Source: an uncultured virus (IMG/VR IMGVR_UViG_3300022660_001620) (lineage: Duplodnaviria; Heunggongvirae; Uroviricota; Caudoviricetes). Taken from it: a stretch of 64,000 nucleotides of DNA. Positions 1 through 64,000 of the stretch are shown here, in pieces. How positions within the stretch are numbered: the first letter of the stretch is position 1; every line of letters starts with the position of its first letter. A model generated the notes under the pieces. It was not told the DNA's origin. It saw only the letters and a list, made by a program, of their open reading frames with translations, and made no database searches. The stretch lies in IMG/VR virus record IMGVR_UViG_3300022660_001620; one strand, written 5' to 3'. The position numbers and the translations under genes were made by a program.

Positions 1-56
1 ACGGATGGGAAGTCATTCAGAATAAATATCTGGAGCTTGCCGGAAGTGCCGAGCGT

Positions 57-1010
57 GTGGATATGCGTTCCTATGAAAGACAGGGGCTTGATATTATCCC
101 GACTGTCCACATGGGAGCCGCCGTGTCTGCTCTGGAACGCAAGGGCATTGAAACCAACATCGGCAACCTCAACCGAGATATTAAAGCTGCTAACCGCATG
201 ATGAACGCTATCCGTAGCACCATCAAAAATCTGCGAAACTGGATTGTGGATATTGTGTCTGCGACAAAAGAAGTCATTGAAGAAGCACAGACAGAAAAGA
301 AAAATGCTTCTCCCGACCTCTCCACTCTGCTCCGTGATTATATGAATCTGCGAAAGGCAGAACGCAGCGACTGGTCGAGATACGGACAGCAGAAAGGCAC
401 GACAGATGATTTGAAAGCAGTCTCCAAAGCTCTGATCTATTTGAAAGAACATGAGCTTTTCACTCTGGAAGATTTGGACACCGCCCTGCAAGGCGTGAAC
501 GAAAAAGCCAGAACCATCAATGCCGATATGAAGAAAGCATCTGCCCGAATGAAAGTCATTACCGGCATACAGAACGCCGTGGCAGATTGCCAGACCCACA
601 AGGCAGTCCATGACAAGTATATCAAAATCGGTTGGAAAATCCGACAGGCGGCTTACGCAGAAAGTCACAAGGACGAACTGGACACCTACAAAAAAGCGTT
701 CCGTTATCTCAAAAAACAGGGCGTTGATTTGAATGTAAATCTGGATGCTCTGCAAGCCGAGTATGATAAGCTGCAAGCAACCCATACCGAGCTTGCCGGA
801 CAACTTGCTGCTGTTAAAGAGGAATTACAGCCGATGAAAGATATTCGCTACTGGGTCGGCAAAGTCCTCACGCCGGAACAGTCCGAGGTTGAGAAGAAGC
901 CCGAACCGAAGCACTCCCTCAAAGAACGCTTGCAGTATGAGCAGGCAGAAAGCAAAAAGAAGCAGGAGCAGAAAGCTCCGCAGCACAAAAAACAGAATAT
1001 GGAACTCTAA
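57..1010 (+). CDS. MobA/MobL-family relaxase, C-terminal part (5' end upstream of window)
   Basis: DMRSYERQG..PTVHMG..ALERKGI.T.IG.LNR.I motif; coiled-coil tail ending KKQNMEL. Confidence 0.8.
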   Translation: MDMRSYERQGLDIIPTVHMGAAVSALERKGIETNIGNLNRDIKAANRMMNAIRSTIKNLRNWIVDIVSATKEVIEEAQTEKKNASPDLSTLLRDYMNLRKAERSDWSRYGQQKGTTDDLKAVSKALIYLKEHELFTLEDLDTALQGVNEKARTINADMKKASARMKVITGIQNAVADCQTHKAVHDKYIKIGWKIRQAAYAESHKDELDTYKKAFRYLKKQGVDLNVNLDALQAEYDKLQATHTELAGQLAAVKEELQPMKDIRYWVGKVLTPEQSEVEKKPEPKHSLKERLQYEQAESKKKQEQKAPQHKKQNMEL

Positions 1011-1056
1011 CAGGCACTTGCCGTTTTCTCTTGTGAAAATGTCGAGTGCCTTTTTT
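1011..1056 (+). terminator. Intrinsic terminator-like hairpin
   Basis: AGGCACTTG...TCGAGTGCCT followed by a T run. Confidence 0.5.
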
Positions 1057-1077
1057 GTTTCCCGAAAGGATGATGCA

Positions 1078-1704
1078 ATGAATGTATTTGAAGCAGTAAA
1101 AGGCAATATTACCACCCGACAGGCGGCAGAGATGTACGGCATCCGTGTCAACCGTCACGGCATGGCAGTCTGCCCATTCCACAATGACAAAAATCCGAGC
1201 ATGAAAGTGGATATGCGTTTCCATTGTTTCGCTTGCCAAGCGGACGGAGATGCAGTTGATTTTGTTTCCCGACTGTTCGGACTGCCAAGCAAAGAAGCCG
1301 CCATGAAATTAGCTGATGATTTTGGTATCTACTATGACAGCAGACAGAAGCCATCCGTCAGACCCAAGATAAGAGAACCTACCCCAGAGCAGAGATACCA
1401 ACAGGAAGAAAACCGATGCTACAAGGTGCTGACCGATTACTTTCACTCTCTCCGAGCGTGGAAACAGCAGTACGCACCGAAACAGCCGGAGGATGAATGG
1501 CATCCCCTGTTCGTGGAAGCCCTGCAAAGAGAAAGCTATATTGAATATCTGCTTGATATTCTCCTGTATGGCACTCCCGAAGAAAAGAAAGCTCTGGTTG
1601 CCGAGCAAAGAAAAGAGGTGATGAAACTTGAACAGCGATTTGCAGAACGCACCGCCGAGCATGACCGTGGAAGAAGTCAGAGGAAGTCTGGACTTGACCG
1701 ATAG
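1078..1704 (+). CDS. CHC2 zinc-finger (primase-type) protein
   Basis: CPFHNDKNPS...FHCFAC motif; ATG 1078 after GAAAGGA. Confidence 0.85.
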   Translation: MNVFEAVKGNITTRQAAEMYGIRVNRHGMAVCPFHNDKNPSMKVDMRFHCFACQADGDAVDFVSRLFGLPSKEAAMKLADDFGIYYDSRQKPSVRPKIREPTPEQRYQQEENRCYKVLTDYFHSLRAWKQQYAPKQPEDEWHPLFVEALQRESYIEYLLDILLYGTPEEKKALVAEQRKEVMKLEQRFAERTAEHDRGRSQRKSGLDR

Positions 1705-2989
1705 CGGAGCAATCAAGAACAGCATAAGGAACTGTCTGACCGTCTTTCAGAATGACCCCCATCTGCAAGGTGCTGTCAGGTATAACATTCTCACGGAGCG
1801 TATCGACATTGTGAAGCCCCTTTGGTGGAGCAAGCAGACAGCGACCTTGAACGACACGGATTTGAATTATCTCATGCTCTATCTGGAAGATAAATACGGA
1901 CTGACGAGCGAGAAGAAAATCCAGAAAGCTATCTCCATTGTCGCTGACTGCGATAAGTACCACCCCATCCGTGACTATCTGAACAGTCTGGAATGGGACG
2001 GCACAGAACGCATCCGCTACGCTCTGACCCGTTTTCTCGGTGCGGAGGACAGCGAGTACACTTATCAATGCTTGCGACTGTTCATGTTGGGAGCTATCAG
2101 CAGAGTGTTCAAGCCAGGATGCAAATTTGAAGTCATGCTTTGCCTTGTTGGTGGGCAAGGTGCAGGAAAGTCCACTTTCTTCCGACTGCTTGCAGTAAAA
2201 GACGAATGGTTTTCCGATGACCTAAAGAAGATTGACGATGACAATGTTTACCGCAAGATGCAGGGGCATTGGATAATCGAAATGTCAGAAATGATTGCCA
2301 CAGCCAACGCCAAGAGCATTGAGGATATTAAGTCCTTTATCAGCAGGGCGAAAGAAACCTATAAAGTGCCGTATGAAACCCATCCGGCAGACAGACTTAG
2401 GCAATGCGTGTTCGGCGGTTCGTCAAACACAATGGACTTCCTGCCCCTTGACCGAAGCGGCAACCGCAGGTTCTTGCCCATCATGGTACACCCCGAAAAT
2501 GCCGTGGTTCACATTCTGGAAGATGAAGCTGCATCCAGAGCGTTCATTGACCTTATGTGGGCAGAAGCCATGTTTATCTATCACAATTTCCCTGTAAAGC
2601 TGACCTTATCAAAGGATATGGACAAGGAACTGAAAGAACTGCAAAAGCAGTTCATGCCGGAGGACACCAAGGCAGGACTGATACAGTCTTTTCTTGATAA
2701 TTTTGGCGGCACACAGGTCTGCTCCAAGCTGATCTATGCAGAAGCTCTGAACCATCCCTTTGACGAGCCAAAACAATGGGAAATCCGAGAAATCAACGAG
2801 ATAATGAACAACAGCATTGAGGGATGGACACCGTTTTCCAATCCCCGTATCTTTGCCAAGTACGGCAGACAGCGAGGATGGGAACGCATACCGTCCGGCA
2901 ACGAGCTATCGGCAACAAGCCCAAATCTGCCAGACGGTTTTCGGGAACTGACCGAGGAAGAAGCCCGACAGATGGAACTTCCATTCTGA
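1628..2989 (+). CDS. Virulence-associated E (VirE/VapE) family P-loop helicase
   Basis: HPIRDYL, PGCKF, Walker A GGQGAGKST, RRFLP. Confidence 0.85.
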   Translation: MNSDLQNAPPSMTVEEVRGSLDLTDSGAIKNSIRNCLTVFQNDPHLQGAVRYNILTERIDIVKPLWWSKQTATLNDTDLNYLMLYLEDKYGLTSEKKIQKAISIVADCDKYHPIRDYLNSLEWDGTERIRYALTRFLGAEDSEYTYQCLRLFMLGAISRVFKPGCKFEVMLCLVGGQGAGKSTFFRLLAVKDEWFSDDLKKIDDDNVYRKMQGHWIIEMSEMIATANAKSIEDIKSFISRAKETYKVPYETHPADRLRQCVFGGSSNTMDFLPLDRSGNRRFLPIMVHPENAVVHILEDEAASRAFIDLMWAEAMFIYHNFPVKLTLSKDMDKELKELQKQFMPEDTKAGLIQSFLDNFGGTQVCSKLIYAEALNHPFDEPKQWEIREINEIMNNSIEGWTPFSNPRIFAKYGRQRGWERIPSGNELSATSPNLPDGFRELTEEEARQMELPF

Positions 2990-3198
2990 AAAACTGACCG
3001 TGTTGCCGAGCCAGTTGCTATCCCGTTGCCGACCCCGTTGCAGGGCTAATCCCTTAAAACCCCTTTATTTACAAGGAGTTTTCTTCTCCGGCAACGAAAG
3101 CAACGGAGAAATCAAAGAAAAAAGTAAAAATAGTATAAGAGCCAGATAGGACTATGTTCGAGGTTTTTTGAAGCCCGTTGCCGGACTTCGTTGCCGAC
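2897..3198. repeat. GTTGC(C)/GGCAAC direct and inverted repeats, putative replication origin of the element
   Basis: About ten GTTGC/GCAAC copies in the virE 3' end and downstream, around an A-rich tract at ~3105-3140. Confidence 0.5.
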
Positions 3199-3241
3199 CC
3201 TCACACCCTGTCTGGCTTTTTTCATTTCAAGGAGGTATTCA

Positions 3242-3427
3242 ATGGCAAAAACAAAGAACACAGCACCCACAACCACCGAGCAGACCGCACCCATGATTGT
3301 CAGAAAGATTGGAAAGACCACCTACATGGTAGGCATCCATTTCAGCCAGACGAGCAAGGAAACAATGGACGATAAGGTGCTGCGCCTTATCAAAAACGAC
3401 ATTCGCAACGCCGCCATGTGCGGATAA
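3242..3427 (+). CDS. tnpW: Transposon-encoded TnpW family protein
   Basis: RKIGKTTYMVGIHFSQTSKETMDDKVLRLI signature; AAGGAGG RBS. Confidence 0.8.
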   Translation: MAKTKNTAPTTTEQTAPMIVRKIGKTTYMVGIHFSQTSKETMDDKVLRLIKNDIRNAAMCG

Positions 3428-3506
3428 AACCACCATCAAGGCAGGATGTGCGTTGTTCATAAAATGTTTGCAAATAAAATGCACATTCTGTCTTGACGAA
3501 ACGCTT

Positions 3507-4445
3507 CCGAAGGGCAGCATTGTCATCGAATGTGGTAATGCCTTGCTGAAGCATGGCTATAACATCAAGATTTTTAACACCATCAACTTCAAAAAGTCGA
3601 TGCACTATAACCCCTTCGCCTATATCCATTCGGAAAAAGACATTCTGAAACTGGTGACTACGCTGATTGCCAACACCAAGGGCGACGGAAAAGCCGGTGA
3701 CGAGTTCTGGACGAAAGCAGAGACTTTGCTCTACTGTGCCTTGATTGGCTATATCCATTACGAAGCTCCGGTGGAGGAACAGAACTTCTCCACTCTGATC
3801 GAGTTCTTAAACGCAATGGAGGTGCGTGAGGACGATGAGGAGTTCCAGAATCCTGTGGACTTGATGTTTGAAGCTCTGGAAAAGAAAAAGCCAAATCACT
3901 TCGCAGTTCGTCAGTATAAGAAATACAAGCTGGCTGCCGGCAAGACAGCCAAAAGTATTCTGATTTCCTGCGGTGCAAGACTGGCTCCCTTCGATATTCA
4001 GGAAGTCAGAGATGTTACTGCCTATGATGAATTGCAGTTGGATACTCTGGGAGACAAGAAAACAGCACTGTTCCTGATTATGTCGGATACAGATGCGACC
4101 TTTAATTTCTTGATTTCCATGATTTATACCCAGCTTTTCAATCTGCTTTGCGAAAAGGCAGATGATGTGTATGGTGGCAGATTACCGGTTCATGTGCGAT
4201 GCCTGATCGACGAAGCGGCAAATATTGGACAGATCCCGAACCTGGAGAAACTGGTTGCCACTATCCGAAGCCGTGAGATTTCAGCTTGTCTGGTGCTTCA
4301 GGCACAGTCGCAGCTGAAAGCCATTTACAAGGACAACGCTGATACCATCATCGGTAATATGGACTCCCGTATTTTCCTCGGTGGTTCTGAGCCGACTACT
4401 CTGAAAGAGTTGAACCAGTCGCTTGGTAAGGAAACCATCGACACC
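3507..4445 (+). pseudogene. virD4: Internal fragment of a VirD4/TraG coupling protein, interrupted at both ends
   Basis: (D)PKG...SMHYNPF, LIDEAANIG, IRSREIS, LQAQSQL, LGKETIDT then unrelated WKKSGRI*; no N-terminal membrane part or Walker A. Confidence 0.8.
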
Positions 4446-4623
4446 TGGAAGAAATCTGGACGGATATGAAAGATGTTCTTGTCCATTTGGCATCTCTCCA
4501 GTAATCCCCGACAACTTGTCGGGAAGTCGCAGTTTCGACTGCGACTTTTACATACCACTTGACATCATTGTGTGTTTTCACACGATAAGGTACAATATAA
4601 GTGAAAGAAAGGAGCTGACCCTT

Positions 4624-4911
4624 ATGATGAAAATGGTATTGAAAGTATTCGCACTCCCTGTGCTTCTCGTAACAAAAATTGTATGTATCCTTGGCAATCT
4701 GCTCACCAATATATCCTCCTATGTGATTGGACTGTTGCTTCTGGTTCTCGCTGGCTGTGCGATTTTCTGCGTGGTCAAAGCCATGTGGGAATCCCTGGCT
4801 ATCCTTGCGGTCATGGGTGTTACTGCAATCGCAGTAATCTTTCTCTTGATGTGGGTTGTAGTTAAGGCAGAGACCTTCAGTGATTTTCTTGGAGATTTCC
4901 TCCACTCGTAA
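4624..4911 (+). CDS. CD1845-like small membrane protein
   Basis: MKMVLKVFALPVLL..., hydrophobic, upstream of relaxase; AAGGAG RBS. Confidence 0.6.
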   Translation: MMKMVLKVFALPVLLVTKIVCILGNLLTNISSYVIGLLLLVLAGCAIFCVVKAMWESLAILAVMGVTAIAVIFLLMWVVVKAETFSDFLGDFLHS

Positions 4912-4930
4912 AACTGAATATGAAATATCA

Positions 4931-4960
4931 GAGAAGTCACCGTTCGGTGACTTTTTCTTT
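4931..4960 (+). terminator. Terminator-like hairpin
   Basis: GAAGTCACC-GTTC-GGTGACTTT followed by T run. Confidence 0.55.
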
Positions 4961-4980
4961 TGGAAAGGATGTGATGGGAT

Positions 4981-6375
4981 ATGGCTGCAACCCGATTGAT
5001 TGCTCTCCATGTGAACAAGGGAAAAACGGTCGCTCAGTGTCTGGCTGATCGAACCGACTATTCGCAGAATGCGGCAAAGACTAATGATGGTGAGTTCATA
5101 AGTTCATTTGAGTGCGATCCCAAAACCGCTGATGAAGAATTTCTTCTTTCAAAAAGGCAGTACCAACACAAAACTGGCAGGCAGCAGAAAAACGATACAA
5201 TCGCCTACCAGATTCGCCAGTCTTTCAAACCCGGCGAAGTTACACCGGAGGAAGCAAACCAAGTCGGATATGAAACGGCAATGCGCTGGACAAAGGGTAA
5301 ACACGCTTTTATCGTGGCAACCCATATCGACAAGGCTCATATACACAACCACATCATTTATAACTCAACGACGGTTGATGGTTCCCGGAAGTTTGATAAC
5401 TTCTTCCTGTCTGGGCTTGCAGTTCAGAAACTCAGTGACCGTGTTTGTGCAGAGCATGGACTTTCCATCATCACGCCCAAGCCCTATCGTGAAAGAGTTA
5501 AGCGAACAGACTATCCCAAGCGGCGCAGTCAGCGTGATGATCTGTGCGAAGCTATCGACAATGTTCTGAAAGAAAAACCAAAGGATTTCGCAGAGTTTTT
5601 GCAATCCCTCTCTGCTATGGGCTATGAGTTCAAGGACGGTAAGCAACCGGCGTTCAAGGGAAAAGGACAGAAACGATTTATCCGTCTGCGCTCCCTGGGC
5701 GACGGTTACAGTAAAGAAGAACTTCGTGCAGTGATCTCTGGTAAGAGTCTGCATAAGACAAATTTCCGCAAAGCGCAGCCGAAACAGTTCAACTTGCTCA
5801 TTGACATCGAATCCAAAGTGGCTGAAGGAAAATCTGTCGGCTACGAAAAATGGGCAAAGAAGTTCAATCGAAAAGAAGCTGCCCGTACCGTATGCCTTTT
5901 GAAAGAAAAAGGCATTGGGAATTACGAGGATCTGGTTGCCCTGACAGATAAATTATCTTCCCGCTTTTCGGAGCTTTCTGATTCTATCAAGGACTCAGAA
6001 AAAAGAGTTATTCAGCTTCAGGCGTTGTTGGAACACATGGACAATTATTCCGCAACAAGACAAACCTATGTGGAATACCGCAAAGCCGGTTACAGCAAAA
6101 AGTTTTTCGAGGAGCATCGTCAGGAGATTACACTTCACAAGGCCGCAAAGAAAGCCTTTGATGAATTAAATCTGACGAAGCTCCCACTCCGCAAATCGGT
6201 GTATGAGGAAATTCATCAGCTGACAGTCCAAAAGAAAAAGGACTACGCAGAATACCGTCAGGTCAAGAAAGATATGCAGGAATATCTGATTGCCAAGAAA
6301 ACTGTCGAGACGATTCTGAACATCGACAAAAAGAAAGAGCAGGAAAAAGAACAAGAAAAGAAAACTGTTCGATAA
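4981..6375 (+). CDS. Relaxase/mobilisation nuclease (MOBP-type)
   Basis: MAATRLIALH, AYQIRQSFKPGE, HUH motif HIDKAHIHNHII. Confidence 0.9.
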   Translation: MAATRLIALHVNKGKTVAQCLADRTDYSQNAAKTNDGEFISSFECDPKTADEEFLLSKRQYQHKTGRQQKNDTIAYQIRQSFKPGEVTPEEANQVGYETAMRWTKGKHAFIVATHIDKAHIHNHIIYNSTTVDGSRKFDNFFLSGLAVQKLSDRVCAEHGLSIITPKPYRERVKRTDYPKRRSQRDDLCEAIDNVLKEKPKDFAEFLQSLSAMGYEFKDGKQPAFKGKGQKRFIRLRSLGDGYSKEELRAVISGKSLHKTNFRKAQPKQFNLLIDIESKVAEGKSVGYEKWAKKFNRKEAARTVCLLKEKGIGNYEDLVALTDKLSSRFSELSDSIKDSEKRVIQLQALLEHMDNYSATRQTYVEYRKAGYSKKFFEEHRQEITLHKAAKKAFDELNLTKLPLRKSVYEEIHQLTVQKKKDYAEYRQVKKDMQEYLIAKKTVETILNIDKKKEQEKEQEKKTVR

Positions 6376-6431
6376 AGAAATTGCCGTCGTTATTTCTCCA
6401 TCTGGAGCGATAGCGGCGACAGTCTTTTTTT
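6376..6431. terminator. Bidirectional terminator-like hairpin between convergent genes
   Basis: TTGCCGTCGTTAT...ATAGCGGCGACAG flanked by A and T runs. Confidence 0.45.
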
Positions 6432-7101
6432 ATTCGTACCTTGGCGGACAATAGAAAATCAGTAAGTCCAACTCAATTTCTTCTGGGTTATCTTTGTTTT
6501 CTCGTCGATCAATGTCGATGTAATAATCGCCAAAAGTAAAAGCGGTGATATTTTCTTCAAACAGTCGAAATTCAAGCGTTTCAAAATTGATAACTCCGAT
6601 TCCATAAGGCTCATCCCATGCTTCGTTCATAATTGTAGTTAAGCAATCTTGGCAGAGCATAGACTCTATGCTATTTTTGTCTACAGAATCATTGGATTTG
6701 AGATAAACATGAACATCAGCATATCCTCGGTCTGGATTAGCATTAACGCTGGTTGAGATTCCATCTTCACCGAAACTGTTATGTGTTATGCTCATGTGTC
6801 CTGCGGCTTCTTCAATCAAGTTTCCATAGTCATCGTAGCGGTTAATCGCTACCGGAGACATGTCGAAGTTGTTGATGCAGATGATACCGACATTGTTTTG
6901 TCCTGCATAAGCAGGTAAGAGTGTTTTTCCTTGCTTGCTGCATAGCCAGCAGTTCTCTTTTTCAATCTTGGATGTGTAAATCACTTCCTCTTTTTCTTCT
7001 GCATCGTATTTTACTTGAGTGCCGGAGTCAGGAAGTTCCGATTTAGAGCATCCGGTTAGAGCCAATAGTAAGCAAAATAAAAAAATGAGTTTTCTTTTCA
7101 T
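6430..7101 (-). CDS. Lipoprotein of unknown function
   Basis: MKRKLIFLFCLLLALTGC lipobox; two CxxC motifs. Confidence 0.75.
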   Translation of the reverse strand: MKRKLIFLFCLLLALTGCSKSELPDSGTQVKYDAEEKEEVIYTSKIEKENCWLCSKQGKTLLPAYAGQNNVGIICINNFDMSPVAINRYDDYGNLIEEAAGHMSITHNSFGEDGISTSVNANPDRGYADVHVYLKSNDSVDKNSIESMLCQDCLTTIMNEAWDEPYGIGVINFETLEFRLFEENITAFTFGDYYIDIDRRENKDNPEEIELDLLIFYCPPRYE

Positions 7102-7120
7102 AAGGATTCCTCGCATGAGT

Positions 7121-7585
7121 TTATTTTGCCAGATTGATAATCTGTAAGCCTTTCTTTTCAGCATAACGCAAGGTAGTATAGGCTCCACCAAAATCTCTAT
7201 AAACAAATGCCACTAACCAATCGCTTTTCTCAACCATCCAACGGTTTCTCTTTCCAATAGCAGATTTGTAATGGACACCGGCAAGCTCGATAGGAACAAC
7301 TATATCATCATAGCTCGCTTCATAGAAATCTTTATTATCATTAAGTTCTTGTGTGAGATACGGCAAGACAATCTCTAAGCTGATCTGTTTGTTAGGAAAA
7401 TTCTTCTTGGCTTTGCGTACTGCGGAAGAACACATACCGTCAAAATCACCCATCCCTCCAACAAGGAATCTGAAGCTGTCATCGCATTCGATAATTTTTG
7501 AAATAGCTTCGTCCAAGCTGTCAGAAATATTTGTTTGATATACTTCTCTGTGACCGGCAAAAGTACATACCGTCACATTTCTCAC
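7121..7585 (-). CDS. SLOG-superfamily (DUF1273/YspA-like) protein
   Basis: CTFAGHR, GGMGDFD, RNRWMVEKSD, GGAYTT. Confidence 0.75.
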   Translation of the reverse strand: MRNVTVCTFAGHREVYQTNISDSLDEAISKIIECDDSFRFLVGGMGDFDGMCSSAVRKAKKNFPNKQISLEIVLPYLTQELNDNKDFYEASYDDIVVPIELAGVHYKSAIGKRNRWMVEKSDWLVAFVYRDFGGAYTTLRYAEKKGLQIINLAK

Positions 7586-7693
7586 ACCCTTAATGTTTAT
7601 TTTCTTGGCTGTTATATAACTTTTACAGTCACATTATCAATTAAAATAATAACGAGTATACTCGTGTAGCCGACACCTTTAGTGTCGTTCAAA

Positions 7694-7795
7694 GGGGATT
7701 GGGGATGCTGCCCCAACAAGCAAATTTTCACGATTACCTCGAATGAGATAATCGTGAAAATAGGGGAAGTGGTACCACTTCCCACTGCTTGCCAA
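7694..7795 (+). other. Putative oriT: three inverted repeats followed by a GCTTG^CCA nic-like site
   Basis: TTGGGG..CCCCAA; 13-bp IR ATTTTCACGATTA/TAATCGTGAAAAT; perfect 20-bp palindrome GGGAAGTGGTACCACTTCCC 7764-7783; GCTTGCCA 7787-7794 resembles pC221-type MOBP nic. Confidence 0.6.
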
Positions 7796-7801
7796 TTTGT
7801 G

Positions 7802-8278
7802 TTAGAGAAGAAAAAGCAATGCTCCTAATATTATGCCTGCGCATCCTAAAACTCCACCAAGGAAAGAGGATTTATATGTAATGCCGCCCAGTTTATCTAT
7901 CGTGATTTCAAAAAAGATGTATGCAAATAGCGGTATTATCATTACTTGCAATCCAAGCATAGATAATAATTTATTGCCAAAACCCCATGTGGAATAATTA
8001 TTAGCCAAATCGTTAAGTAAGAAAAGTAGATAATTTGCCGCAACTATTGATCGTAATAAATTCCAACCTGTGAACCAATATACGAGACGCTTAGAATACT
8101 TTTTTATGATTGGCAAAACCTCAATCAATATTACTAACAAAAAGAAAGCATATATTCCGGCTTTTATTGCAAACCAATTCTGAGTAATCCACAGAGTTGC
8201 GCTAAGTGCAAGTGAATCCGCACACAAAGATATTACAAAAAACAAAATAAATAATAATTCAAAAGATATGATGATCAT
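7802..8278 (-). CDS. Multi-pass membrane protein
   Basis: About five hydrophobic segments; last gene of the AT-rich operon. Confidence 0.65.
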   Translation of the reverse strand: MIIISFELLFILFFVISLCADSLALSATLWITQNWFAIKAGIYAFFLLVILIEVLPIIKKYSKRLVYWFTGWNLLRSIVAANYLLFLLNDLANNYSTWGFGNKLLSMLGLQVMIIPLFAYIFFEITIDKLGGITYKSSFLGGVLGCAGIILGALLFLL

Positions 8279-8299
8279 TTCTTCTTACCTGTCATATAA

Positions 8300-9418
8300 T
8301 TAATCATTGTTATCTAATAAGAGATTTTTAAGGTTGTTATTTACAAGAATATCACTATTAAAAAGGATTTTGCTCAGGCTAAAAATGAGCTGAGCTTGTT
8401 TTCTTAATCCCATTTCTCGAAATGTTCGTGACATTGAGATAATTGATTTTATTTTTGCTTTATCAAAATCTTCTAAAGTTTTGGCATCTGAGGAAGTAAC
8501 AATATCATAAATATTTTCGATCAATTCTTCACGTTCGTCTACAGACATTGCTTTAATCCACGAGTTAATAATTTTTTCAAACTGCTTTCCAGAAAGAGTT
8601 CTGGAATTATCATAAACAAAATGTTTACCAGAAACTATCCATGAAAATGGATTATGTTGTAAAAGAGACGGACTGGAACTGCGTATAATTGTATAAGTAT
8701 CATGTTCCATTAGAACACCTACAATAGATGATTCTGGGACAAAAGATTGTATTTTCATTCTAATGTCAAGATAGTAATCTGCATTCAAAAAATTTTCATT
8801 AAAACCAGGTGCATCATTGCTAAAAATGTTTATGATACGCTTTTTATGTTCAGAGGAGAGATGTGCGCTTGCCCAAATGGACAAATTACCACCTTTGGAA
8901 TGACCGCCTAAACGTAATGGAAGGTCAATTTCTTGAGCAATCGACTCAACATATTTTGCGGCTTCAAGCTGAGACGGAATACCATCAATAAAACACATAT
9001 TGAGGTCTTCTTTCCATCCAACCAAGGTATTATCTGTCCCTCTGTATGATATAAATGCTGTTGTATCTTGAAGTATAAATGTAACAGCTGCGAATTGTAT
9101 TTCTAATTTCTCATCTGTAATGTCAACAAATTTAAACACTCCCATATCTCTGTAACGTTCAGCGGTTGCAGCTTTATTGGCTAAGGCTACAACATCTTCC
9201 ATTATAATTCCTGGACCATCAAATTTTTGTTCGTCAGGCATTGAATTTATTTTTTCTACAGCATCTCTAAAGAATATAATCTCATCCTTTACACATGAAA
9301 AATCCAGATATGCAAATATGGAAAGTATTAGTGCATCAATTTCGTTAAATGCACTCTGCTGAAAAGATAAGTCCCCTCGCCACTCTATATAATCAAAAAC
9401 ATCAGATTTTTTTCCCAT
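8300..9418 (-). CDS. DUF2974 (Mbeg1-like) alpha/beta-hydrolase/lipase
   Basis: YRGTD..LVGWKED, GHSKGGN, DAPGF, QHNPFSW. Confidence 0.85.
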   Translation of the reverse strand: MGKKSDVFDYIEWRGDLSFQQSAFNEIDALILSIFAYLDFSCVKDEIIFFRDAVEKINSMPDEQKFDGPGIIMEDVVALANKAATAERYRDMGVFKFVDITDEKLEIQFAAVTFILQDTTAFISYRGTDNTLVGWKEDLNMCFIDGIPSQLEAAKYVESIAQEIDLPLRLGGHSKGGNLSIWASAHLSSEHKKRIINIFSNDAPGFNENFLNADYYLDIRMKIQSFVPESSIVGVLMEHDTYTIIRSSSPSLLQHNPFSWIVSGKHFVYDNSRTLSGKQFEKIINSWIKAMSVDEREELIENIYDIVTSSDAKTLEDFDKAKIKSIISMSRTFREMGLRKQAQLIFSLSKILFNSDILVNNNLKNLLLDNND

Positions 9419-9446
9419 TTACGCTCCTTTGTGCAAGTTAGAAGGA

Positions 9447-9542
9447 TTAGTTGTTATGATGAATAAACAATGTAATAAGACCGGCAATGATTGCCAATAC
9501 CATGCCGATGCTTCCTATGACTTTCCATTTGGACTTATTCAT
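9447..9542 (-). CDS. 31-aa single-TM peptide (not in the ORF track)
   Basis: MNKSKWKVIGSIGMVLAIIAGLITLFIHHNN*; GGAGGAG RBS; start overlaps the patatin 3' end. Confidence 0.6.
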   Translation of the reverse strand: MNKSKWKVIGSIGMVLAIIAGLITLFIHHNN

Positions 9543-10413
9543 GTATTTCTCCTCCTTCAGTTATTTTGTCATGGCGGATGATTTTTTTTGCAAGTTTATT
9601 TAGATTAGTCACAATTACATCGCCAGTTATTCTTACAGTTCTATGACTACTATTAGTAGCATTAATTTCAGCAATTCTATTATGTATAAAATCCAAATCG
9701 TCAAAACCATTTGAGAAGATAAATGTCATAATCTCCTTGGTTCTTCTATATCCTTCATTTATCATTCGTATAATAGAATCGTGTTGGATAAAAACCGAGT
9801 TTGATACAATCTTTTTATCTGGGAATGTTAGCCTGATAACTTTTTTGTCAGAGTCAACATCTTCAAAGATGTAATTGACATCATCAAAATAGATGCAAAT
9901 TACATAATCCAAATGTTCTTTTAGAACGGGATAAACTGGAATATTATCGACGACTGCACCGTCGTAAAGAGATTTCGTTCCGATTTTCACTCCTCTATTA
10001 TAAAATGGCATTGCAACACTTGCGCACAAATATTGTTGCATATCCGCTGGCACAATCGAAGAAAAATCATAGTATTCAAGTTCTCTGCTTGAAAGATCAA
10101 GTAATGGAACATAAAATGTGTTTTCAATATTCTTATCTACTACAATATTTTCAATAATTTCTTGCAGAAATGTACTTTTCAATACAGATGTAATAAATCG
10201 TTTATTACCTTCAAGATTAACATTTTCCCAAATATTCTTTGCTTTTTCTAAATTGTCGGTTAGAAAAGCATATGTATTCAAAGTGCCAATTGAAGCAGCA
10301 CTGACATATTCAAAGTCGGAAGGAAGAAAGAACTCACTAATTGCAGTTAAAGCACCAATCTGGTAAGCACCCTTTCCCATTCCTCCCGATAATACTAATC
10401 CTATATGTTTCAT
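9535..10413 (-). CDS. Patatin-like phospholipase
   Basis: LVLSGGMGKGAYQIG, AASIG nucleophile, ASVAMP, DGA. Confidence 0.85.
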   Translation of the reverse strand: MKHIGLVLSGGMGKGAYQIGALTAISEFFLPSDFEYVSAASIGTLNTYAFLTDNLEKAKNIWENVNLEGNKRFITSVLKSTFLQEIIENIVVDKNIENTFYVPLLDLSSRELEYYDFSSIVPADMQQYLCASVAMPFYNRGVKIGTKSLYDGAVVDNIPVYPVLKEHLDYVICIYFDDVNYIFEDVDSDKKVIRLTFPDKKIVSNSVFIQHDSIIRMINEGYRRTKEIMTFIFSNGFDDLDFIHNRIAEINATNSSHRTVRITGDVIVTNLNKLAKKIIRHDKITEGGEIHE

Positions 10414-10443
10414 TTTTTCTCCATAATCTGTGATTTGATATCA

Positions 10444-10800
10444 TCAGAAGTAGTATTCGAGTAAATTTTTGTTTTTAAAGAAACACTCATCAATAATATT
10501 GAATTTTGCCCATGTATCACTTTCAAAGCGATATACAATAAAGTCGTTATCTCCGGTATCAAAAAGCGGAAGAATCTTTAATGTGCTAAAATCAACATGA
10601 AGATCTTCGGAAGCTTCCAGAACTTCTTTTGTTGAAAGAGTTCTCCAACCGTTCTCAAAAAAGATACTTTCCTGAGAATAGGAGATAATTTTTTTGACAA
10701 TCATAGGCAATTGCATTCCGTATTTTGCTTCTATTTCTTTAATTACATCTTTATTTTCTGATTGATTTTTCAGCTGTAATATAAACTCTTTCCCAGTCAT
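10444..10800 (-). CDS. SMI1/KNR4 (SUKH) family immunity protein
   Basis: IKEIEAKYGMQLP...ILPLFDTGDNDFIVY; directly after the HNH toxin gene. Confidence 0.75.
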   Translation of the reverse strand: MTGKEFILQLKNQSENKDVIKEIEAKYGMQLPMIVKKIISYSQESIFFENGWRTLSTKEVLEASEDLHVDFSTLKILPLFDTGDNDFIVYRFESDTWAKFNIIDECFFKNKNLLEYYF

Positions 10801-10808
10801 AGCCTACC

Positions 10809-11456
10809 TCACAACATTTTATCTAATTTACTATAAGGACTATCAGGAGCATGAACCCCCTGCTTATCATAATGTTCATTTGCATGAAGTGGCGTAATAT
10901 TCGAAGCTTCATTTTTTCCACCCATGCCAAGTGGCTGAATATGATGGGCATCATAATCTCCACCCGCTTTTCTTATCATTTTCCCGTTCGATGAATATAC
11001 ATCGTTATCGTATTTGGGCCATGGTTGTCCATGTTCTTCAGCCCATTGTTTCTTTAAATCTGATTTTTTATCATCAAACTCATCACGTTTAGCAGCGGTT
11101 TCCTCTGGTGACAATTTCTTAAGATCTCTTGACTCAAAAGGGCGATCCTTAATAGTATCAGGGCAATCGGAACGATTTTTTAGGTCACTAAAATAATTGT
11201 TTAGATTTGATTCAATATTTTCCGGTTGCTTTTTTTCAACGGCTTGTTCATGCGGACGGACAGTATTAAGTTTTCCTTTTCCATCATTATCAGATGATGA
11301 ATCAATTTTACTAGTTCTACATCTTTCGAAATTATCAGAGGATCGCTCTAACTTCCGCTTATCTATTGAAGATGGAGCAGTATTCTCAGCCATTCCTTTT
11401 GTAGCCACTCCTTTTTCAGGATTCTCGGCTTCATCAAAATTACCTATACGGGCCAT
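10809..11456 (-). CDS. HNH-nuclease polymorphic toxin with shared N-terminal leader
   Basis: WPKY...YDAHHIQPLGMGGKNEASNITPLHANEH...GVH. Confidence 0.8.
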   Translation of the reverse strand: MARIGNFDEAENPEKGVATKGMAENTAPSSIDKRKLERSSDNFERCRTSKIDSSSDNDGKGKLNTVRPHEQAVEKKQPENIESNLNNYFSDLKNRSDCPDTIKDRPFESRDLKKLSPEETAAKRDEFDDKKSDLKKQWAEEHGQPWPKYDNDVYSSNGKMIRKAGGDYDAHHIQPLGMGGKNEASNITPLHANEHYDKQGVHAPDSPYSKLDKML

Positions 11457-11483
11457 AGCATATTACCTCTATGTATTGTAAAT

Positions 11484-11777
11484 TTACCAACGGCTGAGTG
11501 TTTTCTGTTTAGTTGCAGGGGATGCAGGTGAATCCCATTCTGTATTATGCGTTGGTTTTCCATCCCAGCGATAAGCATACGATGGTTTATCTGAAAGTTT
11601 ATCTTTACCAGAGTCATTTTTCTCTGGTATATAACTGTATTTGGATTTTGTATCTTCCGTGCGTTCTAACTTTTGTTTATCTGCTTCTGCTGGCGTGATT
11701 GCTTTTTCAAAAGCATTTGATTTATTTGGTGTTTGCTCTGGGCTTTCTGACTCTTTAAAACTATCAATTCTAAGCAT
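11484..11777 (-). CDS. Small hydrophilic protein with shared leader
   Basis: MLRIDSF...DKQKLER...GKDKLS. Confidence 0.7.
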   Translation of the reverse strand: MLRIDSFKESESPEQTPNKSNAFEKAITPAEADKQKLERTEDTKSKYSYIPEKNDSGKDKLSDKPSYAYRWDGKPTHNTEWDSPASPATKQKTLSRW

Positions 11778-11841
11778 TGTATTCCTTCATGGCAATGCAG
11801 TACACCACCCATCAACATCGAAGAAAGTAATATGATGTATG

Positions 11842-12825
11842 TTATTGTTTATTATGATATACATATTCTCGTAATATCCACTCATTGTTACCGCTTGAGT
11901 CGATTTGCAGTGCATCAAGCAATTTTTCCGTGTCTACATCGCCATTTCCCTTTCTGCATTTGTCAATAGTATCAGCACTGGTAAAATAGTTGCTCGTTTT
12001 ATCGTTATCTGCCGAACGTAATTGATAAAACACCTCTCCATCTTTTAATTTTCTCGAAGAACCAAAAGCATCTTGATTCATACCAAGGTTCTCCTGGTTG
12101 GAATGCGGATAATTATAATTTTCTATTTCGTTTCGTTCGTTATCATTTTTTATTACTTTCGGCAGATCTCGAGTTGGTCTTGTGCTGTTATTTAATTGCT
12201 GCCATTCTTTATTTTCTGATTTAGAAAGCGGTGTATTATCCACACTAAAAGATTTCCCTTGATTTTTTACATTATTTTTATTCTCTGGAAGTTCAGCAGG
12301 TGTGTTCCTCGTGTTTTCATCAAGTTGCTTCCATATATTTTTCTCTGATTTAGAAAGTGGGGTAGAGTCAACCATTACCGTAGGCGTTTTTATGTTTCCA
12401 TTTTTAGTTGCTGAATCTTTATGTTGCAACTTTTCTTCTCCGACCTTTTCTAAGTAACCTTCTTTGAGCGGAATCCTTCCGTCTTCTCGCAATGGTTGAT
12501 TGCCTGCATTGCGAACAAAAAATTGTTCTCCACCACCTTTTCCATATTTGGGGTTTTCACAGACTGTACCCGATTGAACTAAGTCTCCTGGCTTTTGACG
12601 AATCTGATTTTTATTGTTCAATCGCTCTTTGCCAGTGGTAAGCTTCTGGCTCTCAGAATCCATCTCAATCTTCGGATTGGATAAGATGGATTCTGAGGTT
12701 TTGTTTCCTTCTTGATGAGCAAGCTTTTTTCGCTCATCTTCTGTAACAGATGGGATTGATTCCATTTTATTCTTTGGTTGTGTTTCAAATTTTTCAATTC
12801 CATCAAAATTGCCTAATTTACCCAT
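11842..12825 (-). CDS. Leader-bearing protein with putative permuted TNT/ART-like toxin domain and an internal repeat
   Basis: MGKLGNF leader; GTVCENPKYGKGGGEQFF at aa 86-103; LKDGEVFYQL..SNYFT..ALQI..REY at aa 260-321. Confidence 0.6.
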   Translation of the reverse strand: MGKLGNFDGIEKFETQPKNKMESIPSVTEDERKKLAHQEGNKTSESILSNPKIEMDSESQKLTTGKERLNNKNQIRQKPGDLVQSGTVCENPKYGKGGGEQFFVRNAGNQPLREDGRIPLKEGYLEKVGEEKLQHKDSATKNGNIKTPTVMVDSTPLSKSEKNIWKQLDENTRNTPAELPENKNNVKNQGKSFSVDNTPLSKSENKEWQQLNNSTRPTRDLPKVIKNDNERNEIENYNYPHSNQENLGMNQDAFGSSRKLKDGEVFYQLRSADNDKTSNYFTSADTIDKCRKGNGDVDTEKLLDALQIDSSGNNEWILREYVYHNKQ

Positions 12826-12830
12826 ATTTG

Positions 12831-13121
12831 TTATTCACGCTCAGTTTCATATCCACGTTCTAACTGACGCTGACCTCTTGATGTATCCCCTTCAGAAGAT
12901 GTATTGTTTGAACGTTCTAATTTTTGACGATCTTTTGCATCCTGTGATTGCTCATTAAGACTTTTTCTTTGTTCTTCAGGAGATTTATCTTGGAATCGAT
13001 CTAATTTTCCCTTAGCTTCAGGTGTTTGTTTTTCAGGAGTCTGTGTTATTTGATTTTTAGGTTTTACATCAGGCATTTCTGCTTCATGACCTTCACGATT
13101 TCTATTACCAAACCATTTCAT
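12831..13121 (-). CDS. Small charged protein built from KL(E/D)R motifs
   Basis: AKGKLDR, DRQKLER, GQRQLER; AAGGAG RBS. Confidence 0.7.
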   Translation of the reverse strand: MKWFGNRNREGHEAEMPDVKPKNQITQTPEKQTPEAKGKLDRFQDKSPEEQRKSLNEQSQDAKDRQKLERSNNTSSEGDTSRGQRQLERGYETERE

Positions 13122-13151
13122 GTTGATTCTCCTTGCATAATATTTTTATGA

Positions 13152-14798
13152 TTAGCCCATTGCAAGCATAAGCCAAAACAGTAGTGTCAAAATGCTACCA
13201 ACCGTGCAAACAATATATTTTGTTCTATGGTCAGGCTCAGGATCGCTGGATAAGCCGTAAAATCCTGCTATTGTAGAAATAGGAAGAAGGAATGGCCAAA
13301 TTATTCCAATTAGCCAACACCAAAGTGCGACTTTTCCTGTTGTACTCGGTTTCACCTTTGAGATGACTTCAATATTGCAAATAGCCGCCAATTTAGAGTC
13401 GGAATCGTAGCAGCGGACATTACCTTTTCCTTCATAATTTGTAGATGCAATTACTTGACATCTCTTTCCTGTTTTAGAAGGATTGATGGATGCAATAGTT
13501 TTGTTATCCAGTTCCCAAATGAGGTTTTCGGTAGGTGCATCAGAAGGACTTACATTGCATTCAAGAATAAATGTTTCTCCTGTTTTCAAGCGAACTGACT
13601 GTTGCGAAAAACTTAAATTCTGCAAAGCAGGTTTTACTTCAACCACCAGTGAAGCACTTGTTGCATAGCCAGATACAGTAATTGTTGCCTTACCGTTCTC
13701 GAGTGCAATTATGTTACCACTTTCGTCGACCTGGATAACATTGGGATTAGAAATATTCCATGAGAGTCGGTTGGCATCTTCGGCATTTAAAGGTGTAATA
13801 ATTACATCAATACGATTTCTTTCGCTGCGCTTCAAATACTCAAAACGAGGGATAAGTCTGATTTCCTCTACATATTGATGTTGAATTACAGAAATCTGTT
13901 TTTGAGCAACTACCTCATTTTTATCATTTATGATAGAAATAAAAGTGGTTCCACCTTCATGTGCAGTAACTGTGTCAGCACTACATGAAATGATAGATTC
14001 GTTTTCGCTTCTAAGTGAAAATGCAGTTGTTGGGAAACTTGCAAATTCAATCGGAGTGCTTTTCCCTTTATCTAAAGAAGCTGGAATATCTGTAATATAG
14101 TAGCCAGGAGCATTGTTTTTTATTGAATCCAGCTCTGCTTTCTGGGTCGGGTTTAATTTGGCATATCTCAATGCAGTTATGTATTCCTCGATTAAAGGAC
14201 GAGTAATGAGTTCAAATACTATGTAATCCCAGAATATCGGCATTTCTGTTTGCGGGATAGCATAGTATGCTCGATTCCCAAGGTTCTTGTACGAAACATT
14301 ATCTGAAATGATAATAGGAATACGAACCGTCGAAGGTATTTCGTTTGGGTTAACAAAAACACCAATATCTGCCTTCGGACTATCAACGATGGATAAATAG
14401 TCACTTTTAGGAACGGATGAATTGGAAGGATTGTAAACCGTAATATTAGCATTTTTTTCTACTGTTATATTATTTTGTTCGCTAATAATCGCAAGGCGTT
14501 CTAGAAGCTCTGATGGATCATAGAGCGATTCAATCTCGTGATGCTGAATCGCTTTGCAAAATTCCGATTGACCTGAAGTAGTCAAAAGTAATTTATAAGG
14601 ATACAGCTTACCATAAAAATCAATTTGGTAATCATCGAAAATCTCATTGTCCAGCCCAGGAATAATATTATGGAACGCTTCCATATAAGGGCGATTTAGT
14701 GTTGTGGTAAGTTCACTGTAGGGACTGACCTTTTCTCCATTTATTGTTACCTCTGCTTTACTGGAGAAATATGAATATCTTATTTCTACTTGGTTCAC
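13152..14798 (-). CDS. Ig-like (Big_2) domain protein with C-terminal membrane segments
   Basis: LSWNISNPNVIQVDESGNIIALENGKATITV and LIWELDNKTIASI repeats; hydrophobic C-terminus. Confidence 0.75.
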   Translation of the reverse strand: MNQVEIRYSYFSSKAEVTINGEKVSPYSELTTTLNRPYMEAFHNIIPGLDNEIFDDYQIDFYGKLYPYKLLLTTSGQSEFCKAIQHHEIESLYDPSELLERLAIISEQNNITVEKNANITVYNPSNSSVPKSDYLSIVDSPKADIGVFVNPNEIPSTVRIPIIISDNVSYKNLGNRAYYAIPQTEMPIFWDYIVFELITRPLIEEYITALRYAKLNPTQKAELDSIKNNAPGYYITDIPASLDKGKSTPIEFASFPTTAFSLRSENESIISCSADTVTAHEGGTTFISIINDKNEVVAQKQISVIQHQYVEEIRLIPRFEYLKRSERNRIDVIITPLNAEDANRLSWNISNPNVIQVDESGNIIALENGKATITVSGYATSASLVVEVKPALQNLSFSQQSVRLKTGETFILECNVSPSDAPTENLIWELDNKTIASINPSKTGKRCQVIASTNYEGKGNVRCYDSDSKLAAICNIEVISKVKPSTTGKVALWCWLIGIIWPFLLPISTIAGFYGLSSDPEPDHRTKYIVCTVGSILTLLFWLMLAMG

Positions 14799-14818
14799 AC
14801 CAGTGTCCTCCTATTTGT

Positions 14819-17800
14819 TTATTTTATCTGTGTATAAATCTGACGATACAAAATGCTATAACTGATTGCATGATGCTCGAACTTCTTCGAATGAAGAATA
14901 TATTGCCGAACAATTTCACGATAAGTATCATCAATAGATACATATTGTGGAAGTGCATTATCAATATGGCTGTACCATTCAGATAATGATTCGTCGGTAT
15001 AACATTCGATTAAATTACCTTCATCATCAGTTTTATATTCAAGGTATTTTTCTGCTTTCCTAAATGCATCATTACACCCAACTAAACGCAACATTGTTCG
15101 TCCGAACAAAATGCTATCGTAACCTTTGGCCATAATGCGGTTAAATTGGACGAGCATTCGGAGCATTTCTGCTTTTTTAGATGGTAATATATCAAATTCC
15201 TCTACCTTGCTAATAACCTTGCTAATATCCTGCTCGTCAGTCAATTCAAATTGATTTATTAGCTCTGAAAGAACGACACTTCTAAATTCCTTGAGTTTCT
15301 CAAATGTTATTGGCTGTTCATAACCTTCATAAGGGTGTTTTGCTTCATTTATCTTAGACAATACTGGAACGGACCAGTTGTTTTGCATAACAACTGCAAC
15401 ACCAGTTTCTAATTTTGCCAATTCATCCGTTTGTTGTTCAGTAAGGGAAACTGAATGTCCGGCAATCTTACAATCTTCATCCTCTGGAAGTCTCATAATG
15501 ATTTTTGTGTTTGTGTTTTTTATAGCAGCTATGTCTACGGAGGTAGGAGACTGGTCCACAATAACAAAGCCTTCTCCATAAGTTCTCATTTCTGCAATGC
15601 TGTTAACAATCATTTCTACAGATTTAGCAACAACATTGTTGCCAGCAGTACCTTGTGAATTCTTAGAATTTTTCAAGATATTATGCGCTTCTTCCAAAAT
15701 TGTTAGATGCTTTAATGCAGAATTACCACGATTGGCGTTTGCCATGCGATGTTCTGTGAGTTTTAGGATCAAAATACCCATAATCAGTGATTTTGTTTCA
15801 GAAGATCCAACTCTACTCAAATCAACAATCGTATTTTCGTCAAATAAAGTTTTGTTATCAACTTCAAACTCATCGCAAAAAATTTGGCCATAAATGCCAT
15901 TAGTCATAGAGTTTACTCGTGTAACAAGAGCACCAATATAGTCTCCTTTTGTATCAGCTGAGTATTCCGAACTATTGATTATTTTGGGGAGTTCCTGTAA
16001 AACGTCTATGAAGGTAGGAAATACAGGTTCACCCTCGCCAATATATACAGAATTTAATAAATCCCATCCCTTACTTACATAAGCTTCTTCAATAGCTTCT
16101 TTAAGTATTGCAGGCATTGCTGCATACATCTCCCAGCATCCATTAAAAATCTCAACTATACGATCCAGGTGTTCCAAAATATGAATACCTTCGCAAAAAG
16201 CAAACGGATTCAATTTTAGCATTTGGTCAATTTGAGGATTGGTGCTGAATAAATTTATGTTTTTAACGTTTCGGAACTCATTGCGATATTCGCCTTTCGC
16301 TGGTTCAATGACCAAAAATGGTATTTTGAATGGTTCCTTTGTTACTTCTTCAATCAATTTGTAGATTGTATTTGATTTACCACTACCTGTTGAGCCAGTT
16401 ACAAAACAATGAGAAGTTAAACTATCAATATTTAGTTTGACAGGAGCATCTTCTTTTTGCCCCATATGGTAGATATGCCCCAGCTCTATTTCTCTTTGTT
16501 TATAAGCTGTGTTGGAAAGCACATTTCTACCAAATTCAGCCATTTCGGTAATCATTATTCCGTTAACTGATTTTCTTGGCAAATTCAACAACTGCGTTAA
16601 CTCCTTTCCGTTGATATAACTGGTAGGAGATAATGCTTGTATATGCTCCGTGTTATTTGAACCATTAAAGACTGGAATTAAAAAAGTCGGGTGCTCACAA
16701 TAGCATAGTGACTCTTCAATACTTGCAGTTATATTGTCAGTACTGTCAAAAAGAGTAAAATTAGGCTTTTCAATACCGGTTTCTTCTCCTAATAATAGAG
16801 AGCGATAAGAGCTTGCAGCAATAGCAGCCGTTTTCTTTTCTTTTGCCATAAAATATGATGCAACTTCCCAAACACCATAAGAACTGCCTGTTTTAAGTCT
16901 TTTTATGTGTCGCTCAATTTTCTCTAAAAGGTTTTCGATACTTTTATCTCTGAATTCAATCGTCAAGTTATCTGTTGTACCAGTAGTTTGGGATGTGGAT
17001 TTCTGGCGAGAAAATGCATCTGTCCTTGTACTTGTATCGGTATTGGTACTTACTTCATTAGAGCCAGTAGACCATCCCTCATTAGTTCCAGTAGTAACAC
17101 CAAAATTTAGTAACATATGCATACCCATATTAAATCCAGAATTTTTACCGTGGGTATGTCCGTCAGAACGTCCAGTCGCCTTAGAGATACCTTTTGAGAT
17201 AGAATCAGAAATACTTTCTGTGATGCCTTCAGTCAAAGTAGTTCCCTCATTGTGTCCATGAGAGCTTGTTTTTTTAGAAAAAGGAAAAAGTGCTGAATAT
17301 AGTTCCTCAAAACCATTCATTCGGTATTCTATTTCGCTGTCTCTTATAGGAGAAGCAATTATCTCACACAGATATTCGCTTCCTCGCATGGTATCAATAA
17401 ATTTTTCTAATCCTTGGATGTATTCCCCCTGTTTAGAATTACGTTCTGAGGGGAGAATATTTACATATGCAATGTTTCTCGGAGTATGTTCGCATTCGCC
17501 TTCATTAAATATTTCGCTGATTTGGCTGGTCTTAATTGCATTTATTTTACTTCCTGGAAAGTTTCCAAGAAACGAGTCGTGTAACACTTCGCTGGCTGTT
17601 GCCGCATTGCTGATTTGTGAAGCTCGAATTCCAAAGTAAAGGTCAACACAATCCGATGATCCTTTCAGTATCATGACGATATTTTTACAAAATGGCATTA
17701 CAGCATGAAAAACACTTATGAGTTTTTCATTTATATCCTCGTTTTTGTCATATACAATCTTTTGAATATGAAATAATCTTGTTAAATTATGTTTTTTTAA

Positions 17801-17923
17801 GTATGTGTCCAATGGATGGACACGATAATCATGCAATGCTTCCAAGTAACTTTTATCAATAAATTGATTTGCTGCTTCGATTTGAGCGAGCATCTGTGTT
17901 TCCGTAATCATACTATTTACCAC
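14819..17923 (-). CDS. HerA/FtsK/VirB4-like ATPase (DUF87-type), 1034 aa
   Basis: Walker A GSTGSGKS, VIEPAKGEY, Walker B LTILEEAHN, EMRTYG, VDQSP. Confidence 0.85.
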   Translation of the reverse strand: MVNSMITETQMLAQIEAANQFIDKSYLEALHDYRVHPLDTYLKKHNLTRLFHIQKIVYDKNEDINEKLISVFHAVMPFCKNIVMILKGSSDCVDLYFGIRASQISNAATASEVLHDSFLGNFPGSKINAIKTSQISEIFNEGECEHTPRNIAYVNILPSERNSKQGEYIQGLEKFIDTMRGSEYLCEIIASPIRDSEIEYRMNGFEELYSALFPFSKKTSSHGHNEGTTLTEGITESISDSISKGISKATGRSDGHTHGKNSGFNMGMHMLLNFGVTTGTNEGWSTGSNEVSTNTDTSTRTDAFSRQKSTSQTTGTTDNLTIEFRDKSIENLLEKIERHIKRLKTGSSYGVWEVASYFMAKEKKTAAIAASSYRSLLLGEETGIEKPNFTLFDSTDNITASIEESLCYCEHPTFLIPVFNGSNNTEHIQALSPTSYINGKELTQLLNLPRKSVNGIMITEMAEFGRNVLSNTAYKQREIELGHIYHMGQKEDAPVKLNIDSLTSHCFVTGSTGSGKSNTIYKLIEEVTKEPFKIPFLVIEPAKGEYRNEFRNVKNINLFSTNPQIDQMLKLNPFAFCEGIHILEHLDRIVEIFNGCWEMYAAMPAILKEAIEEAYVSKGWDLLNSVYIGEGEPVFPTFIDVLQELPKIINSSEYSADTKGDYIGALVTRVNSMTNGIYGQIFCDEFEVDNKTLFDENTIVDLSRVGSSETKSLIMGILILKLTEHRMANANRGNSALKHLTILEEAHNILKNSKNSQGTAGNNVVAKSVEMIVNSIAEMRTYGEGFVIVDQSPTSVDIAAIKNTNTKIIMRLPEDEDCKIAGHSVSLTEQQTDELAKLETGVAVVMQNNWSVPVLSKINEAKHPYEGYEQPITFEKLKEFRSVVLSELINQFELTDEQDISKVISKVEEFDILPSKKAEMLRMLVQFNRIMAKGYDSILFGRTMLRLVGCNDAFRKAEKYLEYKTDDEGNLIECYTDESLSEWYSHIDNALPQYVSIDDTYREIVRQYILHSKKFEHHAISYSILYRQIYTQIK

Positions 17924-17943
17924 CTAATTACAAAAATATATGA

Positions 17944-18000
17944 AAAAACACGATAAAAGATAATCCTCGCAAGTGAGAATCAATCTTTTATCGTGTTTTT
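17944..18000. terminator. 18-bp inverted repeat (terminator/attenuator)
   Basis: AAAAACACGATAAAAGAT ... ATCTTTTATCGTGTTTTT. Confidence 0.65.
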
Positions 18001-18050
18001 GAAAGTTCTAACACGCTAACTGACTGTAACGTATAATCGTTATGTAATGT

Positions 18051-18353
18051 TTATCTCAGCTTGCGGCCCTGAGAATCTACCAAGCTATTGCAAAGGATTC
18101 GAATAAAGTCGATAAGTACCCAAATAGCTTCAACAATAATCAGTCCCCATCCCAAAACAGGAATAAAAATACCGCCAATGAACATAACTAACATCACAAT
18201 ACCAGAAGCATGGCTGCCAAGATAAAATCTGTGGACGCCAAGCATACCAAAGAAAAGGCAGAATAAGGCTGTTGCAACTTTACCTTTGTCTGATACCGTA
18301 GACTGAGTTATTACTTCACCTACAGAACCACTATTGTTAAATTCGTCGCTCAT
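18051..18353 (-). CDS. TM2-domain membrane protein
   Basis: LFCLFFGMLGVHRFYLG...IWVLIDFIRIL...DSQG; GGAGGA RBS. Confidence 0.85.
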   Translation of the reverse strand: MSDEFNNSGSVGEVITQSTVSDKGKVATALFCLFFGMLGVHRFYLGSHASGIVMLVMFIGGIFIPVLGWGLIIVEAIWVLIDFIRILCNSLVDSQGRKLR

Positions 18354-18466
18354 AATTTTTTCCTCCGTATTTAGTATGATATAGGAAATAGGTGTCAGGC
18401 AATTTTCGTAGAGTATCTTACTCCACGAAGAAACTATCGGCAACTATTCACACCACATTCATTAGT

Positions 18467-18495
18467 ATTATAATGATTTCGCCTGCTTTTGTCAA
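18467..18495 (-). promoter_or_regulatory. Consensus sigma70/sigmaA promoter for the AT-rich operon
   Basis: TTGACA (18495-18490), 17 nt, TATAAT (18472-18467). Confidence 0.8.
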
Positions 18496-18522
18496 TATCA
18501 TTTGCATCTTTTTCTTTGCCCA

Positions 18523-18551
18523 GGAAAAGTCAAGCATTAAATGCGAACAAA
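18523..18551. repeat. Candidate IS30-type terminal inverted repeat at the prophage left end
   Basis: Minus strand TTTGTTCGCATTTAATGCTTGACTTTTCC resembles IS30-family ends; sits at the GC transition. Confidence 0.35.
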
Positions 18552-18688
18552 TTTCACCGTCTAATTTTGTCTAATTTGAACATAACAACCAGGCCACCGT
18601 TGAAACGCCCAGCCGGTAGCCTGCTCTGAATGGTATTCCTTTCCATGCAAAGTGTCCCTTTCGTCGCCCTCTCTCCCTTAATGATATG

Positions 18689-19762
18689 TTATGCCGTCAG
18701 TCCGATTTCCTGTAAACACTGCTTAAACATGATCTCGCTGCTCATGTAGCCGAGTATCTTGCGGGGGTAATTATTTATCCACTGTTCCGTCGCGGCGATC
18801 TCCGCCTTGCTCACCTTTGCAAAGTCGGTTCCCTTTGGATGCTTGCGCCGAATCATAATATTCTGGTTCTCGTTGCTGCCCCGCTCCCATGAGGAATACG
18901 GATGGCAGAAGTAAATCTTTGTCCGGGGAATCGTCTTATTGATAACAGAACGCTCCAGCTCCTCCGCCGCCGAAAACTCAGAGCCGTTGTCTACTGTGAT
19001 GCTCCTGAACACCTTTCGGAAGATCGGAGCACCCAGCTTTCTTTCCAGCGCGTCGATGGCCTTGACGACGGTTTCCGCCTTTCGATTTGGGATTAGCACG
19101 ATGATCTCCCGCCGGGTTTTTCTCTCGGTCAGCACCAGCAGGGCCTTTGTGGAGGTATTCGCGCCGCTGTAAACCGTGTCCATTTCCCAGTGACCAAAAA
19201 TTTCCCGGTTATCGACCTCTACCGGGCGGCGCTCGATGCTCTCACCAGCCGGGGCGCGGGCAGGCTCCTTAGTTTCCACCCGCTTATAACTGGCCTTGTG
19301 CTTTCCCCTCCGGGGCAAATCAACCTGAGTAAGCCGCAGGAACACACCCTTTTTGATATAGCTGTACACCGTTGCCACAGACACGGAAGTTTTGAACACT
19401 TTCCCCTCCATTTGTGCATAACCCAAAACGGCGGCAGGGCTGCAATCATTGGCAATGATCGTTTCCTCAATGTAGGTCGCAAGCTCATGGTCATTACCGA
19501 TTTTCAGATCAGGCCCTTTCTCCCGCAGATTGGCTTGATACCGTTCCTCTGCAATGTCCGGGCTGTATGCCGTGGTCATTTCCCATGTGTCGCCGTTCAG
19601 CCGCTCATAGGCTCCGCGCTTCAATTCACGGTAAACCGTGGAAACATGAACGCGCAGCTTCCCGGCGATCTCGCCGGGCTTTAATCCCATCCGCAGCCAC
19701 TTTTCGATTCGCAGTCTGTCCGACTTCGTTAGGTGTTTGAATGTCCGCTTTGTGCTTTGCAC
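18689..19762 (-). CDS. IS30-family DDE transposase
   Basis: HTH VHVSTVYRELKRG; GHWEMDTV, ITVDNGSEF, SWERGSNEN, INNYPRKILGY; probable GTG start at 19762 after GAGGGGAGG. Confidence 0.9.
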   Translation of the reverse strand: MQSTKRTFKHLTKSDRLRIEKWLRMGLKPGEIAGKLRVHVSTVYRELKRGAYERLNGDTWEMTTAYSPDIAEERYQANLREKGPDLKIGNDHELATYIEETIIANDCSPAAVLGYAQMEGKVFKTSVSVATVYSYIKKGVFLRLTQVDLPRRGKHKASYKRVETKEPARAPAGESIERRPVEVDNREIFGHWEMDTVYSGANTSTKALLVLTERKTRREIIVLIPNRKAETVVKAIDALERKLGAPIFRKVFRSITVDNGSEFSAAEELERSVINKTIPRTKIYFCHPYSSWERGSNENQNIMIRRKHPKGTDFAKVSKAEIAATEQWINNYPRKILGYMSSEIMFKQCLQEIGLTA

Positions 19763-19902
19763 AGTGGAAACCTCCCCTCTGGTATCTGCGCAGGCGGTGT
19801 CGGTTTTTCCGTTCCGTTCTGCTTGTCGCATTTTGTCTTATTTACGCCCCTATCATAATTCACAATTTCGTTTTTCGCAACTTATTTATTGCAAATGAAC
19901 GC

Positions 19903-19950
19903 AAAAAATCCCCCGGCTATCACATTTTCGTGACAACCGGGGGACTTCTT
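19903..19950 (-). terminator. Late-operon terminator
   Basis: TCCCCCGG...CCGGGGGA stem with T run on the minus strand after the holin. Confidence 0.65.
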
Positions 19951-19955
19951 ATTAT

Positions 19956-20351
19956 TTAAGTATGCTCTGCGTTTTCGCTCTCTGCGGGCAGCTCAACTTC
20001 GCTCTCAACGAACACATCGCCCAGCAGGCCAATACCATTCTGTACCGCAATATCCAGCTCGATCACGCGGGCCTCGATCATAGCCCGTACTTCCTGCGTT
20101 ACCGTGATGCCCTTTGCCTCCAGCATCTTGACCACATAATCATTCTTGGGAATAGTCAGTGTCCCGGCTTCGGCCATCTTCTCCGCCGCCTTGACAAAGG
20201 TGCCGACGATGGAGTACAGCCGCTTTTCTTTCAACCAGGGGATGCCGGTGTTCACCACCCAGGGCAGGAACACACAGGTAAAGAGCAGGCCGCAGATTTC
20301 GACCAGGGAATCCAGCAGCACCGCAATAATGTTGGTGATCAGATCGTTCAT
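19956..20351 (-). CDS. Holin (LL-H-like)
   Basis: N-terminal TM, VKAAEKM...K..YV..L...IEARV; follows the endolysin. Confidence 0.7.
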   Translation of the reverse strand: MNDLITNIIAVLLDSLVEICGLLFTCVFLPWVVNTGIPWLKEKRLYSIVGTFVKAAEKMAEAGTLTIPKNDYVVKMLEAKGITVTQEVRAMIEARVIELDIAVQNGIGLLGDVFVESEVELPAESENAEHT

Positions 20352-20363
20352 GGTAAATCCTCC

Positions 20364-21842
20364 TTACAGTTTCGTCAGATATTTCTTATCGACAGCGCCG
20401 GTCACAGCGCCGGTTTTCTGCGTGGAAATGACAACGCGGTTCCCGTCGATGCCCCGGACATACAGCTTTACAGCGTACACCCAGGAATGGAACTTTTTCA
20501 GCGTTCCGTAGACCGTGGCCGCCTTGTCCATCTTCACGCGGTCACCAATGGCAAGCTCGCTGTCGGCCTCCTCCGCAATGTCCTCCTCGTCCGTCCAGCC
20601 GTAGACGCTGGCACCGACCAGGTGATAGGGGTGCTTACTGCCGGGATTTCTCGCCGTGACCGTCGCCGAACAGGGCTTGCACTTCTTTCCGCTGGCCGCA
20701 TTGGAGCTGACATAGTGGGTCGTGCCGATAAACTCCACCTTGTCACCAACCTTGTATTTCAGGGCGGGCGTGGTGGTGTCGGTAGCCGGTGCGGGTGTGG
20801 GTACGGCGGTTGCACCATCCTTAACCGCAGGATTGTAGATAAAGCCCAGGAAGGTATAGCCGCTCCCAGCGCCCCAGTTGCCGTTGCCCTTTTTACGGGT
20901 TTTTGTCCAGAACGGGGTGGCGTTGCCGTAACCGCTTTCAGAGGTCACGATCTCCGTTGCGCTGATGATCTGCTCCACGATTGCCACATGGCCCGCTCCG
21001 TCAGAGCCGGACAGGGTAGCGCCCTTGCGCCATACCATACAGGCACCCAGCTTCGGGGTCTGCCCGATTTCAAGGCCGCCCGCAAACTGGATAAAGTTCT
21101 CCGCGTTCACCGGGCGCAGATACTTGCAGCAGCCATACCCGCCGATCTCGTTGAATCTGCCGTAGGCATAGCCCACGCAGTTGGACAGGACATTGCACTG
21201 CGCGTCCACTGGCTTTCCCTTGATCGCGTCGGAATAGCCTCCGGCGCTCTTGGTGATGTAATACTTGTTCCCGGCCTCCGGCCTTGTCAGCCTGGGCTTA
21301 TAGGTCGTAACGGTTTCCGCCTCGGATTTCTCGGCGTACCTGTCGTAATACTTCTGGCCGTATGCGGCGCGTCTGGTCTGCACCGTTACGCCCTGATCTG
21401 CCGGGCGTTCGTACTTGGTCAGCACCGCGTCCGATGCCTCCCGGACACTGGTTGCACATTTCAGGACGGACAGCACGGCCTTGTAGCCCTCCTGCAGCTC
21501 TTTCATCAGGAACCCAAGCTGCATTTCCAGATTGCCGATGCTCTTGCCCATGTCCAGAGCATAGTTCAAAAGCCCCTGCTTGCGGCTCCAGTATGTCCAC
21601 TGGGCAAGGCCGTAACCGGCGCAGTCCCGCACAAAATCGTCGTACTCGCCGTTGTCCACCGCCTCGGTGTAGCCCGCGTCCGTAAAGCCCAGCTTCGTTT
21701 GATAGCTGTTTTGCAGATTGTTCGGTGCAAGGCCGCTTTCCGCATACAGGTTTCCCATCAGGCCCGCGATGCCGTAGTCATTCAGCCCCGCGTCTTTCAG
21801 GTAATTCCATATCTTTTCTTCGTTGGTGTTGCCTTTCAGCAT
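20364..21842 (-). CDS. Endolysin: phage tail-type lysozyme + CHAP + SH3-like domains
   Basis: GIAGLMGNLYAESG, GYGLAQWT, YERPA; NCVGYAYGR, GHVAIVE. Confidence 0.9.
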   Translation of the reverse strand: MLKGNTNEEKIWNYLKDAGLNDYGIAGLMGNLYAESGLAPNNLQNSYQTKLGFTDAGYTEAVDNGEYDDFVRDCAGYGLAQWTYWSRKQGLLNYALDMGKSIGNLEMQLGFLMKELQEGYKAVLSVLKCATSVREASDAVLTKYERPADQGVTVQTRRAAYGQKYYDRYAEKSEAETVTTYKPRLTRPEAGNKYYITKSAGGYSDAIKGKPVDAQCNVLSNCVGYAYGRFNEIGGYGCCKYLRPVNAENFIQFAGGLEIGQTPKLGACMVWRKGATLSGSDGAGHVAIVEQIISATEIVTSESGYGNATPFWTKTRKKGNGNWGAGSGYTFLGFIYNPAVKDGATAVPTPAPATDTTTPALKYKVGDKVEFIGTTHYVSSNAASGKKCKPCSATVTARNPGSKHPYHLVGASVYGWTDEEDIAEEADSELAIGDRVKMDKAATVYGTLKKFHSWVYAVKLYVRGIDGNRVVISTQKTGAVTGAVDKKYLTKL

Positions 21843-21854
21843 AGTTTCCCTCCG

Positions 21855-22184
21855 TTATTGGTTGTCGGGCGGATTGTCGGACTGTTGCATGGCCCGCTCC
21901 ATATCCTCCCGCTCCTGTTGTCTGTCCTCCTGCTGCCACTTTCTGTCCTGCCGCTTTTCCTTGGTGGTCTTAATCCATCCCATGATGCCGCACTCGCCGC
22001 CCAGGACGGTGAATACACAGGTAACGAGAGTGTCAGGTACGGAGCCGTACACGGTAAAAATCCAAATCATTGCCGCAGTGAAGATCACCAGGCAAATAAA
22101 AATGACAACCAGAATCTTGTCCATCGTGCCGATAGACTTCTTCTGCCTGCCACTCTGTTTCGATTTTTCGTTTTTGCCTCCCAT
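21855..22184 (-). CDS. Two-TM lysis-cassette protein
   Basis: Hydrophobic segments, VPDTL..CVF...GGE. Confidence 0.65.
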   Translation of the reverse strand: MGGKNEKSKQSGRQKKSIGTMDKILVVIFICLVIFTAAMIWIFTVYGSVPDTLVTCVFTVLGGECGIMGWIKTTKEKRQDRKWQQEDRQQEREDMERAMQQSDNPPDNQ

Positions 22185-22185
22185 A

Positions 22186-22470
22186 TCAGGTTTCCTTGAT
22201 ACGGGGGTGGGCGTGGTTGTTCAGGTGCTTGTTCAGCTTGTCCAGCGCGTCCTTGCACGGGCCATTGCATCCCTGCTCCACAAGCCCCTGCAGCGCACCG
22301 CGCAGGCCGTAGCAGATCAAGGTCTGCTCCTCCTGAATGGCGTTGATAAATTCGGTCTGCCTCTTGTTGGATTCGATCACCTTATAGACCGCGATCACAG
22401 CGGCCACCAGAGCGCCGACGGCAGACAAAAGACTGGCCGCCTTGATGATCATGTTAGCGTCAATGTACAT
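22186..22470 (-). CDS. Holin-like membrane protein
   Basis: N-terminal TM; EEQTLICYG...LQGL..QGCNGP. Confidence 0.65.
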   Translation of the reverse strand: MYIDANMIIKAASLLSAVGALVAAVIAVYKVIESNKRQTEFINAIQEEQTLICYGLRGALQGLVEQGCNGPCKDALDKLNKHLNNHAHPRIKET

Positions 22471-22476
22471 CGGTAG

Positions 22477-22812
22477 TTATTCCTCCTGCCCCATGGGGCT
22501 GATCATGTTGTCCGGCCACTCGTCGCCGCCGATCACTGCGCGGTATGCCTTGTCGGCTTCCGCAATTTCATCGCGCCCGGTTTCGGTGTCGCCCAGCTCC
22601 GCAAGGCGCATGGACAAAACCTTGATCGCCCGCGCCTGGATTTCCGTCACCGATTCCAGTTCCTGAATGATTCGCAAATGGCTCATGCTTTCCATCCTTT
22701 CTGCTGCTTCCCGCAACAGATCGTTGATCTCTCCGATCTGGCGCAAAAATTCCCCGTCCGGCAACGCCTCGTCTACGCCGTAGAACAGGGACAGATAGTG
22801 CTTGTTCTGCAT
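22477..22812 (-). CDS. Hypothetical acidic helical protein downstream of the RT
   Basis: GGAAAGGAGG RBS before MQNKHY; possible second start at MSHLRII. Confidence 0.55.
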   Translation of the reverse strand: MQNKHYLSLFYGVDEALPDGEFLRQIGEINDLLREAAERMESMSHLRIIQELESVTEIQARAIKVLSMRLAELGDTETGRDEIAEADKAYRAVIGGDEWPDNMISPMGQEE

Positions 22813-23852
22813 CTGTACCTCCTTTCCCACCGGGACACATACGCACGGGCCGCCCCCTTGCTTATCGTCGGTTTGATGTGCTGACAATAATACCGCCCGA
22901 AATTGATGCGTTTGCCCCATCCAAGCCGCGAGAGGAACCGCCTTGCCCTGCCGATGTTCAGCCCCAGCGCAGCGATTCGCCGCACCGTCCGCGTCAGCCG
23001 GTAAAGCAGCTTCTCCCGTAGCAGGGTATATCCCCGGAAATACCGATACCCCACAAAGTCAAGCGGCCTGCTGTGGACGCGCCACAACTGCCAGTTTCCC
23101 TTGATCGTCAGGCCGTAGCCCTCTGCGGTCATAAACTCCGCCAGGGCTTGCATTGCCCGGCGCAGCTTCCGCTTGTTCGGCCCCATCAGCACCATGTCGT
23201 CCACATAGCGCACATAGTACGGCACTTTCAGTTTTTCCTTGATGTAGTGGTCGATCTCCTGCAAATAGAAGTTGGATAACCACTGCGATGTGTAATAGCC
23301 AATGGGCAGGCCCGGCCCGCCGTTGTCGATGATGGCACCCAGCAGCTCCAGCACATCCCTGTCCTTGATCTTCCGGGCCAGCAGTTCCTTTAGCTTGTCG
23401 TGCCGGACAGACGGGAAAAATTTCCGCACATCCAGTTTCAGCACATACCGGGTGTTCTTCTTCCGTAGAGCCTTTTCCACATACCACTTTGCCGCCTTGC
23501 CTCCCCGTCCGGGTACGCTTCCGCAGCTATAACGGTACATCCCTTTGGATAACACAGGCTCTAATACCTGTATCACCGCCCAATGGACGATCTGATCTGG
23601 ATAAAAGCGCGGCACCGTGATCTCCCGCTCCTTGCCGCAGGAAGTATCGCGGATTATCCTTGTGCGGTTTTCGCCCGGCACAAATCGGTGTTCCCGCAAC
23701 ATAGCGCTGATCTGCGCCGTGTACCGCTCCGGGTCTGCCAGAATGTGCCGGACATACCCTCTGTTGTGCTTGTGCTGGCAGGCATGGAAGATGGCCCGCC
23801 TTACATTGTCCGGGTCACAGATTTTTTCGTACAAATAACCTACGCGTTTCAT
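22773..23852 (-). CDS. DGR reverse transcriptase
   Basis: MKRVGYLYEKI; KEREI, PDQIVHWA, LKLDVRKFF, GLPIGYYTSQWLSNFYL, YVRYVDD, LDFVGY; adjacent TR/VR pair. Confidence 0.95.
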   Translation of the reverse strand: MKRVGYLYEKICDPDNVRRAIFHACQHKHNRGYVRHILADPERYTAQISAMLREHRFVPGENRTRIIRDTSCGKEREITVPRFYPDQIVHWAVIQVLEPVLSKGMYRYSCGSVPGRGGKAAKWYVEKALRKKNTRYVLKLDVRKFFPSVRHDKLKELLARKIKDRDVLELLGAIIDNGGPGLPIGYYTSQWLSNFYLQEIDHYIKEKLKVPYYVRYVDDMVLMGPNKRKLRRAMQALAEFMTAEGYGLTIKGNWQLWRVHSRPLDFVGYRYFRGYTLLREKLLYRLTRTVRRIAALGLNIGRARRFLSRLGWGKRINFGRYYCQHIKPTISKGAARAYVSRWERRYRCRTSTICPCSTA

Positions 23853-24160
23853 GGTAAGAGTTCTCCCTGTCTTTGTTGTCTCACGGGTGTTCGAGCGCCC
23901 GCCTACTGACCCGTGCTCTTTACGACCGTTTTTTGCCAAGGGGCAAGGACATATATCTCCTGGAGGGGCCGTTCCCTCCAATTTACCAGGGACAAAAAAG
24001 AGAGGCGCGCGCCGATGTTGGAGTTCGAGTTCGACGCATCGTTGTTGCCGTTGAGGTACCACAAACCCGCCTTGCCCGCGTTGTTCCAGTTGCCGCCGCA
24101 GTTGAGCACAACGCCACGCAGGCCGATCAGCGCCGCAAGAGCGGAGATATATGCCCTGTA
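23853..24160 (-). ncRNA. Putative DGR template RNA (5' flank, TR, spacer)
   Basis: TR bracketed by a 14-bp long-range stem (24143-24156 with 23947-23960); non-coding spacer up to the RT start. Confidence 0.6.
23997..24115 (-). repeat. DGR template repeat (TR), 119 nt
   Basis: AAC-rich copy of the target 3' end; differs from VR almost only at adenines. Confidence 0.95.
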
Positions 24161-24176
24161 TTCACAAGTTTAATTT

Positions 24177-24202
24177 GCGAGGGGGAGTGCGCTCCCCCTC
24201 GC
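24177..24202. other. DGR target-recognition hairpin
   Basis: Perfect 11-bp stem GCGAGGGGGAG / CTCCCCCTCGC, 4-nt loop, 8 nt past the target stop. Confidence 0.8.
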
Positions 24203-24210
24203 GCTCCCCC

Positions 24211-25755
24211 TTAAAGAGGTCTGAAAGAGAGGCGCGCGCCGACGTCGGAGTACGAGTACGACGCCGCGCCGTAGAGGTACCACAAACCCGCCGAGCCCGC
24301 GTTGTCCCAGCTGCCGCCGCAGTGGAGCACCACGCCGGAGCTGTTGTAATAACAGTAATCTCCGTAATAAGTGGTCTCCGAGCCGGACGCATCCGACGGA
24401 TAGGCGTAGGAACGCACATCGTTTTGCGGTGTGTCGCTCTCCGTGCCGTGCTTCATGCTCTTGATGTAGTTGCTGGATGTGGGGCGGCTGAACCCCAGTG
24501 CCTTACCGTTGGCGCTGCTGTCCGCGTGGTGCTGGGGGAATTTGTGCGCATAGATGGTGGAGCCGGAGAAATACACGCCGTCCACCCACTTGAAGATGTT
24601 GCCAAAGGGGTTTTCGATGCCCAGCATCTTCACGCAGTCGGTAGAGGTGTTCCAGCCGTTCATGCCCACGCAGCCGTCTGTGGTGCCGGTCACCGATGCC
24701 GCAGACCAGCTATGCCCACTGACGCTGCCCGTGCGGCCGCCATACACTTTCTGGATATTGGCGGTGCGGTAGTACATCATGCACAGCAGATTGTAGGCAA
24801 TGAGCTGTGCAAAGTCGAGCTGCTGATAACCGTTGTAGTAGTTGGCGCTGGTGCCGTAGGCTCTCGCGCCTGCTCTGGCGTTCGCTCTGGTGATATTCAC
24901 AAGACAGGTGGCCCCGGTCTTGGAGTACATCTTGCTGGAGCTGCCGCTGGCCTCATACTTACCCAGGGCAAAATAGTCCAGATAGGTGTATTCATCGGTG
25001 CCGTAGCACTTGGGGTCAAGGAACGCATCGGGAATAAAGTAGTCCTCGTCCACCTGGCCGTTGGCGATCTGATAGCCGTCGATCACGCCGCTGTCATTGG
25101 TCAGCCACTTCATCCAGAATTTCGGGAATTTGACCATCACATTCCCGTCCGCGTCCTCGTATTCCTCGATAGCGCTGAACGGCCACATTGCGTCAAGGTC
25201 ATTGCTGACGCTGGTATAGTCGCCGTTTGCCGATGTTTCGTATGCCGCCACATCCGCCGCCGCGTCCGTCAGGGTCAGAACGCCGGTGGAGCCGGTCAGC
25301 CCGGTAACGCCCAGCACGATAGACGCGGTGAAGTGGGCGTAAATGGTGGTATCCTCCGTAGGCACAAAGGGGAACTTTACCCGCTCGCCGCCCTCTGCCT
25401 CGGTGTACCATCCCGCAAAGGCGTACCCGGCCCGTGCGGGGGAGCCGGTGGGCCGCGCCACGCTCTGCCCGGCGGTCACGGAAACATAGGCATAGGTCAG
25501 ACCGTTTGCGGAGAATGTCACGCCATAGCCGCCCACAACGCTGCTTCCGCCGCCGGATGCTTCAACGGCCACCGTCACCGTACCCAGACCGTCATACCCA
25601 GCGTCACAGGTATACACGCCGTTTTCCGTGATGGCCTTGTCCTGGACAACGGGAACCTCGTCCCAAAACTTCGCGCTTTCGCCCTCCTCTGTTTCAACCT
25701 CCAGATAGGACACATCGCGGAATACGCTGCCGCCGATCTTAACATTTTTCGACAT
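24211..25755 (-). CDS. DGR target protein, probable receptor-binding/tail-fibre tip (InlB-B-like repeat + C-type-lectin-fold C-terminus)
   Basis: GYAFAGWYT repeat; GIENPFGNIFKWVDG; GGSW..AG.W......GARLSF end containing VR; located in the tail module. Confidence 0.85.
   Translation of the reverse strand: MSKNVKIGGSVFRDVSYLEVETEEGESAKFWDEVPVVQDKAITENGVYTCDAGYDGLGTVTVAVEASGGGSSVVGGYGVTFSANGLTYAYVSVTAGQSVARPTGSPARAGYAFAGWYTEAEGGERVKFPFVPTEDTTIYAHFTASIVLGVTGLTGSTGVLTLTDAAADVAAYETSANGDYTSVSNDLDAMWPFSAIEEYEDADGNVMVKFPKFWMKWLTNDSGVIDGYQIANGQVDEDYFIPDAFLDPKCYGTDEYTYLDYFALGKYEASGSSSKMYSKTGATCLVNITRANARAGARAYGTSANYYNGYQQLDFAQLIAYNLLCMMYYRTANIQKVYGGRTGSVSGHSWSAASVTGTTDGCVGMNGWNTSTDCVKMLGIENPFGNIFKWVDGVYFSGSTIYAHKFPQHHADSSANGKALGFSRPTSSNYIKSMKHGTESDTPQNDVRSYAYPSDASGSETTYYGDYCYYNSSGVVLHCGGSWDNAGSAGLWYLYGAASYSYSDVGARLSFRPL
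24224..24336 (-). repeat. DGR variable repeat (VR), 113 nt
   Basis: 10 A-to-N substitutions relative to TR plus a 6-nt deletion; ends in GGCGCGCGCC + IMH-like CTCTCTTT. Confidence 0.95.
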
Positions 25756-25757
25756 GA

Positions 25758-27455
25758 TTAACCTCCCAAAATGAGTGTTCTTGTGATGGTGTTGTGCTGT
25801 GCGTGGGCGCTCTGGACGGTCACATTCAGCCCGCCATCCTCCGCCACGGACACGCTTGCCTCGCAGCGGTTGATCTGAACGCCCGCGTCAAACAGCGTTT
25901 CGCCGTTATACACGATGTCCACCGTGGAATACTTGATGTGTGTGGCGTAGTTCTGGCCGGGGGAAACGCTGTCCCTGTAATCGTGCATTTCCCATTCCGA
26001 GCTGGATTTCTCCTTACCCACATACACCACGCCGTAACAGGTCATTTCAGCCGTGGCCGCACTCAGCGTTTCCACGGTAAAATCCGACATCAGGAACATC
26101 ACGCCGTGATAGGTGTGCGCCTCGTTTTCCAGATAGGCCACGGCGGCGTAATCCCCGGTGTAGACCTCCGTCACTTCCTCAATGCAGGCGGCAATTTCCT
26201 CCGGGGGCTGCTCTACCACATTCGGCTCCGTCACATCTACCACGATCTCGTCATAGCCGTCTACTCCGGCAGGGGGCGTGTAGGTGCCGTTTTCCGTGAC
26301 AGTCAGCGTCCGCAGGGTCGGGTCTACATACACATACTCCGTGTCCGCTTCCAGCGTACCCGTCTTGCCGTAGATCGTAACGCCCTTTTTGATGTTTCCC
26401 GCCACAAGGTTTGCGTCGCCTTTCACCGTTACCTCGGAAAAGCCGTCCACATCCGCGCCGGGGGAAACGGTAAATTCCTCGCCCGTGGGCGTGACCGTCA
26501 CTTCTGCCAGATCAGGCTCCGTTTCCGGCACCGCCACCACCACTTGCGCCTGCTGCGTCACATCATAGGTTCCGTTCCCCGTGACGGTTTTCGACCCGCT
26601 GGGGACGATATAACCGTCAGGCACGGGGACATCCACCTGTGCGTTGGCGTACTGGCTGACATCGTGTGTTCCGTTCTCCGTGATAGCCTTTGTCCCACTG
26701 GGGGCAATATAGCCGTCAGGCACGGGGACATTCACCTGGGCGTTAGCGTACTGGCTGACATCGTGGGTTCCGTTCTTCGTGATGGCCTTTGTCCCACTGG
26801 GGACGATATAGCCGTCAGGAATGGGTACGGCCACTTCGACCTCCACCCCGGACAGCACATGGCCCTCGTCCGGCTCCACCGTGACGGTGCCGTTTTCCGT
26901 GACCTCCACGCTCTTGCTCTGCTCCGGCTTTGCGGTGTCAATGTCCACCTCCGCCTCGGCATAGTCGGTAACATCGTGGGTGCCGTTTTCTGTGATGCGC
27001 AGCGTTCCTGCGGAGGGATTCGGAACATTGACCGTTACCTTGCTCAGATACTTGCCCGCCGTCGGCGTGACTTCGCCGTTGGCGCTCACACTCTTTTCCT
27101 CGGTCTGGATGGCTCCCACCGTTACCTTGCTCAGTCCGTCGTACCCGTCGTCCGGCGTGACGCTCTGCGCCTGGGTGGTGGGCTGTGCCGTCTTTTCCTG
27201 CAGCACTGCCGGAATGTCCGCCACATTCACCGTCACTTTCGACAGTCCATCATATCCCGCGTCCGGCGTGACCTCGCCGTTGGCGCTCACGCTTTTCTCC
27301 TGCAAGGTCGGGTCAGTCTTGATGGAGCGCACCTTGCCCGGATAGCTTGCAAAGGTGTCGCCATCCGCCACCGGCTGCCCTTTCTCGATCAGGGCGGCTT
27401 TCAGATCGTCCTTTGTCGCCGCCACCTTGTTCAGCTTGTCAGCGATAGTCCCCAT
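25758..27455 (-). CDS. Repetitive tail-fibre-like protein
   Basis: Repeated ITENGTHDV and LQEK....[14 protein letters not shown] units; 99-bp tandem repeats ~26580-26830. Confidence 0.7.
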
Positions 27456-28099
27456 CAGACAACCTCCCCGTTAATGGCATCCAGCACAGCGGCGATATTG
27501 CCCAGCGCGTCACCCACGGCCTTTGCGTCCGCCGCCGCGCCCGCCACAGCTAAAGTGGCATCCACGCTGACCGCCGCGTTTTTGATCGCCTGCCGGATGT
27601 CCGCGTGGGCCTCCTCGTCCTCGTTGTGCGCGTTCACGCTGGCCTGCACCATTTCCCGCGACGCAAGAGCCGCCGGGTCTACATTGACCTGGAGCGTACC
27701 CGTGTTTGCCATTTCCAGCATACCGTAGAATGTATAGACGAAATCCGCCATTTCCCCGGTGCTGGGAATGTCCACGCCCGCGTCCGTGTCCGTCTGATAC
27801 AGGGCCAGCATGGCTTCCTCGCCGCCGTCAAGCTGCGCGAATACGCCGATCTGATTCAGCGCATACCCCACGGCCTGCGGCGTGATCTGCATACTAAGCC
27901 GCTGGCCGTCCAGCGTTTCCACGCTGGACAAAATGCTGATCTCCTGTTTCTGGTTCACAAGGGCGGTCTGTACGATCAGGGCCAGTTCTTCCACCCGTCC
28001 CGTACCCGCCGCCGCCCGCGTGATCTCCAGCGTCTTTCCCGCTGTCCATCCGTTCAAAAGCTCGTTTCCCGCGTTGGTGATAACGCCTTTCCAGGACAT
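27455..28099 (-). CDS. Tail fibre attachment protein (P2 gpH N-terminal-like)
   Basis: [10 protein letters not shown]...[15 protein letters not shown]; follows tail protein I. Confidence 0.65.
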
Positions 28100-28115
28100 A
28101 AGCGATTCCTCCTTT

Positions 28116-28709
28116 TCAAAGCATCTTTGCAGTTGCGCCGTCCGTTACGCTGCTGCCCGCCCATGCGGCCATGGCGTAAGCCGTCGCGGTGCCGCCCGCG
28201 TTGTAATACTCCACACCCTCCAGATGGGCGCTGAACCGTTTTGCGCCCGCAAGCCTGCGCTCGATCTCCGAAAGGCTCATGGCGGAAAACCGTTCCTGTT
28301 CCTCGGCGGTCATGATGTTGGCCCGCAAACGGTAATATCCCGGCTCGCCGCCGTACTCAAACCATTCCTCCACCACCGTTCCGGGCCAGATAGCGTTGGC
28401 CTGGGCCTTGACCGCGCCCAGCGTTCCCATCGTTCTTCTGACGCTCAGCGCCGTGGTGATGCATTGCCGTTTCTGCTGCACAGTGTACCCGGTGTCGTAC
28501 CAGTCTACTTTCCAGCCCACGGCCAGCGCGTCCAAAACTTCCTCGCTCGCGCTGTCGATGGCGGTGTAGATTTGGCTCCGCGCGATGTACTCCATCGTCC
28601 TTTCGTGCAGCGCACCCAAGGCCCCGGAAAGGGCTTTGGCCCAGGGCTGTTCCGCCACGATGCGGGGCAGGCCGTCAGTAAGCCTTGCGTCTTTCAGGCT
28701 CTTAATCAT
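28116..28709 (-). CDS. Tail protein I (P2 gpI-like)
   Basis: LDALAVGWKVDWYD, GTLGAVK, EEWFEYGGEPG. Confidence 0.8.
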   Translation of the reverse strand: MIKSLKDARLTDGLPRIVAEQPWAKALSGALGALHERTMEYIARSQIYTAIDSASEEVLDALAVGWKVDWYDTGYTVQQKRQCITTALSVRRTMGTLGAVKAQANAIWPGTVVEEWFEYGGEPGYYRLRANIMTAEEQERFSAMSLSEIERRLAGAKRFSAHLEGVEYYNAGGTATAYAMAAWAGSSVTDGATAKML

Positions 28710-29859
28710 CCTCCAGCCCTCCGTAGGTCACGCTCACGCTGGTACACTTGGGGAGCTGGATTTTGGAAACCGTGATGTCCTCCGGGGCGGTCAGCTTGAC
28801 CCGCTTTGCCCCGGCTTCCCGCAGCCTGGCGATCAGCTCCGTGGGGTTAATGTCCCGGCCCAGCTTCCTTTGCCACGCCTGAAATTCCTCCACCGCCGCC
28901 GCGATTCGGCTTTGAATGTTGCCGGTGCTTTTCTGGTCGCTTTCGGCGATCCAGTAAGTCGCCTCGATGCTGTACGGGATTTCCGTCGGGGCGTTGCAGC
29001 TCACCAGATCGCACAACGGTCTGATGGTTTCGGCGCTCAAATACTCCTGCATACCTGTCAGCTCCGTTTCGTTGGGCAGCCTGAGTTCTTCCCCGTCCTC
29101 GATCACAAAGTAGACATCCACCATGTACGGCTGCGGGCTGTCAAGCTGTACATCCGCCACATCGCTGCGCCATGCCCGCGCATAGTATTCGTAAGCGTCG
29201 CGCGGCCCTGCGCTGCTGTATACGCCCGGAGCCAGATAGACGCGCCGGGTCAAGTCCTCGTCGCTTTCCGTGTCCAGGCCGCCGGTGCTTTCCGTGATGT
29301 TGACCGCCGCCGCGATATAGGGGATGGGGTCAACCAGAATATTGATCGCGCCGATCAGCAGTCCGCTGCTTCCCGTTCCGCTCTCCTGCGCCTGCACCGT
29401 CACATCCGCAAAAAGCTCTCCCTTGGAGATTTCTCCATAGGACAGGGTATTGAAATACTTTCCGTCCTGGGTCTTTACCCGCGTTCCCAGCGGGATAGCC
29501 ACCGCTTCATTCCTCGCCTCCGACAGCGTAAAGCGCACCGTTGCCGTCGCCTTTGTGGGGCTTTTCCGCTGGATGCCCACCAGCGCGGCCAGATTATCCA
29601 GCGCGTCGCCCGTACTGGTCGGCAGCAGCTCCGCCCGGCCCTTTGCCTCGATGTACTGCATCGTCTGGTATTCGATCAGGCAGAACGCTTTGATAATCAG
29701 ATTGATCGGGTCGGCTTCGCCCAACTCAGGCTCTTTCCCGGTCAGCTCCCGGTAAAGTCTGGTGTAATGCTCCCGTGTCAGCTCCTCCGTTTCTTGCAGT
29801 GTCATGTGTTCGATAAAGCTGATCTCCGGGCAGTTCTGTAATTCTGTGATGTTAGACAA
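28702..29859 (-). CDS. Baseplate J/gp47
   Basis: LDNLAAL, GGLDTESDE, SSAGPRDAYEY, IRPLCD. Confidence 0.9.
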   Translation of the reverse strand: MSNITELQNCPEISFIEHMTLQETEELTREHYTRLYRELTGKEPELGEADPINLIIKAFCLIEYQTMQYIEAKGRAELLPTSTGDALDNLAALVGIQRKSPTKATATVRFTLSEARNEAVAIPLGTRVKTQDGKYFNTLSYGEISKGELFADVTVQAQESGTGSSGLLIGAINILVDPIPYIAAAVNITESTGGLDTESDEDLTRRVYLAPGVYSSAGPRDAYEYYARAWRSDVADVQLDSPQPYMVDVYFVIEDGEELRLPNETELTGMQEYLSAETIRPLCDLVSCNAPTEIPYSIEATYWIAESDQKSTGNIQSRIAAAVEEFQAWQRKLGRDINPTELIARLREAGAKRVKLTAPEDITVSKIQLPKCTSVSVTYGGLEDD

Positions 29860-30166
29860 GCTCGATCACCACCTTTGGGGTCATATTTCCGTCCGACGGA
29901 TTTCCCGTCGTCCATTCCACCCGGACAACTCTTGCCCGTGGTTCATATTGCCTTGTTTTTCGCACATACTCCGCCGCAAGCAGCGCCCGCGCGTTTTCCT
30001 GCGGGCAGTCGATCACGGCGGTATCAATGCCAAATTCCCGGTCAAGGGCCTGTTCTCCCGCCTGCGTGGCGTACAGCACGCTCAGATTTCGGTATACCTC
30101 CTGTGCCGTGGTATCGTCAGCGCTCCCCGGCAGGATTTCGATAACCGGCTTTCCTGTGTTCACCAT
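29852..30166 (-). CDS. Baseplate wedge gpW/gp25-like
   Basis: GEQALDREFGID, YEPRARV. Confidence 0.75.
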   Translation of the reverse strand: MVNTGKPVIEILPGSADDTTAQEVYRNLSVLYATQAGEQALDREFGIDTAVIDCPQENARALLAAEYVRKTRQYEPRARVVRVEWTTGNPSDGNMTPKVVIELV

Positions 30167-30176
30167 AGCCGCCTCC

Positions 30177-30569
30177 TTACAGGTATTCTTCGATGGTCAG
30201 GCTCACCTTGCACTCCACCATCGTTCCACCGTTTAAGACAACCGCCCATTCATCGCTGATGTCCGTGATCTTAAACGGGTTTTCCGAGATCGGGGTGCCG
30301 CCGATGATGAACCAGTCCGCCCGGTTGCTCTCCGACATATTCTGAAAGTGCTGCAGCGTGCTTCTGGGGTTTACACCGTCCTGCGCCCGCAGCAGCAGAT
30401 CAAACGAATATTTGCGCAGCTTCGGCGCGACCCACTGGCTGCGGGCCTTTGCGCCCGTGCGGTTGTGTGTGGCCCACTCGCTGCCGCCCTGTCCTTTCAG
30501 GTTGCTGGGGGTCAGGATGCGCCGGTTGCTCACCGTGAATGTCCGGCCCATAAAACTTCCTACTGCCAA
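30177..30569 (-). CDS. P2 GpU-like tail protein
   Basis: MAVGSF...FTVS...WATH...LTIEEY. Confidence 0.75.
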   Translation of the reverse strand: MAVGSFMGRTFTVSNRRILTPSNLKGQGGSEWATHNRTGAKARSQWVAPKLRKYSFDLLLRAQDGVNPRSTLQHFQNMSESNRADWFIIGGTPISENPFKITDISDEWAVVLNGGTMVECKVSLTIEEYL

Positions 30570-30582
30570 TACTGCTCCCCCC

Positions 30583-31047
30583 TTACTTTACAGGCGGGCC
30601 ATATCCGCCGTCGCTGTGGGTGTGGTTCGACAGGCTCACGCCGTTAATAGTGATGTCGCCCGCCGTGTTCAGGTACACGGAGCCGTCGCCGTTGATGGTG
30701 ATGGTCACTTTCCCGACGGTCAGGGTAAACACGCCCGTATTCGCATCGTACCGGCTGTACGCTTGCCCCGGCTTCTCGCCAAACTCCTTGCGGTACAGTC
30801 CCTTGAACCCCTCCGCCGGTTTGTTGGTCTTGTTCCACACCGTTCCCGTTGTGGTGGCCGCCGCAGTGCCGTTGCTGTTGTGGCTCACGCTCACGATCTG
30901 TCCGATGGTGGGCATTTTATACTCGCCGTTGGACATGGCGTTGATCTGGCGCGTCACGCTCTTTCCCCGGTCAAAGTAGGTCACTTCATAGGTGCCTGCC
31001 TCATAGTCGATGGAGCTGACGCGCCCTGTTCTGTTCGTACTTTCCAT
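30583..31047 (-). CDS. Baseplate spike gpV-like
   Basis: RTGRVSSID, MPTIGQIV, SLSNHTH metal-binding tip. Confidence 0.8.
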   Translation of the reverse strand: MESTNRTGRVSSIDYEAGTYEVTYFDRGKSVTRQINAMSNGEYKMPTIGQIVSVSHNSNGTAAATTTGTVWNKTNKPAEGFKGLYRKEFGEKPGQAYSRYDANTGVFTLTVGKVTITINGDGSVYLNTAGDITINGVSLSNHTHSDGGYGPPVK

Positions 31048-32438
31048 TACTGCATCGCCTCCACTGACGGCTTGCTTTGGATGCCGTTACTCAGCGACAG
31101 CGCCGAGCCGCCACCGCCGCCCGCCGTTTCGCTCTCTGTTGTACAGTAGCTTGCGGGAACCCAGCCCGTCACATTCTGGCCCACGGGCAGCTTCCCGCAC
31201 CTTGACGCGCTGTTGGTGATGCGGTAGCGCCCGCTGATCAGGATGCCGTCGTAGAAATAGAAAGTGCCGCTCTTGTAGCAGGCAGGGCTTCCCGCCGTGC
31301 TGGAAACATAGAACGGCGCGTTTTTCAGCGTCACGGCAGTTCCCGCCTCCGCGTTGCCCGCATTGGCCGCCGGTTCTGTCGTGGGGCTTTCCTCCTCCTG
31401 TTCGTGGTATTCGATGCTCCCGCCCACATCCCAGTGGTGGAACGCCGTACCGATGCCGCTGCACTCAAAGTCGGTGGTAAAGCCGCTCTTGGAAATTTTG
31501 TGTGTCACCTTGTCCACAAAATACTTTCCGTCCAGGCATCCGAACCCGGAAATTTCGATGTTGTTTCCCGCGCATACAAGCCAGTCTCCGTCCACGCCGA
31601 ACCGCACTTTCACTGTGCCGTGGTTGGCGTTGTTCAGCTCCGCGCAGAGCTGGACGCTGGCATCGTATACGCTTGTCGCCCGGCGGTTTACACTCTTGGT
31701 GTGGCTGCCTCCGCCCACGCTGCACTCGATGTCTATATCCTTGTCCGCGTCCGTGTAGCTGAAATGGCCGCCGGTGTATGTGCCGGAAAGGGTGGTGGAG
31801 TAGCCAAAGCTCCCCGGCCTGATCTGCGAGCGTGTGAATGTCCGCACGGCCCGCTTCTCTTTGTACTTCTCCCGGTCATATACCCACAGCCGCCGGGCAT
31901 ATACTTTCAGGATAAGCCCGTAATTTTTGCATAACTGGTTGTAATAGCTGCTGTCCGTTCCGTCCTGTTCGTCGCACTCTATGTCGTAGTCGTCCGCGTC
32001 ATAGGAGAACTCCAGTCCGTACCGTTCCGCAATGCTTTCCCCAATCTTCCTGATCGTGGTGTTTTTCCAGATGGTTTCCCGCTCCAGCTCCGAAAAGTCG
32101 CTGTCGCTGGGCTTGCTTACGCCGCCCACCTGTAAGGTCGTTGGCGCGTCGGAATAGTTTACATCGTCCAGAACGAACAGCCCGCACTCAATGATTCTGC
32201 TGTCGTCCTCCCGCTCCCAGTGCTGGCCCAGGATGCGCGGGCGCAGGGTAGCCCCCTTGTCCGGCATCCATCCGTAAAGCCACTTCCTGTCCTGGGCGTT
32301 CAGGATGATGTCAATGCTGTCGCTGTTGTCCGCCGCATTGTCCACATAGGTCAAGCTCTCGATGTCCGCCCCAACTTGCCCCGCAAAGGGATTGTTGTTG
32401 TAGCGCACATCCAGCGCAAGGCTTCTGGTCTTAATCAT
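31047..32438 (-). CDS. Late control D / baseplate hub with C-terminal SH3-like extension
   Basis: YVDNAADNSDSIDI, CGLFVLDD, DGKYFVDKVTH; C-terminal GRYRIT...VTGWV. Confidence 0.8.
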   Translation of the reverse strand: MIKTRSLALDVRYNNNPFAGQVGADIESLTYVDNAADNSDSIDIILNAQDRKWLYGWMPDKGATLRPRILGQHWEREDDSRIIECGLFVLDDVNYSDAPTTLQVGGVSKPSDSDFSELERETIWKNTTIRKIGESIAERYGLEFSYDADDYDIECDEQDGTDSSYYNQLCKNYGLILKVYARRLWVYDREKYKEKRAVRTFTRSQIRPGSFGYSTTLSGTYTGGHFSYTDADKDIDIECSVGGGSHTKSVNRRATSVYDASVQLCAELNNANHGTVKVRFGVDGDWLVCAGNNIEISGFGCLDGKYFVDKVTHKISKSGFTTDFECSGIGTAFHHWDVGGSIEYHEQEEESPTTEPAANAGNAEAGTAVTLKNAPFYVSSTAGSPACYKSGTFYFYDGILISGRYRITNSASRCGKLPVGQNVTGWVPASYCTTESETAGGGGGSALSLSNGIQSKPSVEAMQ

Positions 32439-32643
32439 AGGCCGCCTCGAATTTCCACGGCGGGAGCAGTCCGTCCCGCTCGTCTGCCAGCTCCGGGGCG
32501 GCGATCTCCACCCCGGAGCCAAAAACGAATGTGCCGATATGCTGCGGGTTCGCAGCCATCAGCACATCGGCACGGTATTCACTTCCGTAAACTTCCTTGG
32601 CGATCACATCCCATGTGTCGCCGCTCTTGGTGATGTATGCCAT
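32431..32643 (-). CDS. Tail protein X (LysM-like)
   Basis: YITKSGDTWDVIA..YG......LMAANP...LPPW. Confidence 0.85.
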   Translation of the reverse strand: MAYITKSGDTWDVIAKEVYGSEYRADVLMAANPQHIGTFVFGSGVEIAAPELADERDGLLPPWKFEAAYD

Positions 32644-32655
32644 GCCGTCCTCCTG

Positions 32656-35600
32656 TTAATACGCTGTCCGCGCGTATTTCCGCTGCATCTGGAGATACCA
32701 GGTTTCAAACCGGGCCTGCGCCTCTGCCAGCGCTTCTTCCACGGCGCTTCTGTCGGCGTTGCCCTGAATGATGATCTGCGGCGCAAAGCTGATGCCTCCG
32801 CCGCCGAAACCGCCGCCCTCCGGGGCGGGTATCTCTTTCAGCTCCACCGGCTTCACGCCCAGCATCCGTCCGGCCCGCGCCCAGGTGTTCAGGTTGTCCC
32901 TGCGCACACTGCGCTGGAAGCTGATAACCGCCTCCATCCCGGCCTCGCCCGCGATGCTCGGCCCATTTGTAAAGCCGCCCTTCCCCAGCATGGGGATTTC
33001 CGGGATGTTGATGGCGAACGACTTGCCGCCGATCAGCGGCACCCAGTCGGGGATGGTCAGGCCAAGGCCGTTGATGCCGGAGATCGCCTTGTTGATCAGC
33101 GAAATAACCGCATTGATCGGTGTCTTGAACAGAGCGCCCAGCGTGTCAAAGATGCCCGTAAAGATGGACTTCACGCCCTCCCACGCCTGACTCCAGTTGC
33201 CGGAGAAAACGCCGGTGATGAAATTGATAATGCCCTCAAAGATGGTTTTCACGCCCTCGATGGCATTTTTCAGCCCATCGGCAAATACGCTGAACGCCGC
33301 CAGCACCGCCGGAATCACGACCTGACCCACTTTCAGCAGCGCCGTTCCCAGCGTCTCGATGATGGGCCATACAAACTGAATGGCCTGCCCGATGATCTGG
33401 GCCACCGTCATGATCGCGGAGCCAACGCCGCTGATGATGTTGGCGATGTACGGAGCTGCCGCCGCCACGGTCTGCATGATAATGGGCAATACCGTCTGCG
33501 TGATGAAGTTGAACACATCAAGGATAATGGGTTTGACCGTATTGACAGAAAAATCCACCACCTGTTTGATAACGCCCATCACCGATTGCAGGATGGTAGT
33601 CACGCCGTCAAAGGCCGCTGCCGCATCCGGGCCGAACAGGTTTGCGATCCCCTCCCGCAGCGGTGCCAGCGCACTTGCCACGCCGCCCTCCGCGAACAGA
33701 CTGTTAAAGAACTCGCCCACCTGGCCCAAGGCTCCTGTGAAGCTGTCAAACACGGCAACGCCTTGTTCACCAAAGACGCTGCCTATGATGTTACGGATGC
33801 CCTCCAGATTGTCGCCCAGGATGCTCACCACGGCGATGATGCCGGAGATCACACCCACGATGGGCAAAGCGCCGGACAACAGGCTTCCAAAGCCGCCTGC
33901 TATCGGCCCCCAAATGCTGCTCAGCACACCAGCGCCGGAGCTTGCGATGCCGCCCAGACTTCCCATCGCTCCGCCGATTGCCTGCCCGATGCCGGAATTT
34001 GCAACGCTGCCCAGCAGGCCGGATGCCCTGCCGAACAGGCCGCTTACCGCAGTACCGGCCTTGGAGTTTATGATGCTCTGGCCCACATTCCCCAGCAGGC
34101 CGCCAATGCCTGTCTTTGCCTTTCCGAACAGACCGCTTACCGCGCCCCCGGCTTTTCCAAACAGGCCGCTTACCGCGCTTCCTGCCTTGGTATTGCCCAG
34201 CGCTTGCCCCAGGTTGCCCAGGGAGGAACCGATGCCGCTGAAATACTGTCCGGCGGCGCTTTCGGCCACAGCGGTTTTGATCACGCTCCCCGCGCTTGTA
34301 TAGCCGGACAGCAGGCCCGGCGTTGCCGCCGCCGCTTGCAGCAGATCAGTCGTACCCTTGATGCCGTTGCCGGACACAAGGCTGGAGATCGTCGCCCCCA
34401 GCGTAGACAAAAAGCCGCCGCTGGACGATGCGCCGCCAAAGGCAGACAGGAAGCCCGCTCCCGCAGCGCCCGCTTTCTGGCCGCCGGTGAACAGGCTCTT
34501 GATGCCCGCGAACAGGCCGCCGCTCTTGCCGCCGCTGCCGGTGCCGCTTCCAAACAGCACCCCGCCCGCACCGCTCAAAAGGCCCTCCGCCGCCGGGGCA
34601 AACTTCATAGCAACAAAGGCCGCCGCCACCTTTGCCAGAACGGATGCCACCTGGTCGCCGTTGTTCACAAGGTAGTCAAGTCCTTTCTGGATATAGGGCA
34701 GCGCCCAGTCCATCGCGTCGCCCAGCTTGGAAACGCCCTGGCTCGCCAGCGTTCCCAGTGATTGGGCAAGCTGTGAAAGCTCCGGCATATGTTCCCTGAT
34801 CTCGTTCAGGAAGTCGATCATGGCAAGGCCAAGTTCTTTCTTCGCGGGCAGGAACGCGGTGCCGATGTCCACCTTTACCGCCTGCAATGCGCTTGCGGTC
34901 ATGGTGTCGATGGCCTCCGATGTGGTCGCCTTGATGATAAACTCCCGCTCCATGCTTCCTGTGTAGGCCGCAGGGTCATTGACCATATCCAGCGAATCCG
35001 TGTACGCCTTGATATTTCCCGCCAGCTTGGCAGCGTCCTTGATGGCCCACTGTCCAAACAGAGTGTTCAGGGTCGATGCCTGTTTGTCTGCGTCAAGATT
35101 TCCAATGGCCTCCAGCACTTCTATCATGGTGCCGGTCGCGTCCTCTTGCAGTGAGGCCGCCACCCCCGATGCGGTCATGCCCAGGGATTCCCACGCCTTG
35201 ATCTGCGCCGCAGTGGAAGCGTCACCCTTGCTCATGTTGACCAGCATACGGTTGATGCTGGTCGCCGCCACATCAGCGCTGGAACCCATCGACAGCATGG
35301 CGTTTGCCATGGCCGCAATGGCCGCCGGGTCCATACCGGCGATACTGCCCAGCGAGCCGCTGGTGTTGACCACATTGGCAATGTCCGCCGCGCTGGCCGC
35401 GCCGTTGGCCGCCAGGTAGTTGATCTGGTCGAACAGCTCCATAACGCCGCTGTGGTCTATCTGAAATGCCGTTTCCCACTTGGCGGCCCATTCGCCCGCC
35501 TGATCTGCGGAAACATCCATGGCCGTACCGGCCATAGCTACATTTTTCAGAAAGCCCGTCACATTGCCGCTGCTGTCGATCTGGAAGATTTCATCCATGC

Positions 35601-35991
35601 TCTTTCCCGCTTCACCGGCGGCACCGGCCAGCGCAGCCAGTTCCTCCTGGGTGTAGGGGATTTGCGTACTTAAATCCATGATCGCCTTGCTCATGGCTTC
35701 GTAGTTTTTGGTGTTGATCTTGCCGGTGGAATCCGCCAGCCCGTCCACATACTTCACCACATCGGCCATGTAGCCCTCAAACTTCTGCGCCTCCTTGGTA
35801 CAATCAGCCAGCACCGCAATGGTGCCTGTTGCCAGTGCGCCCATCGCCGCAAGTCCCGCCGTTCCGATCTTGCTGATACTGCGGGAAAAGCTGCTGATCT
35901 GGTTTTGTGTGCCTGTCAGCGCCGCCGTCAGGCTCTTGTCCATCTTACCGGCGATCTTGATGCTTAACTCTAATGTTTTACCTTTTGCCAT
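32656..35991 (-). CDS. Tape measure protein
   Basis: 1111 aa Ala/Gly-rich; FEGYMADVVK; GNWSQAWEGVK. Confidence 0.9.
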   Translation of the reverse strand: MAKGKTLELSIKIAGKMDKSLTAALTGTQNQISSFSRSISKIGTAGLAAMGALATGTIAVLADCTKEAQKFEGYMADVVKYVDGLADSTGKINTKNYEAMSKAIMDLSTQIPYTQEELAALAGAAGEAGKSMDEIFQIDSSGNVTGFLKNVAMAGTAMDVSADQAGEWAAKWETAFQIDHSGVMELFDQINYLAANGAASAADIANVVNTSGSLGSIAGMDPAAIAAMANAMLSMGSSADVAATSINRMLVNMSKGDASTAAQIKAWESLGMTASGVAASLQEDATGTMIEVLEAIGNLDADKQASTLNTLFGQWAIKDAAKLAGNIKAYTDSLDMVNDPAAYTGSMEREFIIKATTSEAIDTMTASALQAVKVDIGTAFLPAKKELGLAMIDFLNEIREHMPELSQLAQSLGTLASQGVSKLGDAMDWALPYIQKGLDYLVNNGDQVASVLAKVAAAFVAMKFAPAAEGLLSGAGGVLFGSGTGSGGKSGGLFAGIKSLFTGGQKAGAAGAGFLSAFGGASSSGGFLSTLGATISSLVSGNGIKGTTDLLQAAAATPGLLSGYTSAGSVIKTAVAESAAGQYFSGIGSSLGNLGQALGNTKAGSAVSGLFGKAGGAVSGLFGKAKTGIGGLLGNVGQSIINSKAGTAVSGLFGRASGLLGSVANSGIGQAIGGAMGSLGGIASSGAGVLSSIWGPIAGGFGSLLSGALPIVGVISGIIAVVSILGDNLEGIRNIIGSVFGEQGVAVFDSFTGALGQVGEFFNSLFAEGGVASALAPLREGIANLFGPDAAAAFDGVTTILQSVMGVIKQVVDFSVNTVKPIILDVFNFITQTVLPIIMQTVAAAAPYIANIISGVGSAIMTVAQIIGQAIQFVWPIIETLGTALLKVGQVVIPAVLAAFSVFADGLKNAIEGVKTIFEGIINFITGVFSGNWSQAWEGVKSIFTGIFDTLGALFKTPINAVISLINKAISGINGLGLTIPDWVPLIGGKSFAINIPEIPMLGKGGFTNGPSIAGEAGMEAVISFQRSVRRDNLNTWARAGRMLGVKPVELKEIPAPEGGGFGGGGISFAPQIIIQGNADRSAVEEALAEAQARFETWYLQMQRKYARTAY

Positions 35992-36131
35992 TCCTCCGCC
36001 ACCTCGTTATTCAGCTCTATAAACTCCTGAACCGGCAGCTTCAAATAGAAGTCAACGCCCGTCCGCGTCACCGCAGACAGCCTGATCGCAGCTTTTCTCA
36101 GGGCCTTGGCTCCGCCCTTTACCCGAAAAAA
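35970..36131 (-). other. -1 frameshift extension of the tail assembly chaperone
   Basis: Slippery T TTT TTC at 36131-36125; -1 frame open to TAG at 35970: RVKGGAKALRKAAIRLSAVTRTGVDFYLKLPVQEFIELNNEVAEEWQKVKH. Confidence 0.75.
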
Positions 36132-36754
36132 TCCGCGTCGTTCACCGCGTTTTTCAGCTTCAGCAGCTCATACAGGGGCAGGCTGGTGAAGAACTCCTCC
36201 GGGATGCCCGTTGCCATGCTGGCGATCACACAGGCGTACAGATAGTTGGTGGCGTTCTCCGTCACCACAAAGCCCTCGCGGGCCATTCTGTTCTCCGCCT
36301 CACTCTCGTTCAGGCTGTTCAGGTCTGCGATACCGTTCAGGTCGATGTCCTGATAGGTCTTGCCCTTGTAGATGCAGGGCTTGACCAGGCGCATCACATG
36401 GTTTTCCGTGGTGCTGTCCACATTCAGATAGCCGCGCACCGTTGCCGCCACCCGGCGGGAAACGCCACGGGGCATCAGCTTGAAAAACTCAATGGGCTGC
36501 TCCGTCGCCTTGGCCGCGATGGTGCGGGCAAAGGCCGTGGTGGTTTCGCACAGCACCGCTGCCGCCACTTCCTGCTCCCCGAACAACTGGCGCTGTGCGT
36601 CGATTGCGTCCTGAATGGTCAGCTTGTCCAGCCCGGACAGGTCGATCTCGGGGTATTCCTTGCCCTCGAATACATAGGGCTTGTTCAGCTCCACCACGCG
36701 CTTTTCGCTGTTTTCGGCGGCAGCCTCCGCCGCGATGTTCATGTTTTCTGCCAT
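36119..36754 (-). CDS. Tail assembly chaperone with tandem-duplicated domain
   Basis: Two KP...GK.Y..IDL.G...L ... P.EFF units; between tube and tape measure. Confidence 0.8.
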   Translation of the reverse strand: MAENMNIAAEAAAENSEKRVVELNKPYVFEGKEYPEIDLSGLDKLTIQDAIDAQRQLFGEQEVAAAVLCETTTAFARTIAAKATEQPIEFFKLMPRGVSRRVAATVRGYLNVDSTTENHVMRLVKPCIYKGKTYQDIDLNGIADLNSLNESEAENRMAREGFVVTENATNYLYACVIASMATGIPEEFFTSLPLYELLKLKNAVNDADFFG

Positions 36755-36793
36755 GTTGAAAGGCTCCTTTCGGTTTTTCTGAAATATGAAAAT

Positions 36794-36826
36794 ACAGCCC
36801 ACCCGCGATAATTGCGGGTGGGCTGT
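36794..36826. terminator. Hairpin after the tail tube gene
   Basis: ACAGCCCACCCGC / GCGGGTGGGCTGT. Confidence 0.65.
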
Positions 36827-36837
36827 CCTCGGTCTGG

Positions 36838-37362
36838 TCAGATCAGGTTGTTGATGCCAGCCAGCATATCCACACCGTTGACGCGGTAAACGCCGTTCAG
36901 CTTGTCAACCTCCAGAAGCTGCTTGCCGTCCACTTCAATCAGGATGTAGGTCAGCTCCAGCTTGACGGTTGCCTCCATCGCCTCGCCCTTTTCCACCTTG
37001 CCGGGGTTAAAGCTCTTCACGCGGCCCATCTCGACCACGCGCAGGCCCTTGAAGTTATAGCCGCCCGCCTTGTCATAGACCTGCTGTGCGGCCCGCAAAG
37101 TCAGGTTGACCGTGGACATGGGGGACAGCATATCCATCGCGGAGCTGTACAGGGTGTTGAACTGGATTTCCTGCTCCATGCTCTCGAACTGGCCGATGGT
37201 GGGGCTGTCCACCTCGCCGTTTACGCCAACGCCGGAAACGGTGCTGGTTTTCATGTTGACCTCCGGCAGCGTGACGGAGGCTGCAACGCCGATCATCTTC
37301 GTGCCGTCCAGATAGGCGTTGTAGTCATTGATCTTTTCGGGGATGTAGTTGTTGCTGATCAT
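36838..37362 (-). CDS. Major tail tube protein (P2 FII-like)
   Basis: IPEKINDYNAY, VTLPEV, EVDKLNGVYRVNGVDML. Confidence 0.9.
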   Translation of the reverse strand: MISNNYIPEKINDYNAYLDGTKMIGVAASVTLPEVNMKTSTVSGVGVNGEVDSPTIGQFESMEQEIQFNTLYSSAMDMLSPMSTVNLTLRAAQQVYDKAGGYNFKGLRVVEMGRVKSFNPGKVEKGEAMEATVKLELTYILIEVDGKQLLEVDKLNGVYRVNGVDMLAGINNLI

Positions 37363-37380
37363 GTCTTTGTCCCTCCCTTA

Positions 37381-38829
37381 TCAGCTCAGTGCGGCGGTCA
37401 GGGCTTCGGGGTCAAACTCGATAATGTCCTCGATGTCCTCCGCAGGGGTAAACGGGGTGATGTACTGGTGGAAAGTGATCTTGCCATCCAGCAGATCGGC
37501 GGTGGTGTTCTCGTCCTCGTTAAAGGCGATCTCATACCGGGCGCACACGCCACGGGCCACAAAGCCGTTGCCGCGCACATTCTCGCTGTCCACAATGGCC
37601 TCGATCAGCCGCTTGTTGGCGGGGCTGTCCACCTTGGAGAAGTAGGTGAGAATGAAGCTGTTGGCCGCCCAGGTCAGGAAGCGGCGGACGCTGAACCAGC
37701 GGTCTTTGGGGTCGCTGGTGCCGGGGTAAGCGGCGGTGTTGTTGCCCCACAGGCGGAATCCGTTCATGTTCAGCCAGGTGGCGATGCCAAAGCCGTTCAC
37801 GGTGTTGGCCTGCTCCTGGTCAAGCACCACCTCCGTACCGTCAGCCAGGCAGGCGGCAGAGATCGCAATGGTCTTGTTGCTGGGGCTGACATTGGGGGTG
37901 TCGTCATTCTGCGCGTCGGTGTATGCGGTCAGGGCAGAGGCCAGGGCGGAACCGCTGTACACCACTTCGCCCACCTTGGCGAAAGGCCACACGCCGTATG
38001 CGTTGGCATCGCTCACGGCCTGCTTCTCCTTGGTGGCCTTGACATCGGTGTACTTGGTCGCGCCGTCGGCGCTGCTGTCAATGTCCACGATGCACACAGC
38101 GCCGAAAACGCCGTTGATGCTCTTGGTCTTTGCCTGGAGCGCAGCGGCCACGGTGGGGTCGGCGCTGAAGCGGGGAGCCACCAGAATACCGGGGTTCATG
38201 GACAGCAGGGGATAAATCTGCCGCACCACTTCCAGGCCGGTTTCCTTGCCAGTGTCCGCGTCCACGCTGCCCACGATGTCGGCGGCAGTGACCTTGGAGG
38301 GGTCGATCTTGGTGCCGCTCACGGTCAGGTTGGCAGCGCCGTCGCCCTTGCCGCCGGAGATCAGCACGATAGTCAGGGTGCCGTCGTCGTTCCAGGTGGT
38401 GGTGTAGTCGGTGCCTGCGGTCAGGGCGGTAGCATCGTTCTTGACCACCAGCTTGTCCAGCAGAACGCCCGCCACATCCAGCACCGCCACACCGGCGTTG
38501 ACCTGAACGGCGGTTTCCTCGATGGCGGCGTTGTGCTTGTCGGGGTCAAGGACATTGATCAGCACCATGGGGCCAACGCCCACAACGCTGAAATTGGCGC
38601 TGATGCTCTCGCAGAGGGTGTATTTGGCAAAATCGGGGTTGTAGCCGACGGCCTCCACAGCCTCCTTGTAGTTGTGAACCAGCAGCGGCACATTGACCGC
38701 AGCGGCGGGATTTTTCAGCATATTCACCGGGGCAGTGCCGACGATCACCTGGAGGCCCGCCGTGCCGGTGATGGGGGCGCTCATGCTGGTGGCCTGCTCA
38801 CTGGTGTATACTCCGTGCTTGTAAGCCAT
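37381..38829 (-). CDS. Tail sheath protein
   Basis: MAYKHGVY, VGTAPVN, SPSNK, GFRLWGN, TPFTPAEDI. Confidence 0.9.
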   Translation of the reverse strand: MAYKHGVYTSEQATSMSAPITGTAGLQVIVGTAPVNMLKNPAAAVNVPLLVHNYKEAVEAVGYNPDFAKYTLCESISANFSVVGVGPMVLINVLDPDKHNAAIEETAVQVNAGVAVLDVAGVLLDKLVVKNDATALTAGTDYTTTWNDDGTLTIVLISGGKGDGAANLTVSGTKIDPSKVTAADIVGSVDADTGKETGLEVVRQIYPLLSMNPGILVAPRFSADPTVAAALQAKTKSINGVFGAVCIVDIDSSADGATKYTDVKATKEKQAVSDANAYGVWPFAKVGEVVYSGSALASALTAYTDAQNDDTPNVSPSNKTIAISAACLADGTEVVLDQEQANTVNGFGIATWLNMNGFRLWGNNTAAYPGTSDPKDRWFSVRRFLTWAANSFILTYFSKVDSPANKRLIEAIVDSENVRGNGFVARGVCARYEIAFNEDENTTADLLDGKITFHQYITPFTPAEDIEDIIEFDPEALTAALS

Positions 38830-38844
38830 ACTGTTTCTTCCTCC

Positions 38845-39192
38845 TTACAGTTCGGATTTGATCTTGTGATACAAGATGGCCTCCGCCGTCCCGGCGGTTT
38901 CCATCTGCTTTCGGGTCTGCGCAAAACGCTCCATCGGCACCAGCAGCGCCTTGGCCGCCGGGTGCTGTGCGATAAAGTCATTCAGCGCCGCCGGGATGTC
39001 CCCGGTAAATACGGTGTACTGCTTCACCACACCGCGCACGGTGGGACCGCAGTAAACGCAGGGGCCGCTTTTCGCGGCCACGGTGGCCTCCGCCATAGGC
39101 TCGGCCTCATTCGCCGCCTCCGGGGCGGTCACCGCCGCCGCAGACGCGAAAACGGCCACGGCTTCCGCCACGGCCTCACGCTTTTTACTCAT
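38845..39192 (-). CDS. Phage protein
   Basis: VYCGPTV.G...YTVF; coupled in the tail operon. Confidence 0.6.
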   Translation of the reverse strand: MSKKREAVAEAVAVFASAAAVTAPEAANEAEPMAEATVAAKSGPCVYCGPTVRGVVKQYTVFTGDIPAALNDFIAQHPAAKALLVPMERFAQTRKQMETAGTAEAILYHKIKSEL

Positions 39193-39716
39193 ACCAATTC
39201 CTCCAGTTCGGTGTCTTGGGTCATGGCTGGGGCGGTACAGGTCAGGGTACAGGCCCCGAAATAATACGGATGCGTGTCGTCCTGCTGCATCGCCCAAACG
39301 ATGGGCTTCAAGATCGTAAACGCTCCGCCGAAATACGGCGCGGAACATACCCGCTGGATGATGTCCTCCTTGATGTTCGCCACATCCTGATAGCCCTCCC
39401 GTGCGCCGCCCGTGTCATAGGCGCACACGATCAGGCTGAACTCCACCTTTTGCGGGCCGTCGTCGTCCTCGATCTGTCCGCCCGTCATGCGGGCCACGAT
39501 ATAGGGAGCTGCCGCCGCGTCCGTGTCAACATCGGAATCGTTGTCCTCCGGCACAGGCAAATCCTGCTTGAAGATTCTCAGGGGCTTTCGCCCCTCCTGT
39601 CCGTTGTACTTCTTCCCGGCGAACAGCTCCTCCAGCATTTCGATCAGCGCGTCTTGGCAAAGCTGCGGGGTGCGCCCGATGCCTGCGGCCTTGACCGCGT
39701 TTTTGTAGTCTTTCAT
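39189..39716 (-). CDS. Tail completion/terminator protein
   Basis: Position; APYIVARM, HPYYFG. Confidence 0.6.
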   Translation of the reverse strand: MKDYKNAVKAAGIGRTPQLCQDALIEMLEELFAGKKYNGQEGRKPLRIFKQDLPVPEDNDSDVDTDAAAAPYIVARMTGGQIEDDDGPQKVEFSLIVCAYDTGGAREGYQDVANIKEDIIQRVCSAPYFGGAFTILKPIVWAMQQDDTHPYYFGACTLTCTAPAMTQDTELEELV

Positions 39717-39719
39717 GGG

Positions 39720-40436
39720 TTATCCCTTTCTGGCCGCTCTGTCCAATACCTGACTTATCCGGCGTTCCACAAATTTTTCCAGGTTTTCCGCCGCTTCTTG
39801 GTTTACTCCTCTGTCCCACACAGCTCTGCCCATACTGGACACGCCGGGGCGCTCCATGTCGTATACTTTCTCGATTTTGCCATTCGGACTTTTCCACCTC
39901 GGATAACCTCGGTTTGTTGTTGTCCTTTGGGTGTGAGAATCTAATACGCGCTGCAAGATCGCAAGATGGTCATTCCCACTCTTGGCATTGTGAATGTCCA
40001 CCAGAAAGCCCTTGCTTCTGCCGTTTTCCTCAACCAAGTTTTTATATCCTTCGCTTTGAAGCACTCTTGCCCGGAAGTGGGACGGTGCCGCACCCATTGC
40101 CTTTCCCATATAAGGCCTTTCCGGGGTATGCTCAAAGTAGACGATATTGAGCGGCAAAGCATCATCCTCACCGTGGATAATGGCCAGCAAATCCTTATTC
40201 GTTGCCTTTTTCCTCTGCTTGTAGTCCCGCAGTTTTTCGCGGCCACGGCTTGTCAGTGCATACCGCTGTTCGGCAGCCTTAACGGCATCTCTTGCGGCCT
40301 GCCTCGCGGTGGCGTTGATGGCAACTTTCAATACCGCTGGAGTTTTCTCTTTCAAATCCCCCAGCGCTTTTTCAATATCCTCCAGCCCCGCCACGGTAAT
40401 GGTCAGGTTTCCCGCGTCATAGGTTACGCTGCTCAT
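39720..40436 (-). CDS. Minor tail protein (lambda gpZ-like)
   Basis: VLKVAINATAR...RY; position. Confidence 0.6.
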   Translation of the reverse strand: MSSVTYDAGNLTITVAGLEDIEKALGDLKEKTPAVLKVAINATARQAARDAVKAAEQRYALTSRGREKLRDYKQRKKATNKDLLAIIHGEDDALPLNIVYFEHTPERPYMGKAMGAAPSHFRARVLQSEGYKNLVEENGRSKGFLVDIHNAKSGNDHLAILQRVLDSHTQRTTTNRGYPRWKSPNGKIEKVYDMERPGVSSMGRAVWDRGVNQEAAENLEKFVERRISQVLDRAARKG

Positions 40437-40846
40437 TGCCTCGTCCTTTCCATGGAGATACGGTACACGCCGCTCTGCTCCTCACAGCTCAAAATGCTGT
40501 AAGTGCGCTGCTGCTTCGTACCCTTGTCCATTACCAGGTGCTTGCCCACCTTCGGCTTGGGACCGTAGTCCGCGACGCGGATAAACAGCACGGTATATGC
40601 CGTGTACAGGCCGGTATCGAAATTCTGCTTGGCTCCGGCTTCCCAGTGGGAATTATGCTCTTTCAGGCCGTAGTCCTCCAGAATGACCAGCGCTTCCTTG
40701 CCGTCAACCGTGTGGAGGTCTGCGTGTTCGTTCCCGTCAAAGAAAGTCAGGTCGATGTCCGCCGCCGCGCAGTCCTTGAAAGTGGGCATCTTCCATTCCT
40801 CCGCCGGGCCGGAGCCATATTCCTGTTCCAGTTCAAATAGCGCCAT
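40433..40846 (-). CDS. Head-tail connector (gpFII-like)
   Basis: TFKD....DI...FF...E.A..H.VDG. Confidence 0.6.
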   Translation of the reverse strand: MALFELEQEYGSGPAEEWKMPTFKDCAAADIDLTFFDGNEHADLHTVDGKEALVILEDYGLKEHNSHWEAGAKQNFDTGLYTAYTVLFIRVADYGPKPKVGKHLVMDKGTKQQRTYSILSCEEQSGVYRISMERTRQ

Positions 40847-40902
40847 CGCTTACCTCCGCAGAAAAATTCCCCCGCCTGCACGCGCAGGCAGGGGATATGT
40901 CG

Positions 40903-41955
40903 TTAGCACACGGTAGCCACCAGCCAGCTATCCACCTTGTCGGGGATGGGCAGGGGGTGAGCCTGCAGCTCCACCATGCGGCGGTCGGGGTGATGCTCCA
41001 CATAGCTGCGCAGCAGGCGGGAAGTCTGGGCAGTGACCCACAGGCCGTTGGCACCCTCGATGTAGGTACAGGCACCATAGGCCATCATGTAGTTGGGCTT
41101 GGAGCTGATCAGGATAACGGCGTTGTCGGGGATAAGGGCCTTGGTGGCAGGGGCGGCGGGGTCAGTCCAGTCGTCGTAGTACACCTCGCCATAGGTGTAC
41201 AGGTCAAGGCTGGGGTCGGCCAGGTGGCCCAGGTATCTCACGCCGTTGGGCAGATCGCGGGGGGCGATCTCGCCCATGTTCATGCGGCGGTTGTCCAGCA
41301 TCTTCTGCACCTTGGCATCGTCAAAGAACAGCTTCTTTGCCGTCTTGCCCATGATGAGGGTGTCCACATTGGCAAAGCCGCCGTGCAGCACCTTGTCCAC
41401 CCAGTCGCCCAGGTTGCCCAGGATGTTGGCCTTGGAGCCGCCCCAAACATTGTCGCCCTCCAGAGTGACCTTGTTGGTAAAGCCAAAGTCGATCACTTCA
41501 TTCACGCCCTCGCCGACCACGGGAATCTGGCCGGTAACGATTGCCTGAACGGCCATCCACTCCTCACGGCGGGTAGTAGCGTCATTCAGGGTGGCGTACT
41601 CCTCCATCAGCTTGCGGGCCGCCCGCTGGGCGGGGGTCATGCCGCTGTACAGATCTTCACCGGGCAGGCGGGTCATAAGCTGGTCGGCAGTGGTCACATC
41701 GTAGGGATTGACCAGAGGGGGCTTGTAGCTCTCGGTGGTGTAGCCGTTGGCTTTCAGCACCTTGCCGCCCACGCGGGGGTGTACGAAAGCGGCCATACGG
41801 CGATCACCCTTAACCAGATCAATGTCCACGCGCTCGGTAGCAAAGGTCTTGATGTTGGTAAAGAAAGTGTCGCGGAAATAGGTGTGGGTCGCGGGAGCCT
41901 GCTTCACGACCTCCGCCAGATAGCGGGGGCTGTAAATGTTCACTTCATTAGGCAT
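40903..41955 (-). CDS. Major capsid protein (lambda gpE family)
   Basis: FRDTFF, RRMAAFVHP, RREEWMAVQA, PLPIP. Confidence 0.9.
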   Translation of the reverse strand: MPNEVNIYSPRYLAEVVKQAPATHTYFRDTFFTNIKTFATERVDIDLVKGDRRMAAFVHPRVGGKVLKANGYTTESYKPPLVNPYDVTTADQLMTRLPGEDLYSGMTPAQRAARKLMEEYATLNDATTRREEWMAVQAIVTGQIPVVGEGVNEVIDFGFTNKVTLEGDNVWGGSKANILGNLGDWVDKVLHGGFANVDTLIMGKTAKKLFFDDAKVQKMLDNRRMNMGEIAPRDLPNGVRYLGHLADPSLDLYTYGEVYYDDWTDPAAPATKALIPDNAVILISSKPNYMMAYGACTYIEGANGLWVTAQTSRLLRSYVEHHPDRRMVELQAHPLPIPDKVDSWLVATVC

Positions 41956-41968
41956 TTTGTTGTCCTCC

Positions 41969-42313
41969 TTACTTCAAGAAAATACCGATGTTGCGCAGGG
42001 CCACTTCCACATCAGCGGCAGTAGCGCCGTCGGGCAGCACCAGCGTATCGGCAAAGAACTCGCCGGACAGGTAAACGATACCGTCCTCACCGGCACCGGC
42101 AGCCTCCGCCATGATGCCGTACAGGCCGTCGGTGGTAACAGCGCCGTCCGCCACGGTGATGGCAGCCAGCTTGCCGTCGCCGTTCAGGACGACGACAGCG
42201 CCGCGCTCCAGAGCTGCGGCAGTTTCCTTGGTTGCGGTCACGATCTCCGCAACGCCCGCAATCAGATAGTCGGGCTGGGTGGAAAAGGTCTTTTTCTCCA
42301 AATCCATGCTCAT
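41969..42313 (-). CDS. Head decoration protein D-like
   Basis: LERGAVV, YGIMAE, VYLSGEF, LRNIGIFLK. Confidence 0.8.
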   Translation of the reverse strand: MSMDLEKKTFSTQPDYLIAGVAEIVTATKETAAALERGAVVVLNGDGKLAAITVADGAVTTDGLYGIMAEAAGAGEDGIVYLSGEFFADTLVLPDGATAADVEVALRNIGIFLK

Positions 42314-42327
42314 GTCGTTATCCTCCC

Positions 42328-43419
42328 TTACTTATTCTTGCCCACGGACTTGATCGCGTCCATGAACTCGTCGGGCTTCTTGCCGCCGGTAGTGTCGTTG
42401 CTCACGCCGCCCATGCCGCTCTTACCGGCATCTGCGGTAGCGCCGTTCAGCCAGGCGTTGCCCTGCTCCTTGGCCTTTTTCATGGCGGCCTTGGCATAGT
42501 CGCTGGCACTGATGGGCTTGGTGAACTTGGCCTCAAAGGTCTGTTCCTCGTTGCCGGGCAGTGCCATTTCCTCGATGTCCTGGATGCGCTGGCGCTCCGC
42601 GCTCTGTGCCTGCTGCGCCGCCGCCTCCTCGATCTCGTTGACCAGCGCAGGATAGGCACTGCGCAGATCGTTCGCGGTCTTGATTTCGTTTGCCATGTCG
42701 TTTACCTCCTTATGGCAATTTTTATTTACAAAACATCCGGCGGCGGGGGCTGCTGCCTTGCTGTTCTGTACGAAAGTCGGTGCCTTATCAAAAGGCAGAT
42801 TCATGTTGACGCTGTTGATAAACAGCAGGCCGTCGCGGTTCTCCACAACGGTTTCTTCTTCCTCGTCCACCAGCTCGTCAACAAAGCCGTTGGCCTTGGC
42901 CTCCGCGCTCGTCCACCAGCTCGTCGCGTCCATCCATCCGGCCACCTCGTCCTTGTCCCTGCCGGTCTTTTTGACATACAGAGAAACGATGCTCTCCCGG
43001 ATCGCCGCAAGGGCTTCGATGTACTTCTGCAATTCGTCGGCGTTGTAGTAGCCGTAGGCTCCCATTCTCACGGGATGCACCATGTAGGTGCTGTCGTTGG
43101 CCGCCACCACCTTGGAGCAGTGGCAGGCGACGATGGTTGCGGCGCTGGCGCACAGGCCGTCGATCTTGGCCGTCACCTCCGCCGGGTGCTGCTCCAGCTG
43201 ATTGCCGATGGCCTGCGCGGCGAACACATCACCGCCGCCGCTGTTGATGCGCACCACGATCTTGTCCAGTGCGCCCAGCCCGGAAAGCTCCTCGGCAAAC
43301 TGCCTGGGGGTCACTTCATCGCCCCACCAGCTCGTCTGCGAAATGTCGCCGTACAGCAGCAGCTCCACGGTGTTGCCCACCTGATTGCAGAACTGCCAGA
43401 ATTTCTTTGCGTTGGGCAT
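42328..43419 (-). CDS. ClpP-type head maturation protease/scaffold
   Basis: RINSGGGDVF, DGLCASAAT, YMVHP, GFVDE. Confidence 0.9.
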   Translation of the reverse strand: MPNAKKFWQFCNQVGNTVELLLYGDISQTSWWGDEVTPRQFAEELSGLGALDKIVVRINSGGGDVFAAQAIGNQLEQHPAEVTAKIDGLCASAATIVACHCSKVVAANDSTYMVHPVRMGAYGYYNADELQKYIEALAAIRESIVSLYVKKTGRDKDEVAGWMDATSWWTSAEAKANGFVDELVDEEEETVVENRDGLLFINSVNMNLPFDKAPTFVQNSKAAAPAAGCFVNKNCHKEVNDMANEIKTANDLRSAYPALVNEIEEAAAQQAQSAERQRIQDIEEMALPGNEEQTFEAKFTKPISASDYAKAAMKKAKEQGNAWLNGATADAGKSGMGGVSNDTTGGKKPDEFMDAIKSVGKNK

Positions 43420-43429
43420 TGTTTTCCTC

Positions 43430-45031
43430 CTATTCTCCCGCCGGGGCCTTGGGCGGCTCCGCCGGATTTGTGATCTCGTCCACCTCGCGCTTGCGCTTGG
43501 CTTCAATGGCTCGCTGCCTGATGTTGCGGTTGTAATCGCCGCCGGTCATTTGGGCGGTTTCTTCCTGCGCGGTGGAGAATCCTGCACCCACGCGCTTGAT
43601 GGCCGCGTCAACCTCCTGCACCGGGTTCAGGTTTGTTCTGGCCGGGCCGTTCCAGGAGCAGGCGGTATACGCCTTTCGGATGGCCGGGTCGCTGAAAAAG
43701 CCGGGGGCCTTGATGCGGCCACGGGCCACGGCCTCCGTAAACCATTCCTCATAGATCGGCTGGCAGAAGTCGTCCACGAACCAGTCCCGCTGCATACTGC
43801 AAGTGCGCCAGAACTCGTTAAGTGCGCCACGGGCGGCGCTGTAACTGGTGGTGAACTGCTTTAACATGACCTCCGGCGGGATTTCCAGCGCCGCGCCGAT
43901 CAGCCTGATCGTGGCGTTGGTAAAGGTGTCGTAGCCGCTGTTGGGGTGCTTGGGGTCGGCAAACTGTACCTCCTCGCCGGGGTTAAGGTCGATGATCGCG
44001 CCCGGCCCCAGCTCAATGCTGTTCGGGTCCTGGGTGTCGATCAGCTCCTCCGCCGGTATCATTTCGCCAAACGGCCTGCCGTCGTTGGGCGCTTCGGATT
44101 TCACGAACACCGTAAACATGGCCGAAAGCACCGCCGCCGTGATCTCCGCGTCGGTGTATCTGCCCAACTGCTTCAGACTTTCCAGCACAGGGGCAAGGAT
44201 TGGAACGCCGCGCCGCTGGCCCGCCCGCTCCCGGTTCATCACATGGAGGACATTGCGGCGGCCTGTCTGCTGGCCGTATGCCTCTACCCGCGTCCAGGTC
44301 ATGCCCTCCGCGTCAACGGCGCTGTTGCTGCCCAGCGGGTGCCGGTTGCAAATCCAGTAGGCCACCACCATGCCGTCGGCATCCGTTTCAATGCCCTGCA
44401 CGATGTTGTGAACTTCGTACCCGTGAACATTGCACGGCATCAGCCTGTCGTGGCCGTCCGGGCTGCATACCCGGTCAGCCTCCACCAGCCGCACACGCAG
44501 ATCATAGGGCTGTCCCCGCTGCGGCTTCATCGGCAGCAGGGTTATGGTGTCGCCGTTCATCAGGTAGCTTAAATACGCAAGCTGCTGGAGCTTGTAGAAG
44601 TTATCCACCCGGTCAGCATCGCATACGGGCGTATCGGCCCAAAGGCCAAATTCCCGGACGATCTGCGCCTGCAGCTCCTCGGTCTGCTCCGCCGTCAGCC
44701 CCAGGTAATCCCCGTCGATCTGCGGCGCGGGCATCAGGCCGCTTGCTATCACATTCGTGCGCATGGTTTTCAGGGCTGCCGCCGCCGTGGGGATTCCCAT
44801 ATAGGCATCGCGGCTGCGCTGGCGCAGCACATCAATGTTGTCCTCGATGTCCTCCTTGGCGCTTCCGCCGTGGTACTCCCAGCCTCTCATGCTCTTTTTG
44901 GTCAGGTTTGCGCCGTAATTTCCGTACCCGCTGTTGATAACGGACATGGCGGCCCGTGCCGCCGCCCGTTTCGCTGCGTGTATCGGGGCGACAGCGGCAA
45001 CCGCTCTGTCAAAGATATTCGGTTTTGCCAT
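43430..45031 (-). CDS. Portal protein (lambda family)
   Basis: LRQRSRD, RAGQRRGVP, SYSAAR, NPVQEV. Confidence 0.9.
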   Translation of the reverse strand: MAKPNIFDRAVAAVAPIHAAKRAAARAAMSVINSGYGNYGANLTKKSMRGWEYHGGSAKEDIEDNIDVLRQRSRDAYMGIPTAAAALKTMRTNVIASGLMPAPQIDGDYLGLTAEQTEELQAQIVREFGLWADTPVCDADRVDNFYKLQQLAYLSYLMNGDTITLLPMKPQRGQPYDLRVRLVEADRVCSPDGHDRLMPCNVHGYEVHNIVQGIETDADGMVVAYWICNRHPLGSNSAVDAEGMTWTRVEAYGQQTGRRNVLHVMNRERAGQRRGVPILAPVLESLKQLGRYTDAEITAAVLSAMFTVFVKSEAPNDGRPFGEMIPAEELIDTQDPNSIELGPGAIIDLNPGEEVQFADPKHPNSGYDTFTNATIRLIGAALEIPPEVMLKQFTTSYSAARGALNEFWRTCSMQRDWFVDDFCQPIYEEWFTEAVARGRIKAPGFFSDPAIRKAYTACSWNGPARTNLNPVQEVDAAIKRVGAGFSTAQEETAQMTGGDYNRNIRQRAIEAKRKREVDEITNPAEPPKAPAGE

Positions 45032-45042
45032 CTGTGACCTCC

Positions 45043-45279
45043 TCATACATCACGGGCAACAAGCCGGTATGCGCGGTTTCTTCCGCCGCTCTTTTCCTCG
45101 GCCTCCGCCTCGGCCAGCTTGGCCGCCCAGTATTCCATTTCCTCGCGGATTTGTTTCAGGTCTGCCCGCGTCAGCATACGGCTCCCGATTTGGTAGCTCT
45201 GGCCCGTTGCCACCGCTTCCTCGGCGGCAAGCCATGTGTTCAGCTTCTTTTTGCACAGCTCTTTCGAGAAAACTGCCAT
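45043..45279 (-). CDS. Head-tail joining protein gpW-like (DUF6148)
   Basis: WLAAEEAVATGQSYQIGSRMLTRADL. Confidence 0.8.
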   Translation of the reverse strand: MAVFSKELCKKKLNTWLAAEEAVATGQSYQIGSRMLTRADLKQIREEMEYWAAKLAEAEAEEKSGGRNRAYRLVARDV

Positions 45280-47115
45280 TTAGATTCCTCCCCGCATCCG
45301 GCGGCCCGCCGGGCGTTTTCTTGGCTGGGGCGCTCCCTCGGCAATTTGCAGTACCGGGTTTGCGATCTCCAGCGCAGCGGTGGCGTAATTGCGCAAGTCC
45401 AGCGGCTCGTTGCGTTTGTGCTTGCTATCTTTCAGCTCCCACACCACAACGCTTCTGCCCTTGCGGAAGCGCACCACCATTTTTTCAGCCGTAAGGCCCT
45501 TGAAATATTGCTCGTCGTACCCCGCTTCCTCGTTCATGGGGAAGTGGCAGTAGTTCGGCCCCTTGGTTTCATGCCGCAATCTCTGGTAAAGCAGGGCCTT
45601 TCCCGCGTCTACGCCGATGGTGAACAGCGGCGCTTTCACGCGGTTGTTGGTGGACGGGTTTCGGATGTACGGCACTTCCGCGCCGCCCTTGCCCTTGATG
45701 GCCCACACCTTGCGCTCATACCTGTCTTTGGTGAAGCGGTAAACCTGATCGGCGTGGTGGCCGCCGCTGTCCATACAGCAGCTAATGATGTGCAGCGTCG
45801 TTCCGTCCTGCTTCTTAAAGCCGGTCAGCAGGAAGTTGTCCAGATCGTTCCACACCTGTTCTTTCAGCAGATCGCCGTAAATCTTCTGGTAGCGGATGCC
45901 CCAGCTTTCCTTGCCGATGCCCCAGCCCACCACTTCGACCTCAAAGCGGTCATCCTGCACATCCACGCCAGCGGTCAGCACCAGCACATCGTCCGGCACA
46001 TCCGCCGGGTACAGCTCCCGCCGGTTGTAAAGCTCGGTGTCCTCCAGCCGCTCGCCCTGCTCCTCCCAGGTTTCGCCCAGTTCGGTATTGACCCATGTTT
46101 TCATGCCCTCCGGGTTGCCCTGGTCAAGCTGTTCTTTCGCCACAAGGAATTTCTGCACGACCTCTTTCCAGGAGCAAAAGGTGGATGCCAGCGTATTCAG
46201 GTGGAACCCCCGCGCCTCCGCTTCCGGGTTTTCCGCCACAAAGCGCCCGTGTTTGCTGGCCGCTTTCCACTGGTATTCACCCGAAACAACGCCGCACCGC
46301 TCGCACTTGTAAAGCACTTCGCCCGTGGGGTTGTCCCGGTCAAAGATCACATTCGCCCACACAAGGGGCTGGTAATGCCCGCAGTCCGGGCATGGTACAT
46401 TCCATTCCTCCCGTGTGCTTTGGTTGAACTCCGTTTCAATGCGGCTGCTGCCTTTCAGCACCGGCGTACTGACGATCACGGTTTTCTTGTCCCAAAAGGT
46501 CGTCTGGCGCTTTTGGGCAAGGCTCAAAGGGTCGCCCTCCGTTCCGGCGCTGGCCGGGTATCGGTCAACCTCGTCGGCCAGCAGCACCTTGATCGGGCGG
46601 CTTGCAAGGCCCGTCGCGCTGTTCGCGCCTACGATGGTGATGTGTCCGCCGGGGAAATTCTTTTTCATGATCGTGTTTCCCGAATAGCGGCTTTTCACAT
46701 CCACCTTGTCCCGCAGTTCCGGGGTGTCACGAATCATGGGGGCCAGTCTGTCCTTGGAAAAGGTCTGGCCCATGTCAAGGGTCGGCTGCATAACGAGGAT
46801 GGGCGCTGGCGCATAGTCCATGTAATAGCCTATGGTATTCAGCACAAAGGCATCGGTCTTGCCGATCTGCGCGGCGCTCATAATGACCACCTTGCGGATA
46901 TGCGGGTCACCTATCGCGTCCATGATCTCCCGCTGATACGGGGCCTTGTCCGTGTGCCATCGGCCCGGCTCGGCGCTGCTCTCCGCCGAAAGCATCCTGT
47001 ATTTGTCTGCCCACTGGCTCAATGTCAGCTCCGGGGGCGGTTTCAGCACCGCCACGCACCGGGCCAGCATATCCATCGTGGACTTTGGAATATCAATCAG
47101 CTTTTGTTTCTTCAT
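45280..47115 (-). CDS. Terminase large subunit (GpA family)
   Basis: SAAQIGKT, LADEVDRYP, STP, CPDC, AGVDVQ, DSGG, RNEPLD. Confidence 0.95.
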   Translation of the reverse strand: MKKQKLIDIPKSTMDMLARCVAVLKPPPELTLSQWADKYRMLSAESSAEPGRWHTDKAPYQREIMDAIGDPHIRKVVIMSAAQIGKTDAFVLNTIGYYMDYAPAPILVMQPTLDMGQTFSKDRLAPMIRDTPELRDKVDVKSRYSGNTIMKKNFPGGHITIVGANSATGLASRPIKVLLADEVDRYPASAGTEGDPLSLAQKRQTTFWDKKTVIVSTPVLKGSSRIETEFNQSTREEWNVPCPDCGHYQPLVWANVIFDRDNPTGEVLYKCERCGVVSGEYQWKAASKHGRFVAENPEAEARGFHLNTLASTFCSWKEVVQKFLVAKEQLDQGNPEGMKTWVNTELGETWEEQGERLEDTELYNRRELYPADVPDDVLVLTAGVDVQDDRFEVEVVGWGIGKESWGIRYQKIYGDLLKEQVWNDLDNFLLTGFKKQDGTTLHIISCCMDSGGHHADQVYRFTKDRYERKVWAIKGKGGAEVPYIRNPSTNNRVKAPLFTIGVDAGKALLYQRLRHETKGPNYCHFPMNEEAGYDEQYFKGLTAEKMVVRFRKGRSVVVWELKDSKHKRNEPLDLRNYATAALEIANPVLQIAEGAPQPRKRPAGRRMRGGI

Positions 47116-47284
47116 GGTCTGTTGCCTTTGTGCGGGGCCACAGGCGCTTGTATTCCTCCCTCATGCACTTCGGGAACAGACACAGCACCTTGTCCTCGCT
47201 GGTGTGTGTCCGCCACACGCAGCCCTCGCACGGGTGTTTAGCTTTCTTCTTCCTCTCCATCGCGTTCACCGTCCTGTACCGCAA
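47093..47284 (-). CDS. Small Cys-rich protein
   Basis: HPCEGCVW...CLFPKCM; overlaps both terminase genes. Confidence 0.45.
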   Translation of the reverse strand: MRYRTVNAMERKKKAKHPCEGCVWRTHTSEDKVLCLFPKCMREEYKRLWPRTKATDHEETKAD

Positions 47285-47726
47285 AGGCCACCTTGTAATC
47301 GCTCAATTCCTCCAGCGTTTCGTCGATGGCCTTTTTCAGCTCGTCAAAAATGGCGGTCTGGTTCCCGCCCATGCTCGCCAGGGCGGGGGACAGCTTGGCG
47401 GGCAGTGCCAGAAAACGGCTCCTCATGTTCAGGAACATGGTTTTGATTCCCTGCTCTATGTCCTCCGTGCGGTGTGTTTCACCCCGCCGCAGCGCATTGT
47501 CCATTTCCGCCGCCTTGCGCTTTTCGGCGGTCAGCAGCATACGCTCGTTGTTCAGGCTCTCCTTGCCCGCTCCGCCGATGTAGCTGATATACCGGGCTAC
47601 CGTCGGCTGTAATTCATACAGTCCGGGCCGGGCCTCCACGATCACGCCCTCGTCCCGGAGCTGCCGCACCCGGCGCTCGGTCAGGCAAAGCCACTGGGCG
47701 ACGACCTTGCTTGTGTATAACCTCAT
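47238..47726 (-). CDS. Terminase small subunit (Nu1-like)
   Basis: HTH VAQWLCLTERRVRQL; coiled coil; FLALPAKL. Confidence 0.85.
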   Translation of the reverse strand: MRLYTSKVVAQWLCLTERRVRQLRDEGVIVEARPGLYELQPTVARYISYIGGAGKESLNNERMLLTAEKRKAAEMDNALRRGETHRTEDIEQGIKTMFLNMRSRFLALPAKLSPALASMGGNQTAIFDELKKAIDETLEELSDYKVAFAVQDGERDGEEEES

Positions 47727-47755
47727 AGCGCCTCCTCGATCTCATGGTCAAATGC

Positions 47756-48496
47756 CTATTCGCCGTCCTCCGGGTCTGGCACATCCACAACGCCGGTGGC
47801 CCTCATGCGCAGAATGGCAAGCCGTTCTTTCTCCAGCTCCATCCTCCGCTCGCTTTCCTCCAGCGCCCGCAGGCTGTCCGCGATCTTGGCAATGCGGCCC
47901 TGCACTTTGTATAGGGCCTCCTGCAATTTCAGCACCCGGCTAAAGGCGCTGTCCTTGCTGTACATTCCCATGTTCTGCACGGCACCGTCTTTCTTGTCCT
48001 TGCCCCGCCCGCTCGGAACGCGCATATCAAGCAGACTGCTGATATACAGCGTATCTTCCGGCTGGCTCTCATACTCGGCGATCTTCGCCATGATCTTGTG
48101 CTCCCGGAATTTGAGCAGCTGCATTTCATGTTCCAACGCCGCCTTGCTTCCCAGCGGCGTTTGGGCGATGAAATCCCGCTCCTGTTCGGTGAGCATATCA
48201 AAAAAGACGGCGCTGTAAGCTCCGTCCTTTTCCGCGTTCTTGTTTCCTACCGGCGCTCCGGGGTGGCTCCCCGCAGCGTTCTTTTTTCCGGCGCTGTTCC
48301 TGTTGCCCGGCTGGCCGCCGCGCTTTTTCTTTGGCAGGGCCTCGTCCCACTTGTCCGCCGCTTTCCAGTTCCGCATCGTCTGATAGGACACGCCCAACTC
48401 CTGCGCCAGCTCCCGCAGGCTTACTTTTTCGCCCCGTGCTTTCCGGGCGACATATTCAGCCTTGGCGGTGTCGCGCTTCTCGCTCCGCTTCGGCAT
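47756..48496 (-). CDS. Second terminase-small-subunit-related HTH protein
   Basis: LRELAQELGVSYQTMRNWK..DKW; GGQPGNRN, GAPVGNKNAEK.G. Confidence 0.75.
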   Translation of the reverse strand: MPKRSEKRDTAKAEYVARKARGEKVSLRELAQELGVSYQTMRNWKAADKWDEALPKKKRGGQPGNRNSAGKKNAAGSHPGAPVGNKNAEKDGAYSAVFFDMLTEQERDFIAQTPLGSKAALEHEMQLLKFREHKIMAKIAEYESQPEDTLYISSLLDMRVPSGRGKDKKDGAVQNMGMYSKDSAFSRVLKLQEALYKVQGRIAKIADSLRALEESERRMELEKERLAILRMRATGVVDVPDPEDGE

Positions 48497-48686
48497 TTCG
48501 CACCTCCTGAATAGGCGGCACACCCCGTCCGGCCTACATCATTACCCCGCGCAGGAACGCAGGGCTTCGGCCAAAACAGGGTGCGCCAATAGCAAAGCCC
48601 GCAGCGTTTCCGCCACGGGCTTTGATTCCACAATATTGTTTTACCACAGAAAACCTGTCAAAGTTGCTAACTCTCAAAAATTATTT

Positions 48687-49733
48687 TTATTCCGTCACAT
48701 AGTCGTATGTCACAAAGCCAATGTATGCCGTCAGCAGCACCAGTTCCCGGTCTATATCATTCAGGATATTTACCTCCGCGCTTTCGTTGCCGTGTCCATT
48801 CGCGGCCAGCAGATTGCACAGGGAAACGGACAGGTCTGCGGTGGTGTTGCGCAGCTCGTTCCACACCTCCGCGGCATCCTCCGTCCCGGCCTTTGCCAGC
48901 ACTGCTGTTTCTGCCATACCGTCGCACCAAAGGTTGACCACATACACCGTTCCGACCAGCTCCACCGTGTAATCGTCCTCAAAGAACCGTTCCATAGTTT
49001 GCTCGATCAGCGCGACCATTTCCTCTGTCGGTATGGCCTCCGGCTCCTCCGGCACTGGTGCGGTGTACTGCTGTTCCATGTATACATACCGCTCGCCGGT
49101 TTCATCATCAGTCTTTACCAGCGGGCCGCTCATGCACTCGCCCTGGGTTCCAAGCTCGGTTTTTGCCCAATACCCCTGCTCCTCCATTCTCATGGTGCAG
49201 CTTACGGTATACTCTCCGGCCAGATCGTGGTAGTCCCCAAAGAAGCGGTCTGTTGTTGCCGTTCCGTTTTTCACCTTTACCGTCTGGGACTTTGTGTAGC
49301 TTCCGCCGTCGGCCAGCGTCACAGTCAACTCCGTCTTATCCGGCAGATTGGTTTCCACAGTGAATATCGGGCGTTCCGGGTCACCGCCTGGCGTGATCTT
49401 CATTGTGACCTCGAATTGCTCCAGCGCATAATGTTTAACGACCACCGCCGCGTCCGGCTTGAACTTGTTTGCTGTATTATAGCTTTCCATATCGCCAATG
49501 ACCACGGACACCACTTCTCCGTCCCGCTCCTTGTCGTTGGTGCTGACGGTTTCCGTCGTGATCTGCGTAAATCCCGCCGCCGTGAGCTGTTCCATCACAT
49601 CGGCGTAATTCATGCCCGCGCTGTCCTCGTCGGTAAACGGGGCGTTGATCTTGTCCCCTCCGCCGCATCCGGTCATAAGCAGAAGAAGCATAGTCGCAAG
49701 CAGCAGAAGCGTCGCCATCCTTTTGGTTTTCAT
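48687..49733 (-). CDS. Lipoprotein moron
   Basis: MKTKRMATLLLLATMLLLLMTGC lipobox; PASTA-like GMNYADV..QL..AGF segment. Confidence 0.75.
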   Translation of the reverse strand: MKTKRMATLLLLATMLLLLMTGCGGGDKINAPFTDEDSAGMNYADVMEQLTAAGFTQITTETVSTNDKERDGEVVSVVIGDMESYNTANKFKPDAAVVVKHYALEQFEVTMKITPGGDPERPIFTVETNLPDKTELTVTLADGGSYTKSQTVKVKNGTATTDRFFGDYHDLAGEYTVSCTMRMEEQGYWAKTELGTQGECMSGPLVKTDDETGERYVYMEQQYTAPVPEEPEAIPTEEMVALIEQTMERFFEDDYTVELVGTVYVVNLWCDGMAETAVLAKAGTEDAAEVWNELRNTTADLSVSLCNLLAANGHGNESAEVNILNDIDRELVLLTAYIGFVTYDYVTE

Positions 49734-50329
49734 TTTGCTGTGACCCCTTTCGTATAAAATAAAAAGTGCGGCTACCGAAGCAGCCGCACAAAAACACAAA
49801 CTCCGATAGTCGCCAAACCAATCTGCACAAACGGGTATTCCCACACGAACAGAAACGGAATTTGCATTTTATCAAATTCATTCCATTCGTGCGGGATATG
49901 TTTGTGCATCCAATGGGTATACTACCCCCTTGGATTTTTGTTTGTGCATTTATTCAGATTGATTTGGCTTTTCTATTGTATCGCATTTTGTCGCAAAATT
50001 AAAGTACCTTGCTAAAATATTTTTTCTCCCCCCCGGACTGCCCGCGCAGCTCCGGGGTTTTTCCGTGTCCCGCCGCATCCACGCCCGGCCCGTTTGCCCA
50101 CTCAGTTGCCAACATGCTTTTAACTTGCCTGTAACTTGCTTACAACTTGCGTCCACCGGCCCGGAACCGCCACCGCCGCGCCCGCTCCGCTTGCCATCCA
50201 CCCCGGAACCGCCGCCACCCTCATGCTCCGCCAGCCCGGAAACACCCAGTTTCCGGGCCTTTTGTCGCGTTTTGACCCCCGCCTCCTTTTTCCGCCCCGC
50301 CCCAGGGAAGCGATTTTTTGCCCCCTCAC

Positions 50330-50390
50330 CTAAAAAAATTTTGCGCTTCCGAACCCGCAGAGCTTGGCGCTGCCGCCGCCAGTACCTACG
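50330..50390 (-). other. Putative cos region
   Basis: Minus strand AGGTACT-GGCGGCGGCAGCGCCAAGCTCTGCGGGTT loosely resembles lambda cosQ (GGGTCCT)/cosN; non-coding, upstream of GpA/Nu1 terminase. Confidence 0.35.
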
Positions 50391-50437
50391 CGCGGGCGCG
50401 TTTAGAATTTCGCGCGGGTGTGCGCGAGCGCGGGCGC

Positions 50438-50770
50438 GGGCGTTTGGTATCGCGGGTGCGGGCGTTTGGTTGGCCTGCGGTGGTGGCTGGCTGGTAGTGG
50501 CCTGCTGTCGTGCGGGCGTGGGCGTTTGGTCTGCCGTCCTGCTGGCCTGCGGTCTGGCGGTATGGCCTGCGCCCTGTTGCCGATCTTGTGCGAGGGCTTG
50601 CCCCTGCTGGCTGTTGCGTGGGCGCTGCTGGCCTGCGCCGGGCGCACATGGTCAGCCGGTCCCGGCTTGCCTGCTGCCGATCTGGTGCAACCCTGCCGGG
50701 GGAGTGCAGCCGGGCGACCTGGGAGCCGGTGCCGATGGCCTGCGCCGTTATCGCTCCGGGCGTGGCCTGC
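50438..50770 (+). repeat. A-poor non-coding tract with 7x TGGCCTGC and 3x GGGCGTTTGGT
   Basis: TGGCCTGC at 50471, 50498, 50543, 50563, 50629, 50736, 50763; GGGCGTTTGGT at 50438, 50460, 50520. Confidence 0.75.
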
Positions 50771-50985
50771 TTTCGTTGCCGTTGCCCGGCCTGCCGTCTT
50801 TCCGCCCCGGATGCCGTCGGGAGGGGTTTTATGCGCCCGGTCTGGTATCTTGATAGCCTGGATATATATGCCCCCTATAATCCCCCAAACTGTGCAATTT
50901 TCACGAAAATCCGCCACAAAAATTTGTGCAAAAATAATTCCCACAGTTCCCCTTTAGGGGGAACTTGGGAACGGTTTTGGGGGTA

Positions 50986-51014
50986 TTGACGGCGCAAAAT
51001 TTCGCCGTTATCAT
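50986..51014 (+). promoter_or_regulatory. sigmaA promoter with internal inverted repeat
   Basis: TTGACG-17-TATCAT; ACGGCG...CGCCGT spans the spacer. Confidence 0.7.
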
Positions 51015-51089
51015 CCGGGGCAAGCGGAGGCCACGCGGCCAACGCCCAGCGAACCGCCGACCAACGGCGACCAGAAAGGGGAGGTGAAC

Positions 51090-51215
51090 ATGGACAGCAT
51101 GAACACGCGGGAACTTGACCGCCTGGCCGACTGGCTCAAGGCGCAAGGCTTCACGGCGGAACAGGTTCTTGAGTGCCTGAAGTACATCACAGGCACCACA
51201 CCGCCGGAGAAGTAA
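51090..51215 (+). CDS. 41-aa small protein (not in the ORF track)
   Basis: MDSMNTRELDRLADWLKAQGFTAEQVLECLKYITGTTPPEK*; GGAGGTG RBS; own promoter and terminator. Confidence 0.65.
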   Translation: MDSMNTRELDRLADWLKAQGFTAEQVLECLKYITGTTPPEK

Positions 51216-51260
51216 AAAACACCGGGGGCCAGCCCTCGCAAAGCTCCCCCGGTGTTTTTC
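51215..51260. terminator. Bidirectional terminator
   Basis: AAAAACACCGGGGG...CCCCCGGTGTTTTT. Confidence 0.7.
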
Positions 51261-51412
51261 TCAACCAGTCCGGGCGGTGAGTTCGCCACCGCCCCGGACA
51301 CGGTAAAAGCATATCACACCAGCGCCGAAAAATCAACGGCACCCGGCAAAATAAAAAATTTTCCCCCTACGGGGGAACGGCCCGGAACCAGAAAAAATTT
51401 CAAAATTTGGGC

Positions 51413-51471
51413 TTGACAACGGCACGCAACAGTGCTATGTTGTAGCCACAGCAACAAGCACGCAACAGTGC
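51413..51471 (+). promoter_or_regulatory. Early promoter with two identical 14-bp operators
   Basis: TTGACA-17-TATGTT with extended TG; GCACGCAACAGTGC at 51422-51435 and 51458-51471. Confidence 0.75.
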
Positions 51472-51500
51472 AATCACAAACACAAATGGAGGTAAACACC

Positions 51501-51914
51501 ATGACAAACAACGAAATCATTTTTGAAACCGTCCGCGCCGCCTTTACTCCCGCCCAGCTCGCCGATCTGGTCAACGCGATCTATCCCGCCGACAAGATCA
51601 CCGCCCGCCGGGCCAGCGTCAAGATCGCCGTTGCAGAGGACAGCAACGACACCCCGGAAGATATTTTTAACGCCATGCTGGCCGCTGAAACTTTCCACAC
51701 TTTCTCGGAGTGGAAGCGCATGGGGTACAGCGTGAAAAAGGGCGAACACGCCGCGCTTGTCTGCAATCTCTGGAAGTACACCGACAAGCCCGGCAAAGCC
51801 GCCAGGGAAGCCGCCGCCGCTGCCGGGCAGGATGCCCCCGAAAGCGACCCGCATTTTTACATGGCGAAAGCGCACCTTTTCAGCGCCTTACAGGTGCAAA
51901 AAATCAAGGCTTGA
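51501..51914 (+). CDS. ArdC-like ssDNA-binding domain protein
   Basis: FHTFSEWKRMGYSVKKGEHA....LWKY...LFSALQV. Confidence 0.75.
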   Translation: MTNNEIIFETVRAAFTPAQLADLVNAIYPADKITARRASVKIAVAEDSNDTPEDIFNAMLAAETFHTFSEWKRMGYSVKKGEHAALVCNLWKYTDKPGKAAREAAAAAGQDAPESDPHFYMAKAHLFSALQVQKIKA

Positions 51915-51923
51915 CCCCGGCGA

Positions 51924-51970
51924 CGCGGACACTTTAGCAGGGCTGCACCGCACAAAGCAACCCAGCCCCA
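51924..51970. repeat. Intergenic structured element, copy 1
   Basis: CGCGG ACACTTT AGCA GGGCTGC A CCGC ACAAA GCAACCC AGCCCCA. Confidence 0.8.
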
Positions 51971-52011
51971 GCCCAGCAGGGCCAACAACAGAATTTTTTG
52001 GAGGTTATCAC

Positions 52012-52938
52012 ATGAAAAAGTTTACCGTCCATTACACCAAGGACACCGCCAAGGCCATCAAGGCCGCCGAGCGCCTGATCTGCACCACCACCGAGGACGG
52101 CGCGATCTATCTTTGTTCCGGCTACTGGATGTACAAAATGGACGCGCTGGAATATGCCGCCGTTGCCCAGCCCGTCACCCACTGCGACCCCGGCAACTGG
52201 ACGATTGACAGCAACGGCAAGCGGGACGGCAACGACGGCAAAAACCTGTTGCGGATTTTCGCGGATGCCGTAAAGGCCAACGAAAGCAAGCCCGCCCTGG
52301 AGCGTTGCCCCCTCTCCCTGGAGCGTCCGAACCTCTCCGCGTATCTGTATCACAGCCCGGACGGCTTCGCCGCTGCTTATGACTGCCGATACATTGCCCC
52401 GATCAGCAAGGGCCAGCAGCTCCGCGCCCCCGGCGCAACCTCTCCCGCCGTTTTCTACGACAGCGAAAAAGAGCCGTTTGCGCTGGTTATGCCCATCCGC
52501 CTGGATGCCAAGGACATCCGCGCCATTACGGCATATTTCACCGAACCCGCCGCACAGAACGCCAGCGACAGCGCCGCCCAGGTTGACCGGCTCCGGGACA
52601 AGCTGACCCAGGCACAGGACGAAAACGCCCAGCAGGCCGCCGAGCTGGAAGCGCTGCGGGCCAAGCTGGCCGAGCTGGAAGCCCAGCAGGCACCCGCACA
52701 GGAAGCCGCCGACGACAAGCCCCAGCAGGCACCCGCCCAGGACGCAAAGACCGCCGCCGAGCTGATCGCTTCCCGCTTCGCAGGCTTTGCAGGCGTGACC
52801 GCCACCATCAAGGGCGCACAGACCGCCGCGCCGGTGGTATGGCTGGCAGGCGATACCGAGAAACACGCCGACGCGATCAAGGCAGCAGGCGCAAAATGGA
52901 GCAACAAAAAATCTGCCTTTTATGTCCGCGTCGCCTGA
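52012..52938 (+). CDS. Hypothetical early protein (coiled coil + C-terminal WLAGDT..H...IK..G.KW domain)
   Basis: GGAGG RBS; open frame with phage-like codon usage. Confidence 0.7.
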   Translation: MKKFTVHYTKDTAKAIKAAERLICTTTEDGAIYLCSGYWMYKMDALEYAAVAQPVTHCDPGNWTIDSNGKRDGNDGKNLLRIFADAVKANESKPALERCPLSLERPNLSAYLYHSPDGFAAAYDCRYIAPISKGQQLRAPGATSPAVFYDSEKEPFALVMPIRLDAKDIRAITAYFTEPAAQNASDSAAQVDRLRDKLTQAQDENAQQAAELEALRAKLAELEAQQAPAQEAADDKPQQAPAQDAKTAAELIASRFAGFAGVTATIKGAQTAAPVVWLAGDTEKHADAIKAAGAKWSNKKSAFYVRVA

Positions 52939-52954
52939 CCCGGACACCCGGACA

Positions 52955-53001
52955 CCCGGACACCTTCGCGGGCCGCACCGGCACAAAGCGACCCGACCCC
53001 A
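52955..53001. repeat. Intergenic structured element, copy 2 (5' octamer CCCGGACA triplicated from 52939)
   Basis: CCCGG ACACCTT CG CGGGCCGC A CCGG CACAAA GCGACCCG ACCCCA. Confidence 0.85.
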
Positions 53002-53040
53002 GGCCACCGGCCACAAAATCACAAAATGGAGGTACACAAA

Positions 53041-53523
53041 ATGTCCAGCTTCATCATGTCGCCCCAGTCCCACGCGACCCTTGCAAACGCCCTGGAATAT
53101 ATCTTGAACAGCGGCTTTAACCGCTTCGGCTTTGACGCTCCCGACACCCTGCACAAAGCCCTGAATGACTGCCGTGATCGTTACGGCTTCTACTGTAACG
53201 GCCTGATCTACAACCGGCTTTACAGCCTGAACGCCCGCGCCGTAGATACCCGATACAAACACGCGGACGCTTCCCAGGTGCCAGATATGCCGGAGGTGCC
53301 GCCGCTGATCGAGGAGCGCCAGCGCGTCAACCACCACGAAAAGCTGCTGCCCTGGCATTACAAATTCTGCAAGATGCTTGATTGCCAGATTTACCAATCC
53401 AGTGAGGACGCGACCCGAAACGACCCGCTTTTGCTTGCCCTGATCGACTTCTCCCGCGTCTACAAATCGTTTCTTGTGACCAACACCGACGAATACGACG
53501 CCGCCCCATGGGGCTGCATCTGA
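53041..53523 (+). CDS. Hypothetical early protein
   Basis: MSSFIMS...LY.LN..AV..RY...LDCQIYQSSE; GGAGG RBS. Confidence 0.7.
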   Translation: MSSFIMSPQSHATLANALEYILNSGFNRFGFDAPDTLHKALNDCRDRYGFYCNGLIYNRLYSLNARAVDTRYKHADASQVPDMPEVPPLIEERQRVNHHEKLLPWHYKFCKMLDCQIYQSSEDATRNDPLLLALIDFSRVYKSFLVTNTDEYDAAPWGCI

Positions 53524-53532
53524 GCCACAAGA

Positions 53533-53578
53533 CCCGGAAACCTTGGCGGGCCGCACCGGCGAAAGCGACCCGACCCCA
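53533..53578. repeat. Intergenic structured element, copy 3
   Basis: CCCGG AAACCTT GG CGGGCCGC A CCGG CGAAA GCGACCCG ACCCCA. Confidence 0.85.
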
Positions 53579-53614
53579 GCCAAACGGCACAAAACAAAAC
53601 AGGAGGAAAAGACC

Positions 53615-54649
53615 ATGTACGAACAATACAGCATGATCGACCCGGCCCCGGAACAAACCACCCCGGAAGCGGAACAGACAGCCCCGGAAGCGGAGCAGGC
53701 CCAGCCCGAAACGGAACAGACCGCACCGGCGACCCGCTATTATGAGATCAGCGAAAGCACTGCCCGCCGGGCGCACGACATGAACTCCATGCGGGACTAT
53801 CCCACAAACCGTGCAACCGACGAATACCGCGCCGCCGTTGACGCTGCCGCCGCCCTGGTAGCATCCAAAAAGGCCAGCGTCAGCCCCTACTACCACGACA
53901 AGCTGGACGGCCTGCTTGATCGCTACGCCCGCCGCCTTGCCGAGTGGACAAACGCATACAACCGCAACCGGGCGAGCTGCCCCAGCATCCTTGTTTCCGG
54001 CGGCTCCAATTTCCCGGTCAACAAGAAGAACAAGCAGAACGCCCGCGAGGACAGCTTGTGGCAAGAGTACAAAACCATCGAGGCCATCTTGGAAAAGATC
54101 AAGAGCGTCGGCACCGGCCCCGTTGACCTGACCGACCCCCACGCCCGCGAAATCCTCACCGATCAGCTCAACGCCTACCAAAAGGCCCTGGATGATGCAA
54201 AGGCCGCAAACGCCTATTACCGCAAGCACAAAACGCTGGACGGCTGCCCCGGCATCGGCCCCAGGGAACGCGAATGGCTGACCCGGCCCGGCGTGTTCGC
54301 AAAGGGCGGCGGCTCCCCGCTGGAGCTGTACGGCTGCCCGTTCCCGCCTTACGAACTGCAAAGCCGCCGGGGATATATCAAGCGCGTTGCTGACCGTCTG
54401 GCCGAGCTGGACAGACTGGAAGCGGCAAAGGCCAACCCCGCCGAAAGCACAAAATTTGACGGCGGCGAGATCGTCCGCAACGCCGTGGAAAACCGGCTGC
54501 AAATCCTCTTTGACGACAAGCCCGACGAGGACACCCGCGCCGCGCTGAAAGCAAACGGCTTCCGCTGGTCGCCCCGCAACCAGGCATGGCAGCGCCAGCT
54601 TACTGACAACGCCGAAAGCGCCGCTCGCCGGGCGCTGGGCCTGAACTGA
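53615..54649 (+). CDS. Polyvalent-protein-type early protein (DUF3560-like)
   Basis: CPSILVSGGSNFP; NRLQILFDDKPDEDTR..LK.NGFRWSP...AWQRQL. Confidence 0.65.
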   Translation: MYEQYSMIDPAPEQTTPEAEQTAPEAEQAQPETEQTAPATRYYEISESTARRAHDMNSMRDYPTNRATDEYRAAVDAAAALVASKKASVSPYYHDKLDGLLDRYARRLAEWTNAYNRNRASCPSILVSGGSNFPVNKKNKQNAREDSLWQEYKTIEAILEKIKSVGTGPVDLTDPHAREILTDQLNAYQKALDDAKAANAYYRKHKTLDGCPGIGPREREWLTRPGVFAKGGGSPLELYGCPFPPYELQSRRGYIKRVADRLAELDRLEAAKANPAESTKFDGGEIVRNAVENRLQILFDDKPDEDTRAALKANGFRWSPRNQAWQRQLTDNAESAARRALGLN

Positions 54650-54680
54650 CAACCAATTTCGTGGCCCCACGAAAATGATA

Positions 54681-54728
54681 CCCGGACACCTTGGAGCCGT
54701 CGCACCGGCATAAAGCGACGGCACCCCA
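54681..54728. repeat. Intergenic structured element, copy 4
   Basis: CCCGG ACACCTT GGA GCCGTCGC A CCGG CATAAA GCGACGGC ACCCCA. Confidence 0.85.
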
Positions 54729-54771
54729 TACACAACCCGCCGCCCAGGGTAAAGGGCAGGGAGGACGCAAA

Positions 54772-54960
54772 ATGACCATCCGCGAGTATGCAAAAAGCGT
54801 CGGCTTTGAGATCGTCGGCAAGCTGACCCGCAAAGTTGAACCCTACGGCATAGACCGAAAGCAGCGTGTCTATATCGACGAGGCCGGGAACAAATATTAC
54901 CCCGACAACGGCGATGCCTGCGGTTTCTGCATCGTGACCGTTGACGGCAAGATCATCTGA
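54772..54960 (+). CDS. Small hypothetical protein
   Basis: MTIREYAKSVGFEIVGKL...; GGAGG RBS. Confidence 0.65.
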   Translation: MTIREYAKSVGFEIVGKLTRKVEPYGIDRKQRVYIDEAGNKYYPDNGDACGFCIVTVDGKII

Positions 54961-54979
54961 CAAAACGGATGTACACAAA

Positions 54980-55138
54980 ATGGAACTGAATTGGAATATC
55001 CCCAGTGAAAGCCTGATACTGGACAAACTCGACGAGCTGCGCCAGGCTTTAGAGAACTTCCCCGAAAGCAGGCTTGCCCCTGTATGGCGACATGCTATCG
55101 AGGAGCTGGAAGCCCAGCTTCCTTGCAGCAAAGATTAA
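54980..55138 (+). CDS. Small hypothetical protein
   Basis: Fills the gap in the operon; weak RBS. Confidence 0.4.
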   Translation: MELNWNIPSESLILDKLDELRQALENFPESRLAPVWRHAIEELEAQLPCSKD

Positions 55139-55161
55139 CAAACTCACAAGGAGGAATGCAC

Positions 55162-55629
55162 ATGATTGACCGATACAACCACTACGCCCGCTACAATGAG
55201 CTGATGGCCCTTGCATCTGGCTCCGCCCCTGCGCGCCGGAATGACGGTGGCTACATGGCCGCCCTTTACATTCTCTCCGCCGACACAGAACTGTATGGCA
55301 TCGCCCGCTCCAAGATCGGCAGCAACGGCGTTAGCTTTAGCAGTCTGTTAAGCGCAGCCCGCCGCGCCGAGCTGTCCGATTCTCAGGTTATCGCCGCCAA
55401 AGCGGCGCACAGCCTGTTCAATGGCGGTTCTGGCTCTACCACGCCTTGCGATCTTGTCCACTGCGATTACAGCACTCTGGACATCATCACCGACGCGCTG
55501 TATATCTGGAAAGGCGGGCGCATCCCCGCCGCCGACGGCAGCGGCCAAATGTACCTTGACCGCTCCACCGAGCACCGCCACAGGAGTTTTGAAGTTGCGC
55601 TTGCACAACACTTTGCCGCAGAGGCGTGA
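55162..55629 (+). CDS. DUF6075-like protein
   Basis: H..RY..L...D.GYMAALYILSAD...LS......AHSLFNG; AAGGAGG RBS. Confidence 0.55.
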   Translation: MIDRYNHYARYNELMALASGSAPARRNDGGYMAALYILSADTELYGIARSKIGSNGVSFSSLLSAARRAELSDSQVIAAKAAHSLFNGGSGSTTPCDLVHCDYSTLDIITDALYIWKGGRIPAADGSGQMYLDRSTEHRHRSFEVALAQHFAAEA

Positions 55630-55676
55630 CCCGAGATTCCACCTTTCCACAAAACGACCCGCACAGGAGGCAAGCT

Positions 55677-55913
55677 ATGTTCATTGCACCCGCAGGCACC
55701 GCCCTGTACACAAAAGAGCATGACGGCACAATCCAGCGTTGGTATCTGGATAGCTGGCACGGCGACTGGTTTTCCGTCGCCACAAAAAAGAACGCCAGGC
55801 TGTCCGACTACAAGCGCTACTATCCTGCCGCCGAGATTGGCACGGCCATCTATAAAACCCGGAAAGAGGCCGTTGCGGCACCCCGCCCGGCCACCGTTTA
55901 CCAGCCGCGCTAA
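55677..55913 (+). CDS. Small hypothetical protein
   Basis: AGGAGG RBS; IG..IYKTRKEA. Confidence 0.6.
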   Translation: MFIAPAGTALYTKEHDGTIQRWYLDSWHGDWFSVATKKNARLSDYKRYYPAAEIGTAIYKTRKEAVAAPRPATVYQPR

Positions 55914-55921
55914 AAAAGCAT

Positions 55922-55950
55922 TAGACCATCTTGATTTCGTATGATATAAT
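55922..55950 (+). promoter_or_regulatory. Internal sigmaA promoter
   Basis: TAGACC-17-TATAAT with extended TG. Confidence 0.55.
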
Positions 55951-55987
55951 GCGACAAAACGAGAATACGCAGAAACGAGGCGATACA

Positions 55988-56257
55988 GTGGACAATGCAC
56001 ACGCAATATACCCCGCGTTCCGTCTGGTGGCGCAGTTTGCCGACGGAACACGGCTTTTGTTCGACGGTTTCACCGAGGAGCAGGCCCAGCAGCGCATGGA
56101 GGCCGCCCAGGCCCAGCATGGGGAAATCACCTGGTACGACGGCGTGACCGACGAACACTACGAAAACGGCAGATTTTACAAGCTCACCCCGCCACCGCCG
56201 GAGATCAGCATGATCGACCTGACGGAATACGGCCCACTTCACGAAAAGGAGGAATGA
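55988..56257 (+). CDS. Hypothetical protein
   Basis: GAGG RBS, GTG start. Confidence 0.55.
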   Translation: MDNAHAIYPAFRLVAQFADGTRLLFDGFTEEQAQQRMEAAQAQHGEITWYDGVTDEHYENGRFYKLTPPPPEISMIDLTEYGPLHEKEE

Positions 56258-56260
56258 CCA

Positions 56261-56482
56261 ATGCCTGTATCAGAAGCAAAGCGCCGCAACAATGATAAAT
56301 ACAATGCCAAATGCGACTATATCAGCATCCGCCCTGTAAAGCCCGTTGGCGCAGCCATCCGGGCCGCCGCGAAAGCAGCCGGGCAAAGTGTCCAGGGCTA
56401 CATCCTGCAATCCTGCGCCGAGCGTCTGACGCGCGAGGGCCAGCCCTTGGAGCTGCCCGCAGAAGAAACCGACGCAGAGTGA
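56261..56482 (+). CDS. Ribbon-helix-helix (Arc-like) regulator
   Basis: SEAKRRNNDKYNAK.DYISIR......IRAAAKAAGQSVQGYI. Confidence 0.75.
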   Translation: MPVSEAKRRNNDKYNAKCDYISIRPVKPVGAAIRAAAKAAGQSVQGYILQSCAERLTREGQPLELPAEETDAE

Positions 56483-56491
56483 CCACAAAAC

Positions 56492-56543
56492 AAAACACCG
56501 CCACGGAAAGCCAGACCGGCCCGCCGTGGCGGTGTTCTTTTTT
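56492..56543. terminator. Terminator at the convergent junction
   Basis: AACACCGCCACGG...CCGTGGCGGTGTT + T run. Confidence 0.7.
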
Positions 56544-56741
56544 GCTCATTCGCAAATTGTTTTTCCAGCGCCGCCACAGAGCGGCGGAAATCCTTTCGCG
56601 TTGCGCGTATGGTATTTTCCCTCACTTGCCTTATAGGACGGCCCGTGCGCCCTGCTGGCCGCCACAAAAGCAGCTCTCCGGCAGCCTTGAAAGCGGGGGC
56701 TTTTCTCCCGCTCCAAAGTGCGGAATTTTTTTCGGCGCTTA

Positions 56742-57224
56742 TTAGGTACGCGCGCGCGAGGCACGGGCCACAAGATCACCCGCGCCGGGCAGCTCCTCCA
56801 GCACTTCACCGAAACGCTCCATAGCCTTTTCGTGCCAATGGCGGGCCGTGCTGTCCGGGGTGTTGGTTCTGGTGGAGATTTTACCCCAACTGTACCCAAA
56901 AACATGGCGCATCAAGATCACCTGTTTGTACCTACCGTTCAGGGTGTCCAGGCAGGCCCGGATATTGGCCGCGTCTGCGGTCAGCTCCCGCTCCTTTTCC
57001 TCGATCTCCCGCAGCCGGTCACCAATTCCGTTTTCCGCGACCCGCATCCCCATTGCTTCCGTCGGTTTTCCCGGCGACGAGCCATGCGGCATCCCATCAG
57101 CCGCCACGCCGCGCAGCCCGTTATATTCCTGTTCCAGTTCCTCGCGCTCCTGTTTCAGCAGCCGCAGCATCCCCGGAATAGCCTTGTAATACATGGCTAC
57201 GCGCTTCACGCTTTCGTACCGCAT
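56742..57224 (-). CDS. ArpU/RinA-like late transcription activator
   Basis: DGMPHGS...KPTE; sigma region-4-like C-terminus LNGRYKQVILMRHV.GYSW. Confidence 0.7.
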   Translation of the reverse strand: MRYESVKRVAMYYKAIPGMLRLLKQEREELEQEYNGLRGVAADGMPHGSSPGKPTEAMGMRVAENGIGDRLREIEEKERELTADAANIRACLDTLNGRYKQVILMRHVFGYSWGKISTRTNTPDSTARHWHEKAMERFGEVLEELPGAGDLVARASRART

Positions 57225-57247
57225 CCCGTCGCCTCCTGTTCCCGCTG

Positions 57248-57880
57248 TTAAGTCAGCGTCCTGCCAAAAATCGGCTCGGTGGCCTCCGATTCGTCCACCT
57301 CCACCGGCTCACCCACCAGGGCGCTCAGTCTCCGGGCAAGCGCCGCATAGCCGTAATAATCCCCGCTCTCGGCGTACCCGCCAAACTTCCTGAAATTATC
57401 CTCCGTGGCCTTGACCGTCACAGCGATACGCTCCTGTCCAAAGCCCAGCACTTTCTTTGTGGAAAGCACATAGATTTTTACCACCGTTTCCGCCGCGTCC
57501 CGCTGTTCGCCCAGCATCCGCCACTCCCGGTTGTTCTTCGGGGATTTGACCGCCGGAAGCACAAAACCGCCCGGCAGCAGATCGCCCAGTTCCTCGTCCA
57601 GTTTTTTCTTGGCCCGCTCCAACCCCACGGCTTTCTTGTTGGTGTCAAAGCGTCCCGCACGGGCGGCGGCATCGTCAACCACCCTCTGCAACCGGCTTTC
57701 GCCAATGCCGTAGCAGTCATTCAGGGCCACGATGAAGCACATCCCGATCACATCAGCCGCCGCCCGCCTGTTTTCGTCCACGCGCTGGCTCTCCGGCTTT
57801 TTCCCGCTGAGAAAATTCCGCTCCGTCTGCCGGACGATGTTCCGCCCGTAATAGATCGGCATCCTGTTCTTTCGGCTCAT
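57248..57880 (-). CDS. Hypothetical phage protein (two G.G..R repeats)
   Basis: ALNDCYGIGESRL and VLGFGQERI. Confidence 0.6.
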   Translation of the reverse strand: MSRKNRMPIYYGRNIVRQTERNFLSGKKPESQRVDENRRAAADVIGMCFIVALNDCYGIGESRLQRVVDDAAARAGRFDTNKKAVGLERAKKKLDEELGDLLPGGFVLPAVKSPKNNREWRMLGEQRDAAETVVKIYVLSTKKVLGFGQERIAVTVKATEDNFRKFGGYAESGDYYGYAALARRLSALVGEPVEVDESEATEPIFGRTLT

Positions 57881-58395
57881 GGTTTTCCTCCTTTTGCCAG
57901 CTCCCGCCAGCGTTTCACTTCTTCCTTGCTGTCTGCCGTGATGATCTCCGTAAACTTCCAGCCCGCAGGCCGGGCAATCAGCTCCAAAAACACCCGCCGC
58001 CGCACGGGGTAATCCCGCTGCATCCGCCGGACGAACTTGCTCTTGACCTCCACGATCTCCACGGTGCCGTCGGCATATTTCAGGCGAAAATCCGCCGTGT
58101 ATTGCACAGGGCGCAGCTTTACACCGCCGTATTCACCGGCGGGGAACAGGGGAAAGCGCGGGTGCGCCTCCCACTCCACGATCTCACCACGGGCCACTTT
58201 GGGCGCAATGGTTCCTATGTAATACTCATACTCGCCCCGGCTGTCAAAGTCACGGCCAGCAGCAGCGGCGGCCTTGACGGCATCGGCCAGCGCGTCCACC
58301 ATGTCGTTGCGCTTCTTCCTGCCCTTGACGATCTGCTGCTCCGCCTGCGCACGATAACGGGGCGGCAAGTCCGACAGCTCCAGGCGCAGCGACAT
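57877..58395 (-). CDS. DUF1064-like PD-(D/E)xK endonuclease
   Basis: FDSRGE..YY; YTADF......EIVEVKS. Confidence 0.75.
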   Translation of the reverse strand: MSLRLELSDLPPRYRAQAEQQIVKGRKKRNDMVDALADAVKAAAAAGRDFDSRGEYEYYIGTIAPKVARGEIVEWEAHPRFPLFPAGEYGGVKLRPVQYTADFRLKYADGTVEIVEVKSKFVRRMQRDYPVRRRVFLELIARPAGWKFTEIITADSKEEVKRWRELAKGGKP

Positions 58396-58967
58396 TACAG
58401 CCCCTCCCGGCGCTGTTCGTCCTGCGTTGCCAGCATATCGGCGGTGTGGAGTGCCAGCACAAGGGGCGTTTTTTTCATGGCGGCGTTGAGCGCACGGCTC
58501 CCGCCACGGAAAGCGTCGTCATACGCGCCCATGTGCCAGCGGATGGCAAGGGCCTCGTCGTCGGTCAGCTTCATGTACTGCTGAATGAGATACACGGACT
58601 TCTCCCCGTGTCCCATGGGCAGACGCTCCTTGACCTCCCAGCCCGGCACATCCTCCCACTGCCCCTGCGCGTTTTTCTTCCGCTTGGTGGTGGGGGAGTA
58701 ATATTCCGCCTTGCAGACATCGTGCAGCAGGGCCACGATGGCGTGGCTCTCCCCGGAATACTCGTCCCGCGTTCTGTAATTCCCGATCAGGGCATAGTAG
58801 ACATTCAGGCTATGATCTACCAGCCCGCCGGGGTAGGCTCCGTGGTGCTTCGTGCTGGCCGGTGCCGTGAAAAAGTCTGTACTTTTCAGCCATTCCAGCA
58901 GCTCCGCCGCGCCCTCCCGGTTGATCTGCGTTTCAAAGATTGCCTTGAAACACTCCGCTTTTGTCAT
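58395..58967 (-). CDS. HD-domain hydrolase
   Basis: APASTKHH...GGLVDHSLNV, ALLHDVCK, GHGEKS, AIRWHMG. Confidence 0.85.
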   Translation of the reverse strand: MTKAECFKAIFETQINREGAAELLEWLKSTDFFTAPASTKHHGAYPGGLVDHSLNVYYALIGNYRTRDEYSGESHAIVALLHDVCKAEYYSPTTKRKKNAQGQWEDVPGWEVKERLPMGHGEKSVYLIQQYMKLTDDEALAIRWHMGAYDDAFRGGSRALNAAMKKTPLVLALHTADMLATQDEQRREGL

Positions 58968-59848
58968 TCCCGTTTCCTCCTTTGCGGTGGTCTTGGTTTA
59001 TGTCCTCCGCCGTGCCAGCACTCGGCCCGGCGTAAGATCACGGTGGTGTGACGAAAACCGGCATCGCTGACCTTGGTTTCCACCCTGTTCAGGGTGTAGC
59101 CGGGGTATTTGTGTTCCCAGTATGCCGCATCGTCTATGTACATGGTGCTGGCATCTTCCAGCTTCTTGCGGCTCCACTTGCTGTCATTGGGGGGCGGGGT
59201 CTTGGGCTTCTCCAGCCCCCGGCTTTGCCTCCAGCTCCGGGCGCACCGCTTGTTTTTGCTTATATATCTAACAAGGCTCTCCACGCTGCCATGGTCAACA
59301 TCCAGGTATTCGCAGCGTGTCATGCCGATTTTCCCGTGTTTATCGTGCCACAGTTCCTCCAGCACATCGCGGTTAAGGCCCTTGGTATGCTGGATGATGG
59401 CGTGGTGATGGTGACGGCCACAAACGCCGCCGTCCTCGGTGATAGTGCTGTACTCCGTGGCAGCTACCCACTTCGGGCGCTCTACCTGGTGCTTGTCACA
59501 CCAGCGGTACAGCCTCTTGATGAAGTTTGTAAAATCCAGATCGGCCCGCTTCGTGTCGCCCGGCTCCGGCAAGTGTTCGTCGCTGTATGTTCCCGTCCAG
59601 GAGAAGTCCCCCTGTCCAAAGTTGGTGTTGACGAGCTGCACATGATACCGCTTTGCCCGGTTGTCGTTGTAGGTCTGTTGGGCCAGGGAGGAGGCTTCTT
59701 TTCTCTTTGCTCTCCGGCTGGCCCTGTGCTGGCTTACCGTCACCGGGTATAGATCGACTTCCATGTACGGCGCTGTGTCGTAGTCCTTGCCGCAGATATG
59801 CTTTTGTTCCCGGTAGTACATCTGGCCCACGACACTCACTCCCTCCAA
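58964..59848 (-). CDS. HUH-type rolling-circle Rep-like protein
   Basis: Motif I WTGTY, motif II GRHHHHAII, motif III LVRYISK; start uncertain (59848 or ATG 59821). Confidence 0.65.
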   Translation of the reverse strand: MEGVSVVGQMYYREQKHICGKDYDTAPYMEVDLYPVTVSQHRASRRAKRKEASSLAQQTYNDNRAKRYHVQLVNTNFGQGDFSWTGTYSDEHLPEPGDTKRADLDFTNFIKRLYRWCDKHQVERPKWVAATEYSTITEDGGVCGRHHHHAIIQHTKGLNRDVLEELWHDKHGKIGMTRCEYLDVDHGSVESLVRYISKNKRCARSWRQSRGLEKPKTPPPNDSKWSRKKLEDASTMYIDDAAYWEHKYPGYTLNRVETKVSDAGFRHTTVILRRAECWHGGGHKPRPPQRRKRE

Positions 59849-60022
59849 CTCGCCACCCCTGAGAGCAGCACACGCTTACGGCGTGTCCCTTAACTTAATG
59901 CTGATATACCAGCCCATTGTCGGCCCTCGCCGACATTGTTTTTTCCCGCCGCCACGGCAGGAACAGGATTTTTCTGCAACCGGCGAGGCCGCGCCGCCAT
60001 GCGACGCGACCGTTTCCGGCTG

Positions 60023-60358
60023 TTAAATTGTCTCGTCCGGCGGCAGTTTCAGCAGCTCTTTGAGCTGTTTCCAGATGCGGAATTGCCGCTTGTCCACCCG
60101 CTCCACACCGTCCCTGATAAGGGACAGGCGGGCGATGATCTGGTCAGAATCCCGGCGGCGCTCCGCTTCGATCTGTCGCTCGATCTTGTTCCTGCCCGCC
60201 GTGCGGGCGATGGTAGTACGGTAGCTCACCGAGAGCGTCCGCCCGCTCAACAGGTGGACATCCAGAGAATACGGACAATCCCCGGTGCCTCTGTCCGTTG
60301 CGGCGATGTACTCCACCTGTTCCGCCGCGATGGTGTAATAGCCCTCAAAGTCGATCAT
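60023..60358 (-). CDS. Hypothetical protein
   Basis: ATGA-coupled in the early operon. Confidence 0.6.
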   Translation of the reverse strand: MIDFEGYYTIAAEQVEYIAATDRGTGDCPYSLDVHLLSGRTLSVSYRTTIARTAGRNKIERQIEAERRRDSDQIIARLSLIRDGVERVDKRQFRIWKQLKELLKLPPDETI

Positions 60359-60510
60359 GCTTCCACCAGCTTTGTGATCTCACGCCCGCAGGCGGGGCAG
60401 AAGTGCCAACCGTTTTCCGCCGGGCCGTCCGCCTCAAAGTTTTCGATGTGGCCGCACTTGGCGCACTTCCAGGCATCATGCTCCGGGTCAATGCAGATGT
60501 ATTCCGTCAT
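60355..60510 (-). CDS. Small zinc-ribbon protein
   Basis: CAKCG...FCPACG; GGAGG RBS. Confidence 0.65.
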   Translation of the reverse strand: MTEYICIDPEHDAWKCAKCGHIENFEADGPAENGWHFCPACGREITKLVEA

Positions 60511-60620
60511 TCCGGTTCCTCCTCCGGCTTGCCGTGCTGGCAGTCCTTGCACTCCACATCCTCGTTGGGGTTATCGCAGGGCCGCTCCTCCCACTCCGGG
60601 CAATTACACTGGTATCTCAT
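60507..60620 (-). CDS. 37-aa Cys-rich peptide (not in the ORF track)
   Basis: MRYQCNCPEWEERPCDNPNEDVECKDCQHGKPEEEPE*; ATGA overlap. Confidence 0.5.
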   Translation of the reverse strand: MRYQCNCPEWEERPCDNPNEDVECKDCQHGKPEEEPE

Positions 60621-60624
60621 TCTT

Positions 60625-61362
60625 TTATCTCCCTTCCAATTCAAGTCGCGCGGCGGCCACTTCCAGCCAGTGCGCGTCGTTGTCTATCCCGATGTACTTC
60701 CTGCCCGCTCGCAGGCAGGCTTCTCCGATTGACCCGCTCCCCATGCAACAGTCGAGAACGGTTTGCCCCTCGTCCGTGTAGGTCAAGATCATTTGCTCGC
60801 ACAGCCAAACCGGCTTTTGTGTCGGGTGCAGATTGGAGCGGCGTTTATCCGTCGGGCCTTTCAGCACATCCCTAGGGTATCTGTCCGTGCTGTCATAGCT
60901 GACATCGCCGTATTTCCCGTACATTTCCCCGTGTCTGCAGTTTCGCTTATGGCTGGCAGTGCTGACCTTTCGCTTGTGGCCGTGGGTCATTTGCGGGTTG
61001 TAGGTGGGCAGACGGTCATAAAAAATCAGGATATTTTCATGGGCTTTCATCGGCATTTTCCGCGCGTTCAAATGCCCGGTTGCTTCGGTTTTCTCCCATA
61101 TCCATTCATACCTGAACTCTTTGAGGTTGCTTACCCCCAGCACCTTGTCAAACGGAGATTGTGCAAACAGCGCCTTTACGCCGCCTGGCTTCACGGCCCT
61201 GTTTGCCGCAGCCCAAAACGCGGCAAGGTCTATCGGCGTGTCCCACTTACAGTTGGTGGTGCCATACGGCAGATCGGTGAAAAGCATATCAACACTGCCC
61301 GGCGCAAGCTGCAGCATCGTTTCTACGCAGTCACCCAGCATAAGAATCGCGTTTTCTTCCAT
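60625..61362 (-). CDS. Orphan N6A/N4C DNA methyltransferase (beta class)
   Basis: TDLPYG, HENILIF, HPTQKP, VLDCCMGSGS. Confidence 0.9.
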   Translation of the reverse strand: MEENAILMLGDCVETMLQLAPGSVDMLFTDLPYGTTNCKWDTPIDLAAFWAAANRAVKPGGVKALFAQSPFDKVLGVSNLKEFRYEWIWEKTEATGHLNARKMPMKAHENILIFYDRLPTYNPQMTHGHKRKVSTASHKRNCRHGEMYGKYGDVSYDSTDRYPRDVLKGPTDKRRSNLHPTQKPVWLCEQMILTYTDEGQTVLDCCMGSGSIGEACLRAGRKYIGIDNDAHWLEVAAARLELEGR

Positions 61363-61372
61363 GCTGAACCTC

Positions 61373-63295
61373 TCATGCCGTGACTGCTTTTTCAAGCTGT
61401 TGCATGGTTTCGTATCGCTCCGTACACCATTCCGGCAGATTCGCCCGGACAAGGGCCGTCGCCATCGGCGGACACACAGCGTTTCCGCAGCGGGCAACCT
61501 GTTTTGTCTTGCCGTACTCGTTGCCCAGGTAGTCCCTGTCAATGATGTAATCAGGCGGAAATCCCATGGCGTTATAAAGCTCTCGCGGGGTCAGCATCCG
61601 CAGCATAATATCTGCGATGAAGTAATACACGCCGCCGATCTCCAGCAAAAGCACATCATCCTCAGCCAGAGAATAGCCGCAGTATTCATTGAGCAGATCG
61701 CGGATTTTCGGCCAGTGCATCAAATCTTTTCCGCCCGCTTTCACAAGACGGGTATGGCAGGCCGCGAACTCACCAGCGGATGCCGTGATCGTGCGCAACG
61801 GCTTTTTCGGGTCTTGCCCGATGTCCTGCCCCTTGAACTCGACGACATGGGCCGCCGTCAGGGCGTTGTGATCTATGGCCGTCACGGTTGGCACAGGCTC
61901 CGCCGCGCCCGCTCCGATCACCCCACCGTAATACTTGCTGATATGTGCGCATACAACGGCTTCCCGGTCATGGCTGGTAACGGTGTGCATCGGTTTTGTC
62001 ACATCCAGCGGCGCCCCGTTCCCGAAATACTCTACAAGCTGGGCCGTGGTCAGACCGTAGCGGTTTGAAGTGTCCGCCGTCGGCAAGGGCGCTGTCATTC
62101 CGTTGGCCCGTACATTTTCGGTTTGCTCTGTGTGATACTGAATCATGTTCGCCGCCACGACACACGCTTCCTGCTTTGTTACGCCGGTTGGTGCCGGGTC
62201 GTTTACATCCCGAATCCGATCACCGCCGCCGGTCTGGCCGATGCTCATAAGGCTGGCCGACGCAAGGATTTGTCCCCCTGCGGTGCGTATTGTGTGTACC
62301 GGCTCTCCGGCATCCGCGCCCACGCTCCCGCCGGTATTACTGAATGTGAACGGTGCCATAACAGGCTCGCACAGGCCGCCGGTATATTTCCCGGTGACGG
62401 TGTTGACCGGCTCCGCCGCGCCCCTTGTGTGTCCGTCCCCTCCGTGGTTACACTCCACAATGAACGGCTCGCCACTGCGGATGGTGAACTTGTCCACACC
62501 GCGAATAACGCGGCGCATCGTATTCTTTGCCAGCGGTCGGACAGCGTTCACGCCGTACTTTTCCTTGATCTCCTGCTTTGTTTCAAACACGGAATAACAC
62601 GGGATGCTCCAGTCGATGATCTCCGCCGCGCTTCTCCACGGAAGCAGTCGCCCGTTCTGTACCTCCTGACTGTCTCTCGGCGCGTGGGTGCGCTCCGGCC
62701 AGACGATGGGCCGCCCGTCACATCTGGCGATCAGGACAAACCGCTTTCGCGTGGTAGGTGCGCCCAGGTCTGCCGCCACAATCTCCCGATGCTCCACGCG
62801 GTAGCCCAGTGCAAGCAGTTGTTTCTTCCACTGTTGAAATGTTTGGCCCGCTTTTTTCTTGATCGGCTTTCCTTTGCGCACAGGCCCCCAGGTAACAAAC
62901 TCCTCGACATTCTCCAGAATAATCACCCTTGGCCGTACAGTACCGGCCCAGCGCAGCACAATCCACGCAAGGCCGCGAATGTTTCTATCCACCAGCGCCG
63001 CGCCTTTTGCTTTGCTGAAATGCTTGCAGTCCGGGGAAAACCATGCAAGGCCGACCTTGCGCCCCCGGCAAACCTCCCTGGGGTCAACATCCCACACACT
63101 CGCCTGCAAATGCTCGGTGTACGGGTGGTTGGTTTTGTGCATCAAGATTGCGTCCGGGTCGTGGTTGATGGCGATAGCCACCGGGCGGCCCGTTGCCAGT
63201 TCCATTCCCGTTGAAGCACCACCGCCGCCGGCAAAATTGTCCACTATGATCTCGTCAAGAAAACTTAATTGACCGCGATAGCTATTGTCTTTCAT
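61373..63295 (-). CDS. Orphan C5-cytosine DNA methyltransferase
   Basis: NFAGGGG, SPDC, ENV, RKR, GNAVCP; repeated P..T(V/I)T units in the variable region. Confidence 0.9.
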   Translation of the reverse strand: MKDNSYRGQLSFLDEIIVDNFAGGGGASTGMELATGRPVAIAINHDPDAILMHKTNHPYTEHLQASVWDVDPREVCRGRKVGLAWFSPDCKHFSKAKGAALVDRNIRGLAWIVLRWAGTVRPRVIILENVEEFVTWGPVRKGKPIKKKAGQTFQQWKKQLLALGYRVEHREIVAADLGAPTTRKRFVLIARCDGRPIVWPERTHAPRDSQEVQNGRLLPWRSAAEIIDWSIPCYSVFETKQEIKEKYGVNAVRPLAKNTMRRVIRGVDKFTIRSGEPFIVECNHGGDGHTRGAAEPVNTVTGKYTGGLCEPVMAPFTFSNTGGSVGADAGEPVHTIRTAGGQILASASLMSIGQTGGGDRIRDVNDPAPTGVTKQEACVVAANMIQYHTEQTENVRANGMTAPLPTADTSNRYGLTTAQLVEYFGNGAPLDVTKPMHTVTSHDREAVVCAHISKYYGGVIGAGAAEPVPTVTAIDHNALTAAHVVEFKGQDIGQDPKKPLRTITASAGEFAACHTRLVKAGGKDLMHWPKIRDLLNEYCGYSLAEDDVLLLEIGGVYYFIADIMLRMLTPRELYNAMGFPPDYIIDRDYLGNEYGKTKQVARCGNAVCPPMATALVRANLPEWCTERYETMQQLEKAVTA

Positions 63296-63567
63296 AACTC
63301 CTCCACGGCCCGCTCCAGCCAATCCATGCACTTGTTTACAGCCTCGCCAGTGTAGGGCTGCACGGCTCTGTCCAGCCTGTCCGGGTCCGCGCCCATCTTG
63401 GCAAGCAGGATCGCCAGCTCCTCGGTGTCCATAACTTCCATCTTGTCAGCGTTGTTCCGTACTACCTCCGGGCAATGCACTTTCCGCGCACACTGGCAGG
63501 CTTTCCCGCCCGGATTTAACAGGTAGCCGGGGACGCTGCATCTATTGCACATTTTCATGTGTGTCAC
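63292..63567 (-). CDS. Hypothetical protein
   Basis: NADKM..MD.EELA...WL motif common in phage early regions. Confidence 0.6.
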   Translation of the reverse strand: MTHMKMCNRCSVPGYLLNPGGKACQCARKVHCPEVVRNNADKMEVMDTEELAILLAKMGADPDRLDRAVQPYTGEAVNKCMDWLERAVEEL

Positions 63568-63577
63568 CCCTCAAAGT

Positions 63578-63844
63578 TCATTCTTCATCGTACCTTGTCG
63601 CGTAATCCCCGGCGGCATAAAGCTCGCATCGCTCCATGTCCGGCCGTCTCACGCAACTGCTATTCATCAGCTTCCCGTTTTCCACTCTTTGCGGCTGATA
63701 GCTCTTGGAGCGTACCACACGGGAGCAGTATCCATCCCCATCCTCTTTGTATCGGTCAAGGTGCTTGCATCCGTGGCAGTTCATGTCCCGCATCCTTTCC
63801 AACGGAAATTTTCGCACTGAAACGCCACCCCCTCCTTGTAACAC
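63578..63844 (-). CDS. Small Cys-rich hypothetical protein (start uncertain)
   Basis: CHGCKHL...GYC. Confidence 0.45.
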   Translation of the reverse strand: MLQGGGGVSVRKFPLERMRDMNCHGCKHLDRYKEDGDGYCSRVVRSKSYQPQRVENGKLMNSSCVRRPDMERCELYAAGDYATRYDEE

Positions 63845-64000
63845 ATCTTCCCGCAGGCGGCGCAGTAGTCACCGCACAGATCGGCCAGAACCTCGTCCGC
63901 AACAGGATTGTCGATGCCATGCGCTTGCCGGACGCTCTCGATCTTCCCGAATACAGTGGTGATGTCCACCACCGCAGCGTCCCGCTCTTTGGTCAGCTTG
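63781..64000 (-). CDS. Hypothetical protein, 3' part
   Basis: Open frame continuing to the window edge. Confidence 0.4.
   Translation of the reverse strand, partial: KLTKERDAAVVDITTVFGKIESVRQAHGIDNPVADEVLADLCGDYCAACGKMCYKEGVAFQCENFRWKGCGT

Follow-up and report, generated by a model that had tools for sequence, protein, structure and literature searches.

An ATPase-centred operon with leader-bearing proteins and a toxin-immunity pair: a possible membrane translocase for toxins

Organization of the operon

The window, the 64,000-nucleotide stretch of DNA analysed here (uncultured virus, IMG/VR IMGVR_UViG_3300022660_001620), contains a minus-strand operon that runs from a perfect promoter at 18495 to terminators ending at 7724, with tight gene spacing along its whole length (Table 1). 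The operon region forms an AT-rich island: the GC content is 0.327-0.372 over 8001-18000, compared with 0.543-0.616 over 20001-64000 and 0.456-0.481 over 1-6000 in its flanks. An earlier note had described an AT-rich, co-oriented cluster behind a perfect promoter, and every element that it listed is in place. The promoter is the sole perfect site among the 46 promoter-like sites of the region; because shuffled sequence yields a similar number of sites (44.4), its weight comes solely from its perfection and its position.

Table 1. Features of the operon, from promoter to terminators (all on the minus strand)
Feature	Position	Basis or remark
Promoter TTGACA-17 nt-TATAAT	18467..18495	12/12 consensus matches
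TM2-domain membrane protein	18051..18443	PF05154 2.3e-10; ORF from TTG 18443
Perfect 18-bp inverted repeat and T-run	17944..18000	terminator- or attenuator-like, between TM2 and ATPase genes
HerA/VirB4-class ATPase	14819..17923	Pfam DUF87/HerA 4.7e-13
Ig+TM partner protein	13152..14798	Big_2 2.7e-12
p96, small hydrophilic protein, leader motif only, two K-L-D/E motifs	12831..13121	leader profile
p327, leader-bearing hydrophilic protein	11842..12825	leader alignment
p97, leader and about 50 residues (leader-only or remnant gene)	11484..11777	leader alignment
p215, leader, disordered linker and HNH/EndoVII-type (AHH-motif) DNase toxin domain (about 85-215)	10809..11456	Pfam, PHROG, 8cm0
SUKH (SMI1/KNR4)-like immunity protein	10444..10800	PF09346 E=0.002
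Patatin-like phospholipase	9535..10413	PF01734 9.9e-18
31-aa single-TM peptide	9447..9542	overlaps patatin stop by 8 nt
Mbeg1-like (DUF2974) alpha/beta-hydrolase lipase	8300..9418	PF11187 2.5e-72
p158 membrane protein, four hydrophobic segments	7802..8278	hydrophobicity
Two terminator-like hairpins closing the operon	7783-7764 and 7761-7724	hairpin search

The TM2 protein, which has two hydrophobic segments, likely starts at ATG 18353 (100 aa; GGAGG 8 nt ahead), and the ATPase at ATG 17911, giving 1030 aa, a length as in its relatives. Since the inverted repeat (100% complementary, 21-nt loop) and its T-run precede the ATPase gene, the TM2 gene may be partly uncoupled from the remaining operon. 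The island lies between a prophage and what is left of a conjugative or mobilisable element, beside an IS30-like transposase; in three relatives a tyrosine integrase is found upstream instead. The previous description of the cluster as conjugative-element cargo is right only in a loose sense.

The ATPase and its membrane partners

Besides HerA, the ATPase matched FtsK_SpoIIIE (2.6e-5) and TrwB (2e-4). Its core spans residues 475-864; ahead of it lies a family-specific N-domain (1-470), in which residues 215-325 form an S/T/G/N-rich hairpin insertion, and behind it a helical C-domain (874-1034) that is type-specific. Across 82 ATPase sequences no variation occurs in Walker A (GSTGSGKS) or Walker B (..LEEAH). 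The hairpin tip is Gly/Ala-rich and hydrophobic, with a 15-aa window of KD>=1.6 in 18 of the 82 sequences and >=1.0 in 31; the tip of the window ATPase itself is weakly hydrophobic (KD 0.73), and its hairpin was modelled with a pLDDT of about 33. For the AF2 model (pLDDT 83.2, pTM 0.76), VIA structure matches included DndH-C (7es4, Z 33.8), VirB4 (4ag5, Z 33.2), HerA (4d2i, Z 27.6), TrwB (Z 25.0), FtsK (Z 18.4) and EccC (Z 18.2); Sir2-HerA and DUF4297-HerA, together with DndH-C, were among the Foldseek and VIA matches. PADLOC models for HerA (up to 8e-24) and mad8 (5.9e-18) were also matched, and the best NCBIfam match was the DNA-translocating CedD (3.8e-31), whose score of 108 bits is below the cut-off (600). 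To our knowledge, every superfamily member that is bound to the membrane (FtsK/SpoIIIE, EssC, VirD4) is a trans-membrane translocase.

The partner protein (AF2 pLDDT 92.9; profile match to PDB 7z47 at 3e-33) begins with a shared N-terminal domain of about 110 aa and ends in a TM hairpin, with TM segments at residues 489 and 527; in between lie a second alpha/beta domain and three Ig-like (Big_2) domains. Its Ig domains (232-481) resemble those of S-layer, LigA and phage tail proteins (Z 10-12.6); because they are N-terminal to the TM hairpin and no signal peptide is present, they are, by sequence and the positive-inside rule, probably cytoplasmic. A survey of 76 loci carrying the ATPase showed the shared N-terminal domain in two contexts, joined to dynamin GTPases in some proteins and to Ig domains and TM helices in others: its profile matched 61 ORFs in 58 loci, 37 of them dynamin-like proteins. 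TM segments were also observed in the M48 peptidase and in the tail-anchored cluster 2 proteins (one to two segments in 33/34), as in the partner and TM2. Homologues of TM2 (cluster 21) occupy position -1 in five loci, window included.

Leaders, toxins and immunity genes in an ATPase-centred operon family

The window cluster represents type B, one of the subtypes of a large operon family built around the ATPase, for which no name or published description was found in the literature; PADLOC and NCBIfam likewise matched no such system, in keeping with the earlier note, which had called it a candidate undescribed system. The ATPase family comprises 859-2113 clusters at 50% identity and is present in 7 of the 401 genomes sampled from a single phylum. 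Counting toxins on the same strand within five genes downstream of the ATPase, a toxin-cluster gene was found in 47 of the 76 loci, an immunity-cluster gene in 37 and both in 35. ATPase homologues therefore do co-occur with immunity genes and leader genes of variable C-terminus. Most clustered toxins (42/47) are of the DNase type: WHH/colicin-DNase in 23 loci, Endonuclease_NS_2 in eight, LHH in six, p215-like HNH in three and GH-E in two; TNT and SprT-like peptidase toxins are single cases. They are followed by SUKH, DUF6985, YezG-like or SUFU immunity genes, and the pairing is specific (LHH with SUKH_5/6 in 6/6, cluster 18 with cluster 19 in 5/5).

In type A, where the partner is a dynamin-like GTPase in place of the Ig/TM protein, a single toxin per ATPase lies directly after the ATPase gene in 31/35 loci, across distant lineages and phyla, with the toxin ORF starting <=15 nt from the ATPase stop in 40/41 loci. 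In type B a clustered toxin is the exception (5/21), and in type C the ATPase is embedded in GAP1-N2/DO-GTPase/HSP70/GrpE systems. Plasmid records with a match (n=42) come mostly from monoderm bacteria, with a single E. coli record, and the operon occurs in 1 of 5426 E. coli genomes. The full type A operon is also present in diderm isolates (an E. coli plasmid and Treponema saccharophilum), without an outer-membrane component.

The leader of p215, p327 and p97 extends over about 45 aligned residues (M-x-x-x-G/D-N/S-F ... D-K/E-R/Q-K-L-E). The highly charged p96 (42% charged residues) was left out of the build of leader profile A3, yet matches it at 5.5e-4, and all four proteins have a K-L-[DEA] motif at residues 34-39, which is found in none of SUKH, patatin and Mbeg1. 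The common leader, or its motifs, previously noticed in four hydrophilic proteins was thus recovered; similarly, the four showed no match at E<=0.1 to the WXG/LXG, RHS or MuF families, in line with the same note. These proteins occupy a variable slot with conserved DNA on both sides, homology to L001, L002 and L003 resuming at the patatin gene and stopping at 8308, in the lipase gene. In L001, L002, L004 and L005 the partner gene is followed by small proteins with p96-like N-termini; p97 is missing from L001, where window 11724-10856 is deleted; p327 contains an internal 57-nt repeat (12179-12235/12308-12364) and has only 14 homologues, all without a Pfam match.

In Pfam, p215 matches HNH only weakly (E=0.013); the assignment is backed by PHROGs (homing endonuclease, 4.7e-5) and by two segments collinear with the Rhs toxin 8cm0 (E=0.022). 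The p215 toxin domain recurs in L040 and L076, directly after their ATPases and behind other N-termini. The SUKH gene begins 8 nt past the p215 stop codon; its Pfam score (19.2 bits) is under the cut-off of 25.4, and its cluster partner in L040 reaches 3.5e-4. The noted order of an HNH toxin followed by SUKH is in place, with both Pfam assignments weak.

The window-type leader is restricted to the close relatives L001, L003 and L007, and the p215 leader has relatives in just two database proteins, nearly identical and each 215 aa long. Elsewhere in the family, a leader profile derived from the N-termini of seven toxins matched 12 of 1573 ORFs, each of them at position +1 of the ATPase; they cover clusters 3, 11, 13 and 18 and two unclustered proteins, i.e. 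at least four unrelated toxin families. Five loci (L060, L061, L065, L070, L071) combine a common leader and closely related ATPases with unrelated toxin C-termini. Leader-ATPase covariation was weak (rho 0.08, reached by 34/500 permutations). Orphan leader-toxins were sought in five Paenibacillus genomes and none was found: each genome gave one match, which in G006, the single neighbourhood inspected, lies directly after a second ATPase.

Patatin (cluster 22, five loci including the window) and the Mbeg1-like lipase, which contains a GHSKG motif, have no leader and are conserved core genes of type B rather than variable cargo; p158 is not conserved among relatives.

Possible functions of the operon family

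Most likely, the operon family deploys tagged toxins, either outward or inside the cell. We tentatively favour, at somewhat less than even confidence, a membrane translocase to which leaders direct the toxins, and rank it above an ATPase-gated defence inside the cell. In such a translocase a hexamer-type ATPase of the HerA/VirB4 class would act at the cytoplasmic membrane, its N-domain projecting a long S/T/G-rich hairpin whose tip is hydrophobic in many relatives. The N-terminal domain of the partner (Ig/TM protein here, dynamin-like GTPase in type A) would serve as a docking domain tying the ATPase to the membrane, and the small membrane protein, TM2 in the window, may be a further member of the set. 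The ATPase would recognise the short N-terminal leader of small, largely disordered hydrophilic proteins, strip the immunity protein off this cargo and thread it through or into the membrane, presumably outward. Released DNases and other toxins would then act against competitors, SUKH would guard the producer and its kin, and patatin and the lipase could be conserved helpers or extra effectors of type B. This proposal is based on toxin and immunity families that are those of polymorphic interbacterial toxins, on one leader sitting on unrelated toxin domains solely next to the ATPase, on the recurrence of the p215 toxin domain behind other leaders, on the four leader proteins in the variable slot of the window, and on the membrane setting (ATPase tip, cluster 2, TM partner, TM2, M48). 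The monoderm bias and near-absence from E. coli are expected of an envelope-dependent machine.

Several observations count against a translocase. Apart from the ATPase class, no secretion part (channel, cell-wall hydrolase, WXG/LXG partner) was found in the operon and loci, and type A is complete in diderms without an outer-membrane component. Toxins are rare in type B, patatin and the lipase are leaderless, the partner Ig domains are probably cytoplasmic, the window hairpin tip is weakly hydrophobic and leader-ATPase covariation is weak. The DNase bias fits a DNA-directed HerA/FtsK machine. One toxin per ATPase, with no orphans in the five Paenibacillus genomes, is as compatible with a fixed complex as with an exporter.

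An intracellular conflict system of the abortive type, directed against phages or plasmids, is a serious though less probable alternative, and accounts for many of the same observations. A membrane-tethered ATPase with an Ig-domain or dynamin partner would sense the invader, and would either free the leader-tagged DNase from its immunity protein or pump invader DNA to a docked nuclease, as in the 'HerA/FtsK capture' concept (PMC10853773; PMC12839542); patatin and lipase would destroy membranes. Known defence systems include HerA-class ATPases that work with interchangeable NADase or nuclease effectors, and here DNases predominate while the TNT NADase parallels Sir2. The tight coupling of one toxin to each ATPase, the patchy distribution typical of accessory systems and the same operon in monoderms and diderms also suit conflict. 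So do the XRE-type HTH regulators of 12 loci and several features that also count against export: a WYL regulator cluster in 22 loci, type C within modules predicted to be conflict systems (Kaur et al. 2020), dynamin pairs recalling Eleos, a defence system made up of two dynamin-like genes alone (10.1101/2022.05.11.491447), and nearby defence genes. Of 100 flanking ORFs sampled, 16 (from 15 loci) matched PADLOC models, a count with no background rate to weigh it against, and JetA (8e-211) lies beside L001, the closest relative of the window. However, as far as is known, dedicated immunity proteins of the SUKH/SUFU/YezG type and N-terminal leaders common to swappable toxins characterise exported interbacterial toxins (Zhang 2011, 2012). 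Moreover, the HerA proteins known from defence are soluble and this family is bound to the membrane, PADLOC fits the operon components only with generic HerA/mad8 and WYL models, the dynamin-like proteins missing the Leo models, and several window leader proteins without enzymatic domains are left unexplained. We know of no described defence effectors for which such immunity proteins and leaders are a hallmark.

It is improbable that the island is a mosaic of independent cargoes (ATPase module, stand-alone toxin-immunity pair, two lipase genes) that have only a promoter in common, in which case the 'leader' would be a low-complexity N-terminus peculiar to the lineage and without any role in targeting. 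The narrow distribution of the window-type and p215 leaders and of p327, the mostly toxin-free type B loci and the post hoc nature of the G[NS]F motif statistic would suit it; the toxin slot after the ATPase in distant type A lineages, the p215 homologues of L040 and L076, the leader matches confined to +1 (12/12), the tight spacing, and patatin and Mbeg1 kept with the core in L001-L003 argue otherwise. Slightly less probable still is a membrane DNA pump for uptake, extrusion or entry exclusion (FtsK/SpoIIIE- or Ced-like), with DNases processing the translocated DNA. The CedD match, far below cut-off, the FtsK- and TrwB-like fold, the membrane insertion of the ATPase, the DNase bias and carriage on plasmids and integrative elements are compatible with it, but it accounts neither for immunity genes and leaders nor for TNT, peptidase or lipase cargo, and the operon has no conserved DNA-binding, relaxase or competence partner.

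Compared with known systems, the window ATPase is like Sir2-HerA, DUF4297-HerA and DndH-C, a likeness counted for the conflict reading; its core also resembles VirB4, TrwB and EccC, the drivers of T4SS and T7SS, and this resemblance argues for the translocase that we favour.

Organisation of the operon and its leader-bearing proteins

The operon (33-37% GC) occupies the minus strand between a conjugative-element remnant on the left (46-48% GC) and a prophage on the right (54-62% GC). Its promoter is the sole 12/12 site among 46 promoter-like sites in the region, a number not above the count in shuffles. Gene spacing is tight, ranging between an 8-nt overlap and a 64-nt gap, except between the first two genes. 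A GGAGG precedes the likely TM2 start, and the likely ATPase start gives a protein of 1030 aa, as long as most of its close relatives. Pfam matches in the operon were TM2, DUF87/HerA (with weaker FtsK and TrwB matches), Big_2, patatin and Mbeg1-like; p96, p327, p97, p215 and p158 (operon proteins named by their length in aa) matched no Pfam family at E<=0.01. The internal direct repeat of p327 (57 nt, copies 74% identical and 129 nt apart) corresponds to two copies of a TPLSKSE..W.QL motif.

Positions of the operon, its signals and neighbouring features (window coordinates unless a locus or genome is named)
Feature	Position	Strand	Remark
Mobilisable/conjugative element remnants	1-6375		MobA/MobL C-terminal fragment, VapE-like protein, TraG/VirD4 fragment, MobA/VirD2 relaxase
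TraG/VirD4 fragment	3453-4469		338 aa
MobA/VirD2 relaxase	4981-6375	plus
Two overlapping ORFs	6430-7585	minus	39% GC; just beyond operon terminators
Operon	7724-18495	minus
Two terminator-like hairpins	7783-7724	minus	operon end
Direct repeat in p327	12179-12364
Ig-domain/TM partner gene	13152-14798	minus
ATPase gene	14819-17923	minus	likely ATG 17911
Perfect 18-bp inverted repeat and T-run	17944-18000	minus	3' of TM2 gene
TM2 gene	18051-18443	minus	likely ATG 18353
Promoter TTGACA-17-TATAAT	18495..18467	minus
IS30-like transposase (HTH_38 + rve)	18689-19831		between island promoter and lysin gene
Prophage lysin gene	20364-21842
Diversity-generating retroelement	22773-25755		in prophage
Reverse transcriptase RVT_1	22773-24062
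Template repeat TR	23997-24115
Variable repeat VR	24224-24336
JetA gene and further ORF, closest relative locus	L001 14341-17087		directly after Mbeg1-like gene
Type A operon, Paenibacillus genome	G006:C1:803000-822900		locus L088

The earlier note had described four hydrophilic proteins (p96, p327, p97, p215) as sharing a leader or its motifs, and this was borne out. The first ~45 residues align among p215, p327 and p97, and p96 matched at 5.5e-4 a leader profile from which it had been left out, built from seven N-termini of the window and of L001, L003 and L007 (L numbers denote relative loci carrying ATPase homologues). A K-L-[DEA] motif lies at residues 34-39 of each of the four and is absent from SUKH, patatin and lipase; charged residues make up 31-42% of all four. 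Against 1573 ORFs the profile recovered, beyond p96, nothing but one probable false match, and a database search with the p215 leader returned only 2 near-identical proteins. The same note had seen no WXG, LXG, RHS or MuF domain on the window toxins; profile searches agreed, with no match at E<=0.1.

The C-terminus of p215 is HNH-like (Pfam HNH, E=0.013; PHROG homing endonuclease, 4.7e-5). It aligns with the Rhs toxin 8cm0 in two collinear segments (E=0.022), and its DAHHIQPLG..GGKN..NITPLH..H motif is invariant in 5 sequences. The SUKH-like protein p118 scored 19.2 bits (E=0.002), below the Pfam cut-off of 25.4; its gene sits directly after the toxin gene and clusters with the SUKH-like gene of L040, and both observations support the SUKH assignment.

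In the DNA comparison with L001-L003, conserved blocks cover the TM2 through partner genes and, further on, patatin plus Mbeg1, with a variable slot in between. The slot holds p96, p327, p97, p215 and SUKH in the window; L001 lacks p97 and p215 and retains a decayed SUKH fragment, L002 has a p96-like gene only, and L003 encodes a different leader protein. Patatin and lipase, neither of which carries the leader, thus lie in conserved DNA and are core genes of this subtype, not shuffled cargo.

Several features were observed around the island. A tyrosine integrase lies upstream of the TM2 gene in L001, L002 and L015, at the place equivalent to that of the IS30-like transposase. The TR and VR of the prophage retroelement (~110 nt, 90% identical) differ mostly at template T on the plus strand (A on the gene strand), and VR is located at the 3' end of the gene for a 514-aa Listeria-Bacteroides-repeat protein. 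The two ORFs beyond the terminators may be a separate small cassette; the 154-aa product has a weak YpsA/SLOG match (4.5e-4) and a PHROG 'GTP-binding domain' match (4e-8), and the 258-aa product matched no family. Among the genome records compared, G001 shares the most of the window's words (33%).

The ATPase and its partner protein

The ATPase belongs to the FtsK/HerA/VirB4 superfamily by its DUF87 match (4.7e-13), by its Walker A (GSTGSGKS) and Walker B (..LEEAH) motifs, which are invariant across 82 ATPase sequences, and by the fold of residues 475-864. The best structural matches of this core were DndH-C and VirB4 (VIA Z 33.8 and 33.2), followed by HerA (27.6), TrwB (25.0), FtsK (18.4) and EccC (18.2). 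No NCBIfam model reached its cut-off for the window ATPase, nor for 7 relatives; the best were CedD (108 bits vs 600) and a 'serine-rich protein' subfamily (83 vs 650). HerA proper was rejected on the same grounds (HerA_Thermprot 63.8 and HerA_antiphage 51.7 bits, cut-offs 800; helicase_HerA 51.5 vs 970), and no NurA, Sir2 or DUF4297 partner was found among the scanned neighbours.

The N-terminal domain contains an insertion of 103-244 residues, 39-64% of them S/T/G/N, which in the window ATPase is modelled with low confidence (pLDDT about 33) as a long hairpin. Its tip is Gly/Ala-rich and hydrophobic in many type A proteins (the operon subtypes are described below); of 82 sequences, 18 have a 15-aa stretch at KD>=1.6 and 31 have one at >=1.0, and the window tip, GFNMGMHMLLNFGVT, has a KD of 0.73.

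The partner protein, modelled at pLDDT 92.9, has, besides two alpha/beta domains, three Ig-like domains (residues 232-481) and a helical membrane hairpin at its C-terminus. The Ig domains match those of S-layer proteins, LigA and phage tails (Z 10-12.6), and are probably cytoplasmic, as judged from the lack of a signal peptide and the lysines ahead of the first TM helix. The partner shares with the longer type A dynamin-like protein a ~110-aa N-terminal domain (consensus MxxVxIKYNPYxxETxIxxNG...S.L), the profile of which matched 61 ORFs (21 Ig/TM proteins, 37 dynamin-like proteins, 3 others) spread over 58 of the 76 loci. Since one profile spans both kinds of protein, the ATPase is accompanied by a conserved partner domain on interchangeable bodies. 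Sel1-repeat partners (cluster 25) begin, by eye, like this docking domain, yet were not matched by the profile.

For the ATPase N-domain (1-470) and partner residues 1-230, VIA searches with the whole models returned matches to the ATPase core in the one case and to the Ig domains in the other; Atlas returned unnamed clusters only for the ATPase N-domain and nothing usable for the partner, and a partner profile had no PDB match within the first 300 residues. These absent matches are no evidence of new folds.

Toxin cassettes and leaders in related loci

A word search gave at least 7997 database relatives for the window ATPase; the best 120 are 47-97% identical and mostly full length. Their source names are only 'ATP-binding protein', 'HerA domain-containing' or 'DUF87/HerA domain-containing protein'. 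A profile of the N-domain (residues 5-470, 54 sequences), run against a library of 1.84 billion proteins clustered at 50% identity, matched 2113, 1586 and 859 cluster representatives at E<=1e-3, 1e-10 and 1e-30, and the domain occurs in 7 of 401 genomes of an even sample of one phylum, the centre genome included. A scan of species-representative genomes yielded at least 532 confirmed stretches among at least 600 pattern matches. The best 80 of these were taken for analysis and therefore lean to close relatives of the query; the truncated loci L012, L018, L038, L051 and L068 were dropped, as the ORF caller gave no ATPase ORF at 1e-20, leaving 76 records (the window and 75 loci). Hosts among the best 80 of at least 532 were mostly Lachnospiraceae, Oscillospiraceae, Paenibacillus and other Bacillota, with a few Bifidobacterium, Bacteroidota, Succinivibrio and methanogen MAGs. 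Family members are common in gut Clostridia, in bacilli and on dairy lactococcal plasmids. Intact type A operons were found in annotated isolates, on the Lactococcus cremoris plasmid p158B, a Treponema saccharophilum plasmid and an E. coli IncI plasmid, the last in the sole carrier among 5426 E. coli genomes. Phage carriage was limited to 2 phage-collection records and 12 viral contigs, among which is the stretch of the window itself; the ATPase system is not mainly phage-borne. One 21-kb IMG/VR contig, L091, encodes an ATPase whose residues 1-1034 are 100% identical to those of the window ATPase, and was probably labelled viral owing to the adjacent prophage.

Neighbourhoods were compared with a simple greedy ORF caller and BLASTP clusters, the representatives of which were annotated with Pfam. 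Type A (35 loci and 1 mixed) comprises a WYL regulator, two dynamin-family genes, a ~200-aa tail-anchored protein, the ATPase, a toxin and an immunity gene. Type B, that of the window (21 loci), has a small membrane protein (TM2 or M48 peptidase), the ATPase, the Ig/TM protein and variable genes encoding transglutaminase-like proteins, nucleases, patatin, Mbeg1, HSP70 and GrpE. In type C (4 loci) the ATPase lies among GAP1-N2/M, DO-GTPase2, YidD, an FN3 protein and HSP70; 3 further loci have a Sel1-repeat protein in the partner position, and 12, often truncated, were unclassified.

A toxin-cluster gene lies within 5 genes downstream of the ATPase in 47 of 76 loci (type A, 31/35; type B, 5/21). 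Immunity clusters occur in 37 loci. The toxins were WHH/colicin-DNase (23), Endonuclease_NS_2 (8), LHH (6), an unknown cluster (5), p215-like (3) and GH-E (2), with single loci carrying TNT and an SprT-like peptidase; 42 of the 47 clustered toxins are of DNase type. Immunity genes include SUKH variants, DUF6985, YezG-like and SUFU, and toxin-immunity pairings are specific. The toxin ORF starts within 15 nt of the ATPase stop in 40 of 41 cases, overlaps between the two being possibly overstated because the caller picks the most upstream start.

Starting from the N-termini of seven type A toxins, the type A leader profile converged on a set of 12 ORFs, each directly after the ATPase, with WHH, Endonuclease_NS_2, LHH and unknown cluster 18 toxins and two unclustered proteins, one a metallopeptidase. 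A second leader subtype, in bacilli, is likewise found on WHH, LHH and cluster 18 toxins. In one ATPase lineage (L060, L061, L065, L070, L071) the leader is constant and the toxin domain swapped. Over all pairs, leader-ATPase covariation is weak (rho 0.08, reached by 34 of 500 permutations). A G[NS]F[KDEQ] motif, defined post hoc, is enriched (7/254 vs 1/1190). The second subtype is present in exactly one copy in each of five Paenibacillus genomes; no orphan leader-toxin was found in these five, and the one copy of which the surroundings were inspected, in G006, lies beside a second ATPase.

The family thus has the hallmarks of polymorphic toxin systems (Zhang et al. 2012): shared leaders on toxin clusters 3, 11, 13 and 18, the p215 toxin domain behind different N-termini (its homologues directly follow the ATPases of L040 and L076), and toxin together with immunity clusters in 35 of 76 loci.

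Other genes recur nearby. A transglutaminase-like gene (cysteine-peptidase fold) follows the partner gene or ATPase in 11 loci, and an M48 membrane peptidase is encoded ahead of the ATPase in 6 (loci with one or the other include L016, L017, L020, L021, L024, L026, L028, L033 and L047); either enzyme could process leader or cargo. L001, the ATPase of which is 95% identical to the window's, carries a Wadjet JetA gene (PADLOC 8e-211). The Paenibacillus genome G006 has two complete type A operons, L088 and L077, which are separated by ~260 kb and differ in leader and toxin (LHH vs WHH).

Fate of the toxin and relation to known systems

In conclusion, these comparisons establish a membrane-associated module that is centred on the ATPase and linked to swappable toxins with leaders and to the immunity genes of these toxins, the leader being a putative trafficking signal. 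Leader-directed export of the toxin by the ATPase family is the reading that we tentatively adopt, at somewhat short of an even chance. It is consistent with a membrane-bound machine, and to our knowledge all membrane-bound members of this ATPase superfamily are trans-membrane translocases; the strong bias of the family to monoderm hosts also points to export. Secreted polymorphic toxins have the same toxin/immunity repertoire and the same leader logic, going by the available text of Zhang (2011, 2012). A role of the module in intracellular defence is a serious possibility, if probably not the correct one. It would account for the WYL and XRE regulators, the GAP1/DO-GTPase/HSP70 relatives, the DNase bias, the coupling of one toxin so closely to each ATPase, the intact operons in diderm isolates, and the PADLOC matches (16 of the 100 flanking ORFs sampled, spread over 15 loci and including JetA beside L001; a raw count, uncorrected for background). 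Dynamin pairs as in Eleos, and the HerA-effector and 'HerA/FtsK capture' precedents (for the capture systems, PMC10853773 and PMC12839542), likewise argue for defence. That the operon is a mosaic of independent cargo is unlikely, and that the ATPase serves as a membrane DNA pump is more improbable still.

Within the export reading, the ATPase would dock to its dynamin-like or Ig/TM partner through the shared N-terminal domain. The fuller proposal is a new export pathway, unlike T4SS and T7SS, in which a partner-docked, single-domain HerA/VirB4-class ATPase with its own membrane-penetrating hairpin exports disordered-leader toxins, patchily distributed in Bacillota and beyond on mobile elements; we regard it as possible and rather doubtful. 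If shown, export would constitute a new secretion pathway, and exported toxins a new way for Gram-positive gut bacteria to antagonise other bacteria, with a role in it for bacterial dynamins. If the module acts in defence, leader-bearing polymorphic-toxin/immunity cassettes would be gated by a membrane-bound HerA-class motor, and we know of no earlier defence system of this kind. Dynamin-like pairs, GAP1/DO-GTPase systems and SUKH-type cassettes, so far treated separately, are joined by one ATPase and docking domain.

The expectation of the earlier note that the locus would match no described system was upheld: PADLOC gave generic HerA/mad8 and WYL matches only, and no NCBIfam model fitted. 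Full-text searches covering the main texts of non-subscription papers found no study that joins a HerA/DUF87 ATPase with dynamin-like genes or with these toxin cassettes, and the words dynamin, SUKH, GTPase and WYL are absent from PMC10853773. Loci of this kind may nonetheless appear in published gene-neighbourhood tables, for example the source data of Kaur et al. or Table S5 of Millman et al.

The family resembles T7SSb in its FtsK/HerA-superfamily ATPase (EccC and EssC match at Z 13-18), in a putative N-terminal targeting region carried by small polymorphic toxins, in its toxin and immunity families (nucleases and an NADase-type domain; SUKH and YezG-like), and in its mainly monoderm hosts. 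In contrast to T7SSb, its ATPase has one ATPase domain instead of three and lacks FHA and N-terminal TM domains, while the N-domain, which bears an S/T-rich hairpin, is unique to the family; a short disordered motif serves as leader in place of a helical bundle, and the partner is dynamin-like or Ig/TM. Type VII secretion was rejected for the window on its single ATPase domain and because, at the E-values used, no WXG100, LXG, EsaA, EssA or EssB family was found among the window proteins or 41+21 neighbour representatives. The window ATPase is membrane-associated like VirB4/VirD4, and its core superimposes on 4ag5 (rmsd 2.9 over 346 residues), whereas its N-domain is unrelated to theirs as far as compared and the operon lacks VirB3/6/8, relaxosome and pilus genes. 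Type IV secretion or conjugation was rejected, the relaxase and TraG fragment lying outside the operon on the other strand; no T4SS part was found among conserved neighbours across the 76 loci.

HerA-effector and capture systems share with the family a HerA-class core (8wiv, 8j4u, 9c1m, 7es4) and adjoining, swappable toxic effectors (nuclease, NADase) on mobile islands. Unlike Sir2-HerA/Nezha, DUF4297-HerA and DndH, the family has effectors with disordered leaders and immunity genes, an extra 470-aa N-domain with a membrane hairpin, and dynamin, Ig/TM or GAP1 partners. Type A resembles Eleos (LeoA/LeoBC) in its two consecutive dynamin-family genes and often has defence genes nearby, whereas Eleos, in the available text, is described as two genes without ATPase, toxin or immunity gene (10.1101/2022.05.11.491447). 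Eleos was rejected, as no PADLOC Leo model matched the two dynamin-like representatives at E<=0.001 and the window has no dynamin gene. Type C resembles the GAP1-N2/DO-GTPase systems, its 4 loci placing the ATPase with GAP1-N2/M, DO-GTPase2, HSP70, GrpE and an FN3-repeat protein; the main text of Kaur et al. 2020 presents GAP1 systems without this ATPase, 'HerA' occurring in its reference list only, and a GAP1/DO-GTPase conflict system was rejected for the window, from which these genes are absent. Nuclease colicin and pyocin operons share with the family a DNase toxin (colicin-DNase/HNH) whose N-terminal region is disordered, an immunity gene immediately downstream, dedicated release genes and possibly regulation by DNA damage (WYL); the toxins here have no recognisable receptor-binding or translocation domains, and release would be by the ATPase machine and not by a lysis lipoprotein.

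Follow-up and report, generated by a model that had tools for sequence, protein, structure and literature searches.

Could neighboring proteins that begin alike and end differently be clients of a single machine encoded at the head of their operon? This question is raised by a 64,000-nt stretch of DNA from an uncultured virus (IMGVR_UViG_3300022660_001620), hereafter the window, in which an earlier note had pointed out adjacent proteins with a common N-terminus of ~65 aa and unrelated C-termini. The operon that encodes these proteins has the following features (coordinates are positions in the window):

18467..18495, minus strand: promoter-like site 5' of the operon (TTGACA-17-TATAAT; a 12/12 consensus match only)
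18051..18443, minus strand: TM2-domain membrane protein, operon gene 1 (Pfam TM2, E 2.3e-10; TM-like segment)
14819..17923, minus strand: HerA-like ATPase, 1034 aa (Pfam DUF87, E 4.7e-13)
13152..14798, minus strand: F1, the partner protein (Pfam Big_2, E 2.7e-12; AlphaFold model, pLDDT 89)
12831..13121, minus strand: p96, small and highly charged (family HMM; good RBS)
11842..12825, minus strand: p327, leader (aa 1-~78; 12592-12825) plus cargo without a Pfam match
11484..11777, minus strand: p97, leader (aa 1-~65; 11562-11777) plus a W-rich conserved tail of ~30 aa
10809..11456, minus strand: p215, leader (aa 1-~66; 11241-11456) plus a putative HNH-type nuclease (motif aa 165-195; 10872-10964)
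10444..10800, minus strand: putative SUKH-type immunity protein, 118 aa (SMI1_KNR4 top Pfam family, below the cut-off)
9535..10413, minus strand: patatin-like phospholipase without leader (Pfam Patatin, E 1e-17)
8300..9418, minus strand: Mbeg1-like (DUF2974) lipase-fold protein without leader (Pfam, E 2.5e-72)
7802..8278, minus strand: multi-TM protein of 158 aa, the final gene ahead of the hairpins (ORF call; TM-like segments)
7724..7783, minus strand: two terminator-like hairpins at the operon 3' end (hairpin scan)

The genes are closely spaced, with good RBSs, and the promoter-like site and the terminator-like hairpins bound the two ends. The promoter-like site is the sole 12/12 match in 7500-18800, the total of such sites being in no excess over shuffled sequence (46 vs. 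44.5). The real start of the TM2 gene is probably an internal ATG.

For comparison, loci were gathered via the ATPase into a genome set (24 loci plus the window; 2689 ORFs) and a metagenome set (76 loci; 4043 ORFs). Among the 25 genome loci compared, five (the window, L001, L002, L006, and L007) have a member of the TM2 family 5' of the ATPase. The patatin gene is a conserved operon end in the window's clade (6/25 loci, plus the metagenome loci of that clade) and is followed by the Mbeg1-like gene in the window, L001, L002, L035, L038, and L043 and by a fragment of it in L003. No conservation of the 158-aa multi-TM protein was found among the 24 genome loci; a truncated homologue of 124 aa follows the Mbeg1-like gene in L038. 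The island in the window is mobile and low in GC, adjoins a prophage (at its lysis module), and is recorded in IMG/VR.

A conserved leader in the slot after the ATPase and F1

The starts and motifs that the earlier note quoted are all present as written, and the ORFs lie where it placed them. By BLASTP, the N-terminal 65 aa of p97 and p215 are identical at 23/65 positions (E 4e-7), and their Smith-Waterman score of 83 compares with 31.1 ± 5.7 for shuffled sequences (z 9.1), none of the 1000 shuffles reaching it. Pairwise, p327 was marginal against p97 and p215 (z 2.6 and 2.1, with 24/1000 and 37/1000 shuffles reaching the score), and BLASTP gave no match to them at its N-terminus. A profile of the three window leaders, however, matched the same gene slot elsewhere (L002, 2e-13; L007, 1e-5; L003, 8e-4), whereas the best shuffled ORF among 2689 had an E of 1.4. 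No relation was found when the C-termini of p327, p97, and p215 were compared with one another. The common N-terminus with unrelated C-termini is thus confirmed for p97 and p215 by BLASTP and shuffles, and for p327 through profiles and homologues.

An alignment of 23 leader proteins with five cargo types shows no variation at M1, K35, or L36 and retains G5 and D32 in ≥90%. The leader can be written as a bipartite motif, M-x-[KR]-[IL]-G-[NK]-[FL] and then D-[KR]-x-K-L-[EDN], within 40–70 aa of about zero net charge that lack a hydrophobic stretch. Likewise, no Sec signal or TM segment was seen at the start of the cargo proteins, the top 15-aa hydropathy within the first 60 aa being ≤1.04 in 38/38 candidates.

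Could such likeness arise by chance from K/E-rich composition, or be a remnant of tandem duplication without function? The leader region is indeed highly charged and of low complexity, the DNA of the three leaders shows only modest similarity, and p327 and p96 score marginally in pairwise comparison. On the other hand, shuffled sequences failed to score as the real leaders do, p97 and p215 being the clearest case; the profile matches are position-specific, with no shuffled ORF of the genome or metagenome set at E ≤ 1; and the K-L pair is invariant, and G5 and D32 conserved, across all five cargo types. Accident or remnant is therefore an extremely improbable explanation.

The leader profile gave three further matches in the genome set at E ≤ 1e-3, all just 3' of F1, and 14 in the metagenome set at E ≤ 1e-7. 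All 14 (two of which, from L038 and L042, are identical proteins) aligned from residue 1 and are encoded on the ATPase strand after F1/p96. Among 1.84 billion representative proteins, only 10 matched, 9 of them from residue 1. In the loci, which were gathered via the ATPase, leader proteins always lie one to three genes 3' of the ATPase and membrane-protein pair. These results show a genuine leader module that is conserved, specific in position, and linked to the ATPase and F1 pair. The earlier note had expected a leader HMM to find diverse toxin C-termini near this ATPase family, and the search bore this out: every match was to a gene at the cargo position 3' of the ATPase and F1, the C-termini were diverse, and the family is flanked by polymorphic toxins.

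At least six unrelated cargo types stand behind the one leader; a seventh, L023_342 (Endonuclea_NS_2), carries the bipartite motif. The cargo of p327, which had no match in Pfam, is related to the P0011-type cargo by circular permutation, and p97, with orthologues in P0019, L038, and L039, consists of the leader and its own conserved 30-aa tail. A locus search based on P0020 returned one Planctomycetia match, which was spurious, and the likeness of two L011 proteins at the N-terminus was not significant (BLASTP E 1.1). A motif at the extreme N-terminus, ^M.{1,2}[ILE][GS][GNKS], is enriched in cargo (10/22 vs. 33/872); it was written after the sequences had been seen and is suggestive only.

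In the window's clade, p96 always lies directly 3' of F1 (seven genome loci by family HMM, recurring in metagenome loci). The note had described it as made mostly of leader motifs. The quoted motifs are present, but any kinship to the leader appears marginal: pairwise z values against the leaders were 0.5 to 2.8, jackhmmer gave E 0.0017 vs. 4.5 for the best shuffle, and hhalign of the leader with the p96 family gave a colinear match of 34% probability (E 4e-4), while in the reverse direction a p96 profile scarcely separated shuffled sequence (0.075) from real leaders (0.015 to 0.12). The suggestion that p96 and p97 act as WXG100-like carriers was not supported. Both are highly charged and lack a hydrophobic core segment, and sequence comparison found no WXG100 or LXG domain in p96, p97, p215, or p327 even at Pfam E ≤ 10; p96 and p97 had zero Pfam matches at that level, hence no WXG100.

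Toxins, immunity proteins, and a proposed export tag

What do the variable C-termini encode? On sequence grounds, p215 is probably a leader-borne HNH-type nuclease toxin: it matched Pfam HNH below the cut-off (E 0.013), and phmmer against the PDB gave weak matches only. An HNH-type cargo is followed by the 118-aa gene in 4/4 loci; in the window, the gene begins 8 nt after p215. SMI1_KNR4 was the top Pfam family for all four 118-aa orthologues (with E values from 2e-4 to 0.07, none reaching the cut-off) and the sole family for three, L039 adding a weak SAPI match. The window protein scored 19.2 bits against a SUKH cut-off of 25.4 and the three orthologues 14 to 22 bits, and we regard it as a probable SUKH-type immunity protein. 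By hhalign, the p215 family showed no relation to the nuclease toxins of other loci. No obvious immunity-like gene follows the p327, p97, P0005, P0020, and L039_274 cargo types, in which no Pfam domain was found.

Relatives of the ATPase in other clades adjoin toxin domains, all above the Pfam cut-offs (Colicin-DNase/WHH, GH-E, LHH, TNT, and Endonuclea_NS_2). Colicin-DNase/WHH with SUKH lies beside the core in L008, L009, and L025, TNT in L021, and Endonuclea_NS_2 in L023. In the distant loci L029–L033, a pair of small proteins is encoded right 3' of the ATPase in all five fetched; four of these pairs have Pfam toxin and immunity domains (GH-E/SUFU once, Colicin-DNase/SUKH twice, LHH/SUKH once), and the fifth had no match in Pfam. 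A clade with an M48 peptidase has TNT in 15/29 variable proteins (9 above the cut-off) and a second leader: 32/35 of its variable proteins begin MGIEG, with a median identity of 0.98 over the first 58 aa vs. 0.22 over the last 150 aa. The window leader and the MGIEG leader were unrelated by hhalign, and no common leader was found among the toxins of the dynamin-type loci described below. Across clades, the ATPase family is thus associated with genuine pairs of toxin and immunity genes.

We propose, at roughly even odds (~0.5), that the leader, as a targeting tag specific to its clade, marks polymorphic effectors for export driven by the ATPase. The leader-bearing proteins would be effectors of the polymorphic kind, with C-termini exchanged through recombination, and clients of the machine encoded at the operon head, a cytoplasmic, putatively hexameric pumping ATPase of HerA type with F1, the latter predicted to be tethered to the membrane via its C-terminal TM hairpin. 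F1, the variable ends of the ATPase, or both may recognize the leader; at the expense of ATP, the ATPase would then pass or thread the N-terminus, unfolded and disordered, toward the membrane, and the cargo would leave the producer cell and act on competitors. The trafficking or processing tag suggested by the note thus stands in part: a targeting tag is well supported by genomic context, while recognition, trafficking, export, and any cleavage of the leader are what we infer.

The combination of a shared tag, swappable cargo, and a HerA-type ATPase in one operon points to an undescribed toxin-delivery machine. Tentatively, and with the odds somewhat against it, the operon may represent a protein-export system of monoderm Bacillota not described before, in which a HerA-clade ATPase and a partner with a shared 77-residue module (fused to Ig domains and a membrane hairpin or to a dynamin-type GTPase) would deliver toxins with clade-specific disordered leaders (nucleases, TNT NADases, and unknown cargo) to competitors. 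Several observations speak against the export reading: no membrane channel component was identified; within the window's clade, an immunity-like neighbor gene is seen for HNH-type cargo only; the HNH and SUKH matches lie below the cut-offs; the p215 family showed no relation to other nuclease toxins; and HerA ATPases and patatin phospholipases are familiar parts of anti-phage systems as well.

The ATPase and its partner under alternative readings

The ATPase resembles solved HerA chains (1e-11 to 1e-14), and its Walker A (GSTGSGKSNT) and EEAH motifs are invariant in 24 sequences. It has one P-loop domain (Pfam FtsK_SpoIIIE scored 24.2 bits over 56 residues only), preceded by a unique N-terminal region of ~480 aa with a conserved S/T/G-rich segment (aa ~215-320) and followed by a helical, variable C-terminus; no TM segment was found, bar one borderline window. 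EssC models in NCBIfam gave no match at E ≤ 0.01. Public data contain no fewer than 390 sequence clusters of the family, which is named only 'ATP-binding' or 'hypothetical' in databases, is sporadic in Clostridia (6/399 sampled genomes), and adjoins swappable toxins in many bacteria of the gut. Its culturable, non-pathogenic carriers include Eisenbergiella porci WCA-389-WT-23B (L003), Mediterraneibacter glycyrrhizinilyticus An427 (L017), and Priestia koreensis DSM 16467 (L025). Where searches of the ESM Atlas gave any match, it was to Bacillota clusters without a name.

Could the operon instead serve intracellular conflict, as an abortive-infection or defense system? The ATPase would then sense or process invader DNA, the leader would tether effectors (nuclease, NADase, and others) to the ATPase and F1 until triggered, the patatin and lipase would destroy membranes, and the 'immunity' genes would be antitoxins. 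The ATPase is matched by HerA models of PADLOC (E 8e-24 at best) and by anti-phage HerA models of NCBIfam (5e-14); in addition, the patatin is conserved at the operon end, the island is mobile, low in GC, beside a prophage and in IMG/VR, vWA, PP2C, and kinase genes lie upstream in one subclade, and the distant type is accompanied by dynamin-family GTPases. However, the PADLOC matches cover the ATPase domain only, the nine neighboring proteins matched no PADLOC family, and the known HerA partners Sir2 and DUF4297 are absent. Furthermore, Colicin-DNase/WHH, GH-E, LHH, and TNT domains with SUKH/SUFU are classic secreted polymorphic toxin modules in passages of PMC3482391 and PMC3113570, and an arrangement of cargo genes in tandem, sharing one conserved leader but hypervariable at the C-terminus, fits an arms race against competitors' immunity. 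Taken together, a defense function appears unlikely.

F1 adjoins the ATPase in 23/25 loci by clustering (L021, masked by the gene caller, is a 24th), and this core is conserved beside the variable proteins. In the AlphaFold model, F1 starts with an N-domain of alpha/beta type (aa 1-230), continues with three domains of Ig-like fold (aa 232-480), and ends in a TM hairpin (aa 486-547); a signal peptide is lacking. A fold search with the model returned Ig matches only, the Ig part resembling phage and S-layer Ig domains. The second of the two architectures of the ATPase, in the distant loci L025 and L029–L033, has two dynamin-family GTPases beside it, which replace the Ig/TM part of F1; the first 77 residues are common to both (hhalign probability 91%, E 1e-6). 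The small membrane protein varies by clade (TM2, Zn-ribbon/TM, or M48). No membrane channel component was identified in the operon, the ATPase lacking TM segments and F1 having the TM hairpin only.

In another reading, the leader would serve assembly or anchoring, as a module that docks cargo on a cell-associated or particle-like structure of F1 and the ATPase (e.g., vesicles or phage-like particles), with release via lysis or via membrane remodeling by the patatin or dynamins. The F1 Ig domains are closest to phage tail-tube/decoration domains (T5 pb6, Z 11.7; lambda gpV, Z 10.6), the island adjoins a prophage lysis module, dynamin-family GTPases stand in for the Ig/TM part, and the patatin and lipase genes are conserved and leaderless. 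On the other hand, Big_2 folds are generic, phage genes are absent near most loci, and the only viral record with the ATPase is the window's own DNA. We consider docking of this kind quite doubtful.

Finally, the leader might route cargo to known machinery encoded at another site (T7SSb or a conjugative T4SS, for instance), with the adjacent ATPase having no part in trafficking. T4SS-related genes (a relaxase and a truncated coupling protein) lie 5 to 15 kb away in the window, and G004, a host of the distant type, has two EssC genes. Yet the coupling protein is a 338-aa fragment, the leader is confined, within the loci gathered, to the slot after the ATPase and F1 pair, WXG/LXG domains are absent, and EssC was absent above the cut-off in G002 (a leader-system host) and G003. 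Such a route is very improbable.

Comparison with known systems

Release of polymorphic toxins in most gut Bacillota is an open question. Passages of a 2026 mBio paper (PMC13556189) report secretion of a Bacillus nuclease effector in the absence of an active T7SS, as well as the lack of any dedicated toxin secretion system in most effector-positive gut Bacillota MAGs, the mechanism being termed unknown. The ATPase with its leader offers a concrete, testable candidate machine, from a family that directly adjoins toxin and immunity cassettes in several clades, and the sequence of the leader provides a means of tracing its effectors, among them cargo families whose function is unknown. If the operon does encode a new export system, it would be a new type of secretion system and could explain toxin delivery in T7SS-less gut Clostridia. 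Our search of the literature outside subscription journals found no report in which polymorphic toxins adjoin a HerA-type ATPase that has partners of the Ig/TM or dynamin kind.

In passages of PMC3482391 and PMC3113570, ATPases of the FtsK/HerA superfamily power substrate export in T7SS and T4SS. T7SSb (EssC/YukB, with LXG and WXG100 substrates) resembles the present loci in its monoderm host, in having an FtsK/HerA-superfamily ATPase beside polymorphic toxins with a conserved N-terminal targeting domain, variable C-termini, and downstream immunity, and in the small accessory proteins encoded between machine and toxins. However, the window ATPase has one HerA-like P-loop, no TM segments, and its own N-terminus of ~480 aa, whereas the EssC type has FHA, TM segments, and several FtsK domains; F1, TM2, and p96 are unrelated to EsaA, EssA, and EssB; and the leader, a charged and apparently disordered segment of 40–70 aa, does not look like an LXG/WXG helical bundle.

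Polymorphic toxin systems (Zhang et al. 2012, PMC3482391), as presented in parts of that paper, likewise combine a conserved N-terminus with hypervariable C-terminal toxins (HNH-fold, TNT) and SUKH/SUFU immunity, in tandem cassettes and mobile islands. The ATPase-linked routes in its HerA/FtsK passages are T1SS, T4SS, T7SS, and PVC, and those passages contain neither the leader nor the ATPase and F1 pair. Several cargo types of the window's clade also differ in having no recognizable toxin domain or immunity gene.

Bacterial dynamin-like systems (LeoABC/Eleos) resemble the distant architecture, which has two dynamin-family GTPases beside the ATPase, although the window has F1 in place of dynamins, with only the first 77 residues in common. 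To our knowledge, LeoABC/Eleos has neither a HerA-type ATPase nor a toxin and immunity pair. The HerA anti-phage systems (Sir2-HerA and DUF4297-HerA) share the HerA-like core (PADLOC, E 8e-24; solved HerA complexes, ~1e-11) and the mobile island. They differ in that the match is limited to the ATPase domain, in that the window has no Sir2, DUF4297, or PADLOC-matching neighbor, and in that the neighbors of the ATPase family described here are polymorphic toxin and immunity cassettes.

Leader conservation within and beyond the window

The starts and motifs quoted in the earlier note are present in the minus-strand proteins p97, p215, p327 and p96 (97, 215, 327 and 96 aa; window 10809–13121). The first 65 residues are common to p97 and p215 (BLASTP 35% identity, E 4e-7), and their similarity exceeds that of shuffled sequence (Smith–Waterman z 9.1; score reached by 0 of 1000 shuffles). 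The kinship of the p327 leader, claimed in the same note, is borderline in pairwise comparison (z 2.1 to 2.6; 24 to 37 of 1000 shuffles reach the score), and BLASTP gave no N-terminal match of p327 to the other leaders. As noted earlier, the C-termini behind the leaders are unrelated to one another. The three leaders are approximately neutral (12–14 K+R vs 13–14 D+E per 70 residues), contain no hydrophobic stretch and show just modest similarity in their DNA; all three are old copies maintained by selection rather than recent conversions.

A leader HMM, proposed in the earlier note and here made from the leaders of p97, p215 and p327, was searched against 2689 six-frame ORFs from the window and 24 ATPase-containing genome loci (L024 and L026 were excluded because they hold ATPase fragments only). 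Besides the seeds, it found just three proteins, all aligned from residue 1 and encoded in the position following F1, the 548-aa partner of the ATPase: 344 aa at L002 (E 2e-13), 99 aa at L007 (1e-5) and 201 aa at L003 (8e-4), with the best shuffled ORF at E 1.4. A profile from six sequences, A2, found 15 proteins in a 5.8-billion-protein index and 10 matches at E ≤ 1e-3 among 1.84 billion representatives; nine of the ten began at residue 1, and the tenth, a repeat protein, is probably false. In 76 further metagenome loci gathered via the ATPase (4043 ORFs and 4043 shuffles), A2 matched 14 ORFs at E ≤ 1e-7 and no shuffled ORF at E ≤ 1; each of the 14 aligns from residue 1 and is encoded downstream of F1 or p96 on the same strand as the ATPase. 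These 14 are spread over seven loci with an ATPase 80–95% identical to the window's; the L038 and L042 proteins are identical. Alignment of 23 leader-bearing proteins shows no variation at M1, K35 or L36, while G5 and D32 are each retained by at least 90% of them. A bipartite regular expression derived from these proteins, post hoc and descriptive only, matched 7 of the 2689 ORFs, all in the cargo slot and including L023_342 (Endonuclea_NS_2), compared with 1 match per 20 shuffled replicates. These results indicate that the leader is a genuine module, specific in its position and linked to the pair of ATPase and F1.

The 96-aa p96, described earlier as mostly leader motifs, is only marginally linked to the leader. 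jackhmmer recruited p96 from the small database (E 0.0017 in a fourfold larger one, best shuffle 4.5), and hhalign aligned the leader colinearly with the p96 family (probability 34%, E 4e-4); in the reverse search, with the p96 profile, a shuffled sequence scored as well as real leaders. The family lies directly 3' of F1 in seven genome loci and recurs in metagenome loci, sometimes twice, with the conserved motifs KP[KR]NQILQTPE, KxKL and a C-terminal GQR..ERG.E.ER.

Operon, ATPase and F1

The minus strand of a low-GC island (window ~6–18 kb; GC 0.33–0.39, within DNA of GC 0.54–0.62) forms a single tight operon.

18689–19831: IS30-like transposase, right of the island
18495–18467 (−): promoter-like site, 12/12 consensus match, operon head
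Gene order (−): TM2-domain membrane protein, 1034-aa HerA-like ATPase, 548-aa F1, p96, p327, p97, p215
After p215 (−): 118-aa protein, patatin-like phospholipase, Mbeg1-like lipase-fold protein, 158-aa membrane protein
7783–7724 (−): two terminator-like hairpins, operon end

Shine-Dalgarno-like sequences precede F1, p96, p97, p215, the 118-aa gene, patatin and Mbeg1, and p327 starts 5 nt downstream of p96. The patatin and Mbeg1 genes (window 8300–10413) are leaderless, yet terminal in the operon at nearly all loci of the window's clade; effectors or parts of a release mechanism are the two roles considered for them.

Past the terminators (window 6430–7585) are two more low-GC genes, one encoding 154 aa that weakly match YspA/SLOG (E 4.5e-4) and the other a putative lipoprotein of 258 aa. 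Window 1–6375, left of the island (GC 0.46–0.48, between island and prophage values), is left over from a mobilisable or conjugative element, with a MobA/MobL fragment, a primase zinc finger, VapE, a T4SS coupling protein (a 338-aa fragment only) and a MobA/VirD2 relaxase. The prophage to the right carries a lysin, a reverse transcriptase, baseplate J and a tape-measure protein; in its tail/lysis region the reverse transcriptase (RVT_1, E 3.7e-16) adjoins a Listeria-Bacteroides-repeat protein (window 22773–24062 and 24211–25755), and the pair may be a diversity-generating retroelement. An identical ATPase (100%) also occurs on a 21-kb IMG/VR record.

The ATPase core is HerA-like (DUF87 E 4.7e-13; solved HerA chains 1e-11 to 1e-14), with invariant Walker A and EEAH motifs, a helical, poorly conserved C-terminus and no TM segment found. 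Its N-terminal region (~480 aa) is unique and includes a conserved S/T/G-rich segment. That segment (aa ~215–320 of the protein at window 14819–17923) keeps its pattern in 24 homologues and aligns with a portion of NF033849, the NCBIfam 'serine-rich protein' model. Either a structural element or a regulatory phosphorylation region is possible, the latter because PP2C and Ser/Thr kinase genes lie upstream in one subclade. There (L010, L012, L014, L019), the ATPase is immediately preceded by genes for vWA, a PP2C phosphatase and a Ser/Thr kinase (with LRR), an arrangement that recalls the threonine-phosphorylation control of other secretion systems. Relatives of the ATPase form 390 clusters at E ≤ 1e-10, named only 'ATP-binding protein', 'HerA domain-containing' or 'hypothetical', and its N-domain occurs at E ≤ 1e-10 in 6 of 399 genomes evenly sampled from the class.

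All 25 loci contain the ATPase; clustering places F1 next to it in 23, and a further F1, masked by gene calling, is present in L021. The F1 model (pLDDT 89) comprises an alpha/beta N-domain (aa 1–230), three Ig-like domains and a C-terminal TM hairpin; fold searches with it returned Ig matches only. Since F1 has this hairpin and no signal peptide, its bulk should, on the model, be cytoplasmic and membrane-tethered.

Cargo types and toxins beside the ATPase

At least six types of cargo, the unrelated parts behind the leader, were distinguished, plus a seventh by motif only.

Type 1: p215 type; H-H...N...H motif, Pfam HNH E 0.013 (below cut-off)
Type 2: p97 type; leader plus conserved W-rich tail of ~30 aa
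Type 3: p327 type
Type 4: P0005/P0020 type; L003, L036, L041
Type 5: P0011 type; L007
Type 6: L039_274, L040_271, L037_272 type
Type 7: L023_342; assigned by motif only

No Pfam domain was found in types 2 to 6. An immunity-like gene follows type 1 only (the 118-aa protein, 4/4 loci); among Pfam families, SMI1_KNR4 ranks first for it in 4/4 and is the only one matched in 3/4, always below cut-off (E 2e-4 to 0.07). The cargo of p327 (whole protein at window 11842–12825) is a circularly permuted form of the P0011-type cargo: p327 aa 238–321 matches P0011 aa 79–160 (E 5e-15), aa 70–118 matches aa 152–203 (E 3e-5), and tandem 'TPLSKSEK..W.QL...TR' repeats lie between the two pieces. P0011 itself has a weak TNT match (E 0.093).

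Across clades, 58 ATPase neighbours picked by position, plus P0005 and P0011, were scanned for domains. Colicin-DNase/WHH followed by SUKH was found at L008, L009 and L025, TNT at L021 and Endonuclea_NS_2 at L023. In a clade where a Zn-ribbon/TM/M48 peptidase lies upstream, a hypervariable protein follows F1, and 32 of 35 such proteins start with MGIEG. Their median identity is 0.98 in the first 58 aa vs 0.22 in the last 150 aa, where 259 of 406 pairs fall below 0.30 (some C-termini are cut by contig ends). After removal of six duplicates, the 29 scanned proteins gave TNT in 15 (9 above cut-off), DUF6782 in 8 (1 above cut-off) and nothing in 12. The MGIEG and window leaders are unrelated by hhalign. 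The metallopeptidase, a candidate leader-processing protease, is conserved beside the ATPase in L016–L022 and most of L051–L110; the cargo in this clade runs from the near-invariant 58-aa leader through hundreds of acidic-repeat residues to TNT or other C-termini.

A second architecture, in L025 and five distant relatives from sampled genomes, combines two dynamin-family GTPases, a 165–220-aa protein, the ATPase, a small toxin and an immunity gene. Its pairs, L025 included, are GH-E/SUFU, Colicin-DNase/WHH with SUKH (three), LHH/SUKH and one without a Pfam match; these toxins have no common leader. The first ~78 residues are common to F1 and the large dynamin protein (hhalign probability 91%, E 1e-6). 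These neighbourhoods link the ATPase family to polymorphic toxins.

A possible delivery role and known systems

Could the leader address cargo to the ATPase? The most economical reading of our analysis, to which we give roughly even odds, is that it acts as a clade-specific tag directing cargo to an ATP-driven delivery apparatus, which would export that cargo. No membrane channel is evident among the system's components, and for most cargo types in the window's clade no immunity gene or known toxin domain was found. HerA, patatin and dynamins occur in anti-phage systems as well.

A literature search found no description of this leader/ATPase/F1 system, and according to a 2026 paper (PMC13556189) it is unknown how nuclease effectors are secreted in most gut Bacillota. 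Among carrier genomes, G002 has no EssC above cut-off, G003 has sub-threshold pieces only and G004 has two EssC genes. Delivery by a targeting tag would follow the same logic as LXG or WXG domains with EssC (PMC3482391, PMC3113570), with the window's system built from unrelated parts.

What the first reader, a model, noticed from the sequence alone, without database searches (positions are those of the whole stretch)
16950..17275. Long Ser/Thr/Gly beta-hairpin-like insert with a hydrophobic tip inside the ATPase
Seen: about 105 aa (TSSHGHNEGTTLTEGITESISDSISKG...FNMGMHMLLNFG...STNTDTSTRTDAFSRQKSTSQTTGTTDNLTIE) between two amphipathic helices, roughly symmetric about a short hydrophobic turn. 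Known: S/T-rich hairpins form the barrels of aerolysin-type pores, and HerA-family ATPases are ring oligomers. Inference: the oligomer could form its own long beta-barrel conduit, making motor and channel one protein.
Basis: inference. Interest (0 to 1): 0.7.

Follow-up and report, generated by a model that had tools for sequence, protein, structure and literature searches.

The report
Coevolving membrane-tipped beta-hairpin in toxin-linked ATPase
A ring-type motor protein carries a very long, conserved two-stranded hairpin with a greasy tip and is encoded beside toxin and immunity genes, so it may be the core of an undescribed bacterial toxin-delivery machine.

Summary
Residues 219-323 of a 1034-aa HerA/FtsK-type ATPase (window 14819-17923, minus strand) are Ser/Thr/Gly-rich with a strict two-residue period (0 of 5000 shuffles reach it).

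It is not a disordered linker. All 313 unique relatives examined keep an insert, 92-272 residues long. dN/dS is 0.03-0.04, as low as in the ATPase domain. Covariation pairs the two arms antiparallel in one register (i+j=540): the 20 strongest of 2116 arm-by-arm pairs all lie on it. One face is 92% S/T/G/N/Q with 0.3% charged residues. The other face carries compensating salt bridges. A hydrophobic centre sits at the midpoint in 194 of 198 inserts with a clear peak.

The gene heads an operon with membrane proteins and four genes that share an N-terminal leader. In the sister clade, two dynamin-family GTPases precede the ATPase and a leader-bearing nuclease toxin plus immunity gene follow it.

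Best reading: a membrane-inserting beta-hairpin stalk on a toxin-translocating ATPase. No homology to aerolysin was found. I found no paper describing this family.

The parts
14819..17923 (-). Gene for a 1034-aa HerA/FtsK-superfamily ATPase. The likely true start is the ATG at 17911. Layout: N-terminal domain aa 1-470 interrupted by the hairpin, P-loop domain aa ~479-870, unassigned C-terminal region 871-1034.
   Evidence: ORF and translation. Pfam DUF87 50.2 bits against a cut-off of 23.2. PDB HerA chains matched with E 7e-13 to 8e-9, ATPase part only. No PDB match for aa 871-1034.
16955..17269 (-). The Ser/Thr/Gly-rich insert, aa 219-323: a long beta-hairpin centred on residue 270.
17135..17269 (-). 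Arm 1 (aa 219-263). Odd positions are S/T/G/N. Even positions alternate Leu/Ile (230, 234, 238, 242, 246) with charged residues.
   Evidence: Column statistics over 103 homologues. Covariation with arm 2 on i+j=540.
17096..17134 (-). Hydrophobic tip (aa 264-276, FNMGMHMLLNFGV), within a 21-residue stretch free of charge (261-281).
   Evidence: The midpoint position of the hydrophobic peak across the family.
16955..17095 (-). Arm 2 (aa 277-323). Odd positions are S/T/G/N/Q. Even positions are mostly charged or polar.
15314..16489 (-). P-loop ATPase domain (aa 479-870). Walker A GSTGSGKS is at aa 510-517 (window 16373-16396). Walker B region LTILEEAH is at aa 740-747. Both are invariant or nearly invariant in 103 homologues.
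18051..18443 (-). TM2-domain membrane protein, the first gene of the operon. It is conserved upstream in the closest loci.
   Evidence: Pfam TM2 E 2.3e-10. tblastn hits in 6 of 80 loci, just upstream of the ATPase.
18467..18495 (-). Promoter-like site with a perfect 12-of-12 match (TTGACA, 17 nt, TATAAT), upstream of the TM2 gene.
   Evidence: It is the only 12/12 site among 46 found; the total count of sites is not above chance (shuffles 44.2 +/- 6.5).
13152..14798 (-). 548-aa partner protein with Ig-like Big_2 domain(s) and two C-terminal hydrophobic segments. It starts 21 nt downstream of the ATPase gene.
   Evidence: Pfam Big_2 E 2.7e-12. It is the conserved downstream neighbour (cluster c3) in 24 of 80 loci. 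C-terminal TM-like segments. Only Ig-like PDB hits.
12831..13121 (-). Leader-bearing small protein (96 aa).
   Evidence: Group-A leader HMM E 1.2e-19.
11842..12825 (-). Leader-bearing protein (327 aa). Its C-terminal part has no family match.
   Evidence: Leader HMM E 2e-20. No Pfam family.
11484..11777 (-). Leader-bearing small protein (97 aa).
   Evidence: Leader HMM E 1.6e-18. blastp to the N-terminus of the 215-aa protein E 3.9e-6.
10809..11456 (-). Leader-bearing putative toxin (215 aa). Its C-terminal part (aa 80-215) is 65% identical to the gene downstream of the ATPase in locus L044, which has a different N-terminus.
10444..10800 (-). Putative immunity protein (118 aa) with a weak SUKH-1/SMI1_KNR4 match.
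   Evidence: Pfam E 0.002, 19.2 bits, below the cut-off of 25.4. Its homologue follows the L044 toxin homologue at 51% identity.
7802..10413 (-). Distal operon genes: patatin-like phospholipase (9535-10413), Mbeg1-like hydrolase (8300-9418) and a hydrophobic 158-aa protein (7802-8278). None carries the leader.
   Evidence: Pfam. The patatin gene recurs in 5 of 80 loci. N-termini.
7724..7783 (-). Two terminator-like hairpins that close the low-GC operon.
   Evidence: GC is 33-39% over about 6-18.5 kb, against about 59% around it.

Best explanation
The insert is a rigid two-stranded antiparallel beta-hairpin of about 50 residues per arm that projects from the N-terminal domain of a HerA/FtsK-type ATPase and ends in a hydrophobic tip.

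Proposed mechanism. The ATPase forms a ring. This is inferred from its family; six-fold symmetry is assumed. The tips enter the cytoplasmic membrane from the inside. The arms then form a stalk of about 12-13 nm between motor and membrane. The uncharged S/T/G/N face of each arm turns inward and the salt-bridged face turns outward. In a hexamer this would give a 12-stranded barrel with a C-alpha radius of about 10.6 A. ATP hydrolysis threads proteins that carry a shared polar N-terminal leader, encoded directly downstream (nuclease, NADase-type and unknown toxins), into or along this stalk and across the membrane. Membrane partners would assist: the TM2 protein and the Big_2 protein here, and two dynamin-family GTPases plus a tail-anchored protein in the sister clade. 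Immunity genes protect the producer and its kin.

What is shown: the hairpin and its register, the two distinct faces, the central hydrophobic element, conservation and purifying selection, and the linkage to leader-bearing toxin/immunity cassettes and membrane proteins.

What is inferred: membrane insertion of the tip, ring closure into a barrel, passage of cargo, and export rather than intracellular use of the toxins.
For: Hairpin.
- MI-APC on 307 unique family sequences (Neff 233), each arm anchored from its own flank: the register i+j=540 has mean 0.151, against -0.0002 +/- 0.0275 for other registers. The top 20 of 2116 arm-by-arm pairs all lie on it.
- mfDCA: 1.85 against 0.016 +/- 0.319, with 27 of the top 40 pairs on it. 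Intra-arm coupling runs i+2 > i+4 > i+1 > i+3.
- The result also holds in the subset of 101 equal-length sequences and in a whole-N-terminus DCA, where 225-315 and 217-323 rank 2nd and 3rd of all pairs.
- Cross-strand pairs on the even face: acid/base 376 observed against 207 expected, base/acid 543 against 270, acid/acid 74 against 258, base/base 57 against 216.

Faces. Over 308 sequences the odd face is 91.6% S/T/G/N/Q and 0.3% D/E/K/R (n=12,320). The even face is 35.4% charged and 26.9% hydrophobic.

Tip.
- The hydrophobic centre lies at a median 0.500 of the insert (IQR 0.491-0.508), within 0.42-0.58 in 194 of the 198 inserts with a 13-residue hydropathy peak of at least 0.9. Insert lengths in that set are 98-272 and arm lengths correlate with r=0.85.
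- In 21 of 73 loci the centre is an uncharged Gly/Ala-rich stretch of at least 36 residues with a peak of at least 1.5.
- Glycine-zipper Pfam families are matched in 3 and 2 of 49 members.

Constraint.
- An insert is present in all 313 unique relatives.
- It is 105 residues long in 77 of 103 close homologues.
- dN/dS is 0.034 and 0.044, against 0.032 and 0.023 for the ATPase domain.

Context.
- The window holds one low-GC operon: TM2, ATPase, Big_2/TM protein, four leader-bearing genes, then a putative immunity gene.
- A clade-2 leader HMM hits 31 of 3835 ORFs. Each hit is the ORF directly downstream of an ATPase, one per locus.
- 32 of 41 such loci have a Pfam nuclease-toxin domain in that gene, and 26 of 41 have a known immunity family next to it.
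- The same leaders are joined to different toxin domains.
- Partner proteins have C-terminal TM segments.

Precedent. In phage P68 the lower collar protein has two 39-residue antiparallel strands inserted in a helical domain. Twelve copies form a 24-stranded barrel 108 A long (PMC6795507, passages read).
Against: - No structure could be predicted for the monomer or the oligomer, so barrel closure is untested.
- Covariation shows only the intra-hairpin ladder plus its +/-2 neighbours (542: 0.58, 538: 0.46 against 1.85). These may be diagonal contacts and cannot be assigned to a neighbouring protomer.
- The odd face excludes charge almost completely and shows size-compensating pairs such as N-G, S-T and G-S. 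That fits tight packing at least as well as a water-filled lumen.
- The window's tip is short and only moderately hydrophobic (13-residue hydropathy 0.93).
- 37 of 308 inserts have no hydropathy peak of 0.5 or more, and the E. coli plasmid homologue has charged residues in its tip.
- Many clade-2 tips look like two-helix Gly/Ala hairpins, not beta tips. A single uniform pore architecture is therefore doubtful.
- Inserts of up to 272 residues would give stalks of 25-30 nm on the cytoplasmic side, with no evident reason.
- The family also occurs in diderm bacteria and in archaeal MAGs, where crossing one membrane would not release a toxin.
- WYL regulators occur in 10 of 80 loci, and the family is carried on plasmids and prophage-adjacent islands. 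Both also fit a defence system.
Confidence: 0.42

Rival explanations
1. Anchor and spacer only. The hairpin is a rigid beta-ribbon tether. Its tip anchors the ATPase ring to the membrane at a set distance. The actual channel, if there is one, is made by the partner membrane proteins: the TM2 protein and Big_2/TM protein here, and the tail-anchored protein and dynamins in the sister clade. Cargo does not pass through the hairpins.
For: The hairpin and its central hydrophobic element are shown, but no inter-protomer strand ladder is seen. Every operon type encodes at least one separate membrane protein next to the ATPase. Tips vary in kind from short beta-like to long Gly/Ala, which is easier to accept for an anchor than for a pore. 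T7SS and T4SS ATPases of the same superfamily are anchored by their own membrane segments and use other proteins as the channel (my own knowledge; PMC3482391 passages, name the YueA-like pump).
Against: A mere tether would not need one face to be 92% S/T/G/N/Q with 0.3% charge across about 80 positions and 308 sequences. Nor would it need size-compensating covariation on that face. Both imply that the face is buried against something.
Confidence: 0.25
2. Abortive-infection or defence effector. The operon is an anti-phage system. On infection the ATPase ring drives its hairpins into the cell's own membrane, or releases the neighbouring toxins from their immunity partners. Either way the infected cell is killed.
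For: The ATPase domain matches PADLOC HerA and mad8 models (8e-24 and 5.9e-18). The sister clade has two dynamin-family GTPases with weak matches to the Eleos proteins LeoA and LeoBC (8.5e-12 and 7.7e-8). A two-gene dynamin system protects B. subtilis from phages (bioRxiv 10.1101/2022.05.11.491447, passages read). WYL regulators occur in 10 of 80 loci. The island lies next to a prophage lysis cassette and an IS30 transposase. Relatives lie on plasmids (12 records). The spread across phyla and envelope types fits an intracellular role.
Against: The cargo looks like a classical polymorphic toxin set: a shared N-terminal leader, swapped C-terminal nuclease domains, and SUKH, YezG, PoNi, SUFU or DUF6985 immunity genes. 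That architecture is known from secreted interbacterial toxins (PMC3482391 and PMC3113570, passages read). The PADLOC matches cover only the generic ATPase domain. None of the ten other window proteins scanned matched any PADLOC model, so no Sir2, DUF4297 or other known HerA partner is present among them. The window operon has no dynamins.
Confidence: 0.18
3. A soluble beta-ribbon with another job. The hairpins pack face to face in a lower-order bundle or sandwich. They would act as an oligomerisation or partner-binding arm, for example for the Ig-like Big_2 protein, and the central hydrophobic patch would be a protein contact rather than a membrane element.
For: Strict small-residue packing and size compensation on one face. 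The weak hydrophobicity of some tips: 37 of 308 have no peak of 0.5 or more.
Against: In 21 of 73 loci the centre is 36-63 uncharged Gly/Ala-rich residues with hydropathy 1.5-2.35, which is membrane-grade, with glycine-zipper Pfam matches. Hairpin-to-rest covariation shows no coherent contact with the N-terminal domain.
Confidence: 0.1
4. A low-complexity, disordered Ser/Thr linker with no defined structure.
For: Its composition is 57% S/T/G/N/Q, and no family or structure match covers it.
Against: In-register covariation with z of about 5.5. dN/dS of 0.03-0.04. A fixed length of 105 residues in 77 of 103 close homologues. Strict two-residue parity. No DNA repeat.
Confidence: 0.02

Closest known systems
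Lower collar protein of phi29-like podoviruses (P68 gp18; PDB 6iac/6q3g)
   Same: A two-stranded antiparallel beta insert rich in S/T/N is set inside another domain of a ring-forming protein. In P68 the strands are residues 116-154 and 184-222 with a loop at the tip, and twelve copies form a 24-stranded barrel 108 A long that conducts a polymer (PMC6795507, passages). The family profile aligns its insert to exactly this stretch, chain residues 112-222.
   Different: The match is not significant (E=0.18, biased composition), so this is an analogy, not kinship. The collar has no ATPase, no hydrophobic tip and 12-fold symmetry, and it conducts DNA outside the cell.
Stems of beta-barrel pore-forming proteins (aerolysin/ETX-MTX2 type, alpha-haemolysin, anthrax protective antigen)
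   Same: A Ser/Thr-rich hairpin with two-residue alternation and a short stretch whose outward face is hydrophobic. The anthrax protective antigen stem is a long, mostly soluble barrel that passes unfolded protein (my own knowledge).
   Different: No Pfam match to any such family. The only PDB hit of this kind, 8hx3_A, has E=0.38. Only about 6-10 residues per strand could face lipid. The inner face is free of charge. The hairpin is part of a cytoplasmic motor and would enter the membrane from the inside.
Type VII secretion pumps (EssC/YueA/EccC) with WXG/LXG polymorphic toxins
   Same: An FtsK-HerA-superfamily ATPase is encoded with polymorphic nuclease toxins that share an N-terminal trafficking element, followed by SUKH-type immunity genes (PMC3113570 and PMC3482391, passages).
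   Different: Only one P-loop domain was found in the 1034-aa protein, whereas EssC-type pumps carry several (PMC3482391 footnote: three HerA/FtsK domains). No WXG100, LXG or EsaC genes appear among the neighbours scanned. The membrane element is an internal beta-hairpin insert rather than N-terminal helices. The partners are Big_2/TM2 proteins or dynamin-family GTPases. The leaders are short polar motifs, not helical bundles.
HerA ATPases of DNA repair and of anti-phage systems (Sir2-HerA, DUF4297-HerA, MADS mad8)
   Same: The P-loop domain matches at the sequence level: Pfam DUF87, PADLOC HerA 8e-24, and PDB HerA chains down to E 7e-13.
   Different: Scores against the HerA equivalog models are 42-64 bits against cut-offs of 800-970. 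The 470-aa N-terminal domain with its hairpin matches nothing. No NurA, Sir2 or DUF4297 partner is present.
NCBIfam NF033849 'ser_rich_anae_1, serine-rich protein'
   Same: A curated 1163-position model that aligns from arm 2 of the hairpin through the ATPase domain (for example aa 267-998 of L047 onto model positions 352-1107). It therefore appears to be a sister family with the same layout.
   Different: The 16 of the 20 family members tested that match it score 78-155 bits, against a cut-off of 650; four do not match it at the E-value limits used. The family carries only a descriptive name and no function.
Eleos / LeoABC bacterial dynamins
   Same: The sister clade places two dynamin-family GTPases upstream of the ATPase (33 of 73 loci). 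They match LeoA and LeoBC weakly.
   Different: The matches are weak (E 1e-8 to 1e-12). Eleos is described as a two-gene system (bioRxiv 10.1101/2022.05.11.491447, passages). The window operon has no dynamin.

Membership tests
FtsK-HerA superfamily of P-loop ATPases | P-loop domain matching the HerA central domain (Pfam PF01935) above its curated cut-off, with Walker A and B motifs intact | tested here: met
   50.2 bits against a cut-off of 23.2, aa 479-712. GSTGSGKS and EEAH are invariant or nearly so in 103 homologues. PDB HerA chains are matched with E 7e-13.
HerA proper (DNA-repair or anti-phage HerA equivalogs) | Score above the NCBIfam equivalog cut-off | tested here: not met
   NF040937 63.8 vs 800, NF042943 51.7 vs 800, NF040819 51.5 vs 970, NF042944 41.7 vs 850, CedD 108.4 vs 600.
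HerA proper | Ring (hexamer) assembly | not testable with these tools
A ring is inferred from the family only.
Aerolysin/ETX-MTX2-type beta pore-forming toxins | Sequence or fold membership in the toxin family | tested here: not met
   No Pfam match in the window protein or in 49 relatives at E up to 1. PDB profile hit 8hx3_A has E=0.38. Fold comparison was not possible.
Aerolysin/ETX-MTX2-type beta pore-forming toxins | Amphipathic insertion hairpin with alternating polar and hydrophobic residues long enough to span a bilayer | tested here: inconclusive
   Alternation is present through 264-276, within a charge-free stretch of 21 residues. Only three hydrophobic positions per strand. 37 of 308 relatives lack a clear hydrophobic peak.
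Type VII secretion (EssC/YueA pump with WXG/LXG substrates) | Multi-domain FtsK-like pump plus WXG100/LXG substrates and EsaC-type partners | tested here: not met
   One P-loop domain only. No WXG100, LXG or EsaC family among the scanned neighbours.
Polymorphic toxin system (in the sense of Zhang et al. 2012) | Shared N-terminal trafficking element joined to varied C-terminal toxin domains, each followed by a cognate immunity gene | tested here: met
   Leaders link toxins with Colicin-DNase/WHH, LHH, Endonuclea_NS_2 and unassigned C-termini. 32 of 41 loci carry nuclease domains and 26 of 41 carry immunity families. In the window there are four leader-bearing genes and one weak SUKH gene. Toxicity and protection were not tested.
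NCBIfam NF033849 serine-rich protein | Score above the curated cut-off of 650 bits | tested here: not met
   82.9 bits for the window protein. Of the 19 relatives tested, 15 match at 78-155 bits and 4 do not match.
Eleos (LeoA/LeoBC dynamin defence system) | Two adjacent dynamin-like GTPase genes that match the PADLOC Leo models | tested here: not met
   No dynamin in the window operon. In the sister clade there are only weak matches, E 8.5e-12 and 7.7e-8.
Phage lower collar / tail tube proteins | Significant sequence match to the collar protein | tested here: not met
   6iac_B E=0.18, insert region only.

The most novel reading that the evidence does not exclude
The family is the core of an undescribed protein-delivery system, spread by mobile elements across Bacillota, Bacteroidota, Actinomycetota, Pseudomonadota and archaea. 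In it a single HerA-type ATPase ring is both motor and channel. Its six internal hairpins would close into a charge-free, Ser/Thr-lined beta-barrel of 12 nm or more. The tip of that barrel perforates the membrane from the cytoplasmic side, and leader-tagged polymorphic toxins are pushed through it.
Probability: 0.28. Interest if true: 0.9.

Novelty: new variant of a known kind. Interest (0 to 1): 0.76.

Why it matters
Pumps of the FtsK-HerA superfamily drive DNA segregation, conjugation, viral packaging and type VII secretion. In the well-studied cases the membrane channel is made of helices or of separate proteins.

Here a large family keeps a 92-272-residue coevolving beta-hairpin with a membrane-grade centre inside the motor protein itself. 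The family has 1125 representatives at 50% identity and relatives in at least 562 species genomes. It is wired to leader-tagged nuclease and NADase-type toxins with immunity genes.

If the reading holds, it adds a new way for gut and soil bacteria to deliver toxins. It also gives a defined export signal and motor to test. And it offers a natural example of a charge-free Ser/Thr beta stalk whose length evolution tunes from about 12 to 30 nm.

Even if the barrel idea fails, the hairpin is an unusually clean case of a structure proven by covariation alone. The operon types, with Big_2/TM2 partners or with two dynamins, are uncharacterised.

Tried and rejected
Structure tools.
- As a result no fold, no fold search and no oligomer model could be made.

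Searches that gave nothing useful.
- ESM Atlas, two look-ups: no named cluster at a useful score, and no structure is held.
- PDB profile search with the N-terminal alignment A3: only three insignificant hits (E 0.18, 0.38, 4), all to the insert.
- PDB search of the C-terminal 164 aa: no match.
- PDB search of the Big_2 partner: only Ig-like hits.
- Earlier findings of this scan: none.

A failed tip definition. I first defined the tip as the longest charge-free stretch. That failed: arm lengths correlated at r = -0.25, because the S/T arms themselves contain long charge-free runs. I replaced it with the most hydrophobic 13-residue window.

A second strand-pairing ladder. I looked for one that would show neighbouring protomers. 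Only the +/-2 registers are raised, and these cannot be told from diagonal contacts within one hairpin.

Contact between hairpin and N-terminal domain. Whole-N-terminus DCA found 74 mixed pairs among the top 400, with no coherent pattern.

RNA evidence. Four metatranscriptome runs from one study hold contigs 90-99% like the ATPase and Big_2 genes at low depth, including one over 16887-17221. These are relatives, they come from contigs only, and DNA carry-over is not excluded. This is not evidence of expression.

The window's own assembly is not held, so genome-wide and relative-genome searches were not possible.

Pfam found no family for the C-terminal parts of the window's 215-aa and 327-aa leader proteins.

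The phylogeny is the quick tree. The careful search did not finish.


Full report
1. WHAT IS THERE

The finding lies in one ORF, window 14819..17923 on the minus strand, 1034 aa. Close homologues are 1030 aa and begin at the ATG of codon 5, so the real start is probably 17911. Numbering here follows the 1034-aa ORF.

The Ser/Thr/Gly-rich stretch is aa 219-323, window 16955..17269.

Pfam places the HerA central domain (DUF87) at aa 479-712 with 50.2 bits against a cut-off of 23.2. PADLOC HerA and mad8 models and NCBIfam HerA/CedD models match the same C-terminal half, far below their cut-offs. A profile of 103 homologues finds solved HerA chains with E 7e-13 to 8e-9, again over the ATPase part only.

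The insert therefore lies in an uncharacterised 470-aa N-terminal domain, not in the P-loop domain. Covariation links segments before and after it (186-358, 162-375, 161-340, 168-444). It is a true insertion into one globular domain.

2. IS THE PATTERN MORE THAN CHANCE?

- Composition of the insert against the whole protein: T 21% vs 7.0%, S 15% vs 8.7%, G 13% vs 5.8%.
- 47 of the 53 odd positions are S/T/G/N/Q.
- The period-2 power of that indicator is 9.40 against 0.23 +/- 0.33, and 0 of 5000 shuffles reach it.
- The parity runs unbroken through the tip. Every even position from 264 to 276 is hydrophobic: F, M, M, M, L, F, V.
- There is no tandem DNA repeat.

3. CONSERVATION

- A word-indexed search with aa 1-470 found 402 proteins with E up to 0.001 among 8000 scored candidates.
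- A full phmmer scan of 1.84 billion representatives found 1125 hits (692 at E up to 1e-10). Nearly all of the 150 listed are 1000-1150 aa.
They come from Lachnospiraceae, Oscillospiraceae, Bacilli, Bifidobacterium, Bacteroidota, Succinivibrio and two methanogen MAGs.
- In 103 close homologues the insert is 105 residues in 77 and 98-110 in the other 26.
- In 313 unique N-terminal regions drawn from all three searches, the insert between fixed anchors is 92-272 residues. None lacks it.
- dN/dS for the insert is 0.034 against L001 and 0.044 against L002. The ATPase domain gives 0.032 and 0.023.

4. THE HAIRPIN IS REAL

- MI-APC on 101 equal-length sequences puts i+j=540 first: 0.068 against -0.001 +/- 0.017. 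The two strongest pairs, 256-284 and 222-318, both lie on it.
- I then used 307 unique sequences of any insert length (Neff 233), counting each arm from its own flank. That register scores 0.151 against -0.0002 +/- 0.0275. The top 20 of 2116 arm-by-arm pairs all lie on it, from 217-323 at the base to 259-281 near the tip.
- Mean-field DCA agrees: 1.85 against 0.016 +/- 0.319, with 27 of the top 40 pairs on 540, 9 on 538 or 542, and 4 elsewhere. Within each arm, coupling runs i+2 > i+4 > i+1 > i+3, the signature of a strand.
- On the even face, cross-strand partners compensate in charge: acid/base 376 observed against 207 expected, base/acid 543 against 270, acid/acid 74 against 258, base/base 57 against 216.
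- On the odd face, partners compensate in size: S-T, N-G, G-S, G-N.
- Over 308 sequences and 39 positions of each arm, the odd face is 91.6% S/T/G/N/Q, 6.2% Ala and 0.3% D/E/K/R. The even face is 35.4% charged and 26.9% hydrophobic. Neither face has any proline.
- Arm 1 of the window protein also carries a Leu/Ile at every fourth residue (230, 234, 238, 242, 246), conserved as hydrophobic in 95-100% of 103 homologues.

5. THE TIP

- I took the most hydrophobic 13-residue window as the centre. 198 of 308 unique inserts have a peak of at least 0.9.
- In those 198, the centre lies at a median 0.500 of the insert (IQR 0.491-0.508) and within 0.42-0.58 in 194. Insert lengths in that set are 98-272, and the two arm lengths correlate with r=0.85. 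The arms therefore lengthen and shorten together.
- 37 of 308 inserts have no peak of 0.5 or more.
- The tip varies in kind. The window and its clade have about 13 alternating residues within about 21 charge-free ones. Some clade-2 members have a longer alternating Val/Gly/Asn stretch. Others have 36-63 charge-free Gly/Ala-rich residues with hydropathy 1.5-2.35 around a Pro-x-Thr-Gly-Gly turn, which looks like a two-helix glycine-zipper hairpin.
- The long type occurs in 21 of 73 loci. Pfam glycine-zipper families are matched in 3 and 2 of 49 members.
- The E. coli plasmid homologue has charged residues in its tip.

6. GENE CONTEXT

The window.
- The gene sits in a low-GC stretch, 33-39% over about 6-18.5 kb against about 59% around it.
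- That stretch reads as one minus-strand operon. It starts at a perfect promoter-like site at 18495-18467 and ends at two terminator-like hairpins at 7783-7724.
- Gene order: TM2-domain protein; ATPase; a 548-aa Big_2 protein with two C-terminal hydrophobic segments; four genes of 96, 327, 97 and 215 aa; a weak SUKH-1 match (E 0.002, below cut-off); a patatin-like phospholipase; an Mbeg1-like hydrolase; a hydrophobic 158-aa protein.
- The four genes share an N-terminal leader, a G-N-F-type motif near the start and a K-x-K-L-E motif about 35 residues later. An HMM seeded on them finds 14 ORFs among 3835. All are in 7 of 81 sources and all lie downstream of the Big_2 gene. One of them is an Endonuclea_NS_2 toxin in L008.
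- The C-terminal part of the 215-aa protein and its SUKH-like neighbour recur in L044 behind a different N-terminus.

Across 80 loci.
- Neighbours fall into types that follow the ATPase tree. This is the quick tree, with 72 loci plus the window; 8 truncated ORFs were left out. The two main clades each have 100% SH-aLRT support.
- Clade 1 (33 rows) has the Big_2 partner in 24 rows, often with a transglutaminase-like protein. It has a GAP1-N2/GAP1-M protein in 5 rows.
- Clade 2 (40 rows) has two dynamin-family GTPases and a tail-anchored protein of about 200 aa upstream in 33 rows.
- In clade 2, a leader HMM hits 31 of 3835 ORFs. Each hit is the gene directly after an ATPase, one per locus.
- Of the 41 loci whose next two genes I scanned, 32 carry a nuclease-toxin domain: Colicin-DNase/WHH 21, LHH 5, Endonuclea_NS_2 5, GH-E 1. 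26 carry an immunity family next to it: SUKH 18, YezG 3, DUF6985 3, PoNi 1, SUFU 1. Two clade-1 loci carry TNT-domain proteins.
- Leaders are shared between toxins with different C-terminal domains.

Mobile elements.
- Annotated plasmids show the clade-2 operon in Lactococcus cremoris pB26B and in one E. coli plasmid. That is 1 of 5426 complete E. coli genomes.
- Twelve viral contigs encode relatives, one of them identical over the ATPase.

7. MECHANISM

The hairpin, its two faces and its central hydrophobic element are shown. The rest is inferred.

A ring-forming ATPase with six such hairpins could close them into a 12-stranded barrel. For a shear number equal to the strand number, the C-alpha radius is about 10.6 A and 45-50 residues give 119-132 A. 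The charge-free face would line the barrel, the salt-bridged face would be outside, and the tip would sit in the membrane. The polar leaders on the neighbouring toxins would suit threading by the motor.

A solved precedent exists for the geometry. The P68 lower collar protein has two 39-residue antiparallel strands inserted in a helical domain, and twelve copies form a 24-stranded barrel 108 A long (PMC6795507, passages read). The family profile aligns to exactly that stretch, but without significance (E=0.18).

Points against the conduit.
- No second strand ladder is visible.
- The extreme exclusion of charge and the size compensation on the odd face fit tight packing as well as a lumen.
- Tips are heterogeneous, and some are weak.
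- Arms of up to about 100 residues would make very long stalks on the cytoplasmic side.
- The family occurs in diderms and archaea.

The main rivals are these.
- The hairpin is only an anchor and spacer, and partner proteins form the channel.
- The operon is a defence system.
- The hairpin is a soluble packing arm.
- It is a disordered linker. The data contradict this one.

8. COMPARISON WITH WHAT IS KNOWN, AND NOVELTY

The protein is a member of the FtsK-HerA superfamily. It reaches no curated equivalog cut-off. NCBIfam NF033849, 'serine-rich protein', appears to be a sister family with the same layout. Of the 20 members tested, 16 match it at 78-155 bits against a cut-off of 650, and 4 do not match.

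The system works most like type VII secretion: a pump of the same superfamily plus polymorphic toxins with an N-terminal trafficking element and SUKH immunity (PMC3113570 and PMC3482391, passages read). But it has a single P-loop domain, no WXG/LXG/EsaC genes, other partners, and a beta-hairpin membrane element.

Eight full-text searches were answered. I read passages in five papers. The papers were PMC3482391, PMC7159879 (including its section 27), PMC3113570, bioRxiv 10.1101/2022.05.11.491447 and PMC6795507. None described this ATPase family, its hairpin or its operons. The pairing of 'dynamin' with 'DUF87' occurs in no held paper. Supplements were not read, and subscription journals are not covered.

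9. VERDICT

Noticed in passing
window 19956-63331: A complete myovirus-like prophage lies next to the island. It has holin and endolysin (19956-21842), tail fibre and baseplate genes, tape measure (32656-35991), sheath (37381-38829), major head protein, portal, terminase (45280-47115), and replication and methylase genes. Its terminase is 89-92% identical to prophages in Oscillospiraceae genomes, which suggests the host family.
   Followed up: partly
window 22773-24062 (minus strand): A reverse transcriptase gene (PHROG 1423, E 6.5e-101) sits between the lysis cassette and the tail-fibre genes. That is the usual place of a diversity-generating retroelement that targets a tail fibre. I did not look for template and variable repeats.
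   Followed up: no
window 18689-19831 (minus strand): An IS30-type transposase-like ORF (380 aa) lies between the low-GC operon and the prophage lysis genes. In related loci (L001, L002, L005, L017) a phage-type integrase lies at the matching position upstream of the TM2 gene. The island therefore looks like a separate mobile element.
   Followed up: partly
L022 and L023; also L018 and L024: Nearly identical ATPase domains (branch lengths 0 to 0.003) are recorded in an Oscillospiraceae MAG and a Muribaculum (Bacteroidota) MAG. This is either very recent transfer between phyla or a binning error.
   Followed up: no
L082 (E. coli TW10590 plasmid, record 49932-58331): A clade-2 operon (two dynamin-family genes, a 290-aa protein, the ATPase, an HNH/ENDO VII nuclease, and an SMI1/KNR4 protein) sits on an IncI-type conjugative plasmid beside etpB and an IS66 transposase. 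It is the only copy among 5426 complete E. coli genomes.
   Followed up: partly
L029, L031, L036, L053, L055: In five loci the ATPase follows a GAP1-N2/GAP1-M protein of the GTPase-centric conflict systems described by Kaur et al. 2020. It is itself followed by a transglutaminase-like protein. The passages I read of that paper do not mention this ATPase.
   Followed up: partly
L035 aa 220-411: The hairpin region of a Bacillus family member gives a weak match (E 8.8e-7) to the C-terminal part of the PADLOC LeoB model. This may reflect a shared Gly/Ala membrane hairpin, or only composition.
   Followed up: no
window 1628-2989 and 4981-6375: On the other side of the island lie a phage-type DNA helicase/primase gene (PHROG 1313, E 3e-124) and two ORFs of PHROG 26285 (57-1010 and 4981-6375). 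The island is therefore flanked by mobile-element genes on both sides.
   Followed up: no
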